The notes below the pieces were generated by a model. It saw only the letters and a program-made list of their open reading frames with translations, made no database searches and was not told the origin of the DNA. Position numbers and translations under genes: made by a program. Positions 1 to 64,000 of a stretch of DNA of 64,000 bases are shown in pieces. Where the stretch lies: contig SHWP01000011.1 in NCBI GenBank assembly GCA_009693785.1, forward strand, positions 2,370 to 66,369, written 5' to 3'. Each line of letters begins with the position of its first letter. The stretch's first letter is position 1. This DNA is from Rhodospirillaceae bacterium (GTDB taxonomy: Bacteria; Pseudomonadota; Alphaproteobacteria; Rhodospirillales; Rhodospirillaceae).

Positions 1-586
1 ACATTATTGCGTGGCTAATCAACACCTAACCGCAATATAGTTAATTTCCCGAGTCGATTCAAGAATCTCAATGGGTTAGCAATCTCACCCACAGCCTGCT
101 CCCATAACGGCACCTTAAAACAGGCTTATTTGAAGCCAGTTTTGGCCTACTGGAATAATCAATTGTACCCAAGGCCGTGGCAGACTATTTTCCAAGTGAC
201 CGGTTTTTGGAAATCGCAGGCAATTCGGCCTTTCTGCGTGAGGCCATTGAAATAAAAAGAAATTTGCCGCCTGCCCGAAGCAAACACCGGTCGCGAGAAG
301 CAAGATGCCTCCCTGTGCGGTGCAAGATGTTGCGCTGAGCGGTCGGCAAGAACCCATCGGGGGACTGGCGCAGTGCAATTCAGCGTCCAACACATAACGG
401 CCCAAGTCAGCCTGCCAGCGTATCCGGCAGCGCAGCCGTTTGGCGCATTTTCACACGAGGCACGCGGCTTGGCCGCGGGCGACGCCATGTCTCCTTTATC
501 ATTTCAACACACAAACAATGCGGCCCTCGGCGCACGCGCGCCCTCATGCGTTCGGTTGGAACGCGGCCGTCGGAGAAGTAATCGCT
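1..586 (+). promoter_or_regulatory. Long non-coding region upstream of rne (promoter plus probable long structured 5' UTR)
   Basis: There is no convincing ORF here. The 440..586 extension of the rne ORF has no RNase E-like sequence. RNase E genes are known to have long autoregulatory leaders. Confidence 0.35.
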
Positions 587-3500
587 ATGGTCAAACGGAT
601 GCTGATCGACGCCACGCATCCCGAGGAAACTCGGGTGGTGGTTCTGGACGGAACGCGGCTTGAAGAGTTCGACGTCGAGACGTCGACCAAGAAGCAGAAT
701 AAAGGCAATATTTATCTAGCTAAGGTGGTTCGGGTCGAACCGTCGCTGCAAGCGGCGTTTGTCGACTACGGCGGCAACCGCCACGGCTTCCTCGCCTTTA
801 GCGAAATCCACCCCGACTATTACCAAATCCCCGTTGCCGACCGCGAACGGCTGCTGGCCGAAGTTCAGCGCCATGAACGCCACGACGATGACGATGGCGG
901 TTCGCACTCGGAAGCCAACCACCCTACGCCCGACCAACCCGAGCAGCCCGATGCCACGCCCGAGGGTGACACAGCCGGTGATGACGCCGCCACCGGTGAC
1001 ACTGGGCACGACAACGGCGGATATAGCGAAAGCAATCCGGGCGATGCCAGCGCGGCGTTGCCGCTGAGCTACTCGACAGCAAGCGTATCGTCCGAACCAA
1101 TCCCGCAGGATGCGGCCCCCGAACCTGTCAACGATGCCCCGGTCGAACCGGCTCAGCTCGAGCAAAGCCCATTCGTGCCCGCCGATGCCGCGCCGGTTGG
1201 CGATGGTGTTGAGGCGCTGGCGTCTGACAACAGCTCTAATATCGACGCAGCCGCATCCAACGAGTCCTTCGCGGCCGACATTGCCTCCAACAGCGACCTT
1301 CCCCAGGGCGAATCCACATCTGCGTCTGAACCCAGCGAGGATGTAGGTGCGCGCGGCTCTCAAGTCGAGGATGCTCCGGTCGAAGAGCGCCCCGTCGACA
1401 TCGTGGGCGGTGGCGAGGAAAACGAGGGCGATGACGCCGAAGACGCCGACGAAGATGAAGACAGCAAGCGCCGCCGCCGGTTCCTCGCCTCGCGCCATTA
1501 CAAAATCCAAGAAGTCATCAAGCGCCGCCAGATCATGCTGGTGCAAGTGGTCAAGGAAGAGCGCGGCAACAAGGGCGCGGCACTCACTACTTATTTATCG
1601 CTGGCAGGCCGCTATTGCGTGTTGATGCCCAATTCCTCGCGCGGCGGCGGTGTGTCGCGCAAGATCACCAACGCCACCGACCGGCGCCGCCTGAAGTCGA
1701 TCATGGCCGAGTTGGATCCGCCTAAGACGGCGGCGGTGATTCTGCGCACGGCGGGCGCCGAGCGCAGCAAGCCCGAAATCACGCGCGACTATGAATATTT
1801 GATGCGCACGTGGGATGTGATCCGCGAGAACACGCTGCAATCGCGCGCACCGGCGCTGATTCACGAAGAAGGCAACCTGATCAAGCGGGCAATCCGCGAT
1901 GTCTATTCCAAGGATATCGAGGATATCCTGGTGGAAGGCGCGGAAGGCTACAAGACCGCCAAAGACTTCATGCGGATGCTGACTCCCAGCCATTCGAAAA
2001 AAGTTCAACTCTACGACGACGGCAACATATCTCTATTCCAACGGTATCAGGTCGAAACACAGCTTGAGGCCATTAATACGCCCGTCGTGCAGTTGCGCTC
2101 GGGCGGCTCAATCGTGTTCGGCCAGACCGAGGCCTTGGTCGCCATCGACGTGAACTCGGGCCGCGCCACGCGCGAACGCCATATCGAGGAAACGGCGCTT
2201 AGAACCAATATCGAGGCCGCCGATGAGATTGCCCGGCAACTGCGCCTGCGCGACTTGGCGGGCCTGGTGGTCATCGACTTCATCGATATGGAAGAAAACC
2301 GCAATAACCACGCGGTCGAACGCCGGTTGAAGGAAGCACTGAAGCTCGACCGCGCGCGCATTCAAGTGGGCCGCATCAGCCACTTTGGCTTGCTCGAACT
2401 CTCGCGTCAGCGCCTGCGCCCCAGCCTGATCGAGACTAACTTCCGCCCGTGCGATCATTGCGCCGGAACCGGGTTGATCCGCTCGACGGAATCCTCGTCC
2501 ATCTACGCCCTGCGCATGATCGAGGAAGAAGGCATCCGCCGCCGCTCAAGCGAGTTGACCGTCACGGTGCACCCCGATGTCGCGCTTTACCTGCTCAACT
2601 ATAAGCGCGAGCAATTGGCGACGTTGGAAGCCCGCTATGGCCTGCGTATCTTCGTGCTGGGCGATCCGGTGCTGGTGCAACCCAACTTGCGCATCGACCG
2701 CGTGAAAGCCACACGGCCCATGGCCGAGGATGTGACCGCGCAAGCGCCGCAAGCCCTGCCCGCCCCAACGTCTGAACCCATCGCAGAGCCGGAAGACGAG
2801 ATTATCCCCGAGGACGACGTCCCCCCTGTAGAAGTAGCCGCCACAGCCGAGCCCGCGCGCAACTTAGAGGGCGACCGTGGCCCTCGCAGTGATCACGATG
2901 GCGAGCGTAACCGCGGCGGCCGCGGACGCCGCCGACGCCGTCGTGGCCGACGCGACGGACGGGATGGACATCGCGATCATGCAACCGGCGGACATGCCGG
3001 TGATCAATCTGGAGAAACCCCAAGCGCGGCATCAGCACCGAATAGCCCTGAGCAAAACGCTGAAACTGGCCCTGTCATCGCCCATGAGAGCGGCGAGACT
3101 CAAGGTGTTGCAGGTGAACCGGGCCACGCAGGCGAGCAAGGCCGCGAGGATCGCGGTGCACGCCGCCACCACCGTGGCCGACGGGGCGGACGCCGCCGCC
3201 GCCGCGAATTTGGCGACCAACAAGGCCCGGCCCAACAGGGCGATGGCTCGTTGACGCCTAACGATCAAGTCACCAACGACGTCTTTAATACCAACCGTGC
3301 GAACGAAGGACGCATGGAGGCCACGGAACCGCCCGTGTCCAGAGATGGTGCGGCCACGGAAGACGCACAACCCCGCAAGCGCGGCTTCTTCAGCGCGATC
3401 AAAGAGACCGCGCTGTCGTGGACACGGAGTGAACCCACTGATGTGGCCGAGCCGCGCCCAATTGTGGCACCGCCTCCGGCACCCGTGCCAGTTACTCCGC

Positions 3501-3616
3501 CACCGCCGCCACCACGCGTGGTTGAGCCTCCTCGCCCGGCTCCGCCGCCACCTGTGGTCGACGAACCGCCAGCAGGCCCGCCGAAACGGGGCTGGTGGAG
3601 TCAACCAAAAGAATAA
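587..3616 (+). CDS. rne: Ribonuclease E
   Basis: The ATG at 587 gives MVKRMLIDATHPEETRVVVLDG, a typical RNase E/G N-terminus. The S1 and catalytic core are present (AVILRTAGAERSKPE, VAIDVNSGR, LVVIDFIDME, CxxCxGxG). There is an acidic low-complexity insert and an Arg/Pro-rich C-terminal tail. Confidence 0.9.
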   Translation: MVKRMLIDATHPEETRVVVLDGTRLEEFDVETSTKKQNKGNIYLAKVVRVEPSLQAAFVDYGGNRHGFLAFSEIHPDYYQIPVADRERLLAEVQRHERHDDDDGGSHSEANHPTPDQPEQPDATPEGDTAGDDAATGDTGHDNGGYSESNPGDASAALPLSYSTASVSSEPIPQDAAPEPVNDAPVEPAQLEQSPFVPADAAPVGDGVEALASDNSSNIDAAASNESFAADIASNSDLPQGESTSASEPSEDVGARGSQVEDAPVEERPVDIVGGGEENEGDDAEDADEDEDSKRRRRFLASRHYKIQEVIKRRQIMLVQVVKEERGNKGAALTTYLSLAGRYCVLMPNSSRGGGVSRKITNATDRRRLKSIMAELDPPKTAAVILRTAGAERSKPEITRDYEYLMRTWDVIRENTLQSRAPALIHEEGNLIKRAIRDVYSKDIEDILVEGAEGYKTAKDFMRMLTPSHSKKVQLYDDGNISLFQRYQVETQLEAINTPVVQLRSGGSIVFGQTEALVAIDVNSGRATRERHIEETALRTNIEAADEIARQLRLRDLAGLVVIDFIDMEENRNNHAVERRLKEALKLDRARIQVGRISHFGLLELSRQRLRPSLIETNFRPCDHCAGTGLIRSTESSSIYALRMIEEEGIRRRSSELTVTVHPDVALYLLNYKREQLATLEARYGLRIFVLGDPVLVQPNLRIDRVKATRPMAEDVTAQAPQALPAPTSEPIAEPEDEIIPEDDVPPVEVAATAEPARNLEGDRGPRSDHDGERNRGGRGRRRRRRGRRDGRDGHRDHATGGHAGDQSGETPSAASAPNSPEQNAETGPVIAHESGETQGVAGEPGHAGEQGREDRGARRHHRGRRGGRRRRREFGDQQGPAQQGDGSLTPNDQVTNDVFNTNRANEGRMEATEPPVSRDGAATEDAQPRKRGFFSAIKETALSWTRSEPTDVAEPRPIVAPPPAPVPVTPPPPPPRVVEPPRPAPPPPVVDEPPAGPPKRGWWSQPKE

Positions 3617-3627
3617 TTAAAATAAAA

Positions 3628-3671
3628 ACATCGCCGCACGGATTTTCACCGGGCGGCGATGTGGTTTTGTG
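3628..3671. terminator. Bidirectional rho-independent terminator between rne and the repeat-protein gene
   Basis: The stem ACATCGCCGC (3628-3637) pairs with GCGGCGATGT (3653-3662). It is flanked by an A-run upstream and GGTTTTGTG downstream, and it lies between convergent stop codons. Confidence 0.6.
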
Positions 3672-3677
3672 AGCCTA

Positions 3678-6600
3678 TTATATGGTCAGCGCGACTTGTT
3701 GCGTCGTGGTCATCAGTGCGAGCTGAGCGCCCGTGAAGGCTGCGGCCTGCAAATCGTTTAGCGCCACCAAACCTGTCGCCGACAGCGATGGGATTTGTGC
3801 CGCCGTGATGAACGGAATATCAACGACTTCCAGGCCCGTGTATTGCGTCGTCGTCATGCCGCCAATCTGAGCCGTGGTGAGCTCGGCGATTTGCTGCCCG
3901 GTCAGCGCCTTGATCTGGCCCGAGGTTAGCCCGCTAAACTGCACGGTCGTCAGGGCAACGATATTCGTCGTGCTCAGGCTGACAATCTGCGGCGCCGTCA
4001 ACGCGCTAATTTGCGTCGGCGTCAAAATGCTGATTTGCGTCGTGGTCAAAATCGCGATGTTGGTGACGCTAATAATCCCAATCTGGGTCGTCGACAGGCC
4101 GCCCATCTGTAATGTGGTCAGCGCATCGAACTGTCTCGTGCTTAGCAAATGGACCTGATCTTGGGTTAAGCCGGCGATTTGCGATGTCGACAGCGACCCA
4201 ATGTTAACTGTGCTAATGGCGGCCACTTGGGTGGTGGTTAAAGCGGTAATTTGCGCCGAAGTTAGGCCCGTCAACTGCACTGTGCTGATTGCAGCGATGT
4301 TGGTCGTGCTGAGTCCTTTGACTTGAGTCGTCGTCAAGCTTCCAAGCTGCGTGGTCGTGACGACAGCAAATTGCGGCGAAGTGAGCGCGTTCAGTTGAGT
4401 CGACGTCAATGCGACGATTTGCGCCGTCGATAAATTGACAATCTGCGTCGTTGATAACGAGGTCACTTGGGGCGTCGTTAAGACCGCCACTTGAGTGGAC
4501 GTCAAGCCGCTCAACTGTATCGTGGATAGGTTGACGATACTGGTGGTGCTGAGGCTGACCACTTGCGGCGCGGTCAACGCCCCCAATTGGCTCGACGAAA
4601 TACCGCTCAGTTGAACCGTTGTCATCGCCGCAATGTTCGTGACGGTGAACCCCTTGATTTGGAGTGTGGTCAAAGCGCCCAGTTGAACGGTTGAAAGTGA
4701 GGCGAACTGCGCGGTATTGAGCGCATCGAGTTGGTCCGATGACAAACCGCCAATCTGCGCTGTCGTGAGGCTGCCGATTTGGCTGGTATCCAGCGCGACC
4801 ACCTGTTGTGCCGAGAGCACGCCAAGTTGCGTCGCGCTCAGACCGGTCAATTGCGCGGTCGTGATGACCGTGACATTGGTGACGCTCAGCCCTTTGATCT
4901 GGGTCGTGCTCAAGGTCGCCAATTGAACGGTTGATAATGCGCTGAGCTGCGTGGTCGTCAGCGCGCCGACTTGTGCCGAGGTGAGCGCGTTGATTTGGGT
5001 GGCCGTCAGCCCGCCGATTTGCATCGTCGTCAGGGCTGCGAAATTCGTGGTACTCAGGCCCGTCAATTGCGAAGTGGTGATTCCGGCAAACTGGGTTGGC
5101 GTTAGATCGCCAATGCTGGTGGTGGACAACGCGCTCAACTGAGTGTTGGACAGGACAGCAATTTGGATCGCAAGCAGCCCTGCCAACTGCGCGGTCGTCA
5201 TGGCCGCTAGGTTGGTGGTGTTAAGGCCCTTTACTTGAGTTGTCGTCAAACTGCCCAATTGGATCGTCGTAAACGACAAAAACTGCGTGTTGGTTAGAAC
5301 ACCCAGTTGCGCGGCCGTGAGGCCATCGACTTGCGCTGTGGTCAGGCCCCCGACATGAGCCGACGTGAGCGCCGTGACTTGTGTCGTGGACATCGCGCCC
5401 AACTGAGCCGAGGTCAAGCCAGTGAACTGCGCCACCAAAAGCGCGGCAATATTGGTGGTTGTCAGGCTCTTGACCTGGGTCGTGGTCATATTGCCCAACT
5501 GAACCGTCGACAACGCCGATAGTTGTGTCGTCGTCAGAACGCCAACCTGCGTAGCCGTGAGCGCTTTAACTTGGGTTGTCGTGAGTCCGCTGACTTGCAG
5601 CGTGGTCAAAATGATAAAATTCGTGGTGGTCAACGCAGCGAGTTGCGCGTTCGTGAGGCCGCCCAATTGCGTCGTAGTCAAACCCGCCAGGTTGGTGGCG
5701 TTGAACGCGTTCACCTGAACGGTCGTCAGCGCGCTGATTTGAGTTGTATTGAGACCTCTAAGCTGAATTGTCGACAGCGCCGTGATGTTGGCGGTGGTCA
5801 GACTCTTAACCTGAGTCGCCGTAAAAGTACCAAGCTGGACCGTGGTCAACGCCGAAAACTGAGTGGTATTCAGCACGCTCAATTGCGTGGCGGCTAAGCC
5901 CTTCACTTGTGTTGTCGACAGATTACCCAACTGGGCCGTGGTAAAGGCCGTGATTTGGGTCGATGTAAATGCGGCAATGTGCGTCGAGGACATGCCGGTG
6001 AATTGCGACGTGGTCAGCGCGGCGACATTGGTGGTCGTCAAGCCCTTGAGTTGGGTCGATGTCATGTTGCCCAACTGTAACGTGGTCAGCGCGCTGAGTT
6101 GTGTGGTGGTGAACGCGCCGATCTGCGTTGAGGCAAATCCGCGGACTTGAGTTGTGGTCAATCCGCCAAGTTGCAACGTAGTAATGGCCGACACGTTGGT
6201 TGAATTCAATCCCGCCAGCTGCGTTTTCGTCAGCCCGCCGAGTTGAACGGTCGATAGGTTGGCGATTGCTGTTGTGTTGAATGCATTGAGCTGGGTCGCT
6301 GATAGGTTGTTGATTTGGGTTGTGCTGAGATCCGAGAGCTGCGTGGTTGTCAGCACCGCCAGATCGGTTGTGTTGATACCACGAACCTGCTTGACGCTCA
6401 GGCCGCCCAGTTGAGTTGTGGTCAGCGCGCCAAATTGCGTTGATGTCAGAGCACCGATCTGCGCCGCCAAAAGCCCTTGGATCTGCGTTGTTGTCAGCGA
6501 ACCAATACTTGTCGTTGCCAAAGCGCTGATCTGCGTATTCGTCAATACGCCCAATTGTGAGGCGAGCAAGCCACTCAGTTGAACGGTCGTCAATGCCGCC

Positions 6601-7631
6601 ATGTTCGTGGTGCTGAGGCCCTTGATCTGTGTTGTCGACATGCCGCCCAGTTGGGTCGTCGACAGGCTGGCGAATTGACTGGCCGTCAATGCGCCCAATT
6701 GCGCTGCCGTGAGCGACCTGATTTGTGTCGTCGCGAACCCAGAAATATGAACCGTGGTCAGCGCGGCGACGTTGGTTGTGTTGATGCCTTTCAACTGCGT
6801 GTTGGTCAGATTGAAAAGCTGCGTCATGGTCAACTGTCCGATATTGGTCGTGCTGAGTGCGTTGAATTGGGTGGCGGTCAGCGCCCGAAGCTGTGTCGTC
6901 GCCAAACCGTTCAACTGCACGGTCGACAATGCGCCCACGTTGGTTGTGTTGACCGCCCCAATCTGAGCAGCGCTTAGGCTATTGAGCTGGGTCGTCGTGA
7001 GATTGGTCACGCTGGTGGTGGTCAGGGCATTGAACTGTCCGGCCGTAAGCGCAGCCAGTTGTGTTGTCACCAGTCCGCGTAGCTGAACTGTTGTGAACAC
7101 GGCGATATTGATTGTGGTCAATCCCGCGATTTGCGCCGCGATAAGGCTTCCCAACTGCACCGTCGTCAGCGCCGTGAAATTGCTGGTGGTCAACGCGCCA
7201 ATTTGTGCCGCGGTGAGGCCATCAATTTGAGTGATCGTGAGCCCGGCGATATTCGTTGTCGTTACGGCGTTAACTTGCGTCGTCGTCAGGCTGCCGATTT
7301 GCGCTGAAGTCAAACCACCCAGTTGGGTTGTCGATAACGCGCCCATGACGGTGGTGCTGAGCGCTTTGAGCTGCGTAGCCGAGAGAATTCCAAGCTGCGT
7401 TGTCGTCAACGCGCTGAGCTGCGTCGTGTTAAGAACCGCCAGTCCCGTGGTGTTGAGCCCCTTGACCTGTGTGGTCGAGAACGTGCCGAGTTGAACCGTG
7501 GTCAATGCGCTGAATTGGCCTGCCAGCAGATAGCTAAGTTCGACAGGTTCAAACGCCGCGATCTGCGTTGTCGTAAACGCAGCAAGCTGCGTCGTCGTCA
7601 GCCCCTGAATAAACGTTTGCGACAAAGCCAT
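3678..7631 (-). CDS. Giant octapeptide-repeat protein (163 in-register 8-aa units, consensus L-[TS]-T-x-Q-[LIV]-x-[GAS]); family unknown
   Basis: This is a single 1317-codon ORF. The whole translation parses into 8-residue units. The plus-strand ORFs inside it are repeat shadows. Confidence 0.75.
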   Translation of the reverse strand: MALSQTFIQGLTTTQLAAFTTTQIAAFEPVELSYLLAGQFSALTTVQLGTFSTTQVKGLNTTGLAVLNTTQLSALTTTQLGILSATQLKALSTTVMGALSTTQLGGLTSAQIGSLTTTQVNAVTTTNIAGLTITQIDGLTAAQIGALTTSNFTALTTVQLGSLIAAQIAGLTTINIAVFTTVQLRGLVTTQLAALTAGQFNALTTTSVTNLTTTQLNSLSAAQIGAVNTTNVGALSTVQLNGLATTQLRALTATQFNALSTTNIGQLTMTQLFNLTNTQLKGINTTNVAALTTVHISGFATTQIRSLTAAQLGALTASQFASLSTTQLGGMSTTQIKGLSTTNMAALTTVQLSGLLASQLGVLTNTQISALATTSIGSLTTTQIQGLLAAQIGALTSTQFGALTTTQLGGLSVKQVRGINTTDLAVLTTTQLSDLSTTQINNLSATQLNAFNTTAIANLSTVQLGGLTKTQLAGLNSTNVSAITTLQLGGLTTTQVRGFASTQIGAFTTTQLSALTTLQLGNMTSTQLKGLTTTNVAALTTSQFTGMSSTHIAAFTSTQITAFTTAQLGNLSTTQVKGLAATQLSVLNTTQFSALTTVQLGTFTATQVKSLTTANITALSTIQLRGLNTTQISALTTVQVNAFNATNLAGLTTTQLGGLTNAQLAALTTTNFIILTTLQVSGLTTTQVKALTATQVGVLTTTQLSALSTVQLGNMTTTQVKSLTTTNIAALLVAQFTGLTSAQLGAMSTTQVTALTSAHVGGLTTAQVDGLTAAQLGVLTNTQFLSFTTIQLGSLTTTQVKGLNTTNLAAMTTAQLAGLLAIQIAVLSNTQLSALSTTSIGDLTPTQFAGITTSQLTGLSTTNFAALTTMQIGGLTATQINALTSAQVGALTTTQLSALSTVQLATLSTTQIKGLSVTNVTVITTAQLTGLSATQLGVLSAQQVVALDTSQIGSLTTAQIGGLSSDQLDALNTAQFASLSTVQLGALTTLQIKGFTVTNIAAMTTVQLSGISSSQLGALTAPQVVSLSTTSIVNLSTIQLSGLTSTQVAVLTTPQVTSLSTTQIVNLSTAQIVALTSTQLNALTSPQFAVVTTTQLGSLTTTQVKGLSTTNIAAISTVQLTGLTSAQITALTTTQVAAISTVNIGSLSTSQIAGLTQDQVHLLSTRQFDALTTLQMGGLSTTQIGIISVTNIAILTTTQISILTPTQISALTAPQIVSLSTTNIVALTTVQFSGLTSGQIKALTGQQIAELTTAQIGGMTTTQYTGLEVVDIPFITAAQIPSLSATGLVALNDLQAAAFTGAQLALMTTTQQVALTI

Positions 7632-7913
7632 TGCGGTTCACTCTGGCCGGACAGTGCTGATTGCACTGTTCAGCGTTGCTCGCAGAGGGCCTGCCAAATC
7701 GAAAAATTTTCCGACGTTCGACGGGAACCTGGAGGTTAAAAGTGGGGCACCTCTGCGAACATCAAACTATTGGCCGATTAGATTAAGAAAGGGTTGCAGA
7801 ACGGCGTATTTTTGCGGTTTTTGAAAATAAGATAAACTATTGATATATAATGATATTTTTAAATTAAAACTGACAGCTACGACGACCATGACCGCCCCCG
7901 GCGTAAGGAGCGC

Positions 7914-9068
7914 TTAACCCGCCTTCATCCAGGCCCCGATCCGGTTACAAGCCTCGGCGATTTCCCCCTCTGAAACGGCATAGGACAGCCGCATCCAATC
8001 CCGTCCGTGAACCGGGTCGAAGTCGAGACCAGGAGTAACCGCCACGCCCGCCTCATGGAGAATCTTCCGGCACACCTCGGGGGATCCCAAACCCAGGTGC
8101 GCGACATGGACATAGAAATAAAACGCGCCATCGGGCGGTGAGAATTTCGGAAAACCAATTTCAGGCAAACGGCGCAGGAGCACCTCGCGGTTGCGCGCAT
8201 AAATGGCAACATTGGCTTCCAACTCATCGATGCAATCGAATGCTGCGAGTGCAGCGTGCTGTGATGCTGCCGGCGGCGAGATGTACAAATTCTGCGCCAA
8301 GCACTCGACCGAGCGGTATAAATCGTCGGGCACGACCATCCAGCCCACGCGCCAGCCCGTCATGCTGAAGTATTTCGAGAAACTGTTGATGACGATGGCC
8401 GAGGGCGACAACTCAATCGCGGTCACGGCATCCATGCCAAAAGTGATGCCATGGTAGATTTCATCCGAGATCAACCGGATACCGTGTTCATGGCAATAGT
8501 TGACCAGCTCGTGAAATACACCGGGCTCGATCATTGAGCCGGTGGGGTTGGCGGGACTGGCGATAATCACGCCATCGGGTAGCGACGGGAGGTTTTTGAG
8601 ATGATCGACCGAAATATTGAAACGCGAGGCGGCATCGACCGGGATCAGATCAACCTGAATGCCATAGGCCCCCAGGATATGCCGGTACGATGGATAACCA
8701 GGCGCGGCCACGGCCACGCGGTCCCCCGCATCGAAAGCTGCGAGGAACGCCAAGGTGAAAGCCGCCGATGAGCCTGTGGTGATAAACACCCGGTCGGGGC
8801 GAACCGCCACGGCATAAGCGTCGTCGTAATAGCGCGCGATACGTTCGCGCAAACTCAAAATACCATCGGCCACGGTGTAACCGAGTTTGTCTTGACCAAT
8901 CAAAGACGCAACTTTCCGCGCGGCGGCCTGTGGCATACCCGTCGAGGGCTGACCTACTTCAAGATGCACGATCGAACGGCCTTGGGCTTCAAGGGCAGCG
9001 GCGTCACGCATCACATCCATGACGATAAAGGGCGGTACTGCGCCGCGTTGCGATGATTTCAAACTCAC
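7914..9068 (-). CDS. PLP-dependent aminotransferase (class I/II)
   Basis: The 384-aa product has a typical aminotransferase layout, including the SFSKYFSMTGWRVGW lysine motif and a start of GAVPPFIVMDVMRDA. Confidence 0.85.
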   Translation of the reverse strand: MSLKSSQRGAVPPFIVMDVMRDAAALEAQGRSIVHLEVGQPSTGMPQAAARKVASLIGQDKLGYTVADGILSLRERIARYYDDAYAVAVRPDRVFITTGSSAAFTLAFLAAFDAGDRVAVAAPGYPSYRHILGAYGIQVDLIPVDAASRFNISVDHLKNLPSLPDGVIIASPANPTGSMIEPGVFHELVNYCHEHGIRLISDEIYHGITFGMDAVTAIELSPSAIVINSFSKYFSMTGWRVGWMVVPDDLYRSVECLAQNLYISPPAASQHAALAAFDCIDELEANVAIYARNREVLLRRLPEIGFPKFSPPDGAFYFYVHVAHLGLGSPEVCRKILHEAGVAVTPGLDFDPVHGRDWMRLSYAVSEGEIAEACNRIGAWMKAG

Positions 9069-10255
9069 TGCCTGTCCTCCGGCCCCAACGTCTTACCCAA
9101 ACCAAAGCCCCGCACATCGGCCAAGGTGCGGCATTCTTTACCAACCAAGGCCAGGCCACCCAAGCACACGGCAGCGCTGACATCACCTTGTACTCCGTCT
9201 TCCGAGAGCGCTTGAACCTCTGCGCGCATCGCCTCGTAAGGTTTCTCGTTAAGCAGCCAATTCGTGATCAGACTGTGGCGCAGTTCCAACGCGCGGTTGC
9301 CATGAGCAACGGCTGCTAACACAACCTGTGAATATCGCGCATCCGCAGCGACAAACGCCTGCAATTGCCTAGGTGCTGTGTGGCGCACGCCATAGAGATA
9401 ACCACCCTCTGCGGCCATGACTCCACGACCAAACGCCGAGCCCATGGTCAAGGCGCACGCAACGGCTAGGCCGTTGCGATCTCCTACCACAAAAGCAGTT
9501 GAAGCCATGTCTTGTGGTGTTGTCGAGCCGTCTATTGCAGATGGGCCATACACCATAAAATCGCCCTGCTCGGTCGTGTTGGCCTGGCTCCACACTGGCG
9601 GCACAGATGATTGTGCTGCCGCACCGCGCATGCGGAGAAGTGCCATCGTGTCCGCGAGCGTCAACAGCTTGATCTCGGCACCAGCGGTGACGAATTGCCT
9701 TTGCCGGTCCATGAAGGCCCGCAATGCCGCCGGATCGTTCATCAATCTGCCAGCGTTCTTGGCCAAATCATCGGCCAGCATTTTCGAGACAGTAAAACCG
9801 AACCGCGCCAACGCTTCGGCCGGTGCCACGGCGTTAGACCATGGGCGTTTTCCATATCGCGATTGCAACGCAGCCAAGCCGCGCGCCAACATCGGTATGT
9901 TCTTGTCATCGCGGATTAAAAAATCCAGCACCTCGGCTTTTGCTAAAGCCGTATCATAGACAGTGCACAGGCCACCGCCGCCAAGCCCAGCGCGTGAGGG
10001 CAATGTCACAGCCAATGACAGGCCCATGGCCGCTGCCGCATCGGCGGCGTTGCCACCGGAGCGCAACATCTCCTGCCCCGCCAATACAGCGCGTGGTTCG
10101 TCTGCGGAAATAACGCCAATAAAACCGGGATTACCCGGTGCTGCCGTGTCGGGGGCAACTTGCGTGGCGCACGCCCATAGCCCAAACGAGAGCATTACAA
10201 CTGTGACAACCCCACTCAGGCCGGGAAATCGCCATATTTGACCTATATCGGCCAT
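9065..10255 (-). CDS. Gamma-glutamyltransferase family protein (short form, probable lipoprotein)
   Basis: GGT-like motifs are present (SADEPRAVLAGQEMLRSGGNAADAA, LGGGG, STAFVVGDRNG). I chose the internal ATG at 10255 because it gives a lipobox-like signal (LSFGLWAC). The track ORF extends to 10483. Confidence 0.65.
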   Translation of the reverse strand: MADIGQIWRFPGLSGVVTVVMLSFGLWACATQVAPDTAAPGNPGFIGVISADEPRAVLAGQEMLRSGGNAADAAAAMGLSLAVTLPSRAGLGGGGLCTVYDTALAKAEVLDFLIRDDKNIPMLARGLAALQSRYGKRPWSNAVAPAEALARFGFTVSKMLADDLAKNAGRLMNDPAALRAFMDRQRQFVTAGAEIKLLTLADTMALLRMRGAAAQSSVPPVWSQANTTEQGDFMVYGPSAIDGSTTPQDMASTAFVVGDRNGLAVACALTMGSAFGRGVMAAEGGYLYGVRHTAPRQLQAFVAADARYSQVVLAAVAHGNRALELRHSLITNWLLNEKPYEAMRAEVQALSEDGVQGDVSAAVCLGGLALVGKECRTLADVRGFGLGKTLGPEDRQ

Positions 10256-10310
10256 TCGGCCTGATAGGCTAAATTCGGCGGTTACGATTTTGGGCTGCAA
10301 TAGGACAGAC

Positions 10311-11729
10311 ATGAACCGGGGTACCGGATATCGCAGGCAAGCTTGGTGGAATGACGCGCTCACGCGGGGCCGCGCTGCGGCTTTGGCCAGCGTGGCAATG
10401 GCCGCGCTGATTGGTAGCCCTGCGCCTGCAGTTGCGCAAGGTTTGAACATCATCCGCGACACCGAGATTGAGGAGATCCTCAACGCTTATGCAAAGCCCC
10501 TACTAGAGGCTGGCAACATTGCGCCAGAATCCATCACCATTCGCTTGATCTCCGACGAAAGCATCAACGCCTTCGTCACACGCGGCAACCAAATGTTCAT
10601 TCACACCGGGCTGTTGTTGGCGGCTAAAAACGCCAACGAAGTGATCGGCGTCATCGCCCACGAAACCGGCCACATTGCTGGCGGTCATGCCATCTCATTT
10701 GGTGATGGCGTGGCTGTGGCCAGCACCACGGCATTGCTGGCCACGCTGCTGGGTGTCGTGGCGGGCGTCGCCTCTGGCAACCCCGATGTCGGTATGGCCA
10801 TGGCCTTGGGAGGCCAAGGCACTGCGCAACGCATGTTGTTCGCCTTCAGCCGTGGCCAAGAATCCTCTGCTGACCAATTCGCCATCCGGGCGCTTGAACA
10901 AACTCAACAATCGCCCAAGGGACTCTATGAGTTTTTCAACCGGCTGGCGGGCCAGGAATTATTGATCACCGACCGGCAAGACCCTTATGTGCGCACGCAC
11001 CCGCTGAACCGCGAGCGCATGGGCGCAGTGAATTTCGCGGTGCAGAATTCGGCGTACTCAAATAAACCCGCCGACCCAGAACTTGACCGCCTGCACCGGC
11101 GCACCGTGGCAAAGTTGTTTGCTTTCTTGAAGCCGCAGATGACCACATTCCAGAAATACCCTGAATCCGACAAAAGCCCCGAAGCGCGCTACGCTCAATC
11201 CATCGCGTTTTATCGCCGCGGCCAGATGAAAGATGCCCTGCCGGTGATCGACGGCCTGATTAAGGAATTCCCGAAAGACGCCTATTATTGGGAACTCAAG
11301 GGCCAGATGTTGCTGGAAAATAGCCGGATCGAAGAAGCCATCGTCGCTTACCGCGAGACGGCCAAACTGCTACCTAAAGCCCCATTAATCTTGGTGTCTA
11401 CGGCCCACGCCATGATCGAAAGCGGTGATCCGGCTTATGCCAAAGAGGCGCAAGGTGCCTTGCAGGCCGCCCTGCGCCAGGACCCCGAAGACCCCTTCGC
11501 TTGGGATTTGGCTGCCAAGTCGTACCTCCAGAGCGATCAGGCCGGGATGTCGGCCTATGCCGCCTCGGAAAGGGCGCTATTGCTGGGTCAATTTGGCGAT
11601 GTCATCCGCTATAGCCGGGAAGCCGAAAGATTACTGGAAAAAGGCACGCCGACTTGGTATCGCCTGCAGGACATCAAGGTCACGGCTCAGAACTACCTGC
11701 AAGAAATGATGGAAAAACGGCGGCGCTAG
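10311..11729 (+). CDS. M48 family metalloprotease with C-terminal TPR region (BepA/YfgC-like)
   Basis: It has the HExxH motif (VIAHETGHIAGGH), a signal peptide ending AVAQG, and a TPR-like C-terminal half. The start could instead be the TTG at 10290. Confidence 0.8.
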   Translation: MNRGTGYRRQAWWNDALTRGRAAALASVAMAALIGSPAPAVAQGLNIIRDTEIEEILNAYAKPLLEAGNIAPESITIRLISDESINAFVTRGNQMFIHTGLLLAAKNANEVIGVIAHETGHIAGGHAISFGDGVAVASTTALLATLLGVVAGVASGNPDVGMAMALGGQGTAQRMLFAFSRGQESSADQFAIRALEQTQQSPKGLYEFFNRLAGQELLITDRQDPYVRTHPLNRERMGAVNFAVQNSAYSNKPADPELDRLHRRTVAKLFAFLKPQMTTFQKYPESDKSPEARYAQSIAFYRRGQMKDALPVIDGLIKEFPKDAYYWELKGQMLLENSRIEEAIVAYRETAKLLPKAPLILVSTAHAMIESGDPAYAKEAQGALQAALRQDPEDPFAWDLAAKSYLQSDQAGMSAYAASERALLLGQFGDVIRYSREAERLLEKGTPTWYRLQDIKVTAQNYLQEMMEKRRR

Positions 11730-11770
11730 CCCAAGGCCGCCGGGCCAGCCAACTCGTTTAGGACAGTCCA

Positions 11771-12523
11771 ATGAAAACGATCGTATCATTCATGATGCCC
11801 GTGCTGGCCATGGCCGTGCTGTCGGCCGGGCCTGCCCTCGCCCAAGACAAGAGCGCCTTCACGCCCGCGCAGCGCGAGGAAATGAAAACCTTGGTGCGCG
11901 ACTACTTGCTGGAAAACCCCGAAGTCATCGCTGACGCCATTGGCAAACTTCAAGAAAGAGAAGAAGCCAAAAAAGAGCAAGAGCGCATGGAATTGATCGC
12001 CAAGCGCAAAGACGAGCTCGTCAATCCCAAGGAACAGACTTACCTCGGCAACCTGCAAGGCGATGTGACCATCGTTGAGTTCTTCGATTACAACTGCGGT
12101 TACTGCAAGTCGATGTTCCCCGACCTGATTCAACTGGTGAAGTCGGATGGCCGTATCCGCCTGGTGATGAAGGAATTTCCCATTCTCGGACCGCAGTCGG
12201 TGACCGCCACTAAGGCCGCACTCGCTTCGCGTAATCAACGCAAGTACAGCGAGTTTCACCAAGCATTGCTGGCTTACAAAGGCGGGTTGAACGAAGCCGC
12301 CATCAACACAGTGGCCAAGGGTGTGGGTCTGAATGTCGAGAAGCTGCAAGAAGACATGAAAGACACCGAACTTGATAAACTTATCAAAGACAACCGAGAC
12401 CTCGCTCAAGCCCTGGGCATCACCGGCACGCCAGCGCTGTTGATCGGTGATACCTTTATTGGCGGTGCAATCGGCCGCGACAAACTGTCCGAACTCGTCG
12501 CCGCAGCCCGGAAAAAAGGCTAG
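11771..12523 (+). CDS. DsbA family thiol:disulfide oxidoreductase
   Basis: It has a signal peptide, a CGYC active site within FFDYNCGYCK, and a thioredoxin-fold layout. Confidence 0.85.
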   Translation: MKTIVSFMMPVLAMAVLSAGPALAQDKSAFTPAQREEMKTLVRDYLLENPEVIADAIGKLQEREEAKKEQERMELIAKRKDELVNPKEQTYLGNLQGDVTIVEFFDYNCGYCKSMFPDLIQLVKSDGRIRLVMKEFPILGPQSVTATKAALASRNQRKYSEFHQALLAYKGGLNEAAINTVAKGVGLNVEKLQEDMKDTELDKLIKDNRDLAQALGITGTPALLIGDTFIGGAIGRDKLSELVAAARKKG

Positions 12524-12534
12524 GCCCCAATTCA

Positions 12535-13122
12535 ATGTCTGAATTTAGCGACAAAGAGCGCCATCGCTTCCGGCGCCTCCTCGAGGTCGCCCATTCGACG
12601 ACTTTCGATGGCGAGCGTGAAGCGGCCTTGGGCGCGGCAACGCGCCTGGCTGACACGCATGGCATGACATTGCGCGAGGCTGCGGGTATGGCCGAGGCCA
12701 ATGAACCCCGCGCGCCAACGCCGCATCGCCGCCCGCCGCCCAAGCCCGAACCCTGGACAGAGACAGTGCATGGGCGGAATTTGCATGATGCCTTGCGTTC
12801 GCGTCACAAAGCCCATGCGCCGGGGCAGCATTTCGATTCTGAGCTCAATGCCATCAAGGCCGATAAGCTACGTTTCGAGAAAGCGATGCAAGATGCGATC
12901 GCGCGCGGGCTCGACGCTGAAGAACGGCGTAGGAAAAAACGCATCGAGGCCATGATGGCTGCGGCGCGCAAGCGCTCGTCGCGGCGCTGGCGCCCCCGGG
13001 CCGAATTTGTCCGGGTCTTGCTCAATGAAACGCAAATGACCGTGCGCGAAATCGCCTTGACCGTGGGCGTACCCGTCAACGATGTCGTGCGCGAAAAACT
13101 GCTTCTGCGCCGCGCCGCGTAA
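12535..13122 (+). CDS. Hypothetical protein (DUF2786-like N-terminus, basic C-terminal HTH-like segment)
   Basis: The ORF encodes 195 aa. The RRLLEVAHSTTFDGEREAALGAATRLA pattern resembles DUF2786. No catalytic motif was recognised. Confidence 0.45.
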   Translation: MSEFSDKERHRFRRLLEVAHSTTFDGEREAALGAATRLADTHGMTLREAAGMAEANEPRAPTPHRRPPPKPEPWTETVHGRNLHDALRSRHKAHAPGQHFDSELNAIKADKLRFEKAMQDAIARGLDAEERRRKKRIEAMMAAARKRSSRRWRPRAEFVRVLLNETQMTVREIALTVGVPVNDVVREKLLLRRAA

Positions 13123-13129
13123 GCCGCTA

Positions 13130-14476
13130 TTAGCGCTTGAGATCGCGAGTTTGCTGCATCATCTCGTCGGCCGTGCGCAGCACAGTGGCCGAGCTTGAGT
13201 AGGCGCGCTGCGTGACGATCATTTTCGAAAACTGATCGGCCAAATCCACGTTCGAGGATTCGAGCACGCCCGAGATCACTTGGGCGAGACCTTGCACAGA
13301 GTTCAAGCCCTGCAGCTTACGCTGGCCCGCCTCGCGGGTTTGCACAAAGTAATTGCCTGACTTGGCGTCAAGGTTGTTTTGTGCGGCAAACGTCGCGATC
13401 GGCAGTTTGAACAGCGGGCGTAGACCTTGATTGGTGTAGCTGCCGATCAGCACGCCATTTTCGTTGAAGTAAGTTTCCTTCAGGCGGCCTTGTAAGTAGC
13501 CATCCTGATCGAGGTTGAATACCGTGAGGTCGCCGCTGTCGCTTAGTTGCTGCACCTTCTTGATATCCATGGTGATCAGCTGCTGCCCAGTGGCATTGGC
13601 AATCGAGAAAATCAAACGCCCCGACGGGGGTTCGATCAACTTGCCCTCGCCATCGAAGCGCACTTGAGGCGGTAATGGGTTTCCAGACGCATCCAGCGTC
13701 GGTGGTATCGCATTTCCTGCGGCGTCGGCCAACGCCACGATGGTTGTAACCGGGTTGCCTGCCGTATCTAAGCTGTTCAGATCGAGGGTATAGCTGCCGC
13801 CTTGGCTCGGGATCGGCGTGAAGCCCAGCGTAACCGTACGTGAAAAACCGTCCGCATCGACAAATGGCATACCCACGGTTTGACGATTCGTACCGCCCGC
13901 CGACACGTTGGCTTGCAACGTAATATTGCGCGTTGCACGTGCCGGGAAAATTTCATTGCTGTTGATGCTGATGGGCGCCAGCTTCGTCAAGTCATCGGCT
14001 TCGTCGAAGTTGCCATTGGCATCGGCCTGCCAACCATACACGTAAGCGCCAGCCGACGTTGTTAACAGTGTCGCCTGATCAAGCTGACCGTCGTTGTCGC
14101 TATCGGTCGTCAGGCGAATCGACTTGCCGTCCAACGCGCCGTCGCGGGTGTATTGCCAAATTCCGCCGCCATCGGTGGCGGTATTGGTCACGAAGAAACC
14201 GCGGCCATTGATGGCCAAGTCGAGCGAGCGGTTGGTATTTTGCAAGAAACCTTGCTTGTCGACATTGCGGGTATCGCGCGTGTCGACCGCGAAAAAACTT
14301 TGCGGGCCATTCCCATGCCCGGGCCGGACGTGGTTGAGGATGGTCTGGAAATGCGTGTTCTGAAGCTTGTAAGCCGTGGTGTTGACGTTGGCGATATTCG
14401 TCGAGATGACCGACAAACTCTGCGCCTGCGCGTTCAACGCCTGCGTCGCGGTGTTCATCGTTGCTTTGATACTCAT
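13130..14476 (-). CDS. flgE: Flagellar hook protein FlgE-like (hook/rod family)
   Basis: The N-terminus contains ISTNIANVNTTAYK. The C-terminus reads LESSNVDLADQFSKMIVTQRAYSSSATVLRTADEMM, typical of FlgE/F/G. The start was set at the internal ATG (MSIKATMNT). Confidence 0.75.
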   Translation of the reverse strand: MSIKATMNTATQALNAQAQSLSVISTNIANVNTTAYKLQNTHFQTILNHVRPGHGNGPQSFFAVDTRDTRNVDKQGFLQNTNRSLDLAINGRGFFVTNTATDGGGIWQYTRDGALDGKSIRLTTDSDNDGQLDQATLLTTSAGAYVYGWQADANGNFDEADDLTKLAPISINSNEIFPARATRNITLQANVSAGGTNRQTVGMPFVDADGFSRTVTLGFTPIPSQGGSYTLDLNSLDTAGNPVTTIVALADAAGNAIPPTLDASGNPLPPQVRFDGEGKLIEPPSGRLIFSIANATGQQLITMDIKKVQQLSDSGDLTVFNLDQDGYLQGRLKETYFNENGVLIGSYTNQGLRPLFKLPIATFAAQNNLDAKSGNYFVQTREAGQRKLQGLNSVQGLAQVISGVLESSNVDLADQFSKMIVTQRAYSSSATVLRTADEMMQQTRDLKR

Positions 14477-14680
14477 GGCTCTCGCTCCGGTCCCACACTC
14501 AAATGCCCCGATCCGCCCAACTGACACTTCGGGCGCACTGAGGGCTTGCTTTGCTCATTACAAAGCAAGCCCTGTGCCAGGGCAGAACAATTTCTGAATC
14601 AAGGGGTTAGGTCGAGATACGCCAGGTTAAGACGGTGGATCTGCGTAAATGACCCGGCAGGATTTGCCGGGCTAATAGGC

Positions 14681-15664
14681 CTAGATCAACCCCGCCAGCG
14701 GCGAGGATGGATCGGCGTACATCTTGCGCGGCATGCGCCCGGCCAAATACGCAAGCCGTCCGGCTTCGATGCTGAGTTTCATGGCGCGTGCCATTTTGAT
14801 CGGGTCTTTGGCCGCGGCGATGGCGGTGTTCATCAACACACCATCGCAACCCAGCTCCATGGCAATGGCGGCATCGGAGGCCGTGCCCACGCCCGCATCC
14901 ACCAGCACCGGCACCTTGGCTTGCTCGACAATGATGCGGATGTTGACCGGGTTTTGAATGCCAAGACCCGAGCCGATAGGAGCGGCCAGCGGCATGATGG
15001 CACAGCAGCCGATGTCTTCCAGGCGCTTGGCCATGATGGGGTCGTCGGTGGTGTAAACCATCACGTCGAAGCCTTCTTTGATCAGCAGCTCGGCCGCCTT
15101 CAGGGTTTCGACCACATCCGGGTAAAGCGTCTTCTGATCGCCGAGCACTTCCAGTTTCACCAGTTTCCAACCGCCCGCCTCGCGCGCCAATCGCAGCGTG
15201 CGCACCGCATCGTCGGCGGTGTAGCAGCCCGCAGTGTTTGGCAGGTAGGTGTACTTTTTAGGGCTGACGTAATCGACCAGCATCGGCTTCGTGGGGTCGG
15301 ACAAATTCACCCGTCGCACCGCGACAGTGACAATCTCCGCGCCCGAGGCTTCGATGGCGCGCGCGGTTTCTTCGAAGTCTTTGTATTTTCCCGTGCCCAC
15401 CAGAAGCCGCGATTGATAGCTCTTGCCTGCAACCGTGAATGTGTCTTGGTTCATGGGGTCCGCATTTCCGCCGCCGATGAAATGTACAATCTCAATTTTA
15501 TCGCCTTCTGCTAAAACCGTATTCGTGAATGCCGACTTAGGAACAATCTCAAGGTTGCGTTCGACGGCCACCTTGCCTGATTCAATGCCAAGTTGTTTGA
15601 GCATCGCAGCCACCGTGGCGGCATTGGGCAGGTCGCGTGGCTCACCGTTGATCGTGATGTTCAT
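14681..15664 (-). CDS. thiG: ThiS-ThiG fusion protein (sulfur carrier plus thiazole synthase)
   Basis: The first ~66 aa end in the ThiS-like IVHFIGGG. The remainder is ThiG-like ([21 protein letters not shown]). Confidence 0.85.
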
Positions 15665-15911
15665 GGCGCTTCATCGGTTCGAGATCAGGCCTGCCCTGTG
15701 AAATAGCAGGCGGCCTTGAAATAGCAACTTGGGCCCCACGCGCAAGGGGCAGAAACGCAAGGGTTCCATGCCCGCCCAGGGGGTCAAAAGGCCATGGTTG
15801 AAGGCCTAGCACTCATAGTATAAAGCCATAGTCGCCAAGGGCTGGCACAATCGTTAACATGCTGATCCAGATTGATTTATTGAACATTGATTGATCACAG
15901 GCACGCCCACC

Positions 15912-16358
15912 GTGAGCCATAAAATTCTTGTCCTCAACGGCCCCAACCTCAACATGCTGGGGCAGCGCGAGCCAGACATCTACGGCCACACGACACTGGA
16001 GGATATCCGCCGGGCCGTGGACGCGCGCGCAACGCATTTGAAATTGACGGTCGATTTCCGCCAAACCAACGACGAAGGCGAATTGGTCACGTCTATTCAA
16101 TCAGCGCGCGGCGGGGCCGATGGCCTGATCATAAATGCTGCTGCTTACACGCACACCTCGGTTGCGATTCTTGACGCGTTGCTCGCGTGCGGCGTGCCGG
16201 TGGTCGAGGTGCATCTCTCGAACATTTACCGGCGCGAGGAGTTCCGGCATCACTCCTATGTCTCGCGCGCGGCGACCGGAATCATTTGCGGCTTTGGCGC
16301 CCATGGCTACGAACTGGCCTTGGATGCCATCGCACGGCTACTGCACAACAAAAAATAA
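15912..16358 (+). CDS. aroQ: Type II 3-dehydroquinate dehydratase
   Basis: Matching motifs are ILVLNGPNLNMLGQREPDIYG and HLSNIYRREEFRHHS. The GTG at 15912 gives a canonical N-terminus, whereas the track starts at the TTG at 15891. Confidence 0.9.
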   Translation: MSHKILVLNGPNLNMLGQREPDIYGHTTLEDIRRAVDARATHLKLTVDFRQTNDEGELVTSIQSARGGADGLIINAAAYTHTSVAILDALLACGVPVVEVHLSNIYRREEFRHHSYVSRAATGIICGFGAHGYELALDAIARLLHNKK

Positions 16359-16390
16359 ACTTAAAAATACTTCACGGGTGGACCACGATC

Positions 16391-16837
16391 ATGGCTCAAA
16401 TCGATGGCGACAGCGTCAAACAATTGGCGGCGATTCTGGCGGAAACCGGACTGACCGAGATCGAGTACGATATCGGGTCGATCCGCATTCGTGTGGCGCG
16501 CAACGTCACAGGCGCACCGGTTTACGCGCCCGCACATGCACCCGCTGCTGCTGGCCCAGCCACGCAAGCTGCTGCGCCAGCACCAGCTGATGCGGCATCC
16601 AATCCCGGCTGTTTGAAATCGCCCATGGTCGGCGTGGTGTATTTGTCGCCCGAACCGGGTGCCGCGCCCTTCGTGAAGATCGGCGACCAAATCAACGAGG
16701 GCCAAACCGTCGTGCTGATCGAGGCCATGAAGACCTTCAACCAGGTCAAGGCCCATCGCACCGGCCGTGTCACGCAAATCTTGGTGACCGACAAGAACCC
16801 GGTTGAATACGGCGAACCGCTGCTGGTTATCGAGTAA
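16391..16837 (+). CDS. accB: Biotin carboxyl carrier protein of acetyl-CoA carboxylase
   Basis: It has the EAMKTFNQV biotinylation motif and an Ala/Pro linker. It sits in the conserved aroQ-accB-accC order. Confidence 0.9.
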   Translation: MAQIDGDSVKQLAAILAETGLTEIEYDIGSIRIRVARNVTGAPVYAPAHAPAAAGPATQAAAPAPADAASNPGCLKSPMVGVVYLSPEPGAAPFVKIGDQINEGQTVVLIEAMKTFNQVKAHRTGRVTQILVTDKNPVEYGEPLLVIE

Positions 16838-16843
16838 CGCTGG

Positions 16844-18208
16844 ATGTTCGAAAAAATCCTGATCGCCAATCGCGGAGAGATCGCGTTGCGTGTGCAGCGC
16901 GCCTGCCGCGAAATGGGCATCAAGACCGTGGCCGTGCATTCCACCGCCGATTCCGAAGCCATGCATGTGCGCCTGGCTGACGAAGCGGTGTGCATTGGCC
17001 CGCCGCCGGGGCGCGACAGTTACCTCAACAAAGCGGCAGTAATTTCCGCCGCCATCATCACCAACGCCGAGGCGATTCATCCAGGCTACGGTTTTTTGTC
17101 GGAGAACGCCGGATTCGCCGACATGGTCAAGGACCATGGCCTGACCTTCATCGGCCCCTCGGCCGAGCACATCCGCATCATGGGCGACAAAGTGCAAGCC
17201 AAGATCACGGCCAAGCAGGCGGGCATTCCTGTGGTGCCAGGCTCGGACGGCGCGGTGCCTGATGAAAACGCCGCCGTGGAAATCGCCGATGGCATCGGTT
17301 ACCCGGTGCTGATCAAGGCTTCGGCTGGCGGCGGCGGTCGCGGCATGAAAGTAGCCCAAACCCGCGATGACGTGCGTGAGTCCTTCAAGGTCGCTAGCGG
17401 CGAAGCCAAAGCCGCTTTCGGCAATGGCGAAGTGTATATGGAAAAATACCTCGCCCATCCGCGCCATATCGAGATTCAAGTGTTAGGTGATCAGCACGGT
17501 AATGTGGTGCACTTGGGCGAGCGCGACTGCTCACTGCAGCGCAAGCACCAAAAGATTTTTGAAGAATGCCCCTCGCCCGCGCTCAACCCCAAACAGCGCG
17601 ACGAGATCGGCAAGGTTGTCACTACGGCATTGAAGAAACTGGGGTATTACAACGCAGGCACGGTGGAATTCCTATATGAGAACGGAAAGTTTTTCTTCAT
17701 CGAGATGAATACCCGCCTGCAAGTCGAGCACCCCATCACCGAAATGATCACGGGGTTGGATTTGGTGCGCGAGCAAATCCGCATCGCAGCGGGCATGGAA
17801 CTGGGCTTCACGCAGAAAGACGTCGAATTCCAGGGCTGCGCCATGGAATGCCGCATCAACGCCGAGAACCCGCGCACCTTTGCCCCCTCGCCCGGCACGA
17901 TCACCGGCTACCACGCCCCCGGCGGGCGGCGCGTGCGGGTCGATTCGGCCATGTATGCCGGATCGAAAATTCCCCCCTATTACGACAGCCTGATTTCCAA
18001 GCTGATCGTTCAGGGCTCGACCCGCAACGAATGCATCATGCGCATGCGCCGGGCCCTGCATGAGTACGTGATCGATGGCATCCAAACCACCATTCCCCTG
18101 CACCAAGCGGTGCTGGACCAACAGGCGATTATGGACGGGGCATACGATATTCACTGGTTGGAGGATTTTGTGGCACAATGGGTAAAGGATTCACCGGCTA
18201 AGGGTTAA
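16844..18208 (+). CDS. accC: Biotin carboxylase
   Basis: Matching motifs are MFEKILIANRGEIALRV, GGGGRGM and EMNTRLQVEHP. The product is 454 aa. Confidence 0.95.
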   Translation: MFEKILIANRGEIALRVQRACREMGIKTVAVHSTADSEAMHVRLADEAVCIGPPPGRDSYLNKAAVISAAIITNAEAIHPGYGFLSENAGFADMVKDHGLTFIGPSAEHIRIMGDKVQAKITAKQAGIPVVPGSDGAVPDENAAVEIADGIGYPVLIKASAGGGGRGMKVAQTRDDVRESFKVASGEAKAAFGNGEVYMEKYLAHPRHIEIQVLGDQHGNVVHLGERDCSLQRKHQKIFEECPSPALNPKQRDEIGKVVTTALKKLGYYNAGTVEFLYENGKFFFIEMNTRLQVEHPITEMITGLDLVREQIRIAAGMELGFTQKDVEFQGCAMECRINAENPRTFAPSPGTITGYHAPGGRRVRVDSAMYAGSKIPPYYDSLISKLIVQGSTRNECIMRMRRALHEYVIDGIQTTIPLHQAVLDQQAIMDGAYDIHWLEDFVAQWVKDSPAKG

Positions 18209-18213
18209 GCCCC

Positions 18214-18870
18214 GTGACGGAGATCACTGCAGATCTTCTATTGAAAGCCTACGCCTACGGGGTGTTCCCGATGGCGAAGTCACGCGCCGACGACAAAGTG
18301 TTTTGGGTGCAGCCCAAATTCCGCGGCGTGATTCCCCTCGATCACTTCCACGTCTCACGTTCGATGCGCAAAACTTTGCGCCGGGGAACATTCACTGTCA
18401 CCTGCGATGCGGCCTTCGACGCCGTGCTCGATCTGTGCGCAGAACCGCGGCCCGGCCGCGAAGAAACTTGGATCAATAGCAAGATCGTCGAGTTATTCGT
18501 CGATTTGTATAACGCGGGGCTTGCCCATAGCATCGAGACTTGGCGCGATGGCGAATTGGTGGGCGGGCTATATGGCCTGGCCATGGGTGCGGCTTTCTTT
18601 GGCGAGAGCATGTTCAGCCGTGCCGAGAATGGCTCGAAGTTCGCGCTGTGTCATTTGGTGGGCATCATGAAGCGCGGTGGATTTATGTTGCTCGACACTC
18701 AGTTTATCACCGATCACTTGAAACGCTTCGGTGCGATTGAAATTCCGCAGAAAGATTATTTGGCGCAGCTTAGCAACGCCTTATCGCACCACGGCGAGTT
18801 CGGCCCACCGCTGACTCAGCGCGAGCTGGATGCGGTCTTGTTCTCGCAAGCCAGCACCCAAATATCGTAA
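18214..18870 (+). CDS. aat: Leucyl/phenylalanyl-tRNA--protein transferase
   Basis: Matching motifs are LLKAYAYGVFPM, GGLYGLAMGAAFFGESMFS and LLDTQF. It has a GTG start. Confidence 0.85.
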   Translation: MTEITADLLLKAYAYGVFPMAKSRADDKVFWVQPKFRGVIPLDHFHVSRSMRKTLRRGTFTVTCDAAFDAVLDLCAEPRPGREETWINSKIVELFVDLYNAGLAHSIETWRDGELVGGLYGLAMGAAFFGESMFSRAENGSKFALCHLVGIMKRGGFMLLDTQFITDHLKRFGAIEIPQKDYLAQLSNALSHHGEFGPPLTQRELDAVLFSQASTQIS

Positions 18871-19286
18871 ACCGGATCGTCCATGGCCGAGAGGTCGGGG
18901 CTGGAGGCAAACATCCAGCCATCGAAAACTTTATCGGTCGCACCCTTGACGCCGGTTTTGACAATCTCCAGCAATACGGAACTTTCTGGGGTTTCTTCGG
19001 GCGGACGCGTGTAACAACTTTTGGCCAGAATTTCGAGGCGGCCGAATTTTACCGGCAGTCCCACCGGCACGCGCAAGGTTTGCACCCGCGCCGTGACCTT
19101 ATCGAGCGCACGCAATACGGCCGTGTCGGTTTGAATGTCGGTTGCCTGGGCGGTCAGGCTGAACATGGTTACAACAACCACACACGTCATTCCCGCAAAA
19201 GCGGGAATCCACCTTTTCCCTGTTCTTGATGCGTCATGGACCCCCGCTTTCGCGGGGGTGACAGTTGCTTTGGTTTTGGTTTGCAT
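18816..19286 (-). CDS. DUF2155 domain protein (5' end overlaps a hairpin repeat element)
   Basis: The C-terminal two thirds look like DUF2155 (LRALDKVTARV...GRLEILAKSCYTRPPEE...DGWMFASSP). It sits in the usual NDUFA12-like/MlaD context. The start is uncertain, with an alternative ATG at 19166. Confidence 0.6.
   Translation of the reverse strand: MQTKTKATVTPAKAGVHDASRTGKRWIPAFAGMTCVVVVTMFSLTAQATDIQTDTAVLRALDKVTARVQTLRVPVGLPVKFGRLEILAKSCYTRPPEETPESSVLLEIVKTGVKGATDKVFDGWMFASSPDLSAMDDPVYDIWVLACENKTASSSR
19186..19262. repeat. Pair of GC-rich hairpins (REP/MITE-like element) encoding the tell-tale IPAFAGMT peptide
   Basis: The first hairpin is ATTCCCGC-AAAA-GCGGGAAT (19189-19208). The second is CCCCCGC-TTTC-GCGGGGG (19241-19258). 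Both are preceded by CGTCAT. Confidence 0.5.
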
Positions 19287-19299
19287 GAGCGAGATGAAA

Positions 19300-19770
19300 C
19301 TACTCGTTCGCGGCTTTTTCTTCGGGCTTCTTGGTCGCCAGAAAAATAATCTCGCCCACGAGGTCTTCGACCGATTGGAAGGCGCGGGTTTTGGCGATCA
19401 CGCCGCCATCGGCCATGGCTTGCGTTGCCTTGCCAGGAATCAAGTTGACGTATTTGCCGCCCAGCAGCCCATCACTGACAATGGCGGCTTCAGTATCCTG
19501 CGGCAATTTCACGTCGCCCGAAATCGACATAGCGACCGTGGCTTGATACGTCGCGGGGTCAAGCGACTGACCAGTCACGGTGCCCACGCGAATGCCGCTA
19601 ATGCGCACGTCGCTGCCCGTCTCAAGCCCGCCGACCTTGATGAATTTCGCCGTTACCCCATAGCCCGTGATGGCTTGGATGTCGGCGGTGGTGTAGGCAA
19701 ACGCCATGAACATGCCCGCGATGACCAGCACCACGGCGCCCAAGACGGTTTCGATGGGATTGCGTTTCAT
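19300..19770 (-). CDS. MlaD/MCE-domain protein (paralog 1)
   Basis: It has an N-terminal TM helix followed by an MCE domain (VRISGIRVGTVTG...GLLGGKYVNLIPG). Confidence 0.75.
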   Translation of the reverse strand: MKRNPIETVLGAVVLVIAGMFMAFAYTTADIQAITGYGVTAKFIKVGGLETGSDVRISGIRVGTVTGQSLDPATYQATVAMSISGDVKLPQDTEAAIVSDGLLGGKYVNLIPGKATQAMADGGVIAKTRAFQSVEDLVGEIIFLATKKPEEKAANE

Positions 19771-19779
19771 GACGGCTGC

Positions 19780-20265
19780 CTATTGGGGTTGAGCGTCGTT
19801 AGCTCTTTTCGTCGTGGCCTTGGCCTGCTCGACAATTTTCGTAATCAAGTCCTCGATAATTATGGAATCTTGCGTATATGCGATGCGTGCGCCGGATTTG
19901 AGATTCTCGGTGCTGCCCCCCGGCTGCAACTCGATATATTTCGTGCCGAACACGCCGTCGGTCTCGATCAGCGCCGCCGAGTCATCGGGCAAGGGTATGT
20001 CTTGATTCAGTTCAAGGGTCATGACCGCGCGGTAGCGATCATCCAAAGCCACCGCGCTAATGCTGCCGATCTTGATCCCGGCCATGCGAACCGGCGCGCC
20101 CAGATGCAAACCATCGGCGTGGGTAAATTCGACAACATATGTGGCAGCTGCGTTCTGCGCCCGGTTATCGCTGCGGTTACCGAGGGCGGTGAGGGTTAAG
20201 CCCAACACCGCGACCAGCAATGCGGCAACACCGACAAACGTTTCGCGGCTCTCGGCCTTGGTCAT
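19780..20265 (-). CDS. MlaD/MCE-domain protein (paralog 2)
   Basis: It has an N-terminal TM helix followed by an MCE domain (VRMAGIKIGSISAV...GVFGTKYIELQPG). Confidence 0.7.
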   Translation of the reverse strand: MTKAESRETFVGVAALLVAVLGLTLTALGNRSDNRAQNAAATYVVEFTHADGLHLGAPVRMAGIKIGSISAVALDDRYRAVMTLELNQDIPLPDDSAALIETDGVFGTKYIELQPGGSTENLKSGARIAYTQDSIIIEDLITKIVEQAKATTKRANDAQPQ

Positions 20266-20272
20266 CGGTTGT

Positions 20273-20623
20273 TTATGACTTCGGAGTCCAGGCGACGTAA
20301 TCGCCCCCGGCTTTGGCGCGCTGACCGCCGCGCTGATCGTGTCCGGGCGGCAAGTACGCTTGCGCCGTACCGGTCAAATTCGGCAGGTGCGGCTTTTCCC
20401 AAGCATGGCTTGGCGTGGTGATCGGCTCATCCACCGTGTGATGCAGCCAGGCATGCCATTCGGCGGGCACTTTCGAAGCCTCGGGCTCACTCTTGTAGAT
20501 CACCCAGCGCTCAAAGCGGGCGTCGGCGCGGCGGCGTTTGGACTGGTAGTAGACATTGCCATAGTCGTCCGTACCGACCTTTTCGCCGTGGAATTTTGTG
20601 TGCAACCAATTGCCAAGACTCAT
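20273..20623 (-). CDS. NADH:ubiquinone oxidoreductase subunit NDUFA12-like protein
   Basis: The pattern GTDDYGNVYYQSK...RWVIY...VPAEWHAWLHHT is typical of this family. Confidence 0.8.
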   Translation of the reverse strand: MSLGNWLHTKFHGEKVGTDDYGNVYYQSKRRRADARFERWVIYKSEPEASKVPAEWHAWLHHTVDEPITTPSHAWEKPHLPNLTGTAQAYLPPGHDQRGGQRAKAGGDYVAWTPKS

Positions 20624-20765
20624 GTCAGCTCATTCCTTCACAACGGCGATTCTGGACGCAGAAAAAGGTGGAAACAGGTCGGCAATATGTCGGGTTTCGG
20701 CCTAACCGTCCAGGTAATGGTCGGGCGGCTGGGCCGACCTCTAGCCACACCTAAAAGTCGCAAAA

Positions 20766-20813
20766 CCCCTATATATTGCGTCCTATGCATCTATAACACA
20801 CAAAATGTATTGA
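20766..20813 (+). promoter_or_regulatory. Candidate tandem NrdR boxes upstream of nrdJ
   Basis: Box 1 (20766-20781, cccCTATATATTGcgt) fits acaCwAtATaTwGtgt well. Box 2 (20798-20813, acaCAAAATGTATTga) fits more weakly. Their centres are 32 bp apart, about three helical turns. Confidence 0.5.
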
Positions 20814-21002
20814 ATCTGGGCTGCTCTTTTCATACAGTTTTTCCCGTCCGTGCAAGGCCTTAACAGCGCCGCACGGCACACGACGAGGGCCGAGGGGAAG
20901 GCACGAGGAGAGACCGATCTAGGCCGCAGCCGAATACGGCGCGCGGGTCGGTTGGGTTCGTGCCTGACACCCCACCCCGGTGCAGTTTCGGAAAGGTTGC
21001 CC

Positions 21003-24000
21003 ATGCGGATTCCCAGGCGTTTTACGGTCGAAGGCCGCTCGCCTTACGACAAAATGACATTCCGGACCATCGCCAGCGAGATTTCCAACCCCGATGGCAC
21101 CAAGGTTTTCAGCCAAGCCGAGGTCACGGTTCCCGAACACTGGTCGCAAGTCGCAAGCGACGTGCTAGCGCAGAAATATTTCCGCCGTTCGGGCGTGCCC
21201 GCACGCCTCATGCCAATCGCCGAAGACGACGTACCCGACTTTTTATGGCGGCATGCGGCGAACAAAAAAGAATTGAACGCTTTGCCCGAGGCCGAGCGCA
21301 TCATCGGCGAGCACGATGCCCGCCAAGTCTTCGACCGCCTGGCTGGCACGTGGGCCTATTGGGGTTGGAAAGCAGGCTATTTTGATTCCGATGCCGACGC
21401 GCGCGCCTTTTTCGACGAGTTGCGCTTCATGCTGGCCACGCAAATGGCAGCGCCCAATTCGCCGCAATGGTTCAACACGGGGCTGCATTGGGCCTATGGC
21501 ATCGAGGGCCCCTCGCAAGGGCATTATTATGTTGATTTCCAGTCAGGCGAACTGACCACGTCGACCGGCTCTTACGAACACCCCCAACCTCACGCCTGCT
21601 TCATTCAGTCCATCGCCGACGATTTGGTGAACGAGGGCGGGATCATGGATCTATGGGTGCGCGAAGCGCGACTGTTCAAATACGGTTCGGGCACCGGTAC
21701 GAATTTCTCAGGCCTACGCGGTGCGGGCGAGACACTCTCGGGCGGCGGCACGTCATCGGGCCTGATGAGTTTCTTGAAAATCGGCGACCGGGCTGCGGGC
21801 GCCATCAAGTCGGGCGGCACCACGCGGCGCGCGGCTAAAATGGTGATCCTCAATGCCGATCACCCCGACATCGAAGAGTTCGTTGAATGGAAAGTGCGCG
21901 AGGAGCAAAAAGTCGCGGCCATGAGTGCCGGCTCGAAGCTCGCGCACCGCCATCTCAATGCCATCTTACGCGCCTGCAAGGATTGGGACGGTGTGGATAG
22001 CGAGCAACGCTTCGACCCCAAGGCCAACGCCACCCTGCGCCGCGAAGTCAAAGCCGCCCGCGCGGTAATGATTCCAGAAAACTCCATTCGCCGCGCCATT
22101 CAATTCGCGCGTCAGGGCAAACCCTCCATCGATATTCCCATTTTAGATACCGATTGGGATTCGGAGGCCTATGCCACCGTGTCTGGCCAGAATTCCAACA
22201 ATAGCGTGCGCGTGACAGATAAATATCTGGCTGCCGTCGAGAACGATGAAGATTGGGCGTTGGTCAACCGCATTGGCGGCAAACCTGTCAAAACCATCAA
22301 GGCGCGCGCGCTGTGGGAGCGCATCGCCGAAGCCGCCTGGCAATGCGCCGACCCGGGCCTGCAGTTTGATTCCACCATCAACGATTGGCACACCTGCCCC
22401 ACCTCGGGGCGCATCAACGCCTCGAACCCGTGTTCGGAATATATGTTCCTCGACAACACGGCCTGCAACTTGGCGTCGCTGAACTTGCTCACCTTCCGCA
22501 AGAGCGACGGCACTTTTGATGTGACGGGTTTCGAACACGCCACCCGGCTGTGGACTATCGTGTTGGAAATCTCGGTGTTGATGGCGCAATTCCCATCAAA
22601 GGAAATCGCCCAACTTTCCTACAAATACCGCACGCTGGGCTTAGGATACGCCAATGTGGGCGGCTTGCTGATGGCCAATGGTCATGGCTATGACAGCACC
22701 GAGGGCCGCGCGCTTGCGGGTGCTATCACTGCGCTGATGACGGGCACGGCCTACGCCACCTCGGCCGAAATCGCCGAAGAACACGGTCCCTTCCCCGGCT
22801 TTGCGCCCAACCGCGATGACATGCTGCGCGTGATCCGCAACCATCGCCGCGCGGCCTACGGCCATCATTCGGGCCATGAGGGCTTAAGCATTAAGCCCAC
22901 GCCGCTCAATGCCGCCGACTGCCCCGACACCGTACTGATTGGCGCGGCCAAGCTTGCCTGGGATCGGGCGTTAGAATTGGGCGCGGCCAATGGCTTCCGA
23001 AACGCCCAAGTCAGCGTGATCGCACCCACCGGCACCATCGGCCTGGTGATGGATTGCGATACCACGGGCGTCGAGCCCGACTACGCGCTCGTGAAGTTCA
23101 AGAAGCTCGCCGGTGGCGGCTATTTCAAGATCATCAACCGCACTGTTCCGCTGGCTCTGAAAACGCTGGGCTACACTGAGGCCGAGATCGCCGACATCGA
23201 ACGCTATGCCACCGGTACCGGCTCGCTCGATGGCGCACCAGCCATCAACCCTGAAACGTTGCACGACCGGGGCTTTGACGACGAGGCCATCGAAAAAATC
23301 GAAGCCGCGCTTGAAAGCGCGTTCGATATCAAGTTTGTGTTTACCCGCTACACCTTGGGCGATGAATTTTGCCTTGAGACCTTGGGCTTTACCGAGGATC
23401 AATTGAACGATGTGGGCTTCAACATGCTTGAAGCCTTGGGCTATAAACGCGCCGAGATCGACGCAGCCAACGCCTATATCTGCGGCGCCATGACGCTGGA
23501 AGGTGCCCCACACCTCAAGCCTGAACACATCGGCATCTTCGATTGCGCCAGCCCCTGCGGGCGCACCGGCACGCGGGCGTTATCGGTCGATAGCCATATC
23601 CTGATGATGGCGGCTGTGCAGCCGTTCGTGTCGGGGGCGATCTCGAAAACCATCAACATGCCCCATAATGCGACCATCGAGGACTGCAAGCGCGCTTACC
23701 TGATGTCGTGGAAGCTGGGTCTAAAAGCCAACGCGCTGTATCGCGACGGCTCCAAGCTCTCGCAGCCTTTGGCTGCACTGTTTGACGACGACGAACTTGA
23801 TGACGATGAGGATATCGTCGAAACCGTGGTGCAACAGCCTGCGCAGGCGCGCGCGGAGGTCATCGCCGAACGCATCATCGAACGCGTGATCCAACGCGAG
23901 CGCCAAAAGCTACCGGCACGCCGCAAGGGCTATACCCAAAAAGCCAGCGTCGGTGGGCATAAAGTTTATTTGCGCACCGGCGAGTACGAAGACGGCCACC

Positions 24001-24710
24001 TGGGCGAAATCTTCATCGATATGCACAAGGAAGGCGCGGCCTTCCGCAGCCTGATGAACAACTTCGCCATCGCCATTTCCATTGGCCTGCAATACGGCGT
24101 GCCGCTGGAAGAATATGTCGATGCCTTCACCTTCACCCGGTTTGAGCCGGCGGGCGCGGTCGAAGGCAATGCCTCGATCAAAATGGCCACGTCGATTTTA
24201 GATTATCTGTTCCGCGAGTTGGCAGTCTCATACCTGGGCCGCCATGATTTGGCCCACGTGGAACCTCACGACGTGCTGCCCGATGCCATGGGCGATGGTG
24301 TGGCCGCCGAGAAACTGCTGCAACTAGCCGAGAAGACCATCTCGCAAGGCTATGTGCGCTCGAGCAATCTGTATTTCCTCAAACATCCGTCGCGCAATGG
24401 CGCCAATAACACCGGCTCATCGGGCGGCATTACGGCCAGCGTTTCTCACGCGGTCTCCTCACCCGCAGCTTCACCGGGCAGCCCCACAGCCATGGCCGGG
24501 ATGGGCCGGGTGATGGGTTCGGTCGCCGAGAAAATGGAAGTTAACGTGCGCGTGACCGAGGTCACGAAGTCGCGCACTAGTTCGCTCAACGTGGCGCGCA
24601 TGCAGGGCTACGAGGGCGACAATTGCCCCGAGTGCGGCAACTTCACGCTGGTGCGCAACGGCACATGCCTGAAGTGCGAAACTTGCGGCGGCACCACGGG
24701 ATGTTCGTAA
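21003..24710 (+). CDS. nrdJ: Adenosylcobalamin-dependent (class II) ribonucleotide reductase
   Basis: The product is about 1235 aa starting at the ATG at 21003 ([11 protein letters not shown]). Matching motifs are [21 protein letters not shown] and ISKTINMP, plus a C-terminal Cys-rich tail (CPECG...CLKCETCG). Confidence 0.92.
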
Positions 24711-24746
24711 GAGCGCGGCCATGACACTGGGCAGGCCCGCGCGCTA

Positions 24747-25748
24747 ATGAACAGCATGCTTCCCGCGACCTTGGCTCAAGTCGCCACTTCAGATCCGGTG
24801 AAGATTTCAGGTTTTGGCGTATCCCAACGCGTGCCCGAGGATTTGTCGGCCTGCTTTGCCGAATTCTTACGCCGCATCGTGCCCACCAGCCCCGCCTACA
24901 TGGCCGCACGAAATGCCGGTGTGGAGATTGCGGGCGTGCTGCGTGATGAACTCTACCGCAACGCGACCATCGAAGTGGCCGAGACTGACCACATTGTTGT
25001 GGGCAGCGTGGGCAAACGCACCGCCATCGCGCCTATCCGCGTGGTCGACTTGCTCTATGCCTTGCCGCCTAAACTTGGTCTCATCAAAGCCGCCGATGCG
25101 CTGAAGATGACCTGGGCCGTGGTAAAATCGCGCCACCCCGAAACCCAGATCGCCGAGGACCAATCGGGCGTCATCGTTCCGCGCGCTGGCATAACGGTGA
25201 AGATTCTGCCGTGTTTGCCGCGCGAGGGCGCATTCTTGGTGCCGGGCCCGCCCACGCTTGACCGCGCCTCGGGGTGGAGCATCACCAACCCCATCGCCGA
25301 AGCGGCCACGTTGCGCCTGATGGACAGCATGTACGGCAGCCGCCCGCGGTTGTTGCTGGCGGTGTTGAAGGCCTGGCGGAATACCAACGAGGTGCCGATT
25401 TCATCCTTCGCGTTGGAACTGCTGGCGCAGGATTTTTATACCAGCGCGCCACGGCCCTATGCTTTGGCACCAGCGCTGGTGGATTTCTGGGCGTGGTCGC
25501 GCAAACGCACGCCCGCCACATTGCGCCCGCCGGGCGCATCCACGCATGTCGTCATCGATGATGCCTGGCATGGCAAGGCCAAGGCCGCCTATTGGCGCGC
25601 GACCTTGGGCGAGTATCACGTAGGCCAAGGCAAGGTGGTGGACGCAGCGCTCGAATGGCGGCTCACGTTCGGGCCAAAGTTCCCGGTGCCGGGCGACCGC
25701 GCCGAGACCCTGCCCTTGTTCCGCGAGAAAGCCCGCCGCCACGCCTAA
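24747..25748 (+). CDS. OAS/CD-NTase (SMODS)-like nucleotidyltransferase-fold protein with degenerate catalytic triad
   Basis: The motifs [38 protein letters not shown] and ISSFALELL line up with OAS1 [37 protein letters not shown] and PQYALELL. Confidence 0.55.
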   Translation: [333 protein letters not shown]

Positions 25749-25757
25749 AATTAACCT

Positions 25758-25795
25758 TAGTGTACCCGGTACATAAGAGTTGTACATAAGAGTTC
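25758..25795. repeat. REP copy 1 (17/19 match) followed by a 13-bp tandem duplication
   Basis: The copy TAGTGTACCCGGTACATAA lies at 25758-25776. TACATAAGAGTT(G/C) is repeated at 25770-25782 and 25783-25795. Confidence 0.8.
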
Positions 25796-27018
25796 TAACT
25801 GAGAATTCCGAGCGGTTTGTAGGCAATGGTGGGAAATACTTTCTCCAGCGCCGTTTGATTGTGGCGCTTAGTCAATACCTCGCCGAGCACTTGGCGGTAG
25901 TCGGTTGTCACGCGCAAGTCGCCTTCATCGAGATCTTTGTTCGCGAGGCCCGGCCACTGGCCATAGATCTTTCCGCCACTCACGCCCGCGCCCAGCACCA
26001 TCATCACGCCGCCCGCGCCGTGTTCAGTTCCGCCGTTGCCGTTTTCCGCCACGCGGCGGCCGAACTCGCTAAAGGCCACCACGGTGACACGGTTGGCCAA
26101 ATCGCCTAAATCCCGGAAGAACGCTGTCAACGAGCGCGCCAACTCGTCTGCTTGGCGGCCAAAACTTTCAACGAGAAAGTCGTGATGGTCCCAGCCACCG
26201 AAATCAACCGTGGCCACGCGCACACCGAGATCAAGCTTCAGCAGTTTCGCAAGCGGTTTGAGGCGGTAGGACAATGGGCCAAACGTATAACCCGGGTCAT
26301 CGTTTGGATTGTTGGGGGGTAAATTCCCAATCCGCTCGCGGATGGCATCAACCGCATTCAATGAATGACGAATGGAATCAGGCAATGCCCCTTCGCCCGC
26401 GTTCAATTTCCGTATCACTTCGCCATAGGGGCCGTAGACCGAGTAGGCAAAGGCGTCGATATCTGAAAACGACATGGTGCCCGCGAAGCCAACCAAAGAT
26501 GGTGACTGCCCAAAGCCATTGGCCACGGCGTCAAAATCGCCGCGCGCGCCTTCCAGCGCGCTCATGTGGCGCGCCAGCCAGCCCGAGTTCGGATCGGCTT
26601 CGAAATCCGCCATGCCCTTGTCGAGCATATCCTGGTCTTTGAAATGGCTGCGGCTGGTGGTGGTGATGCCAGCGGCATGGACAAATGCCAGTCTCTTTTC
26701 GTCATAAAATTTCTTCAAGCCGCCTGCACGCGGATGCAAGAACATCGGCACGCCGTCAAGCGCGCCGAGATTAAGACCCGCTGCCAATCCGTCGCTGCGC
26801 ACGGCGATGAAGGGCCGTTTGTCACGATAATTGCCGTCATCGGCCGGGGCGAGTAGTTGCAAGCCATCCATGCCAAAACGCAAGAACAGCGAAATGACGA
26901 TGTTACCTTCGCCTGCGGCTGGCGCATCGGCGCCAAAAGCCACGCGCACACCCGGCGCTAACGACAAGAACGAACCTGCGGCGGCAGAGGAGATGAGCGA
27001 GCGGCGGGTGATTGTCAT
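25795..27018 (-). CDS. DUF1501 domain protein (sulfatase-like, Tat signal)
   Basis: It has a twin-arginine N-terminus (MTITRRSLISSAAAG) and the FGGWDHH and SEFGRR motifs. It is paired with DUF1800, as is usual. Confidence 0.8.
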   Translation of the reverse strand: MTITRRSLISSAAAGSFLSLAPGVRVAFGADAPAAGEGNIVISLFLRFGMDGLQLLAPADDGNYRDKRPFIAVRSDGLAAGLNLGALDGVPMFLHPRAGGLKKFYDEKRLAFVHAAGITTTSRSHFKDQDMLDKGMADFEADPNSGWLARHMSALEGARGDFDAVANGFGQSPSLVGFAGTMSFSDIDAFAYSVYGPYGEVIRKLNAGEGALPDSIRHSLNAVDAIRERIGNLPPNNPNDDPGYTFGPLSYRLKPLAKLLKLDLGVRVATVDFGGWDHHDFLVESFGRQADELARSLTAFFRDLGDLANRVTVVAFSEFGRRVAENGNGGTEHGAGGVMMVLGAGVSGGKIYGQWPGLANKDLDEGDLRVTTDYRQVLGEVLTKRHNQTALEKVFPTIAYKPLGILS

Positions 27019-27026
27019 GGGCCTAC

Positions 27027-28601
27027 CTACCGCAACACGAATTCAGGTGCCGCCGCGATGGCAATCACCATGTTTTGCAGATCGCTTTCGTTTGGACTCC
27101 ATGGGCCTGAGGCCGAGCCAAATCCTGCCCCATTGCTGGCATAAGAATAGAGCGCCTTCATGGCATCGGGGCTCAGGCTATAACCGACCATCCGGCCAAC
27201 CCAGTAGTCCACCGTAGCAACAATCGAACTTTGCGCTTCGACGGGGGTTTGATCTTTGAGATTCACCTTCAGTCCCGATGTCGCGACTTGGCCGAACGCA
27301 TCGCGCATATACTGCCAGGTCGTGATGTTGACGAAGGTATTCAGCCAAAAGCTATTCACGTCGGGGCGGCCATTGGGCGTGGGCCACACGAACGGACTGT
27401 CGTTGAGATCGCCCAGGATCGTGGTCCAATAAAGGTTGGCATTGACGATGGTATCGGTCGCCCGCCACAGCGCCATCAGGCGCTCGTAGGGACGGCGCAC
27501 TTTCACCGCAGGCCCCGTGCCAACTTCAGGCCCCTCCAGCAAGATGGCCCGCAACACCTGAGCGATTTGGTCGGGGCTTTCGCGGTGCTTGGTCCAAGCT
27601 TGAACGGCGCGCGTGACCACCGCCTCGGGCGGTGTATCGCCAAAAATGCGACGGCAAATTTTGGTGCAGACAAAAATTGGCGTGGCGGGATGATAGGCAA
27701 CGAGGTCCAGCACCTTCTGGCCTTGCGCCATGTCGGCCGTCAGTGTGCTGAGATCAAAGCCCAAACATATTCCAGCCGAGGTATTGTGCTGGGGTTTGTA
27801 GTAGGTGAAATTCCCGGTGGAGTCCTTGAATGGAATTTGCCCCTTCTCTAGCGTCCAGCCTGACAGTGCGCGGGCAGCTTGCAGCACGTCGGCATCAGTA
27901 AAGCCATTGCTCAATGAATCGGGCCCCAGCGGCACCTTACCCAGATAAGCCCCCTCGCCCATGGTGTGCAGTTCCATCAGCTCGCGGGCGTAATTCTCGT
28001 TGGGCAGCGCAGCCGTGCTGTCAGCGTTATCGAGGTAGATCAGCATCGCGGGGGATTTGGTCACGCCCTCGATGATTTGGCGGAAATTGCCGAACACGTT
28101 GGGGCGGATGACATCGCGCTCGAAGGCCACCAGCTCATTCTCGACAAACGTCGCCTTGCTCCGGCCAATGTTGAAATGATTGATCCAGAAGTCGGTCATG
28201 AACTCGCGCAGCTGAAACTTGCTATGGGCGTTACGGATAAAAATGGCCGAGCAATGCTCCACCCGCGGCCAGCCTTGCTCGCCGAAGGAGTAATTCTCGG
28301 CCACGCCGCGCGCGAGCCGCCATAACTTCTCGACGTTTGCATAGAGGTAGGTGAACGGCCGAAACTCATCGAGCTCCGGCCATTTGAAATCGAGGTAAGA
28401 GCCAGCCGGATATTTGTAGTGCAGCCGCTGCGAAGCCATGTAGGCAGCCAGTTGCGGGTCATCGCCCGTGGGCGGGCGCAATTGCTCTTCAACCCAGGCG
28501 GTCCACCCGGAGCGTTCGACGCCGGCCACATCGGCCTCGCGCGCACCAAAGGTGGTGCGATTGAGCGCGATCCGCGCGAAGGATGGCTTGTCGTCGAGCA
28601 T
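27027..28601 (-). CDS. DUF1800 domain protein
   Basis: The product is 524 aa. The HFNI..., YLDN and ENYARELMELHTMG patterns are typical of DUF1800. It lies directly upstream of DUF1501. Confidence 0.8.
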   Translation of the reverse strand: MLDDKPSFARIALNRTTFGAREADVAGVERSGWTAWVEEQLRPPTGDDPQLAAYMASQRLHYKYPAGSYLDFKWPELDEFRPFTYLYANVEKLWRLARGVAENYSFGEQGWPRVEHCSAIFIRNAHSKFQLREFMTDFWINHFNIGRSKATFVENELVAFERDVIRPNVFGNFRQIIEGVTKSPAMLIYLDNADSTAALPNENYARELMELHTMGEGAYLGKVPLGPDSLSNGFTDADVLQAARALSGWTLEKGQIPFKDSTGNFTYYKPQHNTSAGICLGFDLSTLTADMAQGQKVLDLVAYHPATPIFVCTKICRRIFGDTPPEAVVTRAVQAWTKHRESPDQIAQVLRAILLEGPEVGTGPAVKVRRPYERLMALWRATDTIVNANLYWTTILGDLNDSPFVWPTPNGRPDVNSFWLNTFVNITTWQYMRDAFGQVATSGLKVNLKDQTPVEAQSSIVATVDYWVGRMVGYSLSPDAMKALYSYASNGAGFGSASGPWSPNESDLQNMVIAIAAAPEFVLR

Positions 28602-28729
28602 GTGACGCAGGACACCACCGGGTCAGTAGCCACTCACAAGCGGACATACCGACGCCCGTCGCCTATGACATCTAGCCCTCATTACGTAACGCTGGAAAGG
28701 TGCGCTAAGTTTCTAAAAATCAACAATAA

Positions 28730-28748
28730 CTATGTACCGGGTACATAA
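28730..28748. repeat. REP copy 2 (18/19, opposite central base)
   Basis: The sequence CTATGTACCGGGTACATAA abuts the serA stop codon. Confidence 0.85.
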
Positions 28749-30008
28749 CTATCGTTGTTTTTCAGCCTCATAGAGGAAGCGCGTGCGCACAGTGCCGTCG
28801 ATGGCCACCAGGTCTTTGCGGATGCCCATGCCCACCTCAACGCGGCCCTTCACATCGGTGACGACATAGCCGATCTCGCCATCGGTGCGCAGGTATTGGC
28901 CCGCGATGTTGATTTTGCGCCGCGCAAACACGTCGGTGATTTTCGACAGCACGCCGGGCACGTCGCGGTGGATATGCATGAAGCGCGTGGCATCGGTTTG
29001 CGGTGGTAGCGCCACTTCCACAAAATTCACCGCGCCCAAGGTCGAGCCATTATCGGAATACTTCACCAGCTTCTCGGCCACTTCGGCACCGATGTTGGCT
29101 TGGGCCTCTTCGGTTGAGCCACCGATGTGCGGCGTGAGAATTACATTCCTCAAACCCTGCAAAGGGCTTTTGAATTTCTCATCGCCGTCTGCGGGCTCCT
29201 TGGGGAACACATCAAGCGCCGCACCACCGATGTGGCCGGACTTCAGCGCCTCGGCCAGTGCGTCAATCTCCACCACCGTACCCCGCGACGCATTGATCAA
29301 ATGCGCGCCTTTTTTCATCTTCTTCAGCTTGGCCGCGTTGATGAGGTTTTTGGTTTGCGGCGTCTCGGGCACATGCAGCGTGACGAAGTCGGACTCTGCT
29401 AACAGCTCATCGAGCGAGCGGCATACTTGTGCGTTGCCTAGTGCCAGCTTCTCGATGATGTCGTAAAACCGCACGCGCATGCCCATGGCCTCAGCCAAAA
29501 TCGACAACTGCGTGCCGATGTGGCCATAGCCGACAATGCCCAGCACCTTGCCGCGAATTTCGTGACTGCCCTTGTGCGACTTATCCCAACCGCCCTCGTG
29601 TGCCGTCCAGCTTTTGCGCGGAATGTCGCGGCTGAGCATGATGATCTCGGCCAACACTAACTCGGCCACCGAACGGGTGTTGGAATAGGGTGCGTTGAAC
29701 ACCGGAATGCCTTGGCGCTTGGCGGCTTTGAGGTCCACCTGATTGGTGCCGATACAAAAGCAGCCCACGGCCAGCAACTTTTCGCCTGCCGCGAGAACAT
29801 CCTTTGTGAGCTTGGTGCGCGAGCGGATGCCCAGAATGTGCACATCGGCGAGTTTGGCTTTCAGGTCATCAGCATCCAGCGCGCCATGAAGCGTTTCTAC
29901 CGAGCCATACCCTTGGCGCTTGAATAGCTCGAGCGCGGTCTTGTTGATGTTTTCCAGCAACAAAACCTTGATTCGCGGCTTGGGCAGGGAGAGCTTTTCT
30001 TTGGCCAT
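28749..30008 (-). CDS. serA: D-3-phosphoglycerate dehydrogenase
   Basis: The ATG at 30008 gives MAKEKLSLPKPRIKVLLLE. It has a GIVGYGHIGTQ NAD site and a C-terminal ACT-like domain. The track ORF is 67 codons longer at the N-terminus. Confidence 0.9.
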   Translation of the reverse strand: MAKEKLSLPKPRIKVLLLENINKTALELFKRQGYGSVETLHGALDADDLKAKLADVHILGIRSRTKLTKDVLAAGEKLLAVGCFCIGTNQVDLKAAKRQGIPVFNAPYSNTRSVAELVLAEIIMLSRDIPRKSWTAHEGGWDKSHKGSHEIRGKVLGIVGYGHIGTQLSILAEAMGMRVRFYDIIEKLALGNAQVCRSLDELLAESDFVTLHVPETPQTKNLINAAKLKKMKKGAHLINASRGTVVEIDALAEALKSGHIGGAALDVFPKEPADGDEKFKSPLQGLRNVILTPHIGGSTEEAQANIGAEVAEKLVKYSDNGSTLGAVNFVEVALPPQTDATRFMHIHRDVPGVLSKITDVFARRKINIAGQYLRTDGEIGYVVTDVKGRVEVGMGIRKDLVAIDGTVRTRFLYEAEKQR

Positions 30009-30135
30009 GGATACGCCTTGTACACTTCTCGGGGGCCGGTCTGGCGTCGTATGGTGGGGCCAGTGCCCTCGGGGGCGCCGGGAGTAGCATGAACTCACCA
30101 CGGGCGAAAAGGCCCACGACTCAAGGAAAAACGCC

Positions 30136-30600
30136 ATGGCTGGAACCGTCGAGAAACGCCTGAAAGAGCTTGGAATCGCGCTGCCCACGGCGGCCGCGCC
30201 CATCGCCAATTACGTGCCCGCGGTGCGTTCGGGCAACCTGCTGTTCATCTCGGGCCAACTGCCATTAAAAGACGGCAAAGTGGCCTTCGAGGGCCAAGTA
30301 GGTAACTTGCTGTCGCTTGAACAGGGCATCGAGGCCGCCCGGTTGTGCGCGCTGAACATCATCGCCCAAGCCAGCACGGCGCTGAGTGGCGACCTCGACA
30401 AAGTCAAACGCGTGGTGAAGCTAACGGGTTTTGTCGCTTGCCTGCCGACCTTCACGCAGCACCCGCAAGTCATCAACGGCGCATCGGACGTGATGGTGCA
30501 AGTCTTCGGCGATGCCGGGCGTCATGCCCGCGCTGCTGTCGGCGCACCCTCGCTACCGCGCGGCGCAGCAGTGGAAGTCGAAGCGGTATTTGAGGTGTAA
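30136..30600 (+). CDS. RidA/YjgF family protein
   Basis: The product is 154 aa. It has the SGQLP motif and a C-terminal PRGAAVEVEAVF typical of the family. Confidence 0.85.
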   Translation: MAGTVEKRLKELGIALPTAAAPIANYVPAVRSGNLLFISGQLPLKDGKVAFEGQVGNLLSLEQGIEAARLCALNIIAQASTALSGDLDKVKRVVKLTGFVACLPTFTQHPQVINGASDVMVQVFGDAGRHARAAVGAPSLPRGAAVEVEAVFEV

Positions 30601-30623
30601 GCTTATGTACCCGGTACATAAGC
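30601..30623. repeat. REP copy 3 (perfect, 23-bp palindrome GCTTATGTACCCGGTACATAAGC)
   Basis: It was read directly from the sequence and starts immediately after the ridA-family stop codon. Confidence 0.9.
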
Positions 30624-30641
30624 ATGGCCTAAGTTTACTTT

Positions 30642-31838
30642 ATGAATGACGAAACTCAAAAGTCCGACACCCTCACCGCCAAGGTGCTGAGCAGCATCGG
30701 CGCGGTGGATGCGGCTGCGTGGGATGCCTGCGCCGGGCAAGAGTGCACGGACTCAAACCCCTTTGTGCGTCATGCCTTCTACAGCGCGCTGGAAGATTCC
30801 AAGTCCGTCTGCGCGGAGGCCGGGTGGCAACCGCAACACATCGTGATTGAAGACGCCGGCGGGAAAGTTCTGGCGTGCGCGGCGGCCTACCTCAAAGGCC
30901 ATTCTTATGGCGAGTATGTGTTCGACCATGTCTGGGCCAATGCCTATCAGCGCGCGGGCGGACGCTATTATCCAAAACTCCAATGCGCGGTGCCCTTCAC
31001 GCCCGTGACCAGCCCGCGCCTCATGGTGCGCGGCGACGTAGACGAGGTGACCCGCGCCGAACTGCAAACCACATTGCTCGGCACCATGGTGGAGTTGGCG
31101 CGGCAACGCAAAGTCTCATCGGTACATGTCACCTTCCCCACCGAGGCCGAGCAAAACCTCATGACCGAAGCGGGGTTTTTGCCGCGCATCGGCGAGCAGT
31201 ACCATTGGAAGAACGAGGGCTACACTACCTTCGATGATTTCCTCGCGGCCATGTCCTCGCGCCATCGCAAAAACATCCGCAAGGAACGCGCCAAGGCCAA
31301 TAGTTGCGGCGTGCGCATCGAAACTCTGGTGGGTGCGGACATCAAACCCATCCATTGGGATGCCTTTTACCGCTTTTATATCGGCACCTCCGACCGCAAA
31401 TGGGGCCAAGCCTATTTAACGCGCGCGTTTTTCGATTTGCTGTCACAGCGTATGGCCGGTGCAGTGGTGTTGGTGATGGGCTTCGAGGACGAACGCCCCG
31501 TGTGCGGCGCCATCAACCTGCGTGGGGGAAACACACTCTTCGGGCGCAACTGGGGCGCCATCGTGGACTACCCCTTCCTGCATTTCGAGTGCTGTTACTA
31601 CCGCGCCATCGACTACGCCATCGAACACAAACTGGCATGGGTGGAAGCAGGCGCTCAAGGCCAGCACAAAATTCAACGGGGCTACTTGCCGCGCGCCACC
31701 TACTCCGCCCACTGGATCGCCGACCCTCGATTCAAAGAAGCCGTGGCGCGCTTTCTCGATGACGAACGCGAGGCCGTGGCAAGCCGCATCGAAGCGCTGG
31801 AAGATTGGGGCCCGTTTAAAAAAGAGCAACAGGATTAA
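30642..31838 (+). CDS. DUF482/FemAB-like GNAT-fold acyltransferase family protein
   Basis: The product is 398 aa. The NPFVRHAFYSALEDS, YGEYVFDH and YYPKL patterns are characteristic of the DUF482 family. Confidence 0.65.
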   Translation: MNDETQKSDTLTAKVLSSIGAVDAAAWDACAGQECTDSNPFVRHAFYSALEDSKSVCAEAGWQPQHIVIEDAGGKVLACAAAYLKGHSYGEYVFDHVWANAYQRAGGRYYPKLQCAVPFTPVTSPRLMVRGDVDEVTRAELQTTLLGTMVELARQRKVSSVHVTFPTEAEQNLMTEAGFLPRIGEQYHWKNEGYTTFDDFLAAMSSRHRKNIRKERAKANSCGVRIETLVGADIKPIHWDAFYRFYIGTSDRKWGQAYLTRAFFDLLSQRMAGAVVLVMGFEDERPVCGAINLRGGNTLFGRNWGAIVDYPFLHFECCYYRAIDYAIEHKLAWVEAGAQGQHKIQRGYLPRATYSAHWIADPRFKEAVARFLDDEREAVASRIEALEDWGPFKKEQQD

Positions 31839-31843
31839 CGCCC

Positions 31844-32077
31844 ATGGCCGCCGATCCCGTTCCAACCATGATGGGCATGGCGCGCGAGCGCCCCGACCCC
31901 AAGGCCGTGGTACAGTGGCTGAGCGCCTATTTGGGCAAACGGCCCGTGGATATGAAGCGCGCATTGCTTGATGGGTTTGCCGCCGAGATCAAAGCCAAAC
32001 ACTCTGGCCCGACCGATGTGCGCGCCGCCACGCTGGTGCTGAAAATGATTGAGAAAGTACGCGAGACGCTGCGGTAG
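31844..32077 (+). CDS. Small hypothetical protein (77 aa)
   Basis: The ORF is tightly packed between neighbours. No motif was recognised. Confidence 0.35.
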   Translation: MAADPVPTMMGMARERPDPKAVVQWLSAYLGKRPVDMKRALLDGFAAEIKAKHSGPTDVRAATLVLKMIEKVRETLR

Positions 32078-32080
32078 ATA

Positions 32081-34159
32081 TTACCGCCCGCGCGGCATCA
32101 GCGCCTTCGCGCCTAGCACGCCCTTGGTCAAAAACTTCTGGCCCTTGTGCTTCTTACCCATACGCCTGCCCTCGCCGCCTTTATCGCCGGTACCGGCCGG
32201 TTGCCAGGTCGGCACCAGGTGGTGCTTGCCGTTGCCGATTAAGTCGGCGCGGCCCATTTTTTTCAACGCCTCGCGCAGCATCGGCCAATTCTCGGCATCG
32301 TGATAGCGCAAGAACGCCTTATGCAATCGCCGTTGGCGCAGCCCCTTGATGGTGGCGACTTCTTCCGATGCGCCCTTGCGCACCGCGCGCAGCGGGTTCT
32401 TGCCCGAATGATACATCGCCGTGGAGATGGCCATGGGCGAAGGCAAGAAGGTTTGCACCTGGTCGGCGCGGTAGCCGTTTTTCTTCAGCCACACCGCCAG
32501 GTTCATCATGTCTTCGTCGGTGGTGCCGGGGTGGGCCGCGATGAAATAGGGAATCAGGAAATACTTTTTGCCAGCGTCTTTGGCCGCTTGGTCGAACAGT
32601 TGCTTGAAGCGATCGTAAGTGCCGATGCCGGGCTTCATCATTTTCGAGAGCGGCCCCGCCTCGGTGTGCTCCGGCGCGATCTTGAGGTAACCGCCCACGT
32701 GGTGCGTGACGAGTTCCTTGATGTAGGCTGGGCTTTTCACCGCCAAGTCATAGCGCACGCCCGAGGCTACCATGACTTTCTTCACGCCGGGCACCGCGCG
32801 AGCCTTGCGGTATAAGTCGATCAGCGGATCGTGGTTGGTGTTGAGGTTGGGGCAAATGCCGGGGAACACGCAGCTGGGCCTGCGGCACAGCGACTCAGTT
32901 TCCTTGTCCTTGCACGCCATGCGGTACATGTTGGCGGTGGGCCCGCCGATGTCGGAAATAATGCCGGTGAAACCCTCCACCTTGTCGCGCACGGTCTCGA
33001 TCTCGCGGATGATGGATTCTTCCGAGCGGCTTTGGATGATGCGTCCCTCGTGTTCGGTGATGGAACAGAACGAACAGCCGCCGAAGCAACCGCGCATGGT
33101 GGTCACGGAAAAGCGGATCATGTCCCAGGCGGGAATTTTGGCATCACCGTACGAAGGGTGCGGTGCGCGCGCGTAGGGCAAATCGTACACACCATCCATC
33201 TCGGCAGTGGTGAGCGGAATGGGCGGCGGCGTCACCCACAATTCGCGATCGCCATGTTTTTGCACCAGGCCGCGCGCGTTGCCGGGGTTGCTTTCGCGAT
33301 GCAGCACGCGCGAGGCGCGGGCATAGGTTTCGGGGTCGCGTTCAACCTGTTCGAAAGCAGGCAAGCGAACAACGGTTTGCGTATTGCTTGAGGCGCGAGC
33401 ACCTTCATCGCTGGCGGAAATGTCATCGGCGTGCAGTTCCGTCCAGCCCTCCGGCACGGCGGACTTCATCAACGCCACGCCGCGAACGTCATCGAGGTCG
33501 GAAAATTTAGCGCCCTTGGCGATGCGATGCGCCACTTCCACCACGGCGCGTTCTGCGTTGCCGTAAATGAGAATATCCGCCTTGGCATCGGCGAGGACCG
33601 AGCGGCGCACTTTGTCGGACCAGTAATCGTAGTGGGCGATGCGTCGTAAGCTCGCCTCGATGCCACCCAGCACGATGGGCGCATCGTTATAAGCTTCGCG
33701 GCAACGCTGCGCATAGACAATCACCGAGCGGTCGGGCCGCTTGCCGCCCTCGCCGCCCGGCGTGTAGCTGTCGTTGTGGCGCAGCCTTTTGTCGGAGGTG
33801 TAGCGGTTGACCATGGAATCCATGTTGCCGCCAGTAACGCCGAAAAACAGTGCGGGTTCGCCCAACGCTTTGAAGGCATCGGCGTTTTGCCAGTCGGGCT
33901 GGGCGATAATGCCGACACGGAAACCATGGGACTCTAACAGCCGGCCAATGATCGCCATGCCGAAACTGGGGTGATCAATGTACGCGTCGCCCGTGACCAA
34001 AATAATATCGCAGGCATCCCAGCCCAGCGCATCCATCTCGGCACGCGACATGGGCAGGAAGGGCGCGGTGCCAAAGCGATGCGCCCAGTGCTTGCGGTAG
34101 GAAAAAAGGCCCTTCGGCGGGGCGTACGCCGGAGCCGGAATGTGCGCGGCGGTCTGCAT
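32081..34159 (-). CDS. ygiQ: YgiQ family radical SAM protein
   Basis: The product is 692 aa. It has the [15 protein letters not shown] cluster motif, a UPF0313 N-terminal domain and a basic C-terminal tail. Confidence 0.9.
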
Positions 34160-34390
34160 AACTACACGTTGTGCGGGAAGGCCGGAAGACAGTCAATGGC
34201 GGCTGGAATAGCGCTTTTTCCTTGCAAATCAGATGTTCACAGCTATTAACCACGCTTTGGTAGGCCATACTTAAGATACTTGTAATTAGCCCACCGAACG
34301 TATTACGAGAGTTATCTTGCTCGCACAGCACGGGGGAAAGCGCCTCTCGGAGCGAGCAAGCGGTTTCAGCAGCTCATTTTGGGAAATAAC

Positions 34391-36078
34391 ATGCTTTCGA
34401 ATGTTCGAATCATCATCCGCCTTGGCCTGCTCGTACTCATATTGATGACATTTATAGCGGGGTTGAGTTACCTGAGTGTCACGGGCCTTGGTGACATGCG
34501 CGCGGGTATCAAAACCGTCTATGAGGACCGCACCATTCCCATGGGCCAGCTGGCCGAAATCCAGCGCGATTATTTTGAAATCCGCTTCGCGGTATTGGGG
34601 GCGTTAAATTCGAACGATGTTGCAACCGTTCAAGCACGTGAGACAGATATCGCGGTTCTGGACAAAATATCGACAAAGCCTGGGATGCGTACACATCGAC
34701 GTTTTTGACCCAGGATGAGAAAAAACTGGTCACGGAAGCAAGTGACAACTTCAAGACATACAACACGATCCGCTCATCGCAAGTGTTGGCCAAAGCGCGC
34801 GCGGGTGATTTCGCGGGCGCGCGTGCTGCCTCAAGTGGCGATGGGTCCAAGGCTTTCGCCGCCGTGAGTAACAGCATCTTCGAACTGATGCAGCTTCAAG
34901 AGGACGTCGCCAAAGAAGAGTATGAAAAGGCCAACGATGCCTACGACAGCGATTTCAATCTTTCGATTGGCGCCCTGATCGGGGCGCTAATGATTGGCAG
35001 TGGCGTAGCATACTTGATTGCCACTTCAATTACGGCGCCACTGATTCAAATTATCGACGTTATGAAAGACCTGACGCGCGGAGAGCTTCGCGTCGACGTC
35101 CCCGGGCAAGACCGGGGCGACGAAATTGGCGAGGTCTCACGAGCCGTCGCCATTTTCAAGGACGGCCTTGTCGAGGCCGAACGGCTTCGCACAGAGCAGG
35201 CCACGGCCAAAGAACGCGCCGAGGTCGACCGCAAGGCCGCCATGCACAAGATGGCCGACGATTTCGAGAAGGCAGTGGGCGGGATCGTCGGGACCGTCGC
35301 CTCGGCCGCGACGCAATTGCAAGCATCGGCAGAGTCATTGGATGCGACCGCACAAGAAACCTCGCAGCAAGCCACAACCGTCGCCGGAACGTCATCGCAA
35401 GTGTCGTCCAATATCCAAACCGTCTCGGCGGCAGCCGAAGAACTGACGGCATCGGTGCAGGAAATCGCTCGGCAGATCTCCGAGGCAAATGCAATGACCA
35501 GTTCGGCGGTGGTCGAGGCTGGCAAGACGAATTCACAAGTTCAAGAACTGGCCGATGCGGCGCAGAAAATCAACGAAGTTGTCGAATTGATCAATAGCAT
35601 CGCGGGGCAAACCAACTTGCTCGCGTTGAATACCACCATCGAGGCCGCGCGCGCCGGTGATGCCGGCAAAGGGTTTGCGGTTGTGGCGAGCGAAGTGAAA
35701 AACCTGGCAACCCAAACGGCTAAGGCGACCGGCGATATTGGTCAGCAAATCAATGAAATTCAGCGCACGACGCAAAATTGCGTGACCGCGATCAAAGCAA
35801 TTTCAGAGATGATCGCCAAAATTAGCACGGTGGCCGGAACGATTGGAACTGCGGTTCAGGAACAAGCTTCGGCGACGCAGGAAATCGCGCGCAACGTCAA
35901 TCAGGCCTCGCAAGGGTCGGATGGCGTCTCGCAGAACATCATCAGCGTCAACCAATCGTCGGAAATGACTGGCACGTCGGCAGGCGAGGTTCTTGAGGCC
36001 GCGCGTGAATTGTCGACCCAGGCCGAATTACTCAACAGCGAGTTGACGAAATTCCTCGACACCATCCGGCACGGCTAA
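34391..36078 (+). pseudogene. Methyl-accepting chemotaxis protein interrupted by a 1-nt frameshift
   Basis: The N-terminal TM and 4HB-type sensor are in one frame (to 34708). The rest of the sensor, TM2, HAMP and the signalling domain (LLALNTTIEAARAGDAGKGFAVVASEVKNLA) are in another. The frames join at the A4 run at 34664-34667. Confidence 0.75.
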
Positions 36079-36084
36079 CGCTCA

Positions 36085-36102
36085 CCCTGATCCAGATCAG
36101 GG
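36085..36102 (+). terminator. Possible terminator hairpin after the MCP gene
   Basis: CCCTGATC/GATCAGGG forms an inverted repeat. The downstream T-run is weak. Confidence 0.3.
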
Positions 36103-36176
36103 CGTGATTTGCCCAACAGTCGCATTCATTTCTCGCCAACATCGTTTCGCCAGTCTCCCTTACGCCGGAATTAGTC

Positions 36177-37379
36177 ATGTTGCGTTCTATCGTGTTTACG
36201 ACCTGCATGTGCCTTGCAAGCGCCGCCGCCACTGCAGAGCCCTTCACCGATGCCCTCAAGGCCGGCAAGGCCAGCGGCGATTTTCGCTACCGCATTGAGG
36301 CCGTCGACCAAAACGGGTTTGCCCGCAACGCCTTTGCCTCCACCTTACGCAGCCGGGTGGGCTATGAAACCGGCGCGCTCAATGGCTTCAAGGCGCTGAT
36401 GGAGTTCGAGGATATCCGCCCCATCGGCGATGACCGCTTCAACAGCACCACGAATCGCAAAGTATTATTGCCAACGGTGGCCGACCCCAAGATCGCGGAG
36501 CTCAACCGCGCGCAGATCAGTTACACCTCCGAGCAATTTGGCGCGGTCGTGGGCCGCCAACGCATCAATCTCGACAACCAGCGTTTCGTGGGCGCCGTGG
36601 GTTTCCGCCAGAACGAGCAAACTTTCGATGCCGCGCGCGTGAACGTGACGCCATCGAAAGAAGCCGCCTTCACCTATGCATATGTATGGCAGGTTAATCG
36701 CGTGTTTGGCCGCGATAATCCCCTGGGCCGCTTTAAGGGCGATACGCACATCTTCAATGGGTCGTACAGTTTCCCCATCGGCAAACTATCGGCCTATGCC
36801 TATTTGCTTGAACCCAAACCCTCCAACCCAAATTCCAGCAATACGTTCGGCGCGCGGTTTGCAGGCACGCGCAAGATCAACGATGGGTTCAGCGCGCAGT
36901 ACGCCGTGGAATTTGCCAACCAACACGACGCCAAGGCTAACCCGGTTGATTATTCGCTGAACCATTATCTCATCGAGGGCGGCGGTATTTTCGGCGCGGC
37001 ATCGGCGCGCGCGGGTTACGAAGTGCTGGAAGGCAACGGCCGCATTGGCTTTGCGACACCGCTCGCCACGCTGCACGCCTTCCAGGGGTTTGCCGATGTG
37101 TTCCTCACCACGCCCACGGCGGGCATCAAGGATCTCTATGCGGTGGCGGATTACACTTTTAAATTCGAGGCGGGCCTGAAAAGTTTGCGCCTGGCCGCCT
37201 GGCTGCACGACTATACGCGCGATTTTGGCTCGGGCAGTTTGGGCAGCGAGGTCAATCTCGTCGCAACGGCTGTTGTCACCGACAGCGTTTCGGCGGAACT
37301 GAAATTCGCCGACTACAATGGCGGTGTTTTTGCCGCCAGCCGCCAAAAAGTATGGGCCTCGGTCACCCTTACCTTTTAA
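36177..37379 (+). CDS. Outer-membrane beta-barrel protein (porin / alginate-export-like)
   Basis: It has a signal peptide ending AATAEP, alternating beta-strand patterns and a C-terminal ...VTLTF (terminal Phe). Confidence 0.65.
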   Translation: MLRSIVFTTCMCLASAAATAEPFTDALKAGKASGDFRYRIEAVDQNGFARNAFASTLRSRVGYETGALNGFKALMEFEDIRPIGDDRFNSTTNRKVLLPTVADPKIAELNRAQISYTSEQFGAVVGRQRINLDNQRFVGAVGFRQNEQTFDAARVNVTPSKEAAFTYAYVWQVNRVFGRDNPLGRFKGDTHIFNGSYSFPIGKLSAYAYLLEPKPSNPNSSNTFGARFAGTRKINDGFSAQYAVEFANQHDAKANPVDYSLNHYLIEGGGIFGAASARAGYEVLEGNGRIGFATPLATLHAFQGFADVFLTTPTAGIKDLYAVADYTFKFEAGLKSLRLAAWLHDYTRDFGSGSLGSEVNLVATAVVTDSVSAELKFADYNGGVFAASRQKVWASVTLTF

Positions 37380-37385
37380 GTCCTG

Positions 37386-37429
37386 TTATGTACCCGGTAC
37401 ATAAGCTAAGTTATGTACCCGGTACATAA
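37386..37429. repeat. REP copies 4a and 4b (two perfect 19-mers separated by GCTAAG)
   Basis: TTATGTACCCGGTACATAA occurs at 37386-37404 and 37411-37429, 19 nt upstream of the RAYT start. Confidence 0.9.
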
Positions 37430-37447
37430 TATAAGGGGACTTAAGCG

Positions 37448-38152
37448 ATGTCCCGCGTCCATCGCCACTTCTTGCCCGATCAGCCGGTGCATGTGATTCA
37501 GCGGGGCAACAACCGCCAGCAAACCTTCTTCAAGCCCGGCGATGCCAAGTTTTATCTCGACCTGCTGAAAGAAGCTGCCGCCACGCACGGACTAAAAGTG
37601 CATGCCTATGTGCTGATGACTAATCATGTGCATCTGCTCGCCTCGCCGCTTCATGCCGAGAGCTTGCCCAAGGCCATGCGCGACATCGGCTGGCACTACA
37701 CCCGCCACATCAACACCACGCAAAACCGCACTGGCGGGCTGTGGGAGGGGCACTACCGCGCCTGCCTGATCGACACTGAAACCTATTTCTTTGTGTGCAG
37801 CCGCTATATCGAGTTGAATCCCGTGCGTGCGGGCCTTGCCGCCACACCCGACAAATACCGCTGGTCGAGTTATCGCGCCAATGCGCTGGGCGAAGCCGAT
37901 GCCAACGTATGGCCGCATCGTTTGTATGTGGATCTCGCTCCGTCGATGGCGGGGCGTGCGGACTCTTACCGCGCGCTGTTCGATCAACCCTTGGCGCAAG
38001 ACAACCTCGACACCCTGCGCCGGGCGACACAAAAGGGCCAAGCCGCAGGCTCCGCAGCCTTCCTCGACAAGCTTGAGCGCCAGACCGGGGCTTATCTACG
38101 CCCGCGCCGTAAGCCTCGGAAAAACCTCAGAAGTTATGTACCCGGTACATAA
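37448..38152 (+). CDS. REP-associated tyrosine transposase (RAYT, HUH/Y1 family)
   Basis: It has the HUH motif H-V-H in YVLMTNHVHLLASP, plus VHVIQRGNNRQ, YIELNPVRAGL and YRWSSY. The product is 234 aa. Confidence 0.85.
   Translation: MSRVHRHFLPDQPVHVIQRGNNRQQTFFKPGDAKFYLDLLKEAAATHGLKVHAYVLMTNHVHLLASPLHAESLPKAMRDIGWHYTRHINTTQNRTGGLWEGHYRACLIDTETYFFVCSRYIELNPVRAGLAATPDKYRWSSYRANALGEADANVWPHRLYVDLAPSMAGRADSYRALFDQPLAQDNLDTLRRATQKGQAAGSAAFLDKLERQTGAYLRPRRKPRKNLRSYVPGT
38134..38152. repeat. REP copy 5 (perfect), containing the RAYT stop codon
   Basis: TTATGTACCCGGTACATAA encodes the last residues ..YVPGT and the TAA stop. Confidence 0.9.
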
Positions 38153-38157
38153 GAGAT

Positions 38158-39738
38158 TTAGAGACGCAGGTTACCGGGGTTAAGGCGCCCATCGGGGTCG
38201 AGCATGCCCTTCACATCACCCAGCAGACGCCAGGTTTCAGCCGAGAGCGATTCATCGAAGCGATAGAATTTGGCAAGCTGCACATGCACCGCGCCTAAGT
38301 CGAAAAAGAAATCGCGCAGTTCGTGGCGTAGTTTTTTCGCATAGGCCCGCGCGGGTAAGTTGGGCGGCAGCGCGCGGAACTTATCGGCCTCGTCTTTGCC
38401 TAAGTGCCGCAAGTGTAACTCGCTCACTTCGTCGACCCAATAGAAACTGGGTTCGCACTGAAAGTACCCCTGCCCCCAATTGGTCATGTAACTTTCCCAC
38501 ATGCCATGCTTTTGCATGTCGGCCCGGCGCGCATTGAAAAAGCCCCGCACCGCTGTGGCGACTTCCACCGCACGCGAGAGCGGCCAAAGTGAGTTGGTTG
38601 GAATCCAGCGCTGGCCCTGCCCGCCCAGAAATCCGCGCACCGAAAAGCCCCTGGCTTCCATGGCGCGCGGCAGCACGTTGGCGATTTCACGCCCGCGCTT
38701 GAGGCAAATTTTGCGCACGCGCTCCATGCCCGCTTCAGCACCTGCGCTGTCGAGCGCTTCCGTCGACAAATGCATCGACCACTTCACGCCATCCATGAAG
38801 TTGGTCGTGCCTTGCGCGGCCATCTTGACGGTGTCTTTGAGGCCCGAGAGCACCGAGGTGCCCGACGTACTGACATCGCCCAACGTTTTGAGCGCTTCTT
38901 TGAATCCCACCTTGCCCGAATTCTGGCTCTTGAACGGATCGAGGCCGACACGGCGGTAAAGATAATCGTGATTGCCCAGATCGATCATGATCGCGGCCAT
39001 GTCCTCGTAAGTCTCAAACGCGAACGAGGCATGCGCCGCACCTTCGGGGCGCGCATATAAATGCATCACGGCCGCGGTCTTGATTCCGAACGCACCGGTA
39101 TCGCCCAAGAACATTCCAGTCAAATCGGGCCCGTAGTCGCGGAAAAAGGGCACCGCGCCGCCGTGACTGGTTTTTCGGCCCCAGGCCCCCGTGCGCACCA
39201 CTGCCCCATCGGCGCGAACCACTTCGATGCCCAGAATTCCCTTCATGCTGGCGGGTACGTTTTGCGACAGCGGCCCGCCCACGGTGGAATAAATGCCCGA
39301 AAAGGGCGCCAAGAACACCAGCTTTAGGCCATGGGGCTTCAACGCCTCGGCTACCTTCTCCCAGGTGCAACCGGCCCCCACCACCACATAGCGATCAGTG
39401 GGGTTGATCTCGAAAATCTGATTCAAGCGGCGCATATCAATCAGCACCGCACCGGCCACTGCGGGCACATAGCCGTTGGTGTAGGACATACCCCCGCCGC
39501 GAGTGTAGATATTCAGGCCCAGCCGCGCGGCTGTTTTGACGATGTCGGACACCTCAGCCGTGGTGCCAGGCTGCACCACGATATCGGCCACATGGGCATC
39601 GTCCCAAAAGAAAATATCGTTGGAATACACCCGGCATTCGGCGGGATCGGTGATGACGTGGGCCGACCCGACAATCCGGGCGAAATGATCCGCCGCGCCG
39701 GTTATTGCCACTGCTGCTTCGGCCATGGCCGTCTCCAC
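38158..39738 (-). CDS. FAD-linked oxidase (GlcD/VAO superfamily)
   Basis: The N-terminal FAD_binding_4-like region is present (VVQPGTTAEVSDIVKTAARLGLNIYTRGGGMS). The product is 526 aa. Confidence 0.8.
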   Translation of the reverse strand: METAMAEAAVAITGAADHFARIVGSAHVITDPAECRVYSNDIFFWDDAHVADIVVQPGTTAEVSDIVKTAARLGLNIYTRGGGMSYTNGYVPAVAGAVLIDMRRLNQIFEINPTDRYVVVGAGCTWEKVAEALKPHGLKLVFLAPFSGIYSTVGGPLSQNVPASMKGILGIEVVRADGAVVRTGAWGRKTSHGGAVPFFRDYGPDLTGMFLGDTGAFGIKTAAVMHLYARPEGAAHASFAFETYEDMAAIMIDLGNHDYLYRRVGLDPFKSQNSGKVGFKEALKTLGDVSTSGTSVLSGLKDTVKMAAQGTTNFMDGVKWSMHLSTEALDSAGAEAGMERVRKICLKRGREIANVLPRAMEARGFSVRGFLGGQGQRWIPTNSLWPLSRAVEVATAVRGFFNARRADMQKHGMWESYMTNWGQGYFQCEPSFYWVDEVSELHLRHLGKDEADKFRALPPNLPARAYAKKLRHELRDFFFDLGAVHVQLAKFYRFDESLSAETWRLLGDVKGMLDPDGRLNPGNLRL

Positions 39739-39871
39739 TAAAGTGTTCGGCCGCTTAAGGAAAGCGCACCATAAATAGAGTGCTCACGGCGTGGAAGCGC
39801 AAATCGGCCAGGGTTTGTGCGCACGCGCCGAAAGGAGTATCTTAAGCCGTCACCGGTTTGGGGAGATTGGC

Positions 39872-41059
39872 ATGGCATCGCGCCGTCAAGTTTTGGGCTC
39901 AGCTATCGGCTTTGGCGCGACCTTGGTTCCCGCGTTGCAGGCCATGGCCGCCGATTACGGCCGTGGCACCGAGGGCCGCTTGGTGCGGCTGCCCAAGCTC
40001 GACTTGGAAAGCAACGATACGTTCCTCACCACCATCCGCAGTTGGGCCAACGGCGGCTTGCAACGAGCCGCGCGCAGCCGCGCCACGGCGTTGATGCGCG
40101 AGCACGGGCTTGACCCCGCCATGACCGCGCCACGCGAGCAAATCATCGCGCTGATGGAAAACGATCCGTTGATCATGGGCCAGGCGCAACTCTGGCTGCG
40201 CAATCAGCAATTGATGTGGAAAACCCTGCGCGATGAATTTTATTCGCGCGCGGACTTTTACCTCAGCGAAATGGAAGCCGCCGACAAAGCTGGGCCAGGC
40301 GTGCTGGAGCTGAACCCGGCGATGACCTTGCCCGACTACACCAAACAAGAAATCCACATGCAACCGGGCGGGTATGTGGGTGATGAGTTGGCCGGGCATA
40401 TGTACCACTACGGCACCAACAATTTTTTCATGGGCCAAAATTATCAGGACAATGTGCACATGGGCCTGGCCGCGGAAACGCCCCTGCCCGCCGATAAAAA
40501 AGTGCGCCGCATTCTCGACATTGGCTGCAGTTGCGGCCAGCTCACCGTTGCGCTGCAAGAGCGCTTCCCCGAAGCCGAAGTGTGGGGACTGGACGTGGGC
40601 GGGCCCATGGTGCGCTATGCCCATATGCGCGCGAACAAACTGAAATCCAAGGCCCGCTTCGCCCAACGCCTGGCCGAGGATACCAAGTTCCCTGACAACC
40701 ATTTCGATATCGTCACCTCGTACATTCTATTCCACGAGGTCCACCCCGACGCCGAACCCAAGATCATGGCCGAGGTCAACCGCGTGCTACGGCCCGGCGG
40801 CGTGTTCTACCCCATCGAGGGGCGCATGCGCCGCCCGCAACCGCCTAGCTCAGCCTACGGCGTGTTCTATTCGTGGTGGATCAAGCGCTGGAACTTTGAG
40901 GTGTGGAACGAGCATTATACCATGGCCGATTATCCGGCTATTCTGGCCAAGGCGGGGTTGACCGTCACCGACAACGAGGCCTCGCGCGATAATGGCGCGG
41001 GCAACCTTGGTGTGATTGGCCGGGGCACCGCGAATATCATGGGCACCAAACGCGCCTAA
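39872..41059 (+). CDS. Class I SAM-methyltransferase-fold protein with Tat signal peptide (paralog 1)
   Basis: The N-terminus MASRRQVLGSAIGFGATLVPALQAMA is Tat-like. Motif I is ILDIGCSCGQL, followed by WGLDVGGPMV. The start was set at the ATG at 39872. Confidence 0.7.
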   Translation: MASRRQVLGSAIGFGATLVPALQAMAADYGRGTEGRLVRLPKLDLESNDTFLTTIRSWANGGLQRAARSRATALMREHGLDPAMTAPREQIIALMENDPLIMGQAQLWLRNQQLMWKTLRDEFYSRADFYLSEMEAADKAGPGVLELNPAMTLPDYTKQEIHMQPGGYVGDELAGHMYHYGTNNFFMGQNYQDNVHMGLAAETPLPADKKVRRILDIGCSCGQLTVALQERFPEAEVWGLDVGGPMVRYAHMRANKLKSKARFAQRLAEDTKFPDNHFDIVTSYILFHEVHPDAEPKIMAEVNRVLRPGGVFYPIEGRMRRPQPPSSAYGVFYSWWIKRWNFEVWNEHYTMADYPAILAKAGLTVTDNEASRDNGAGNLGVIGRGTANIMGTKRA

Positions 41060-41070
41060 AGGAGATCACC

Positions 41071-42240
41071 ATGTTTTCACGCCGCAAACTGATTGGTTCA
41101 ACCGTGATGGCTGCAAGCGTGCTGCCCTCGCTGGGTTGGGGCAAGGCGTGGGCCAAAGGCGGGGTTGATTTTGAGCCGCGCGGCGCCATCGGCAAGCTTG
41201 AGCGCATGCCGAGCTTGGACCTTGAATCGCGCGATGACTTCAACATGTCGTATCGCATTTTCGTGAATGGCGAGCTGCGCAAAGCCGCAGAAAAACGCGC
41301 GGTCGAGATCCTCAAGGCCAACGGCATGGACCCCACCGCCGAAGTACCCTTGAAGCAAGCCGTGGCTCTGTTCGAGAGCGATCCGATCCTGGCCACAAAC
41401 ATGCACGGCTATGTGCGCGGCCAACAAATCATGTGGAGCCAAATTCGCGACGCGCTCTACGCCAATGGCGATGCGCTGATGGCCGAAATGGAAGCCGCCG
41501 ATAACACCGGCCCCGGCAGGCTGGAGCTAAACCCGCGCATGGACCTGCCCGCCTACACCAAGGAAGAAATTCACAACCAGCCCGGCGGCTACGTGGGCGA
41601 TGAGTTCGCGGGCCATCTGTATTATTACGGCACCAACAATTTCTGGATGGGCCACAATTACCAAGACGAAATGCACGCGAGCCTGGCCAAGGGCACGCCC
41701 ATTCCCGCCGACGGCAAAGTCAAACGAATCTTAGATGTGGGTTGCGGCGATGGCCGCCTGACCATGGCCTTGCAAGACCGTTTCCCCGACGCCGAGGTGT
41801 GGGGCATTGATGTTGGCGGGCCCATGGTGCGCTTCTCACATATGCGCGCTAACGAACTGGGCAACAAAGCCAACTATGCCCAACGCCTGGCCGAGGACAC
41901 CAAATTCCCCGATGGCCATTTCGATATCGTCACCTCGTTCCTGTTGTTCCACGAGGTCAGCGGGGCTGCGAACAAAAAAATCATCGCCGAGACCGCGCGC
42001 ATTCTGCGCACCGGCGGCGTGTTCTATCCTGGCGACATTCGCGCACCGTATGTTGCCCGCACTGGTTACCGCCAGTTCTTCAACTGGTGGAACACACGCT
42101 GGAACTACGAAGTGTGGATGCTCGAACACCAAGCCACCAACTACGAGCAGGTATTCACCGCCAACGGGTTTAGTTACGCGCCTAGCTTCAAACCCCGCCC
42201 GGGCGATAGCGCCACCGTTTTGGGCGTGAAGCAGGCCTAA
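41071..42240 (+). CDS. Class I SAM-methyltransferase-fold protein with Tat signal peptide (paralog 2)
   Basis: The N-terminus MFSRRKLIGSTVMAASVLPSLGWGKAWA is Tat-like. Motif I is ILDVGCGDGRL. An AGGAG Shine-Dalgarno sequence lies 8 nt upstream. It is roughly half identical to paralog 1 by eye. Confidence 0.7.
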   Translation: MFSRRKLIGSTVMAASVLPSLGWGKAWAKGGVDFEPRGAIGKLERMPSLDLESRDDFNMSYRIFVNGELRKAAEKRAVEILKANGMDPTAEVPLKQAVALFESDPILATNMHGYVRGQQIMWSQIRDALYANGDALMAEMEAADNTGPGRLELNPRMDLPAYTKEEIHNQPGGYVGDEFAGHLYYYGTNNFWMGHNYQDEMHASLAKGTPIPADGKVKRILDVGCGDGRLTMALQDRFPDAEVWGIDVGGPMVRFSHMRANELGNKANYAQRLAEDTKFPDGHFDIVTSFLLFHEVSGAANKKIIAETARILRTGGVFYPGDIRAPYVARTGYRQFFNWWNTRWNYEVWMLEHQATNYEQVFTANGFSYAPSFKPRPGDSATVLGVKQA

Positions 42241-42635
42241 GCCTTCCTGATCTCCACCGGTTGGCCTTTGTCGTCCAGCGCCACGTAGGTGAACACGCCA
42301 TCGGTGACATGCACCGGGTCGCCGTGGCGCGCCCGGCGCACCCACATTTGAATCAGCAGCGCAATCGACGTGCGGCCGATGCGTTGCACGCTGGTGTAGC
42401 ACGACACCTCATCGCCCACGTGCACGGGCTTATGGAACTTCATGCCGTCGATGGCGATGGTCGCCACCCGCGTGCCTGTGTGCGAGGCGGCATGCATGGC
42501 GCCCGCCATATCCATTTGCCCGACGGCCCAGCCGCCAAAGATAAAGCCTGCCGGGTTGGTGTCGGCGGGCATGGCTAGCACGCGCAACGACAGCTCGCCC
42601 GAGGGCGTTTCCGGTTGCGGTTTTTCGGTTACCAT
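42237..42635 (-). CDS. Acyl-CoA thioesterase (hotdog fold, YciA-like)
   Basis: The product is 132 aa. Matching motifs are MPADTNPAGFIFGGW and HVGDEVSCY. Confidence 0.8.
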   Translation of the reverse strand: MVTEKPQPETPSGELSLRVLAMPADTNPAGFIFGGWAVGQMDMAGAMHAASHTGTRVATIAIDGMKFHKPVHVGDEVSCYTSVQRIGRTSIALLIQMWVRRARHGDPVHVTDGVFTYVALDDKGQPVEIRKA

Positions 42636-42683
42636 TGACGCTACCCCTACATCTTGTGGTTTTCCAAGAACTTAGCTACTTTA

Positions 42684-42761
42684 GCTGGTGTCGTAATTCT
42701 AAAGTTCGTAAGATGCTGCAACAATCACCTATACGAACTTTAGAATTAAAACGACACCAGC
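42684..42761. other. Long AT-rich hairpin 1 (11+16 bp stem, 3-nt bulge, 21-nt loop)
   Basis: GCTGGTGTCGTAATTCTAAAGTTCGTA (42684-42710) pairs with TACGAACTTTAGAATTAAAACGACACCAGC (42732-42761). Confidence 0.85.
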
Positions 42762-42775
42762 AACTTTATGTACGG

Positions 42776-42851
42776 ATTGTGGTTCGTGGATTTGAAATTC
42801 CCGTAACGGGCTCGCCGCAAGCATTTTAGGGAATTTCAAATCCACCACAAT
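42776..42851. other. Long AT-rich hairpin 2 (17-bp perfect stem plus 6-bp extension, 26-nt loop)
   Basis: GTGGATTTGAAATTCCC (42786-42802) pairs with GGGAATTTCAAATCCAC (42829-42845). ATTGTG (42776-81) pairs with CACAAT (42846-51). Confidence 0.85.
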
Positions 42852-42886
42852 CGTTCCCGAATCGTTCTCATCGCTATAATGACGCC

Positions 42887-44872
42887 ATGGCCGACCTTTT
42901 CCAACACGCATCGAAAAAGAACAACGGATACACCGCCAAGGACATTGAAGTCCTTGAGGGACTGGAACCCGTGCGCCGCAGGCCGGGCATGTACATCGGC
43001 GGCACCGACGAGCGCGCCATGCACCACCTCATCGCCGAGGTGCTGGACAACGCCATGGACGAGGCGGTGTCGGGCCATGCCTCGATCATCGAAGTGCACT
43101 TGGGTGAAGGCAACGAGGTCACGGTCAAGGACAACGGACGCGGCATTCCCATCGACCCGCATCCGAAGTTCAAGAATAAATCCGCCCTTGAAGTGATCAT
43201 GACCACGCTGCACTCGGGCGGCAAGTTTTCCGACAAGGTGTACCAAACATCCGGCGGGTTGCACGGCGTGGGCGTGAGCGTGGTCAACGCGCTGTCCGAG
43301 CAGTTGACCGTCGAAGTCTCGCGCGAGCGCGTGGCCTGGCAGCAGAAATTCTCGCGCGGCGCACCCAAGAGCAAGCTGGCCAAGGTCGGCCCATCGAACC
43401 GGCGCGGCACCACCGTGACCTTCAAGCCCGATGTGCAAATCTTCGGCGACAAGGCCATGTTCCGCCCCGCCACGGCCTACCGCATGGCGCGCTCGAAAGC
43501 CTATTTGTTCGAAGGCGTGCGCATCAAATGGTCGTGCGACAAAAAACTGCTCAAGGGCATCGACGATGTTCCCGAGCAAGAAGAAATTCATTTCCCCAAT
43601 GGGCTGACCGATTACTTGGCCCACGCCACGACGGGGCGCAAGAAAGTCGCCGACACGGTGTTTCACGGCAACGCCAAATTCAGCGAGGATGACGGCCGCG
43701 TCGAGTGGGCGATGTGCTGGCCCGAGGACGGCGAAGGATTTTTCAGCTCGTACTGCAACACCATCCCCACGCCCGAGGGCGGCACTCACGAACAGGGCTT
43801 CAAAACCGCGCTGCTGCGGGCCTTAAAGGCCTACGCCGAGATGGTCAACAACAAGAAGGGCGGCATCCTCACCGGTGATGATATTTGGGGCGGGGCTTGC
43901 GTGATGCTCTCGGTGTTCGTCCGCGAGCCGCAGTTCCAGGGCCAAACCAAGGAAAAGCTTGTGTCGGTCAATGCCTCGCGCATGGCCGAGATGGTGGTGA
44001 AGGATCACTTCGACCATTGGCTGTCGGGCAACCCCGAAACCGCTGAAATTATTTTGGATGTCGCCATCCAAACCGCCGAAGACCGCCTGCGCAAGAAGCA
44101 GGACAAGGATTTAACCCGCAAAACCGCCACCAAAAAACTGCGCCTGCCCGGCAAGTTGACCGATTGCAGCAAGGCCGAGGCCGAGGGCACCGAGTTGTTC
44201 ATCGTCGAGGGCGATAGCGCCGGTGGCTCGGCCAAGCAGGCGCGCAGCCGCGAGACCCAAGCCATCCTGCCGCTGCGCGGCAAAATCCTCAACGTCGCCT
44301 CGGCCACCGACGAAAAGCTGCGCGCCAATCAGGAACTGCAAGACCTGATCGAGGCCATGGGCTGCGGCATTCGCGATAAATTCGACGAGAGCAAGCTGCG
44401 CTACGAAAAGATCATCATCATGACCGACGCCGACGTTGACGGCGCACATATCGCAAGCCTGTTGATGACGTTCTTCTACCGCGAGATGCCCAAGCTGATC
44501 GAAAAGGGGCATTTATATTTGGCCCTGCCGCCGCTTTATCGCCTCACGCAAAAGGGCACGTCGATATATGCCCGCGATGACGCCGACAAAGACCGCCTGA
44601 TGAAAACCAAATTCGATGCGCGCGCGAAGGTGGAAGTCAGCCGCTTCAAGGGCCTGGGCGAAATGCCGCCCCAGCAATTGAAGGAAACCACCATGGACCC
44701 ATCCAAACGCGTATTGCTACGCGTGTTCATCCCCGACGCCATGAACCCCAAAGAGCGCGCCGACGCCAAGGCCACCGCCAAACTGGTGGAACAACTCATG
44801 GGCCGCAAACCCGAAGAGCGCTTCAAGTTCATCCAAGAACGCGCGCTGTTTGCCGGTGAGTTGGATATTTGA
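42887..44872 (+). CDS. parE: DNA topoisomerase IV subunit B
   Basis: GHKL and TOPRIM motifs are present (LEPVRRRPGMYIG, EVLDNAMDE, GLHGVG, ELFIVEGDSAGGSAKQAR, MTDADVDGAHI). The 661-aa length fits ParE rather than the longer GyrB. Confidence 0.88.
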   Translation: MADLFQHASKKNNGYTAKDIEVLEGLEPVRRRPGMYIGGTDERAMHHLIAEVLDNAMDEAVSGHASIIEVHLGEGNEVTVKDNGRGIPIDPHPKFKNKSALEVIMTTLHSGGKFSDKVYQTSGGLHGVGVSVVNALSEQLTVEVSRERVAWQQKFSRGAPKSKLAKVGPSNRRGTTVTFKPDVQIFGDKAMFRPATAYRMARSKAYLFEGVRIKWSCDKKLLKGIDDVPEQEEIHFPNGLTDYLAHATTGRKKVADTVFHGNAKFSEDDGRVEWAMCWPEDGEGFFSSYCNTIPTPEGGTHEQGFKTALLRALKAYAEMVNNKKGGILTGDDIWGGACVMLSVFVREPQFQGQTKEKLVSVNASRMAEMVVKDHFDHWLSGNPETAEIILDVAIQTAEDRLRKKQDKDLTRKTATKKLRLPGKLTDCSKAEAEGTELFIVEGDSAGGSAKQARSRETQAILPLRGKILNVASATDEKLRANQELQDLIEAMGCGIRDKFDESKLRYEKIIIMTDADVDGAHIASLLMTFFYREMPKLIEKGHLYLALPPLYRLTQKGTSIYARDDADKDRLMKTKFDARAKVEVSRFKGLGEMPPQQLKETTMDPSKRVLLRVFIPDAMNPKERADAKATAKLVEQLMGRKPEERFKFIQERALFAGELDI

Positions 44873-45258
44873 TAATCCCCCCTCACCGCGCATTGCTTCT
44901 TCTCATCGGCACACTTGCGCTTCATGCTGCATCTGCATTCGCGCAAGAAGAAGAAAAAGCGCAGGTCGTTGTCACCAATTTTCGCAACGAGCCGGTGACT
45001 ATTAAATACGTGTACGTGTTTCGCGACTATTCCTGGGCGTTCATGACCCACGAGCTCGACGCCAACGGCGAAATCACATACCGGCGCCCCGCCAACCTGC
45101 CTGGCTGCAAACAGCTTGTGGATTGGGGTATCGACAAGGGCCGCTTCGTGATTCTCGCTAATAATGCGGAACTGTGCGACGAACCCATGAGCATCTGCGA
45201 GGTCACCAACTACACCGTTGAGGTGCATAACGTCGGGTGTAAGTGGAAGAAGAAGTAG
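44869..45258 (+). CDS. Small secreted hypothetical protein (4 Cys)
   Basis: The TTG start overlaps the parE stop. It has a signal peptide ending SAFAQ. No family was recognised. Confidence 0.45.
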   Translation: MIIPPHRALLLLIGTLALHAASAFAQEEEKAQVVVTNFRNEPVTIKYVYVFRDYSWAFMTHELDANGEITYRRPANLPGCKQLVDWGIDKGRFVILANNAELCDEPMSICEVTNYTVEVHNVGCKWKKK

Positions 45259-45278
45259 GCATAAAAAGTCTGTTCGGC

Positions 45279-45301
45279 ATCCTGGGATTTATTCCCAGGA
45301 T
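45279..45301. other. Perfect 9-bp hairpin ATCCTGGGA-TTTAT-TCCCAGGAT within a hairpin-rich convergent intergenic region
   Basis: It was read directly from the sequence. There is no clear T-run, so terminator function is uncertain. Confidence 0.3.
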
Positions 45302-45429
45302 CCAGGGTCGATAGGAACAATGGTGGTTTTGGCCCTGGGTCCTGGGGACGGGCCTTGTCCTTGGGTCGCACTATGCGCGAACCCGGGGGTCCCAGAACGA
45401 CAGTGAAGAGCCCCCATTTATAAAACTTC

Positions 45430-46956
45430 CTACCCCACCATCCCCAGCCTCTTGCACGCCGCGAGTTTGGATTTCACAAACAGCGCATGGCGTTCGCGCA
45501 AATATTTTTTTACCTCGCCGGGTGCGATGGGTTTGCCATCACGCAGCGGGGTTTGGCGGGATTGCTTGAATGCTTCGGCTGCCGCCGCCACGGGCTCTGC
45601 GCTGTCCATCACTGCGCGCAAGAATAATTGATCGATGGCGTTGAGTTCAATGCCCGCACCCGTCAGCGGCGAGGCCACGGCGGGTATCGAGTTGCCCGTG
45701 GCCGCGCGCTGTAAAATGGCTTGATTGAGCCGTTGTGTGCGTTCGATAGACAGCGGCGAAACCTCAGCCGCTGCGGGCTCCACGGCGTTCATGGCGGTGA
45801 GCAAAAACAAGGTGCCAAAGGCCGCGTTAGTGTTCAGTGCTGCGAGCGCTGGTTCGGCCACAAGCTCAGAAACCGTTCGCGCACCATTCGCCAAGCCCGC
45901 CACCAAAGCCCGATGCACGGGTGAGTTCAGCTTCAAGGCTGCCGCTTCGGTGGTCAGCTTGGCGTCGTTTAAGTCATCGGGATTCATGAGTGCGGCAAAT
46001 CGGGCGGCGGCATTGAGTGCAACGAATTCCCCATCGGGTAGAATGCGTGGGCCGCGCACAAAAATATCGCGCCGGAATTGCTTGTTGATGAGATAGTCCT
46101 TCAACGTCTCGCGTTGCAGAACCGTTCTCATCTCGGCATAGAGCGCGCGGCCCTCGGGGCGGATGGTCAAGTCGGTGACATTGTCATGCAAATTGGCCGA
46201 GGCGGCGAAAGTTAGCCCCGCCTTATCAAAATCCGCCGCCACATCCTCGAAATACCAAGGCTTCCATTCGGCATTGAAGTATTCGTGCGCCAGATAGGCC
46301 GCGCCCTCGGATTCCATTTGGCCGAGGCGGATTTCAATGGTGGGGTTGGCGCGGAAGAACAGCGGCTGGGCTTTTTCAATCTCGCGCACGCGCCTTAGCG
46401 CGGCCTTAATGCACGCCTCCAGTGAACCTTCGGCGCGGTCGAACTCCAGCTTCAACAGCTCGCGCAAGGGCTCCATCGCTGCCCAGCCTGGCATGGCGTT
46501 GTAACTGACGTACACCACCCCGCCCGGCTTGAGTTTGGCGGTGATGAATTTCAACACATCGGCGCGCAAGTCAGCGCTCACCCACGACCACACGCCATGC
46601 AGCACGATGAAATCGAACTCTGGGAATTTTTGCTTGTCGAGATCGGTGAAGCTGATCTGCGATAGATGCACATTGTTCAGACCCGCCGCTTCGCCTAGTC
46701 CGCGCGCGTGCTCCACATGCTCAGCCATGAAGTCGACGCCGTAAAACTGCGCCTGCGGATTGGCCGCCGCCAGCAGCGCCAGCGAGATTCCCTGGCCAAA
46801 GCCCAATTCCATGTAGGTATAGGGCTGATCGCACGAGGGCGGCGCAACACCACCCGCCAGCATCGCCAAGGCCAAGCGGCGTGGGTTCAACTCGCGGTGA
46901 AAGCGCAACGGATAGGGCGCTTCGGTTCGGTAGCCAGCCGTCCAATTCGCAGTCAA
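45430..46956 (-). CDS. Class I SAM-dependent methyltransferase with C-terminal 'methyltransferase regulatory' domain
   Basis: The N-terminus has YTYMELGFGQGISL and FYGVDF motifs. The long C-terminal region is typical of this two-domain family. The product is 508 aa. Confidence 0.7.
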   Translation of the reverse strand: MTANWTAGYRTEAPYPLRFHRELNPRRLALAMLAGGVAPPSCDQPYTYMELGFGQGISLALLAAANPQAQFYGVDFMAEHVEHARGLGEAAGLNNVHLSQISFTDLDKQKFPEFDFIVLHGVWSWVSADLRADVLKFITAKLKPGGVVYVSYNAMPGWAAMEPLRELLKLEFDRAEGSLEACIKAALRRVREIEKAQPLFFRANPTIEIRLGQMESEGAAYLAHEYFNAEWKPWYFEDVAADFDKAGLTFAASANLHDNVTDLTIRPEGRALYAEMRTVLQRETLKDYLINKQFRRDIFVRGPRILPDGEFVALNAAARFAALMNPDDLNDAKLTTEAAALKLNSPVHRALVAGLANGARTVSELVAEPALAALNTNAAFGTLFLLTAMNAVEPAAAEVSPLSIERTQRLNQAILQRAATGNSIPAVASPLTGAGIELNAIDQLFLRAVMDSAEPVAAAAEAFKQSRQTPLRDGKPIAPGEVKKYLRERHALFVKSKLAACKRLGMVG

Positions 46957-47221
46957 CCGCCCACCCTTAAATTATTCAGCAGCGGTATACCGCGCTGCAG
47001 CATACCGCGGCGGTATACCCGCGCCTGTTATTTCACCTGTTATATCAGGCCGGACAGGACAGTGCGCCGCAGCATACCGCGCCGGTGTAAATTTCGAGTC
47101 ACTCAATTGTTCCACCTGAAACAATTTGGTGCACCGAGCACTCGGCGAAGGACTGAAAGTCATGAGCCGTATGTGCGAGCGCCCCAAATCCCCCGGAGGG
47201 TTTGAGTAGCATTCACTCAGC

Positions 47222-48790
47222 TCACTCGTCCTTACTGATCCCATCCCAGCGGATCCAGCTGCCCACCGTGGGCATATCGCTGACACCTTTGCGCACCGCG
47301 TCGAAATAGACGATGTCCCACAACAGAATTGCCGGATAGAGATCGTAGTAGCGGCGGAACACTTGCTTGGTCAGCGCAGTACGCTCGGCTTCAGTTTTGG
47401 CCGACAAAGCTTGCTCCAAGATTGGCAAGCCTTCCTTATCGCAGAACCATTGATAGGGATGGAGGCAAGAGTGCAGCTTCAGCGACCGCAAACTATCGAG
47501 CGAGGGTGCAGTGCCGTAGTCGGTGGCGAACAATGAACCCACTAAACCCGATGCACTATGCATGGCAATGGAAAGTTGACTAATCGTCATGGGCCGGACT
47601 TCCATTTTCACGCCGACCGCCGCCAAGTCGGTGGCGATCTGCTGAAACAGCGAGCTATCCGAGACCGCCCCGCCCATCACGCCTTCTTGCACCAACGACA
47701 GCCCACCGGGGTAGCCGGCTTCGGCCAGCAAGCGCTTGGCTTGTTCAGGGTCGTAAGGATAGGGCACGAGCGATGGGTCGTAGCCTGAAGCATTGGGCGG
47801 CGTGAACTGGCTGGCCGGTTTGATCAACCCGTCCAACATGAGCTTAGAGATCTGTTCGCGGTTGATGGCCAGGTTGAGGGCTTTGCGCACGCGCACGTCC
47901 TGCAGGCGCGGATCACGCACCATGTGCATGACGATCACGAACACGCCGGTGCCGGGGCTGGGCTGCAAGCGATGGCCAGCCTCCTCGACCATCGTGCGTT
48001 CTTCGGTACGCAAGGCGATGGCGATATCAAGCTGGCCCGACAACACACCCTGCACTCGCGACGGAATGTCAGGCAACACGTGGAATGTCATCGCGTCGAC
48101 CTTTGGCGCGCGCCATGAGGTCGTCACGGCGGTCATGTCCAGGCGCGAGGGGCCCCACTTGGCGACCTTGAATGGTCCCGTGCCCACGGGGTCTTGGCGG
48201 TAGCCGTCGGGCCCAACCCTTTTCCAGTGCTCAGGGGCGATGATGCGCAAGGCCGACACTTCGCGGTAGAGCACGGGGTTAGGCGTCTTGGTGGTGATTT
48301 CAACCGTCAAGGCATCAATGGCGCGCGCGCCTGCTAGGCTCGATAACTCCGACGCAATGGTGTCGCCAGCCGCCGCCGGGCTAACGAGATAGGAAACGGA
48401 CTCAACCACGGCGGCGCTCGTAAACGTCTCGCCATTGGAGAAGGTCACATTGGGCCGCAGCTTGAATTCCCAGGTCGTGTCGCTGGTTTGCTTCCATGAC
48501 AGTGCGAGCCATGGGCTCACGGTGCCGTCACCGGCCACAAACGTCAGAGCGTCATAGAGTGCAGTGAAAGTGTAGATGGCCGGGATGTTGGAAACGACAT
48601 AAGGATGGCCGTGTTCGCGCGGGAAGCCGATCACGCCAACATTGAGTGTTTTGGCTTGAGCGAGCGTCAGCCCGTTCAGGCAAATGATCGCCAGAACAGC
48701 CTGTAAAAACCACCTCACGAGAGTCACGCTATTTCTTGCCCGTAGCCGGGCAATTGCTAACGTTAAACGCTGTCGGGCAATCCTTGGCAC
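47222..48790 (-). CDS. ABC transporter substrate-binding protein, family 5 (peptide/nickel type)
   Basis: The family 5 SBP layout is present (GTGPFKVAKW, RKALNLAINRE). The start is probably the internal GTG at 48720, which would remove the overlap with the upstream small ORF. Confidence 0.8.
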   Translation of the reverse strand: MPRIARQRLTLAIARLRARNSVTLVRWFLQAVLAIICLNGLTLAQAKTLNVGVIGFPREHGHPYVVSNIPAIYTFTALYDALTFVAGDGTVSPWLALSWKQTSDTTWEFKLRPNVTFSNGETFTSAAVVESVSYLVSPAAAGDTIASELSSLAGARAIDALTVEITTKTPNPVLYREVSALRIIAPEHWKRVGPDGYRQDPVGTGPFKVAKWGPSRLDMTAVTTSWRAPKVDAMTFHVLPDIPSRVQGVLSGQLDIAIALRTEERTMVEEAGHRLQPSPGTGVFVIVMHMVRDPRLQDVRVRKALNLAINREQISKLMLDGLIKPASQFTPPNASGYDPSLVPYPYDPEQAKRLLAEAGYPGGLSLVQEGVMGGAVSDSSLFQQIATDLAAVGVKMEVRPMTISQLSIAMHSASGLVGSLFATDYGTAPSLDSLRSLKLHSCLHPYQWFCDKEGLPILEQALSAKTEAERTALTKQVFRRYYDLYPAILLWDIVYFDAVRKGVSDMPTVGSWIRWDGISKDE

Positions 48791-49103
48791 CTACGCCGAC
48801 GAAAACGTTCACCTCATCACCGTTCTCGTAGAAGCACCCGCTGGCGACTTGGCAACGGCCGCGATCATCGACCACAAAGATCGAGACTGGCGTTTTGCCT
48901 TCGGCATTGAGCGGCATGATCGCGCAATCGAAGCCCTGCGGCCCGACAACGGTTTGATAATACTGCGACATCCCGTTGAAGGGCGCGCCATGAACAACGG
49001 CGACATTACGCTCCGAGCGGTTTTCCACACACATGGCCGCAACGCTGGATGCCATCGCCAACATCGCGCCAAAACCAAGAACAAAACCCACTAGCCGTTG
49101 CAT
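48729..49103 (-). CDS. Small secreted Cys-rich hypothetical protein (6 Cys in mature part)
   Basis: It has a signal peptide (MQRLVGFVLGFGAMLAMASSVAA). No family was recognised. Confidence 0.45.
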   Translation of the reverse strand: MQRLVGFVLGFGAMLAMASSVAAMCVENRSERNVAVVHGAPFNGMSQYYQTVVGPQGFDCAIMPLNAEGKTPVSIFVVDDRGRCQVASGCFYENGDEVNVFVGVGAKDCPTAFNVSNCPATGKK

Positions 49104-49224
49104 CGCATCCTCCCCCACGTCATGCCCCTATCTTATCCAATGACCGGCCGGGGCAAAGAGACAATCGTACCGTCGGCCGCTGCCAACCCGTTGCGCTAGG
49201 GCGCAAAGAACTTATGATCGGCAC

Positions 49225-50745
49225 ATGAGGTTATCGCACTCTTTAGCAGCTTTGCACGGCCTGATGTTGGCTAGCCTGGTTTGTACCTGGGGGGCAGCCG
49301 CCCCAGCCAAGGCCGACCAAACCTTGCGCGTGGCCGTGGTCACCTTTGCCCCAGGCGGGCCTGATCCGCGCAAGTCAGTGAGCGTGTTTGCCACCTATAC
49401 CTGGTCGCCCATGTACGAGGCGCTGACCGCGTTTAAGGAAGACGGCAGCGTGGTGCCCGAATTGGCCGTCTCCTGGGAGCGCGCCTCGCCAACCAGTTGG
49501 ACCTTCACCCTGCGCGAGGGTGTGCGGTTTTCGAATGGCAGGCCACTCAGCGCCCAAGACATCGCCGACAACATCATGATGTTGAAACAGGGCGAAGCAG
49601 CGCTACTGCCAATCTCACGGTTTTTGGATGGCGTCACCCAAGCACGGGCCTTGAACGAGCGGGTGGTTCAGGTCGAAACCGCCAGCCCCGACGCGATCCT
49701 GCCGCGCGAACTTTCGGCGCTTTATATCGTCGAGCCAGACCTATGGCGCAAAGTTGGGCCCGAAGGCTTTCTGAAGGCACCCGTTGGCACGGGGCCCTTT
49801 AAGCTCAAACGCTGGGGCGAAGCCAAGATTGAGTACGAGCCCAACCCGCTATCGTGGCGGCCACCGAAAATTCAGGCCCTGGAGATACTTGACCTGCCCG
49901 AAAGCACCGCACGGCTTCAGGCGCTGCTGACAGGCGGCACCGATGTCGCCATCGGCATGGGCCCGGACGAGCGCCCAACCATTGAGGCGGCAGGCGGGCA
50001 CTTGCACAAACGCAGGCCCATCGATGTTCTCACCCTGACATTCGTGATCGGCGCAGGACACCCGGTCGATGATGTGCGTGTGCGCCGTGCGCTGAATTAC
50101 GCCGTCGACAAAGACTCCATCGCCAACGTGATCTTGCAAGGCATGACTAGGCCGGCCACGCAGGGCGCCATTGAGGGGTTGCTCGGCTACGACCCGGCCC
50201 TCAAAGCCTACCCATACGACCCCGCCAAGGCCCGCGCGTTACTGAAAGAGGCGGGCCATGAGAAGGGCTTCACGCTCAATACCGAAGTGATTGTGTCATC
50301 CAATGCCAGCGATGGCCTGATCTATCAGTATGTCGCTGCGAACTTGGCGTCCGTGAACGTGAAGTTGAACCTGGTCAGCATTCCAACACCTCAGATGATC
50401 CGCATTATCAACCAAGGCGAATGGAAGGGCGATGCGTTCAGCCAGGTGTTTAATTCATGGCCAGCATTCGACTCATTGCGCACGCTGCGCATGCATTCGT
50501 GCCTGTGGGCGCAGCCATGGTTTTGCGATGAGCGCATCACCCCGACCCTGAAAGCCGCCATGACGGCACCTGAATTGGATGAGCGCGCACGCCTGACCAC
50601 CGAGATCTTGCGCTTTTATCACGACCAAGCAACGACGTTGATGTTGCACGAAATTCCCATGATCGACGGCGTGGCTAAGCGGGTGAAGAACTACGACCCG
50701 CAAAAGGGCAAAATCAACTACGAGACGATTGAGTTGGCGGATTGA
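49225..50745 (+). CDS. ABC transporter substrate-binding protein, family 5 (paralog)
   Basis: It has a signal peptide and the GTGPFKLKRW and RRALNYAVDKD motifs. It shares the ...HSCLW..PWFCD... motif with the 47222 SBP. Confidence 0.8.
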   Translation: MRLSHSLAALHGLMLASLVCTWGAAAPAKADQTLRVAVVTFAPGGPDPRKSVSVFATYTWSPMYEALTAFKEDGSVVPELAVSWERASPTSWTFTLREGVRFSNGRPLSAQDIADNIMMLKQGEAALLPISRFLDGVTQARALNERVVQVETASPDAILPRELSALYIVEPDLWRKVGPEGFLKAPVGTGPFKLKRWGEAKIEYEPNPLSWRPPKIQALEILDLPESTARLQALLTGGTDVAIGMGPDERPTIEAAGGHLHKRRPIDVLTLTFVIGAGHPVDDVRVRRALNYAVDKDSIANVILQGMTRPATQGAIEGLLGYDPALKAYPYDPAKARALLKEAGHEKGFTLNTEVIVSSNASDGLIYQYVAANLASVNVKLNLVSIPTPQMIRIINQGEWKGDAFSQVFNSWPAFDSLRTLRMHSCLWAQPWFCDERITPTLKAAMTAPELDERARLTTEILRFYHDQATTLMLHEIPMIDGVAKRVKNYDPQKGKINYETIELAD

Positions 50746-50778
50746 GCCCTTCACGACCGCGATAAAGGAGAGCCCGCC

Positions 50779-51489
50779 ATGCCCACGATATTGATCACCG
50801 GAACCAGTCGTGGCCTCGGGTTGGAACTGACCCGCCAATACTGCGCGGACGGCTGGAACGTGATCGCCACTTGCCGCATGCCAGCCGAAGCATCCGAACT
50901 CCAAGCATTAGACAAGCAATACCCGAGTCTCAATGTGCATGCCTTGGATGTTGCCAACTTTACCGCCATTGACAAATTGGCCCACGAACTCAAGGGCCGA
51001 CCAATTGATGTGCTATTGAACAATGCGGGTGTGTTCGGGCCCAAAGCCAAGGCCGAGAACGATCCCCGCCAGGAATTCAGCCACATGGATTACGAGATGT
51101 GGGCCAACTTGTTCCGCATCAACACCATGGCACCGATGAAAATAGCCGAGGCCTTTGTCGAGAACGTCGCTACAAGCGCACAAAAGAAGATCGTGACCAT
51201 CACTTCATCGGTGGGCTCGATTAGTCGCACCGACGGCCGCACCAATGCCTACCGGACCAGCAAGGCAGCCACCAACATGCTGATGCGCAACTTGTCCTTC
51301 GATTTGAAAAACCGGGGCATCATCACCGCCGCGTTCTGCCCGGGCTGGGTGAAAACCCGCATGGGCGGCGAAGGCGCGCCGCTGGAGGCCCCCGAAGCCA
51401 TGGCGAGCTTGCGCAGGGTCATCGCCAACCTGACACCCAAATCCTCGGGGCAGTTTTGGCTTTATAATGGCGACCTCATTCCGTGGTGA
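50779..51489 (+). CDS. Short-chain dehydrogenase/reductase (C-factor-like SDR)
   Basis: It has TGTSRGLG, NNAG and Y-x-x-x-K (YRTSKAA) motifs. Confidence 0.85.
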   Translation: MPTILITGTSRGLGLELTRQYCADGWNVIATCRMPAEASELQALDKQYPSLNVHALDVANFTAIDKLAHELKGRPIDVLLNNAGVFGPKAKAENDPRQEFSHMDYEMWANLFRINTMAPMKIAEAFVENVATSAQKKIVTITSSVGSISRTDGRTNAYRTSKAATNMLMRNLSFDLKNRGIITAAFCPGWVKTRMGGEGAPLEAPEAMASLRRVIANLTPKSSGQFWLYNGDLIPW

Positions 51490-51492
51490 GGG

Positions 51493-51510
51493 ATGGTGCG
51501 CTCTACTGGG
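51493..51510. repeat. 18-bp duplicate of the 3' end of tRNA-Val
   Basis: ATGGTGCGCTCTACTGGG is identical at 51493-51510 and 51562-51579. Confidence 0.85.
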
Positions 51511-51562
51511 CCAACCGGCGAACACCGTGAGTCGGAAAAAAAGACCTGGGCATGCCGGAAAA

Positions 51563-51637
51563 TGGTGCGCTCTACTGGGATCGAACCAGTGGCCCCTACC
51601 ATGTCAAGGTAGTGCTCTACCGCTGAGCTAAGAGCGC
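51563..51637 (-). tRNA. tRNA-Val (anticodon GAC), CCA encoded
   Basis: The reverse complement GCGCTCTTAGCTCAGCGGTAGAGCACTACCTTGACATGGTAGGGGCCACTGGTTCGATCCCAGTAGAGCGCACCA folds as a cloverleaf. It has a 7-bp acceptor stem, a TTCGATC T-loop and an anticodon loop of TTGACAT. Confidence 0.93.
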
Positions 51638-51841
51638 CCCAAACGCGGCCTGCGGCTCTCAGGCCAGCGTGAAGAGGGCGTTGTTTAGCCACTCGGGGCT
51701 AGCTTGGCAAGAGTTGCCCAAAGGGCAGGCAACCGTCAAAAATCTGGAATCGCCATGCCAGCCAAAGGGTTGCGGGCGGCTTGCAACTCGCTAGTATTGG
51801 GCGCTCAAGCTTGAGTTTGGGGAAGGCTGCTGGCGGCGATC

Positions 51842-52765
51842 ATGCCTGCAACGCATAAAGATAGCGAACTGGAAGCGGCTTTGGGCCTGGCCATCGAGAT
51901 TGTCGATGCCCAGAGCTTGCGGATTCCTTTGGTGTTCGCCTCGCCCCATTCGGGATGCAGCTATCCGGCCCATTTCATCGGCTCCTCCCCGCTCGATCTT
52001 GGGGCGCTGCGCAAATCGGAAGACTGCTACGTCGATGAGCTCTTCGCCGACGCACCCGAGTTGGGTGCGCCGCTTGTGCGCGCGCTGTTGCCGCGTGCTT
52101 ACCTCGACGTCAACCGCGAACCCTACGAACTCGACCCCGAGATGTTCGATGGGCCCCTGCCCGCGTTCGTCAACAGTTCATCGGCGCGTGTCGCGGCCGG
52201 GCTTGGCACGGTCGCGCGCATCGTCGCCACGCGGCGCGAAATCTATCGCCATAAACTCACCTTCGCCGAGGTCGAACATCGCTTGGCCGAGTTTTACCGC
52301 CCCTATCACCGCGCTCTGCGCATGATGATCAACCGCACCTGCGACCGTTATGGATTTTGCGTCCTGGTGGATTGTCATTCCATGCCGTCGTCGGGGCTGC
52401 CGCTGGACGCTGACAATGCGCCCCAGCGCATCGACATTGTTTTGGGCGACCGTAGCGGCTTGTCATGCCACCCCATGATTACCGATACGCTCGATGAGTC
52501 GCTGCGGAACATGGGCTATCGCATTTTGCGTAACAACCCCTATGCGGGCGGCTTTACCACCCATCATTATGGCGACCCCGCCAACGGCGTGCATGCCATC
52601 CAAATCGAGATCAACCGCGCGCTTTATATGGATGAGGCCACCTTGCAGCGCCGGGCCGGTTTCGCAAAACTACGAACGGACTTGCGCCAAGCAGCAGGTA
52701 CGCTTGCTACGGCAACCTTTAGTGCAACGCATGCGTTGCAGTATCAGCGCCTTAGCGCGGAATAG
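51842..52765 (+). CDS. N-formylglutamate amidohydrolase family protein
   Basis: Family patterns are present: FASPHSG, YLDVNREP and VDCHSMPS. Confidence 0.8.
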   Translation: MPATHKDSELEAALGLAIEIVDAQSLRIPLVFASPHSGCSYPAHFIGSSPLDLGALRKSEDCYVDELFADAPELGAPLVRALLPRAYLDVNREPYELDPEMFDGPLPAFVNSSSARVAAGLGTVARIVATRREIYRHKLTFAEVEHRLAEFYRPYHRALRMMINRTCDRYGFCVLVDCHSMPSSGLPLDADNAPQRIDIVLGDRSGLSCHPMITDTLDESLRNMGYRILRNNPYAGGFTTHHYGDPANGVHAIQIEINRALYMDEATLQRRAGFAKLRTDLRQAAGTLATATFSATHALQYQRLSAE

Positions 52766-52925
52766 ACATTCGTCTATAACCTGATACAATTATTAGGTGA
52801 TTATCGTTGTTGCGAACTCATCCTCTAGTGTAGAAAATGCATGAATAAGTTTCGTTTGCAACAATGGTGTCTCATATCACCGCCAAGGTTGTGTCACCGA
52901 ACGGTTGCCTGCTTAGAATAATGTT

Positions 52926-53777
52926 ATGATCGAAGTTGGGGCGATAACACTTTACCGCGAGAAATCGACCGTCCACCGGTTCTCGTCGGGCAACGACGCG
53001 AAGGGCGATGAACCCGCGCTGGAGATTCGTTCTAACCGGGTCACGATTCCGATCAAACCCCGTGTCGACAACATCGTTGCTGTGGTGCGCGGTCGGAACG
53101 TGCCCAGCACGTTGCGCATGACATCACTGGTCATTGATGAATTCCGACGCGATGAAGGCTTGCTTCACGCCGCCGCCGCACATGACTGGGAAGCATTCTG
53201 GGGCTGCAAGGTCTCCAACTATGAAGCCGACTACAACCCCGAGAACTGGGTGTCGTTGCACATGGGCGGTACGACCGCCTTCACAACCCGCGCAGGCAAG
53301 GAAGCCGTGGATGTGGTTGAGTCCATCGCACTGGGCGGCGAGGTCACCGACAACATGATATTGAAGGCCTCGACGCGCATTCTTGGCAACGCCGAGGACT
53401 TGGTGGTCGAGCATGACACGCAAACCGCGTTCGTGTTTCAGCCCTTCTCGTCTTATCACCGCGCTGCGATTTTAGAGCGCCGCGACCGCAAGGCAGGATC
53501 GTTCGCGATCTCCGTCTATCACCCCTCGCCACAGAAACCGGTTCGCCTTAGTCATTTCATTAGTTTCTGCGCCGATGAGATGGAAGCTTTGACGCTAAAG
53601 TCGTTCTTGGACCGCGTGCAAGAATTGATCGCCACCAACAAGATCAGTCAATCCAACATCACGCCGTCGCAGGTTCAAGCCACCCGTAACCGGCGCCGCG
53701 ACCTCATTGAAAGCATCGAAAACTTCGAGCGGGCGAATAAAGTGGTTTACCGGCCCGAGCGGCCACACTTTGTTTAG
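52926..53777 (+). CDS. Hypothetical protein (283 aa, no recognised domain)
   Basis: The clean ORF is preceded by an AT-rich 160-bp spacer. The C-terminal segment looks helical or coiled. Confidence 0.45.
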   Translation: MIEVGAITLYREKSTVHRFSSGNDAKGDEPALEIRSNRVTIPIKPRVDNIVAVVRGRNVPSTLRMTSLVIDEFRRDEGLLHAAAAHDWEAFWGCKVSNYEADYNPENWVSLHMGGTTAFTTRAGKEAVDVVESIALGGEVTDNMILKASTRILGNAEDLVVEHDTQTAFVFQPFSSYHRAAILERRDRKAGSFAISVYHPSPQKPVRLSHFISFCADEMEALTLKSFLDRVQELIATNKISQSNITPSQVQATRNRRRDLIESIENFERANKVVYRPERPHFV

Positions 53778-53989
53778 GGCGCGCCGTTCGCCCAATTCTG
53801 CGCAATAACACGCAATATCAACAGCAAGACAGCGAATGCCTGAGTAGCAACGCGCAGCTGCATAAGCTTGTTCGCATATTTGCGGTTGAACTCGCCACCG
53901 ATTGCCAAACTGGCCACGCCTGTCAGCAACACGACGACAACTCCAGCCAAGGCAATGCCCAGAAGCGTGTTCAGGATTGTAATAACCAT
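53774..53989 (-). CDS. Twin-transmembrane-helix small protein (HIG1-like)
   Basis: The start MVITILNTLLGIALAGVVVVLLTG is followed by RVATQAFAVLLLIL. It has two TM helices in about 71 aa. The start was set at the internal ATG. Confidence 0.65.
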   Translation of the reverse strand: MVITILNTLLGIALAGVVVVLLTGVASLAIGGEFNRKYANKLMQLRVATQAFAVLLLILRVIAQNWANGAP

Positions 53990-54052
53990 ACTGCCTATCC
54001 GCCAGTTATAGGGATTATGCATACGCCCGGTTGATAGGGGCACGCAAGTATA

Positions 54053-54096
54053 TCGACTTACATTACATCACCAATCGACTTACATTACATCACCAA
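54053..54096. repeat. Perfect 22-bp tandem duplication (TCGACTTACATTACATCACCAA x2)
   Basis: It was read directly from the sequence. Each unit carries an internal TTACA-TTACA. Confidence 0.9.
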
Positions 54097-54186
54097 GCTA
54101 ACACCAACGTGCGATGCGTTCTTGACGTGCCATGATCGTAATAAAACAATACCATATGAACGTGAGTTCTTGGGAGTTCAACGATT

Positions 54187-54573
54187 TTGGGACGAGTTCT
54201 CGTTGTTGAAGATAATGCGATGGTGCGGGAGTCCTTTGTCGAACTCCTTGGGCAGCGCGGCTATGAGCTTGTCGAAGCAACCGATGGCGAGCAAGCCCTA
54301 ACCATCATGAGGCGGCGGCCCTGCGCGCTGGCAATCGTCGACGTGATGATGCCGACCATGGGTGGTTTGGAATTCCGTCAAGAACTTCAGGCCATCGCGC
54401 CGAGTGTCAAAATTCTGTTTGTCACGGGCCAGCCCGATAAATTCGAACAACTGGTAGAGGACGACCCTGACTTTGCAGAAGGGCGCATGAATGTGCTGTT
54501 CAAGCCGGTCCATCCGGTGAAGCTGCTGGCCGAAGTCGAGCGGCTGATCGGCCCGCCAGAAGCCAGCGCCTGA
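54187..54573 (+). CDS. Single-domain response regulator (receiver only)
   Basis: It has RVLVVEDN, DVMMP (phospho-acceptor Asp) and a conserved K in FKP. The product is 128 aa with a TTG start. Confidence 0.85.
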   Translation: MGRVLVVEDNAMVRESFVELLGQRGYELVEATDGEQALTIMRRRPCALAIVDVMMPTMGGLEFRQELQAIAPSVKILFVTGQPDKFEQLVEDDPDFAEGRMNVLFKPVHPVKLLAEVERLIGPPEASA

Positions 54574-54579
54574 GACCGC

Positions 54580-54963
54580 TTAAATCGTGAAACTTTCGCC
54601 GCAGCCGCAGCGGCCTTTTTCGTTCGGGTTAGTGAACACAAACCCGCTTTCCAACTTGTCTTCACGGTAATCGAGTTCGCTGCCCAACAAATACATCACG
54701 GCGGTGGGATCGATGAATAGCTTCACCCCATGTTGTTCTACCATGTCTTCAAACTTGCGGCGTTCTTCGGCGTACTCAACCACGTACGACATGCCCGAGC
54801 AGCCCTTGGCCTTTACACCCACGCGCAAACCCAACACCGGCTTGGTGGCTTTGGCGATCAACTCACGAACGCGATCAGCCGCGCGCTCGGTCAGCGTGAT
54901 GGGTGGCGGTGGTTTCATCCGCACCGGCTTTGGGGTTGCCTCGGTTTGGGTCACTTGGTTCAT
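54580..54963 (-). CDS. sufA: A-type Fe-S cluster carrier (IscA/SufA/ErpA family)
   Basis: It has GCSGMSY and a C-terminal CGCGESF. Confidence 0.85.
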   Translation of the reverse strand: MNQVTQTEATPKPVRMKPPPPITLTERAADRVRELIAKATKPVLGLRVGVKAKGCSGMSYVVEYAEERRKFEDMVEQHGVKLFIDPTAVMYLLGSELDYREDKLESGFVFTNPNEKGRCGCGESFTI

Positions 54964-55018
54964 GATGATCTCTATATGAGCTTCGACGTCGTGTTATGCC
55001 AGTCCTAGCTACAATCGT

Positions 55019-55417
55019 TTAAAACATATCCAAGGCCACGCGGGCGACTTCGGACATGTTGGCCTGGGTCCAGGGCGGATCCCACGTGATGGTCACGCCC
55101 ACTTCGCCCACACCCTCTACCGCAGCCACACTGTCGGCGACCTCTTTGGGCAACGTGCCCGCTACGGGGCACGCGGGGGCTGTAAGCGTCATCAATACAT
55201 CCACGTTGCCGGTGTCTTGCACCTTGAGGTCATAGATCAGGCCCAAGTCATAAATATTGACCGGAATTTCAGGGTCGAACACCGTGCGCAGTGCTTCGAC
55301 CACGCTGTCTTCGCTGGCGACTTTGGTGCCAGGCGCCAACGGCGATCCGGAAACGATCTTCTCGCCTTCCGCTGGCGGATCGCCTTCGCTGGCGGGCATG
55401 TTATAGGGCGGCATCAT
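55019..55417 (-). CDS. sufT: SUF system Fe-S assembly protein SufT (DUF59)
   Basis: Matching motifs are VFDPEIPVNIYDLGLIY and MTLTAPACP. Confidence 0.8.
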   Translation of the reverse strand: MMPPYNMPASEGDPPAEGEKIVSGSPLAPGTKVASEDSVVEALRTVFDPEIPVNIYDLGLIYDLKVQDTGNVDVLMTLTAPACPVAGTLPKEVADSVAAVEGVGEVGVTITWDPPWTQANMSEVARVALDMF

Positions 55418-55458
55418 TGGCGAACCTTCCTTGCATCGGTATCATGCATGGCAGAGCC

Positions 55459-55974
55459 TTAATTTTTCTTTTCTGTGGTGGCTTCATCCCGGCCCTCAAG
55501 ACATGACATGAGTGCATGCCAAGGCAATGTGGCGCATTTCACTCGCACCGGAAATTGCTGCACGCCGCTCAGCGAGGCAAGTTTTTCGATGCCCCCTTCC
55601 AGGGCTTGGGGCAACATAGCCTTGGCAGCGCCGAGATCAGCCTTGCCGGTACACAACTGTTGCACAGCGTCGAACATGCGCATTGCCGTGGCCGTGGTTT
55701 GACCCTGCAATGCCTCGGTCATCATCGAGGCCGACGCGATAGAAATGGCGCAACCCTTTCCTTCAGCAGCAATGTCCTCGATGGTGCCATGGCTGCTAAC
55801 GCGGGCAGTGACTGTGATGCGGTCGCCGCACAACGGATTATTACCCTTGGCGGTACAGGTGGCGTGCTCAACCAAACGCGAATTACGCGGGTGTTTACTG
55901 TGATCAAGAATGATCTCTTGATACAACGACTTGAGATCATCCACCTCAGCCCGCTTGGCGGAAACGGTGCTCAT
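55459..55974 (-). CDS. sufU: SufU-type (NifU N-terminal-like) sulfur acceptor/scaffold
   Basis: Matching motifs are LYQEIILDHSKHPRN, NPLCGD, GCAISIASASMM and VKCATLPWHAL. The ATG at 55974 overlaps the sufS stop (ATGA). Confidence 0.8.
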   Translation of the reverse strand: MSTVSAKRAEVDDLKSLYQEIILDHSKHPRNSRLVEHATCTAKGNNPLCGDRITVTARVSSHGTIEDIAAEGKGCAISIASASMMTEALQGQTTATAMRMFDAVQQLCTGKADLGAAKAMLPQALEGGIEKLASLSGVQQFPVRVKCATLPWHALMSCLEGRDEATTEKKN

Positions 55975-57221
55975 AGCAGCACCTGCCGGGCTTTGTGCAA
56001 CGCCGCCAAAAGCGCATCGACATCCGCACGGGTATTGTAAATGGCAAAAGAGGCGCGTGCGGTGGCATTTACACCCAACACATCCATCAAAGGCTGAGCG
56101 CAATGATGCCCGGCGCGGACACAAACGCCCGAACGATCCAATACCGTGGCTAAATCGTGGGGATGGGCGCCGTCCATGATAAACGATTGCACGGCAGCTT
56201 TGTGCTGCGCTGTGCCGATAAGCTTCACTCCCGGTACTTTGGGCAACTCAGCCATAGCGTAAGCCAATAAATCCTGCTCGTGGGCAACGGCGGCAACACG
56301 ATCAAGGCCACTCAGATAATCGATAGCCGCGCCCAACCCAATGGCTGGTACGATAGGCGGGGTTCCGGCCTCGAATTTCGCGGGCAAATCAGCCCAGGTA
56401 CTTTTTTCAAAGCTAACGGTGGAAATCATTTCTCCGCCGCCTTGATAAGGCGGCATGGCATCGAGCAGTTCGTTGCGCGCCCACAACACGCCAATAGCAT
56501 TTGGGCCGTAGAGTTTATGGCCGGAGAAGGCGTAAAAATCACACCCCAGCGCCTGCACATCGATGGGTTCGTGCACGATGCCCTGGCAGCCATCGACCAA
56601 TAGCTTGGCCCCGGCCTTGTGGGTCAGCTCGGCGATCTCCTCAATCGGCAACACCGTGCCCAAAACATTGGATACATGCGCCACGGCAACAATTTTAGTT
56701 CTTGGGCCAATCACCTTGGCAAAGGCATCAAGGCTGACGCTGCCATCGGCGTTAATCGGCACCACCTTGATGACCGCGCCGGTAAGGTCGCGAATCAACT
56801 GCCATGGCACAATGTTGGAGTGGTGTTCCAAGGCCGTGAGCACAATCTCATCGCCGGGTTTCAAGACAAGGCGGCCATAGCTGGACGCCACGAGATTGAT
56901 CGCCTCGGTCGCGCCCTTGGTGAATACAATTTCTGCCGCGCTCTTGGCGTTGATGAAGGCGCGCACCTTCTCGCGTGCGGCCTCATAATTGGTGGTAGCC
57001 TTCTCGCTGAGGTAATAAGCGCCGCGATGAACATTGGCGTATTCGGTTTCGAAGGTGCGCGTCATAGTATCGAGCACGGCGCGCGGTTTCTGGGCAGACG
57101 CTGCGCTGTCTAAAAACACCAAGGGTTTACCGTGCACTTGGCGCGCAAGGATTGGAAAGTCCGCGCGGACTTTCACCACGTCGAAGGCTGGCGTCATGTT
57201 CTTGCGGGCGATGGCGGTCAC
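55971..57221 (-). CDS. sufS: Cysteine desulfurase SufS
   Basis: Matching motifs are VFLDSAASAQKP, the SGHKLYGP lysine and RAGHHCAQP. The product is 416 aa. Confidence 0.92.
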   Translation of the reverse strand: MTAIARKNMTPAFDVVKVRADFPILARQVHGKPLVFLDSAASAQKPRAVLDTMTRTFETEYANVHRGAYYLSEKATTNYEAAREKVRAFINAKSAAEIVFTKGATEAINLVASSYGRLVLKPGDEIVLTALEHHSNIVPWQLIRDLTGAVIKVVPINADGSVSLDAFAKVIGPRTKIVAVAHVSNVLGTVLPIEEIAELTHKAGAKLLVDGCQGIVHEPIDVQALGCDFYAFSGHKLYGPNAIGVLWARNELLDAMPPYQGGGEMISTVSFEKSTWADLPAKFEAGTPPIVPAIGLGAAIDYLSGLDRVAAVAHEQDLLAYAMAELPKVPGVKLIGTAQHKAAVQSFIMDGAHPHDLATVLDRSGVCVRAGHHCAQPLMDVLGVNATARASFAIYNTRADVDALLAALHKARQVLL

Positions 57222-58540
57222 ACACCCCTCCGCTTCAACCAGCCATTCACCATATCGCTGAAGACTGCCCGCACGTTCTCATCGGAAATAGTGGCCACGG
57301 CCTCATCCAAGAAGCCTGCGACCAGCAAGGCCCGGGCCGTATCGCGGTCGAGCCCACGTGCCATCAAATAAAATAAATGTTCGCGGTCAAGCTCGCCCGT
57401 GGCCGCGCCATGTGCGCACTGCACATCGTCGGCAAAGATTTCCAACTCGGGCTTGCAATCGACTTCTGGGCCCTTGGACAAGAACAACGCCTTGTGCAGC
57501 TGGCGCGCGTCAGTTTTTTGTGCGTCACGCGCCACATGAATGCGGCCCTGGAACACGCCATGGGATTGCCCATCGACCACACCCTTGACCAATTGCGACG
57601 AGGTTCCGTGAGGAACATGGTGCTCGACGACAGTGGTCAGGTCGTGATGTTGCTTGGCGGTCAGCGCATAAACGCCATTCATGCAGCAATCGGCCCCCGC
57701 ACCGTTCAGCGCGGCGCGGACTTCTTGGCGCACTTTGGCCCCGCCGAGGCCCAAATGAAATGTTTCAAAGCTGCTGTGCGCAGCCAATGCCACGGAGGTT
57801 GTCGCGAAATGAAACGCATCGGCGTCTTCGGCTACCGACACATAGCGCCGCAACGAAGCATTATCAGCCAAGCTAATCTCAGTGACCGGATTGGCTAGAT
57901 AACTTTGCCCTGGCAGGCCAATGTGGGTTTCAACTACCGTCAGCCGTGCCCCAGTCTCAAGCGCGATGATGTTGCGCGGATGAAACGCCAGCGGTTCGGC
58001 CCCCGCCGCGCCGATGGATACGATATGCAGCGTTGCCCCGGCAAAATTCTTGGCCGTCATGATGACCAAGCCATCAGCCATATAAGCAGCGTTCAGGGCC
58101 GCCAGGGGCAGCGCGCCACTGCTGGCAATACCACCAAGAAACGGTTTTAGTGTTTGCGGCTCGCGCACTAAAAGCTGCTTGAAGCTTTCGATGCGCAAGC
58201 CTGGCAAAGCGTCGAGCGGGTCTGACAGCGCTGTATTCACTACGCCGTTCACCAGCACGACACGCTGCGCACCAGGAATGCTGGGTACTCCTCGCGGCAC
58301 CTCACGCACATCAATGTCGTCAGCGGTAGCGGCAGGAATAAAAGGAATCTTAGATAACTCGCCCAGTGGAGTGAATTTCCACGCCTCGTTTTTGGGGCCC
58401 GGCAAGCCAGATGCATTCAAAATACCGCGCGCAGTTTGGCGCAAACCATCGATCCAGGCATGCGCCGCCCCGGGCAGTGCGCCCAAGCGGGCGGCATAGC
58501 CTTCTTTGAAGGGGTGATCGAGCAAGCCTGTGGCAACCAT
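57218..58540 (-). CDS. sufD: Fe-S cluster assembly protein SufD
   Basis: The beta-helix family C-terminus is present (CAHGATGELDREHLFYLMARGL). Its position is between sufC and sufS. Confidence 0.88.
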   Translation of the reverse strand: MVATGLLDHPFKEGYAARLGALPGAAHAWIDGLRQTARGILNASGLPGPKNEAWKFTPLGELSKIPFIPAATADDIDVREVPRGVPSIPGAQRVVLVNGVVNTALSDPLDALPGLRIESFKQLLVREPQTLKPFLGGIASSGALPLAALNAAYMADGLVIMTAKNFAGATLHIVSIGAAGAEPLAFHPRNIIALETGARLTVVETHIGLPGQSYLANPVTEISLADNASLRRYVSVAEDADAFHFATTSVALAAHSSFETFHLGLGGAKVRQEVRAALNGAGADCCMNGVYALTAKQHHDLTTVVEHHVPHGTSSQLVKGVVDGQSHGVFQGRIHVARDAQKTDARQLHKALFLSKGPEVDCKPELEIFADDVQCAHGAATGELDREHLFYLMARGLDRDTARALLVAGFLDEAVATISDENVRAVFSDMVNGWLKRRGV

Positions 58541-58558
58541 GGTCGTCTCGATCCTCGC

Positions 58559-59311
58559 CTAAGCCGCCGCCAAATACTTAGCGTAGCCCTCGGCCTCCAA
58601 CTCGTGCGCCAAATCTTTGCCGCCGCTTTTGACAATGCGGCCGCCCGCCATGACGTGCACATGATCGGGCACGATATAGTTCAGCAGCCGCTGGTAATGA
58701 GTGATGACCAAGAACGCGCGGGTTGCGCCGCGTAGCGCGTTGACACCATCCGACACCACCTTGAGCGCGTCGATATCAAGGCCAGAGTCGGTTTCATCGA
58801 GCACCGCAAAGCGTGGTTCCAGCAGTGTCATCTGTAATACTTCGGCGCGTTTCTTCTCGCCGCCCGAGAAACCCACGTTCAATGGCCGCTTGATCATGTC
58901 ATCGGGAATGCCCAAGGCCTTGTTCTTGGCCTTGACCAGCTTGAGGAACTCCATGGCATCGATCTCTGGTTTACCCTCCGCGCGGCGCTTGGTGTTGATG
59001 GCGCTTTTCAAGAACGCCGATGTGGATACGCCCGGAATTTCCACGGGATATTGAAACGCAAGGAACACTCCCGCACGGGCACGAACGTCTGGTTCCATCG
59101 CCAGCAGGTCCTGCCCGTCATAAGTTACCGAGCCGCTCTTAATGTCGTAGCCGTCGCGTCCGGCAATGATATTCGACAACGTGCTTTTGCCGGTGCCGTT
59201 GGGGCCCATAATGGCGTGCACCTCGCCCGCCTCAATCGACAAGGAAATTCCTTTCAGAATGTCCTTGCCTTGGACCGATACGTGCAGGTCTTTGATGTCG
59301 ATGAGAGCCAT
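58559..59311 (-). CDS. sufC: Fe-S cluster assembly ATPase SufC
   Basis: It has Walker A (GPNGTGKST), an LNVGFSGGEKKR signature and Walker B (LDETDSGLD). Confidence 0.95.
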   Translation of the reverse strand: MALIDIKDLHVSVQGKDILKGISLSIEAGEVHAIMGPNGTGKSTLSNIIAGRDGYDIKSGSVTYDGQDLLAMEPDVRARAGVFLAFQYPVEIPGVSTSAFLKSAINTKRRAEGKPEIDAMEFLKLVKAKNKALGIPDDMIKRPLNVGFSGGEKKRAEVLQMTLLEPRFAVLDETDSGLDIDALKVVSDGVNALRGATRAFLVITHYQRLLNYIVPDHVHVMAGGRIVKSGGKDLAHELEAEGYAKYLAAA

Positions 59312-59323
59312 GTGACTTCCAAT

Positions 59324-60778
59324 TTATCCAACGCTGCCTTCAAGGCTAATCGCCACCAACTTCTGCGCCTCGACGGCGAATTCCATCGGCAGGGTTTGCA
59401 GCACTTCCTTGCAAAAACCGTTGACGATCAGCGAGACCGCCTCTTCGGTGTTCATGCCGCGCTGCAGGCAATAGAACAGTTGATCTTCACTGATTTTCGA
59501 GGTGGTAGCTTCGTGTTCGGTTTGCGCGGTTGGGTTGCGGTTTTCGATGTAAGGCACGGTGTGCGCCCCACAGGTGTGCCCAATTAAAAGGCTATCGCAT
59601 TGTGTGTAGTTGCGCGCGCCATCGGCCTTACCCTGGATACGCACAAGGCCGCGATAGGTGTTGGAGGATTTGCCCGCCGAGATGCCCTTGGAGATGATCT
59701 TCGAGCGGGTGTTTTTGCCCAGATGAATCATCTTGGTGCCGGTGTCGGCTTGTTGGTGGTTATTAGTGATGGCGACGGAATAGAATTCGCCCACGGAATT
59801 GTCGCCTTGCAAAATGCAACTGGGGTACTTCCAGGTAATGGCCGAGCCGGTTTCCACTTGGGTCCACATGATCTTCGAATTCTTGCCCCGGCAAGCCCCG
59901 CGCTTAGTGACAAAGTTATAAATGCCACCCTTGCCGTCTTTGTCGCCCGGATACCAGTTCTGCACCGTGGAGTATTTAATCTCGGCATCGTCGAGCGCGA
60001 TCAACTCAACCACCGCGGCGTGAAGTTGGTTCTCGTCGCGCTGCGGGGCGGTGCAGCCTTCAAGGTAACTCACGTACGAACCCTCATCGGCAATGATCAG
60101 CGTGCGTTCAAACTGCCCGGTGTTTTTCTCGTTGATGCGGAAATAGGTTGAAAGTTCCATCGGGCAACGCAGCCCCTTGGGGATATAGACAAACGAGCCA
60201 TCGGTGAACACAGCGCTATTGAGCGTGGCGAAAAAGTTATCGGCCACGGGCACGACCGAGCCCAAATATTTCTGAACCAATTCAGGGTGCGTCTGCACGG
60301 CCTCGGAGATTGGGCAGAAAATCACGCCCATCTCCTGCAGCTTCTTTTTATAGGTCGTGGCCACCGACACGCTATCGAACACGGCATCGACCGCAACGCC
60401 TGACAGAATTTGCTGTTCCTGCAGCGGAATGCCCAGCTTCTTGTAGGTCTCCAACAACTGCGGATCGACCTCATCAAGGCTGTTCAATTTGGGTTTTTGC
60501 TTGGGCGCGGCGTAGTAGTACGATTCTTGATAATCGATCTTGGGATAATGCAGCTTTGCCCAGGCGGGCTCATCATCAGCCAACGTCAGCCACGTGCGAT
60601 ACGCTTTCAACCGCCACTCTAGCATCCAGGCCGGTTCGTTCTTTTTGGCCGAGATGAAGCGCACGATATCTTCGCTCAAGCCCTTGGGCGCGCGGTCGGA
60701 CTCGATATCCGTGACGAAGCCGTACTTGTAGGCTTCGACCTCGCGAACCGCTGCCGCTGTTTGTGTGCTTGCAGCCAT
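59324..60778 (-). CDS. sufB: Fe-S cluster assembly protein SufB
   Basis: The product is 484 aa. Matching motifs are [29 protein letters not shown] and FAVEAQKL. Confidence 0.95.
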
Positions 60779-60784
60779 CAGTAA

Positions 60785-61273
60785 TTATCCTTTGACCGCA
60801 CCAACATCCGTCATGCGCACCGGAAGCGGCGTGAGCCCAAACCCAGAAACATCCGCGACCATTTCGGCCAAGGTGACTTCGGCGAGCGCCGCACGCACGG
60901 CATTGTTGACGCGGTTCCATTTGCCCTGGACGGGGCAAATGCGCTCCATGCCGCATTCTTCGTCGGAAGTATCTGCGCAGGCTGTGAGGGCGATGGGCCC
61001 TTCGACGGCCTGAATGACATCGGCAACAGTGATCTCATCTTGCGGCCGCCCCAGCGCATAACCGCCCGTCGCTCCACGGTGCGAAGCAACCAGCCCAGCC
61101 TTGTGCAAACTCTTCATCAGCTTCGCAACTGTGGGCAGCGGCAAGCCGGTATGGTCAGCCACTTGATGGGCGGAACGGCGCGCATCGGCACGTGCCATGT
61201 CGATCAGCACCACCATGGCGTAGTCGGTTAGCTTGTTGACTTTGAACAACTTTCCCTCCTCAAAAGGGGGCAA
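60785..61273 (-). CDS. Rrf2 family transcriptional regulator (IscR/SufR-like) heading the suf operon
   Basis: It has LTDYAMVVL and a wHTH. The Cys residues C-x6-C-x5-C (TACADTSDEECGMERICP) are compatible with cluster ligation. Confidence 0.85.
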   Translation of the reverse strand: MPPFEEGKLFKVNKLTDYAMVVLIDMARADARRSAHQVADHTGLPLPTVAKLMKSLHKAGLVASHRGATGGYALGRPQDEITVADVIQAVEGPIALTACADTSDEECGMERICPVQGKWNRVNNAVRAALAEVTLAEMVADVSGFGLTPLPVRMTDVGAVKG

Positions 61274-61385
61274 TCAGGGCGACGACCCTAATATAGACTA
61301 AATCAGTCCTGTTTGCTCATATTTATTAAGGTGGCGCTGTAATAGATTCAAGGCCCGCTTCGACCAAGAATCAGGCCGAATAGAT

Positions 61386-62084
61386 ATGGAACCCAGACTT
61401 ATCCTACTGACGGACAAAGCTTTTTCCGAAGAGGTTAGCGCCCGGCTCGCATCCGGCGGGGTTAAGCCTGCCAGTATTATCGATAGCTTAGATGGTCTTA
61501 AAGCCGCAGCGGCCCAAAGCTCCCTACCTCAAAGGCTCGTGTCGTTTGGCAGTAACGTCATTGTTCCACCCGACCTGCTGAAACATTTTTCCGGTGCGTA
61601 TATTTTTCATCCCGGCCCGCCTAAGTACCGCGGGCTGTTTCCGTCGGTCTTTGCGCTTTACGACAACGCGGTGGAATTTGGCGTCACCTGCCATGAAATG
61701 ACTGCCGATATCGATGCAGGATCTATCGTCGCCGTCGAACGTTTTGCGATTCCCAACAATGCTAATCGTGAGCAACTAGATGCGCTGACATACGCGGCCA
61801 TGCTGGCACTGGTCGAACGCCTTGCGCCCCAGCTTGCCGATCTCTCGAAATCCTTAGCGCCGGTGGGTGAGACATGGTCGGGGCCGGTTCGACGCCGTGC
61901 CGACTTCGACGCGTTGTGCCGCTTACCTGCCAGTGTCAGCGCGGATGAATTCCAACGCCGCTACCGCGCCATCGGCGAAGGCCCACACCATGCATTGTCG
62001 ATTGAATTGCATGGGCGCACGTTCAAGCTTGAGAGTGAACGTAAAGGCTTACGCGTAGTGCGCGGCGGGCGCGAGATCAACTAG
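61386..62084 (+). CDS. Formyltransferase-family protein
   Basis: The HPGPPKYRGLFP...GVTCHEMTADIDAGSIV pattern matches the formyl_trans_N catalytic region. Confidence 0.6.
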   Translation: MEPRLILLTDKAFSEEVSARLASGGVKPASIIDSLDGLKAAAAQSSLPQRLVSFGSNVIVPPDLLKHFSGAYIFHPGPPKYRGLFPSVFALYDNAVEFGVTCHEMTADIDAGSIVAVERFAIPNNANREQLDALTYAAMLALVERLAPQLADLSKSLAPVGETWSGPVRRRADFDALCRLPASVSADEFQRRYRAIGEGPHHALSIELHGRTFKLESERKGLRVVRGGREIN

Positions 62085-63007
62085 GAGCCGGTGAAGCACG
62101 CTTTGAGATTTGCTGCTAAGCCGCGCATCAACTCAAAGTAAAGATCTGCGCCTGCTCGCAACGTCGACGCCTCGGGGTCGAGCGTGCCTGTATTAGCATC
62201 GCTGCCCTCAACCAAAGTCTGCACGAGCTTCGGTTCGAATTGAGGCTCCGCAAACACACACGCGGCCTTGAGTGATTTGATCTTGTCTTTAATCTCGCCC
62301 ACGCGTTTGGCGCCAGGCATCCGGTCGGGGTTGACCGTGATGGAACCCGCGGCATTCAGGCCATAGTGCTTTTCAAAATATTGGTAGCCATCGTGAAACA
62401 CGACGAAGGGCTGATGTTTGACCGGATCAAGAGTTGCCCTCAATTCAGCATCCAACGCCTCGATGCGCGCTATCACTGCCTTGGCGTTGGCAGCATAGGC
62501 AGGCGCGTTTGTGCTATCTGCTTGTGACAACGCAACTTGCACCGCGCGAACGATCGCTTTGGCATTGGCGGGATCAAGCCAGACATGCCCATCCAATTGA
62601 TGGTCATGATCGACGCCCGGTGCGTCGTGATCCTCATCGTGTTCCTCCCAGACACCACCTTCACGGCCTGGGAGCAACGTGAGGCCTGGTGTTTGAGAAA
62701 GTTCAATAATCGTGGCGCGGCCTGACAGCGCTAAGAGGGGTTTTGCCAAAAATGTCTCCAAACCCTCGCCCACCCAAAACACCACCTCGGCATCGTTCAG
62801 GGCCTTGGCATCCGACGGGCGCATGGAGAATGTGTGCAGGGACTGCCCGCTACCGACAATTACGCCGGGCGTGCCCACGCCAGCCATGACGCCTTCCACT
62901 AACGAGGCAATTGGCTTGATCGACACCACCACCTTGGGCGCAGCCGACGCGCTGGCCGAGGCCATCACTCCAGCGGCAACAATCGCTAGCATTCGTGCGC
63001 AGATCAT
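62081..63007 (-). CDS. znuA: Zinc ABC transporter substrate-binding protein
   Basis: It is a cluster-9 SBP with an acidic/His-rich loop (EEHDEDHDAPGVDHDHQLDGH). Confidence 0.85.
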   Translation of the reverse strand: MICARMLAIVAAGVMASASASAAPKVVVSIKPIASLVEGVMAGVGTPGVIVGSGQSLHTFSMRPSDAKALNDAEVVFWVGEGLETFLAKPLLALSGRATIIELSQTPGLTLLPGREGGVWEEHDEDHDAPGVDHDHQLDGHVWLDPANAKAIVRAVQVALSQADSTNAPAYAANAKAVIARIEALDAELRATLDPVKHQPFVVFHDGYQYFEKHYGLNAAGSITVNPDRMPGAKRVGEIKDKIKSLKAACVFAEPQFEPKLVQTLVEGSDANTGTLDPEASTLRAGADLYFELMRGLAANLKACFTGS

Positions 63008-63027
63008 CCGGGCCTCAGTGGTTGATT

Positions 63028-63047
63028 TGTTATGTTATAACATATTA
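63028..63047. promoter_or_regulatory. Candidate Zur box in the divergent znuA / zur-znuC promoter region
   Basis: The perfect 12-bp palindrome ATGTTATAACAT (63032-63043) has AT-rich flanks and resembles known Zur operators. Confidence 0.6.
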
Positions 63048-63085
63048 AGATGGCCGATCAATTCGTTCTGTATCCTTGAGAATCC

Positions 63086-63580
63086 ATGCCCCGCACCCAC
63101 GCTGCCTTAGCTGACTTCCCAAAACGCGGACACGACCACCGTGCGTGCGGCGCGCATGCCCTATCCGAGGCAGAAGAACTTTGCCGCCAACGCGGTGCGC
63201 GACTGACCGAACTGCGCCGCCGCGTGTTGGAAACCGTGTGGCAGGATCACGCCCCGCTGGGCGCTTACGATATTCTCGCGCGATTGAACGCGGGTGGAGA
63301 ACGCAATGCGCCCATGGCGGTGTACCGCGCCCTCGACTTTTTGATGGAGAACGGTTTGGTCCACCGCCTCTCCAGCCTGAACGCCTATGTGGGGTGCCGC
63401 CACCCCGGACACGATCACAGCGGCCAGTTCCTGATTTGCACCCAATGCCGCGATGTCGCCGAGTTAACGAGCGATACCGTCAGCACTGCTGTTTCGCGTG
63501 CGGCTAAATCGCGGGGTTTCAAGCCAACCGGCGGAATCGTCGAAGTCATGGGGCTGTGCCCCAACTGCCGGAGGTCATGA
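63086..63580 (+). CDS. zur: Fur family zinc uptake regulator
   Basis: It has a wHTH plus CxxC...CxxC (CTQC, CPNC). It lies adjacent to the znu genes. Confidence 0.85.
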   Translation: MPRTHAALADFPKRGHDHRACGAHALSEAEELCRQRGARLTELRRRVLETVWQDHAPLGAYDILARLNAGGERNAPMAVYRALDFLMENGLVHRLSSLNAYVGCRHPGHDHSGQFLICTQCRDVAELTSDTVSTAVSRAAKSRGFKPTGGIVEVMGLCPNCRRS

Positions 63581-63584
63581 CGAC

Positions 63585-64000
63585 ATGACCGCCCTGGTAG
63601 ACTTGCGCGAGATTGGACTCAGCCGCAACGGCAAGCGCATTCTTGACCATATCGACTTGGCCGTGAGCGAGCGCGAGATCGTCACCCTGATTGGCCCGAA
63701 TGGCGCGGGAAAATCAACGTTGGTCAAGGTCGCGTTGGGATTGGAACGGGCCGACGGTGGCAGCGTTACCCGCCGGTCCGATTTGCGTATTGGCTACTTA
63801 CCACAGCGCTTTGCACTCGATGATGCGCTACCAATGACCGTGCGCCGCCTGATGACGCTGACATTCAAGGCCCCCGCAAACAGATTACAAAGCGCACTCG
63901 ACGAGATGGGAGTTGGTCAACTGATCGACGCCAGCGTTCACAATTTGTCAGGGGGTGAATTGCAGCGCGTGATGCTGGCACGTGCCCTGTTGCGCGAACC
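63585..64000 (+). CDS. znuC: Zinc ABC transporter ATP-binding protein (3' end outside window)
   Basis: The ATG at 63585 gives MTALVDLREIG. It has Walker A (GPNGAGKST) and LSGGELQR. The frame stays open to the window edge. Confidence 0.85.
   Translation, partial: MTALVDLREIGLSRNGKRILDHIDLAVSEREIVTLIGPNGAGKSTLVKVALGLERADGGSVTRRSDLRIGYLPQRFALDDALPMTVRRLMTLTFKAPANRLQSALDEMGVGQLIDASVHNLSGGELQRVMLARALLRE

Follow-up and report, generated by a model that had tools for sequence, protein, structure and literature searches.

The product of a solitary gene in a 64-kb Rhodospirillaceae DNA stretch (the whole stretch analysed, hereafter the window) is, judged by its sequence, a new repeat-only member of the catalogued but uncharacterised ALTTAQ family, PF20080. 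The protein consists almost entirely of 163 unbroken octapeptide units and is predicted to fold as a long, Thr-coated rod of tiny helices.

The repeat gene and its product

The 1317-aa product has a mass of 133.7 kDa and a pI of 9.7, contains 22.7% Thr, 3% charged residues and neither Cys nor Trp, and has a GRAVY of +0.49. Translation from offset 10 yields 163 complete octads followed by LTI, with no register break, exactly as the earlier note had parsed it (Table 1). Position 1 is L/F/I/M/V in every unit (163/163), position 2 is T/S/N in 148/163, position 3 is T/S/N in 122/163 and A in 25/163, position 5 is Q in 128/163 and N in 21/163, position 6 is L/I/V/F in 157/163, and position 8 is A/G/S in 126/163. 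Acidic octads like the one at residues 27-34 recur among homologues (LETADLAA, FEPADAAA), and a similarly short lead precedes the first octad in relatives. We detected neither a signal peptide nor a TM segment in the protein, and no Pfam domain besides the repeat; RTX motifs and autotransporter or sortase features are likewise absent, in line with the first reading, and N-X-S/T sequons show no enrichment.

The repeat ORF is a real gene under selection rather than an artefact. The 24-bp DNA units are as diverged as originally supposed, with identities of 0.48-0.57 and no exact repeat of at least 20 bp. Unit-to-unit identity is 0.29-0.34 at codon position 3 vs 0.57-0.61 at positions 1 and 2; such divergence at synonymous sites with conservation of amino acids points to selection on the protein. 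Codon usage and GC3 resemble those of the host. Two independent assemblies, ENA ERZ1305449 and Logan SRR8561390, both call an identical 1317-aa product, so that the array length is reproducible; the Logan assembly differs from the window by three mismatches and no gaps across 10.1 kb. An intrinsic terminator, whose hairpin (3628-3662) has a dG of -23.5 kcal/mol and a z of -4.3, sits in the 61-bp gap before the convergent RNase E gene and adds to the evidence for a real gene.

Table 1. Features of the repeat gene and its flanks (window coordinates)
Feature	Position	Strand	Remarks
Intrinsic terminator	3618..3662	-	begins 16 nt past stop; hairpin then UUUUUAUUUU
Complete CDS	3678..7631	-	ATG start, TAA stop, 1317 aa
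C-terminal cap FTGAQLAL-MTTTQQVA-LTI	3681..3737	-	conserved
Last 6 octads + LTI	3681..3833	-	divergent; residues 1267-1317
163-octad array, 163 x 24 bp	3690..7601	-	one register; consensus L-T-T-T-Q-L-G/A-A
Variant octad FEPVELSY	7530..7553	-	residues 27-34; acidic 'xE(P/T)xD/E' type
N-terminal lead MALSQTFIQG	7602..7631	-	10 residues; no signal peptide
Upstream intergenic region	7632..7913	-	282 bp; AT-rich stretch ~7811-7870
Sigma-54-like -24/-12 motif TGGCAGGCCCTCTGC	7682..7696	-	51-65 nt upstream of ATG

Family, predicted fold and super-period

The earlier note had assigned the protein to no known family; it matches Pfam PF20080 (ALTTAQ repeat, ALTTAQ_rpt) with 604 bits (E=1.8e-186) over 49 stretches. 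Homologue searches gave 239 word-indexed and 2,689 exhaustive matches, every one through the ALTTAQ repeat, and in public data the family comprises ~2,700 clusters at 50% identity. A literature search found no experimental paper on any ALTTAQ-repeat family member. Nor is the array uniquely long, since repeat-only relatives in cultured Alphaproteobacteria carry 194 (Cereibacter sphaeroides 2.4.1, WP_011836189), 234 (Niveispirillum; N. cyanobacteriorum among the proteins compared) and 360 (Rhodovastum; R. atsumiense) unbroken octads. The repeat-only proteins of Niveispirillum, Pseudoroseomonas and Cereibacter, themselves PF20080 members at 1192-1459 bits, are 40-44% identical to a 600-aa query along 95% of its length (570 residues). 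The window protein has the octad motif, register, short N-terminal lead, C-terminal cap motif and ~3.4-octad super-period in common with these giants, and neither side has other domains; it differs in being shorter, in having the lowest charge and in being among the richest in Thr.

Structure prediction, which the earlier note had proposed, returned all-helical AlphaFold2 models in which each octad forms a single helix of 5-6 residues and strands are absent, for residues 1-394 (pLDDT 93.7, pTM 0.80) and 931-1317 (pLDDT 95.4, pTM 0.83), scores to be read with the possible over-confidence of AlphaFold2 on repeats in mind. The helices cover octad positions 3-7, which places position 2 (T/S/N) at the N-cap and position 5 (Q) at N3, in agreement with the S/T-x-x-Q helix-capping pattern recognised at the outset. 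In the model, residues 1267-1317 still belong to the screw, which breaks slightly at LEVVDIPF and ends in a longer helix. Foldseek matches were all unconvincing (TM at most 0.3).

Among solved structures, the sole relative by sequence is that of the designed protein HeliScrew4 (PDB 9ZEM, crystal structure). The family profile matches it at E=1.1e-28 with the octads in register and, without gaps, 37/103 identical residues. Its octads, L-[ST]-P-[ED]-Q-[IVF]-A-A, align gap-free with the natural ones (36% identity), and one short helix per octad, an S/T N-cap and a hydrophobic core are common to HeliScrew4 and, as predicted, the window protein. HeliScrew4 is, however, a highly charged protein of 120 aa without a biological role, and it carries Pro at helix N1, a position occupied by Thr in the window protein; homologues have Pro there, as in HeliScrew4. 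According to the design paper (bioRxiv 10.64898/2025.12.04.691947), the N-caps are S/T/D/N, the core is hydrophobic and one turn takes 2.5-4.0 units; the paper gives a single natural PDB example (7QLR) and does not mention ALTTAQ repeats.

At the level of residues, the period of 8.0 and its harmonics dominate the power spectrum (power 63 vs ~3-4 for the next non-harmonic peaks). The higher-order period suspected in the earlier note is also real: the spectra for N5, K/R7, G8, A8, V4 and A3 peak sharply at 3.43 units (27.5 aa), and the protein has this period in both halves. This super-period is non-integer and coherent, at 24/7 = 3.43 octads (24 octads per 7 cycles), and lag-3 unit identity barely exceeds baseline. 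The Asn-5 subclass singled out on first reading likewise exists: it comprises 21 units spaced 3-17 units apart, nine of them directly after a K/R7 unit, and 20/21 fall within 2/7 phase bins. Seven cultured homologues and several metagenomic ones show a super-period of 3.38-3.43 units, as the 7th harmonic of a 24-unit or the 5th of a 17-unit super-repeat. From this periodicity we infer 3.43 units per turn of the screw, and the Asn and Lys/Arg variants would thus lie in stripes along the rod.

The array ends in a motif, F-T-x-x-Q-[LV]-x-x-M-[ST]-x-x-Q-x-x-A-[LIV], common to six array-terminal homologues, in which the T, Q, M, Q and A residues are invariant. This motif may cap the solenoid at its C-terminus, serve as a type I secretion signal, or do both, and could be a structural cap only.

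Locus and comparison with secreted repeat proteins

The repeat gene is a lineage-specific 4.3-kb insertion flanked by RNase E and aminotransferase genes; it stands alone amid housekeeping genes, and no partner genes were found in the window. The upstream region has room for the gene's own promoter. A sigma-54-like motif lies within it, and sigma-54 activators adjoin the repeat gene in two relatives; across the window the core motif occurs just as often as chance predicts, and we treat a sigma-54-like promoter as a lead only.

Relatives present a different setting. A type I secretion ABC/HlyD pair lies beside the gene in four of the eight relatives examined, and in three of these four so do GT41 glycosyltransferases. 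In Cereibacter, Pseudoroseomonas and Niveispirillum the neighbours are a GT41 with TPR, an ABC exporter with an N-terminal extension, and HlyD; in Pseudomonas asturiensis they are TolC, HlyD and ABC together with glycosyl- and methyltransferases; and in Buttiauxella an OEP, C39-ABC and HlyD set has ALTTAQ-calpain genes directly after it. Glycosyl- or methyltransferases adjoin the gene in Rhizobium, Shinella and Rhodovastum. Elsewhere, ALTTAQ arrays are fused with RTX/serralysin-C, ESPR and TPS, Ig-like and other extracellular modules. The T1SS and GT41 neighbours of relatives make an exported, possibly glycosylated fibre the best reading. Unlike the genes of the repeat-only giants, the window gene is chromosomal, between RNase E and aminotransferase, and has no T1SS, GT41 or methyltransferase neighbours; because the 64 kb hold no T1SS, GT41 or other glycosyltransferase gene, export and glycosylation are proposed here purely by analogy.

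Type I-secreted giants such as RTX adhesins and S-layer proteins (e.g. Caulobacter RsaA) are likewise large, Cys-free and repeat-built, with no N-terminal signal, and the relatives' genes, like theirs, adjoin an ABC exporter (with an N-terminal C39-like extension) and HlyD. Those giants are beta proteins, whereas the window protein is predicted to be helical, lacks GGxGxD calcium-binding nonapeptides and Ig-like or beta-roll modules, and has no transporter in the window. The relatives also resemble HMW1 with HMW1C/NGT (GT41), and bacterial OGT homologues, in encoding a GT41 beside a giant, probably exported repeat protein with many potential acceptor residues, but HMW1 is a TPS-secreted beta-helix N-glycosylated at NX(S/T), a sequon unenriched in the window protein.

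Alternative readings and proposed mechanism

An intracellular rod or scaffold that is never exported, acting as a cytoplasmic spacer or cytoskeletal element, is possible but unlikely. It would fit the missing signal peptide, the housekeeping surroundings devoid of secretion and glycosylation genes, and the 'orphan' repeat-only relatives (P0001, P0027 and the Thioclava protein) that also have no secretion neighbours. Type I substrates, however, normally have no N-terminal signal and their transporters can be encoded elsewhere; the T1SS adjacency at half of the examined relatives' loci and the extracellular fusion partners of the repeat point outward, and the low charge, positive GRAVY and lack of Cys are unusual for a soluble cytoplasmic protein.

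It is improbable that the protein is associated with the flagellum, for instance as an accessory fibre of the filament or sheath, and leaves the cell through the flagellar type III apparatus. Its Cys-free, T/S/Q/N/A-rich composition resembles flagellin, the Rhodovastum homologue adjoins flhA/flhB/fliR/fliQ/fliI and flg genes, and a lone FlgE-like gene lies 5.5 kb away in the window. That adjacency occurs in one relative only, between the FlgE-like gene and the repeat gene lie five unrelated genes whose synteny is kept in relatives that have no repeat gene, and the protein matches no Flg or flagellin N- or C-terminal domain. A phage-derived tail or capsid fibre gene, domesticated or on a mobile element, is very improbable: although the gene is a lineage-specific insertion, its product matches PHROG 15773 (function not assigned; E=2e-19) and homologue P0079 lies on a 242-kb phage-like contig, tblastn found no match in 50,697 phage genomes, neither an integrase nor att-like repeats nor phage genes occur in the flanks, the gene resembles its host in codon usage and GC3, and its closest relatives sit on chromids or plasmids beside T1SS/GT41 genes.

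There is very little to recommend an LRR or ice-nucleation-like beta-solenoid in which the 8-residue period marks short strands. LRR and InaZ-type proteins do have strict short periods (24 or 8/16 residues) and Thr-rich faces like that of the window protein, there are weak to moderate HMM matches to 24-residue LRR proteins and Pfam LRR_EndoS, 5/6 hydrophobic positions per three octads match LRR positions by inspection, and in RefSeq the homologue from C. sphaeroides is entered as 'ICE nucleation protein'. Yet the super-period is 27.5 residues rather than 16, 24 or 48, with lag-3 identity barely raised; AlphaFold2 predicts helices only (pLDDT >93), the best solved sequence relative is an all-helical crystal structure whose helix-N1 Pro is shared by homologues, and there is no ice-nucleation Pfam or NCBIfam match. 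We thus reject the LRR reading and, with it, the ice-nucleation analogy of the earlier note. The link drawn there to CpxP/Spy also fails: the L-T-x-x-Q string is incidental, with no PF07813 match, and CpxP/Spy proteins, helical hairpins of ~150 aa located in the periplasm, have a signal peptide and two copies of the motif, unlike a helix-capping unit repeated 163 times. Finally, a spurious ORF, assembly artefact or decaying repeat expansion, for which the absence of nearby partner genes speaks, can be dismissed almost entirely, given an ORF of 3.95 kb in a genome of 58% GC, near-random third but conserved first and second codon positions, no exact DNA repeats reaching 20 bp, an identical product in two assemblies, a terminator downstream of the stop and terminal caps conserved in distant homologues.

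Based on the above data, we favour, as the probable reading, a repeat-only ALTTAQ helical-screw rod that is exported by a T1SS. Each octad, L1-T2-T3-T4-Q5-[LIV]6-x7-[AG]8, would form one very short alpha-helix over positions 3-7, with Thr/Ser 2 as N-cap and Gln 5 as N3 of a capping-box-like S/T-x-x-Q motif, while positions 1 and 6 would lie inside an uninterrupted hydrophobic core. Together, the helices would wind into a tight superhelix, or 'alpha-helical screw', of ~3.4 octads per turn, and the 163 octads would therefore make ~47 turns and a rod of an estimated ~45-50 nm. The surface of such a rod would be nearly uncharged and covered by Thr, Ser, Gln and Asn, with the Asn 5 and Lys/Arg 7 variants, in phase with the superhelix, running as longitudinal stripes. 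A type I secretion system would recognise the conserved C-terminus and export the rod without an N-terminal signal, and its hydroxyl-rich surface may be glycosylated. Once outside, the rod would form an extracellular or cell-surface fibre that may act as a spacer, adhesin or matrix element.

The octad array and its family

The array stands as the earlier note read it: from offset 10, the translated product of the repeat gene parses into 163 complete 8-residue units (octads), with no insertion or deletion, before closing on LTI. Octad position 1 is L, F, I, M or V in every unit (163/163) and position 2 is T, S or N in 148/163; position 5 is Q in 128 units and N in 21, position 6 is L, I, V or F in 157 and position 8 is A, G or S in 126. 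The resulting 133.7-kDa protein (pI 9.7) contains 22.7% Thr, 3% charged residues and neither Cys nor Trp. Exact repeats of 20 bp or longer are absent from the gene, in agreement with the previous description of its 24-bp DNA units as well diverged, and comparison of units gives codon identities of 29-34% at third positions vs 57-61% at positions 1 and 2. Such diverged third positions next to conserved first and second ones argue for purifying selection on the translated repeat; they are not what a recent expansion or an artefact of assembly would leave. Two assemblies made independently, ENA ERZ1305449 and Logan SRR8561390, yield one and the same 1317-aa product, and the Logan contig differs from the window by 3 substitutions and 0 gaps across 10.1 kb. 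A spurious ORF is excluded. Recent horizontal transfer finds no support in composition, since GC3 (0.70 vs 0.61-0.80 in neighbour genes) and codon usage are host-like.

The protein does not belong to an unknown family, as first thought, but to the ALTTAQ repeat family of Pfam (PF20080), which it matches with 604 bits vs a cut-off of 26.4 (E=1.8e-186) in 49 stretches; the PF20080 octad core (hydrophobic, S/T, x, x, Q, hydrophobic) is present in its tandem units. NCBIfam holds no model for this repeat, and none of its models is matched by the window protein. A word-indexed search of 5.8 billion proteins gave 239 matches, all via the ALTTAQ repeat and with 21-45% identity, and an exhaustive HMMER search of 1.84 billion cluster representatives gave 2,689 proteins at E<=1e-3, 180 of them at E<=1e-30. 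In relatives the repeat behaves as a promiscuous module, with fusion partners that include calpain-type proteases, ESPR+TPS two-partner-secretion domains, RTX/serralysin-C/P-domain modules, G8/CEMIP beta-helices and Ig-like domains. In a sample of 220 metagenomic homologues, no array keeps its register for more than 107 octads without a break, which first suggested that a 163-unit array was exceptional; longer arrays in cultured Alphaproteobacteria, found by tblastn against annotated plasmids and chromids, overturned this view (Table).

These cultured relatives consist of the repeat alone and align to a 600-aa query over 95% of its length with 33-44% identity, the Cereibacter and Niveispirillum proteins reaching PF20080 scores of 1192 and 1459 bits, respectively. 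We group such repeat-only ALTTAQ giants of Alphaproteobacteria into an informal subfamily, defined here, whose arrays span from a 6-10-residue lead to the C-terminus without any other domain; the window protein shows this layout and is, by its sequence, a mid-sized member. A short N-terminal lead is common to the window protein and its repeat-only relatives, and so is a C-terminal cap, F-T-x-x-Q-[LV]-x-x-M-[ST]-x-x-Q-x-x-A-[LIV], whose T, Q, M, Q and A are invariant across 7 sequences. Conservation of the cap is not a by-product of repetitiveness, since only 9/163 internal octads have Met at position 1. It is worth noting that RefSeq names the Cereibacter sphaeroides protein 'ICE nucleation protein', and that other records (also NC_009040 and NC_011960) read 'heme utilization protein' or 'large exoprotein involved in heme utilization or adhesion'. 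As this protein is PF20080 with 1192 bits, these look like misannotations, and such names are probably wrong for ALTTAQ proteins. Our literature search for any ALTTAQ/PF20080 member, including the C. sphaeroides protein and GT41 (OGT/NGT-like glycosyltransferase) with type I secretion, found no relevant paper.

Several other identities were considered and rejected. InaZ-family ice-nucleation proteins are built of 16-residue AGYGSTxT-type beta-solenoid repeats behind an N-terminal membrane anchor domain; the analogy drawn earlier with them fails, as the window protein has no match to that family in Pfam or NCBIfam and is predicted to be all-helical by AlphaFold2. Leucine-rich repeats have 20-30-residue LxxLxLxxN units, each with a beta-strand. 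The window protein has a period of 8 and a super-period of 27.5 vs 24 residues (3.0 units) and no predicted strands, and its LRR and LRR_EndoS matches are secondary to PF20080, arising because five of the six hydrophobic positions that three octads provide fall on those of an LRR. CpxP/Spy is a small periplasmic protein with a signal peptide. The suggested link to it through LTXXQ does not hold, PF07813 being unmatched at E<=1 and a signal peptide missing.

Predicted fold and super-period

AlphaFold2 was run on residues 1-394 and 931-1317, with alignments made of non-overlapping tiles of the window protein and repeat segments of homologues. Mean pLDDT and pTM are 93.7 and 0.80 for the first model, and 95.4 and 0.83 for the second. 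By DSSP, each octad forms one predicted helix of 5-6 residues at positions 3-7, with 2-3 non-helical residues between helices and no predicted beta-strands in either model; the pattern persists up to the C-terminal residue, slightly interrupted at LEVVDIPF, and the final helix is longer. Helices placed in this way make position 2 (T/S/N) the N-cap and put the Q of position 5 at N3, which is the S/T-x-x-E/Q geometry of a capping box, so that the models bear out the helix-capping pattern proposed earlier for S/T-x-x-Q.

The best solved sequence relative is HeliScrew4 (PDB 9ZEM), found with E=1.7e-13 from the single sequence and E=1.1e-28 from the family profile, with 37/103 ungapped identities in the same octad register. 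HeliScrew4 was designed from repeated random octamers; in the crystal it winds tightly into an 'alpha-helical screw' whose helices carry S/T N-caps and whose core is apolar; such screws range from 2.5 to 4.0 units per superhelical turn, and the authors' PDB search returned a single natural example (7QLR) of this fold, which they term protein 'dark matter' (bioRxiv 10.64898/2025.12.04.691947). ALTTAQ repeats are not mentioned in that paper (bioRxiv 10.64898/2025.12.04.691947), and none that mentions them came up in our literature search. One short helix per octad, an S/T/D/N N-cap and a buried apolar core are also predicted for the window protein, and its sequence similarity to the 9ZEM crystal structure supports this prediction. 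Foldseek searches of the window model against PDB and BFVD gave only poor, generic alpha-solenoid matches (importin, mesothelin, ankyrin; TM <=0.3). Since TM is low and neither 9ZEM nor 7QLR is among the top matches, no structural neighbour can be claimed from Foldseek. Taking sequence and models together, we hold family membership and the helical-screw fold of the window protein to be very probable. Among PDB sequences, HeliScrew4 octads (LTPEQIAA) also match TAL-effector repeats (E about 1e-18), since LTPEQVVAIA opens every 34-residue TALE unit, and HeliScrew4 and the window model both match mesothelin weakly; these matches point to reuse of one capping motif in unrelated helical repeats.

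The higher-order period suspected in the earlier note is real and sharp. Fourier analysis of octad variants gives a single peak at 3.43 units (27.5 residues), carried by N5 and K/R7 (Asn at octad position 5, Lys or Arg at 7), by G or A at 8, V/I/L at 4 and A at 3, and recurring in each half of the protein; the normalised power of N5 is 18.8, corresponding to p of about 1e-8 per frequency. Unit-to-unit identity is maximal at lags 24, 14, 10 and 7. When the array is folded at 24/7, two adjacent phase bins of seven collect 20/21 N5 units, and two other bins 17/20 K/R7 units. The window protein, Cereibacter and Niveispirillum have a super-repeat of 24 units, whose 7th harmonic gives this period of ~3.4; Rhizobium, Thioclava and three further homologues (P0024, P0125, P0030) have one of 17 units, whose 5th harmonic gives the same value. 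Two duplication lengths that are both rational approximants of one non-integer would be expected if ~3.4 were the number of octads per superhelical turn; we infer that it is, and that only whole-turn duplications would keep the surface pattern. The value of 3.43, which is a sequence periodicity and not a model geometry, falls inside the 2.5-4.0 units per turn of helical screws. At lag 24, the same codon is used hardly more often than in the background (0.40 vs 0.33-0.37), which argues that the pattern is old and maintained by selection. With ~1 nm per turn, a typical helix-packing distance, the 163 octads would make about 47 turns and a rod of 45-50 nm.

Genomic setting of the window gene and its relatives

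The window is a housekeeping stretch from an uncultured alphaproteobacterium of Rhodospirillales-like type; the aminotransferase next to the repeat gene has a best genome match of 64%. Among the genes recognised are those for RNase E, the aminotransferase, a GGT-like protein, an M48/TPR protease, ScsC/DsbA, ThiSG, biotin carboxylase, class II RNR, a ParE/GyrB-like protein and the SUF operon. The gene order ScsC/DsbA-M48/TPR-GGT-like-aminotransferase-RNase E is syntenic in dozens of relatives and, compared with loci L002-L030, kept in many Rhodospirillales and other Alphaproteobacteria, and in the relative loci inspected closely aminotransferase and RNase E are immediate, convergent neighbours. 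The repeat gene is the sole insertion in this block. A synteny search of 80 related alphaproteobacterial loci found no ALTTAQ gene there (0/80), hence no orthologue by position against which repeat number could be compared. This absence suggests that the repeat gene, with its promoter region and terminator, is a lineage-specific insertion of ~4.3 kb, which its host-like GC3 and codon usage indicate not to be recent. The terminator was obtained by direct folding, its internal-loop geometry having been passed over by the consensus promoter/terminator scanner. A sigma-54-like motif before the gene is kept as a candidate promoter, a lead only, as the core pattern occurs across the window at chance rate (5 observed vs 4.95 expected).

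Features of the window and of relatives' loci (L-numbers: loci of relatives; plain coordinates: window)
Feature	Location	Strand	Description
Repeat gene	3678..7631	-	ATG start, 1317 codons, TAA stop
Upstream region of repeat gene			282 bp, AT-rich
Sigma-54-like -24/-12 motif	7682-7696	-	TGGCAGGCCCTCTGC; 51-65 nt 5' of the repeat gene ATG
Intrinsic terminator of repeat gene			Strong; begins 16 nt past the stop; dG -23.5 kcal/mol, z = -4.3, then U-tract
Conserved ScsC-RNase E block	440-12523		
DUF2786-like ORF	12535-13122	+	Beside the FlgE/FlgG-like gene
FlgE/FlgG-like rod/hook protein	13130-14527	-	Lone; Flg_bb_rod + Flg_bbr_C
Class II RNR	20850-24710		
SMODS nucleotidyltransferase-domain protein	24747-25748	+	333 aa, E=2e-7; directly 3' of class II RNR
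DUF1501/DUF1800 gene pair	25795-28601	-	
IS200-like Y1 transposase	37448-38152	+	PF01797
Class I SAM methyltransferases	39791-41059 and 41071-42240	+	Two tandem paralogues
Third methyltransferase	45430-46956	-	MethyTransf_Reg domain
Rhodovastum atsumiense, plasmid RHOApa	L090:9685-18426		Hypothetical protein, 2913 aa, 360 octads in one register; longest array found
Niveispirillum cyanobacteriorum, ALTTAQ gene			1970 aa, 234 octads in one register; GGCAT-N5-TTGCA sigma-54-like motif ~100 nt before the start codon; sigma-54 response regulator downstream
Niveispirillum cyanobacteriorum, locus	L088:646-8086 and 15289-17019		Unannotated in PLSDB; two tandem GT41, HlyD and ABC divergently upstream
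Rhizobium sp. CCGE532			1687 aa, 209 octads in one register
Cereibacter sphaeroides 2.4.1, plasmid b	L087:11683-16368		WP_011836189, 1561 aa, 194/194 octads in one register
Buttiauxella gaviniae	L084:6237-16715		Three consecutive Peptidase_C2 calpain-type genes, two with N-terminal ALTTAQ arrays
Homologue P0079, contig L085 (JGI 3300045404)	10001-14581		1526-aa ALTTAQ protein; 242-kb contig

Elsewhere in the window, the SMODS protein may be a CBASS-like or other second-messenger synthase, and the Y1 transposase is possibly a REP-associated tyrosine transposase. Each of the tandem SAM methyltransferases carries an N-terminal extension of ~220 aa without a Pfam match.

The neighbourhood of the gene was examined at eight loci, from the closest relatives that were annotated or could be annotated. 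In Cereibacter, Pseudoroseomonas and Niveispirillum, the ALTTAQ gene divergently adjoins an ABC exporter, HlyD and one or two GT41 genes. The exporter has a ~170-residue N-terminal extension ('peptidase domain-containing' in RefSeq), the GT41 enzymes are OGT-like and TPR-bearing, and the vicinity often includes sugar-nucleotide genes and a SAM or FkbM methyltransferase as well. In C. sphaeroides 2.4.1, the neighbours are WP_011836188 (GT41), WP_011836187 (ABC) and WP_011836186 (HlyD). The Pseudomonas asturiensis locus combines TolC, HlyD and ABC with glycosyl- and methyltransferases; those of Rhizobium, Shinella and Rhodovastum have glycosyl- or methyltransferases with no exporter nearby, the 360-octad gene of Rhodovastum being flanked by a cluster for flagellar type III export on one side and by a GT1 glycosyltransferase with a SAM methyltransferase on the other. 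The Thioclava locus has neither exporter nor glycosyl-/methyltransferases, so this neighbourhood is not universal in the subfamily. The window gene has no ABC exporter, HlyD, GT41 or other glycosylation or secretion gene around it across the 64 kb; two metagenomic repeat-only homologues are similar orphans among housekeeping genes. In Buttiauxella, the calpain-type genes lie directly after an OEP + C39-ABC + HlyD set and before a PATR/AC_1 autotransporter-like giant. The contig that carries P0079 resembles a jumbo phage or giant virus (NAD-dependent DNA ligase, YqaJ, DUF5764, mostly ORFans).

Proposed export and function

Based on the above data, we propose that the window protein would be exported by type I secretion as a rigid extracellular fibre, possibly glycosylated. 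This reading is the best supported one, given the neighbourhoods and fusion partners of the repeat in relatives, the absent N-terminal signal, the conserved C-terminus and the uncharged, hydroxyl-rich, Cys-free composition; for this particular protein, we rate export and fibre function slightly above an even chance. The RTX reading is rejected: as remarked before, RTX features are absent, with no PF00353 match for GGxGxD nonapeptide calcium-binding repeats. At the C-terminus only the conserved motif is seen, a candidate secretion signal. Type V secretion is rejected, its defining parts being missing here though some ALTTAQ homologues carry ESPR+TPS; the window protein has no ESPR/Sec signal, TPS domain or C-terminal beta-barrel, and the first reading from sequence had likewise seen no autotransporter feature. 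N-glycosylation sequons are not significantly enriched in the window protein (24 observed vs 19.5 +/- 2.7 expected).

The lack of partner genes around the window gene would fit an intracellular scaffold, which we consider unlikely in view of the features that favour a secreted fibre. A flagellar link is suggested only by the neighbourhood of one relative and by the lone FlgE-like gene 5.5 kb away; no other flagellar genes lie near the latter in the window, and this link seems very improbable to us. A phage-fibre origin, for which the sole PHROGs match of the query (PHROG 15773, function unknown) could speak, can hardly be upheld, as tblastn against 50,697 phage genomes gave 0 matches.

A broader and more tentative extension of the secreted-fibre reading concerns the repeat-only ALTTAQ giants as a whole, which could form a new class of bacterial surface fibres, exported by type I secretion through the cap and decorated by GT41, with functional phase-locked stripes. 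These would be natural helical-screw versions hundreds of units long, in which the Asn and Lys/Arg stripes would run along a rigid, hydroxyl-covered rod as functional lines for glycan attachment or for partner or ice/mineral binding. We regard this as possible but rather doubtful. For bacterial GT41 enzymes, few native substrates are known.

The window gene itself is unsurprising, since its family is catalogued and has larger examples in model organisms, and for the window the outcome is mostly a clean-up that replaces an unknown family by PF20080. The value lies at the level of the family. So far, designed proteins and a single PDB entry are the known cases of the alpha-helical screw, and a widespread natural family, ALTTAQ, with about 2,700 clusters, appears to adopt it; in its sequence, the winding of the superhelix would be legible as 24 octads per 7 turns, or as 17 per 5. 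Lastly, the GT41/type I secretion neighbourhood that recurs in relatives, among them the tractable Cereibacter sphaeroides 2.4.1, makes the ALTTAQ protein a candidate substrate of bacterial OGT-like enzymes that can be put to the test.
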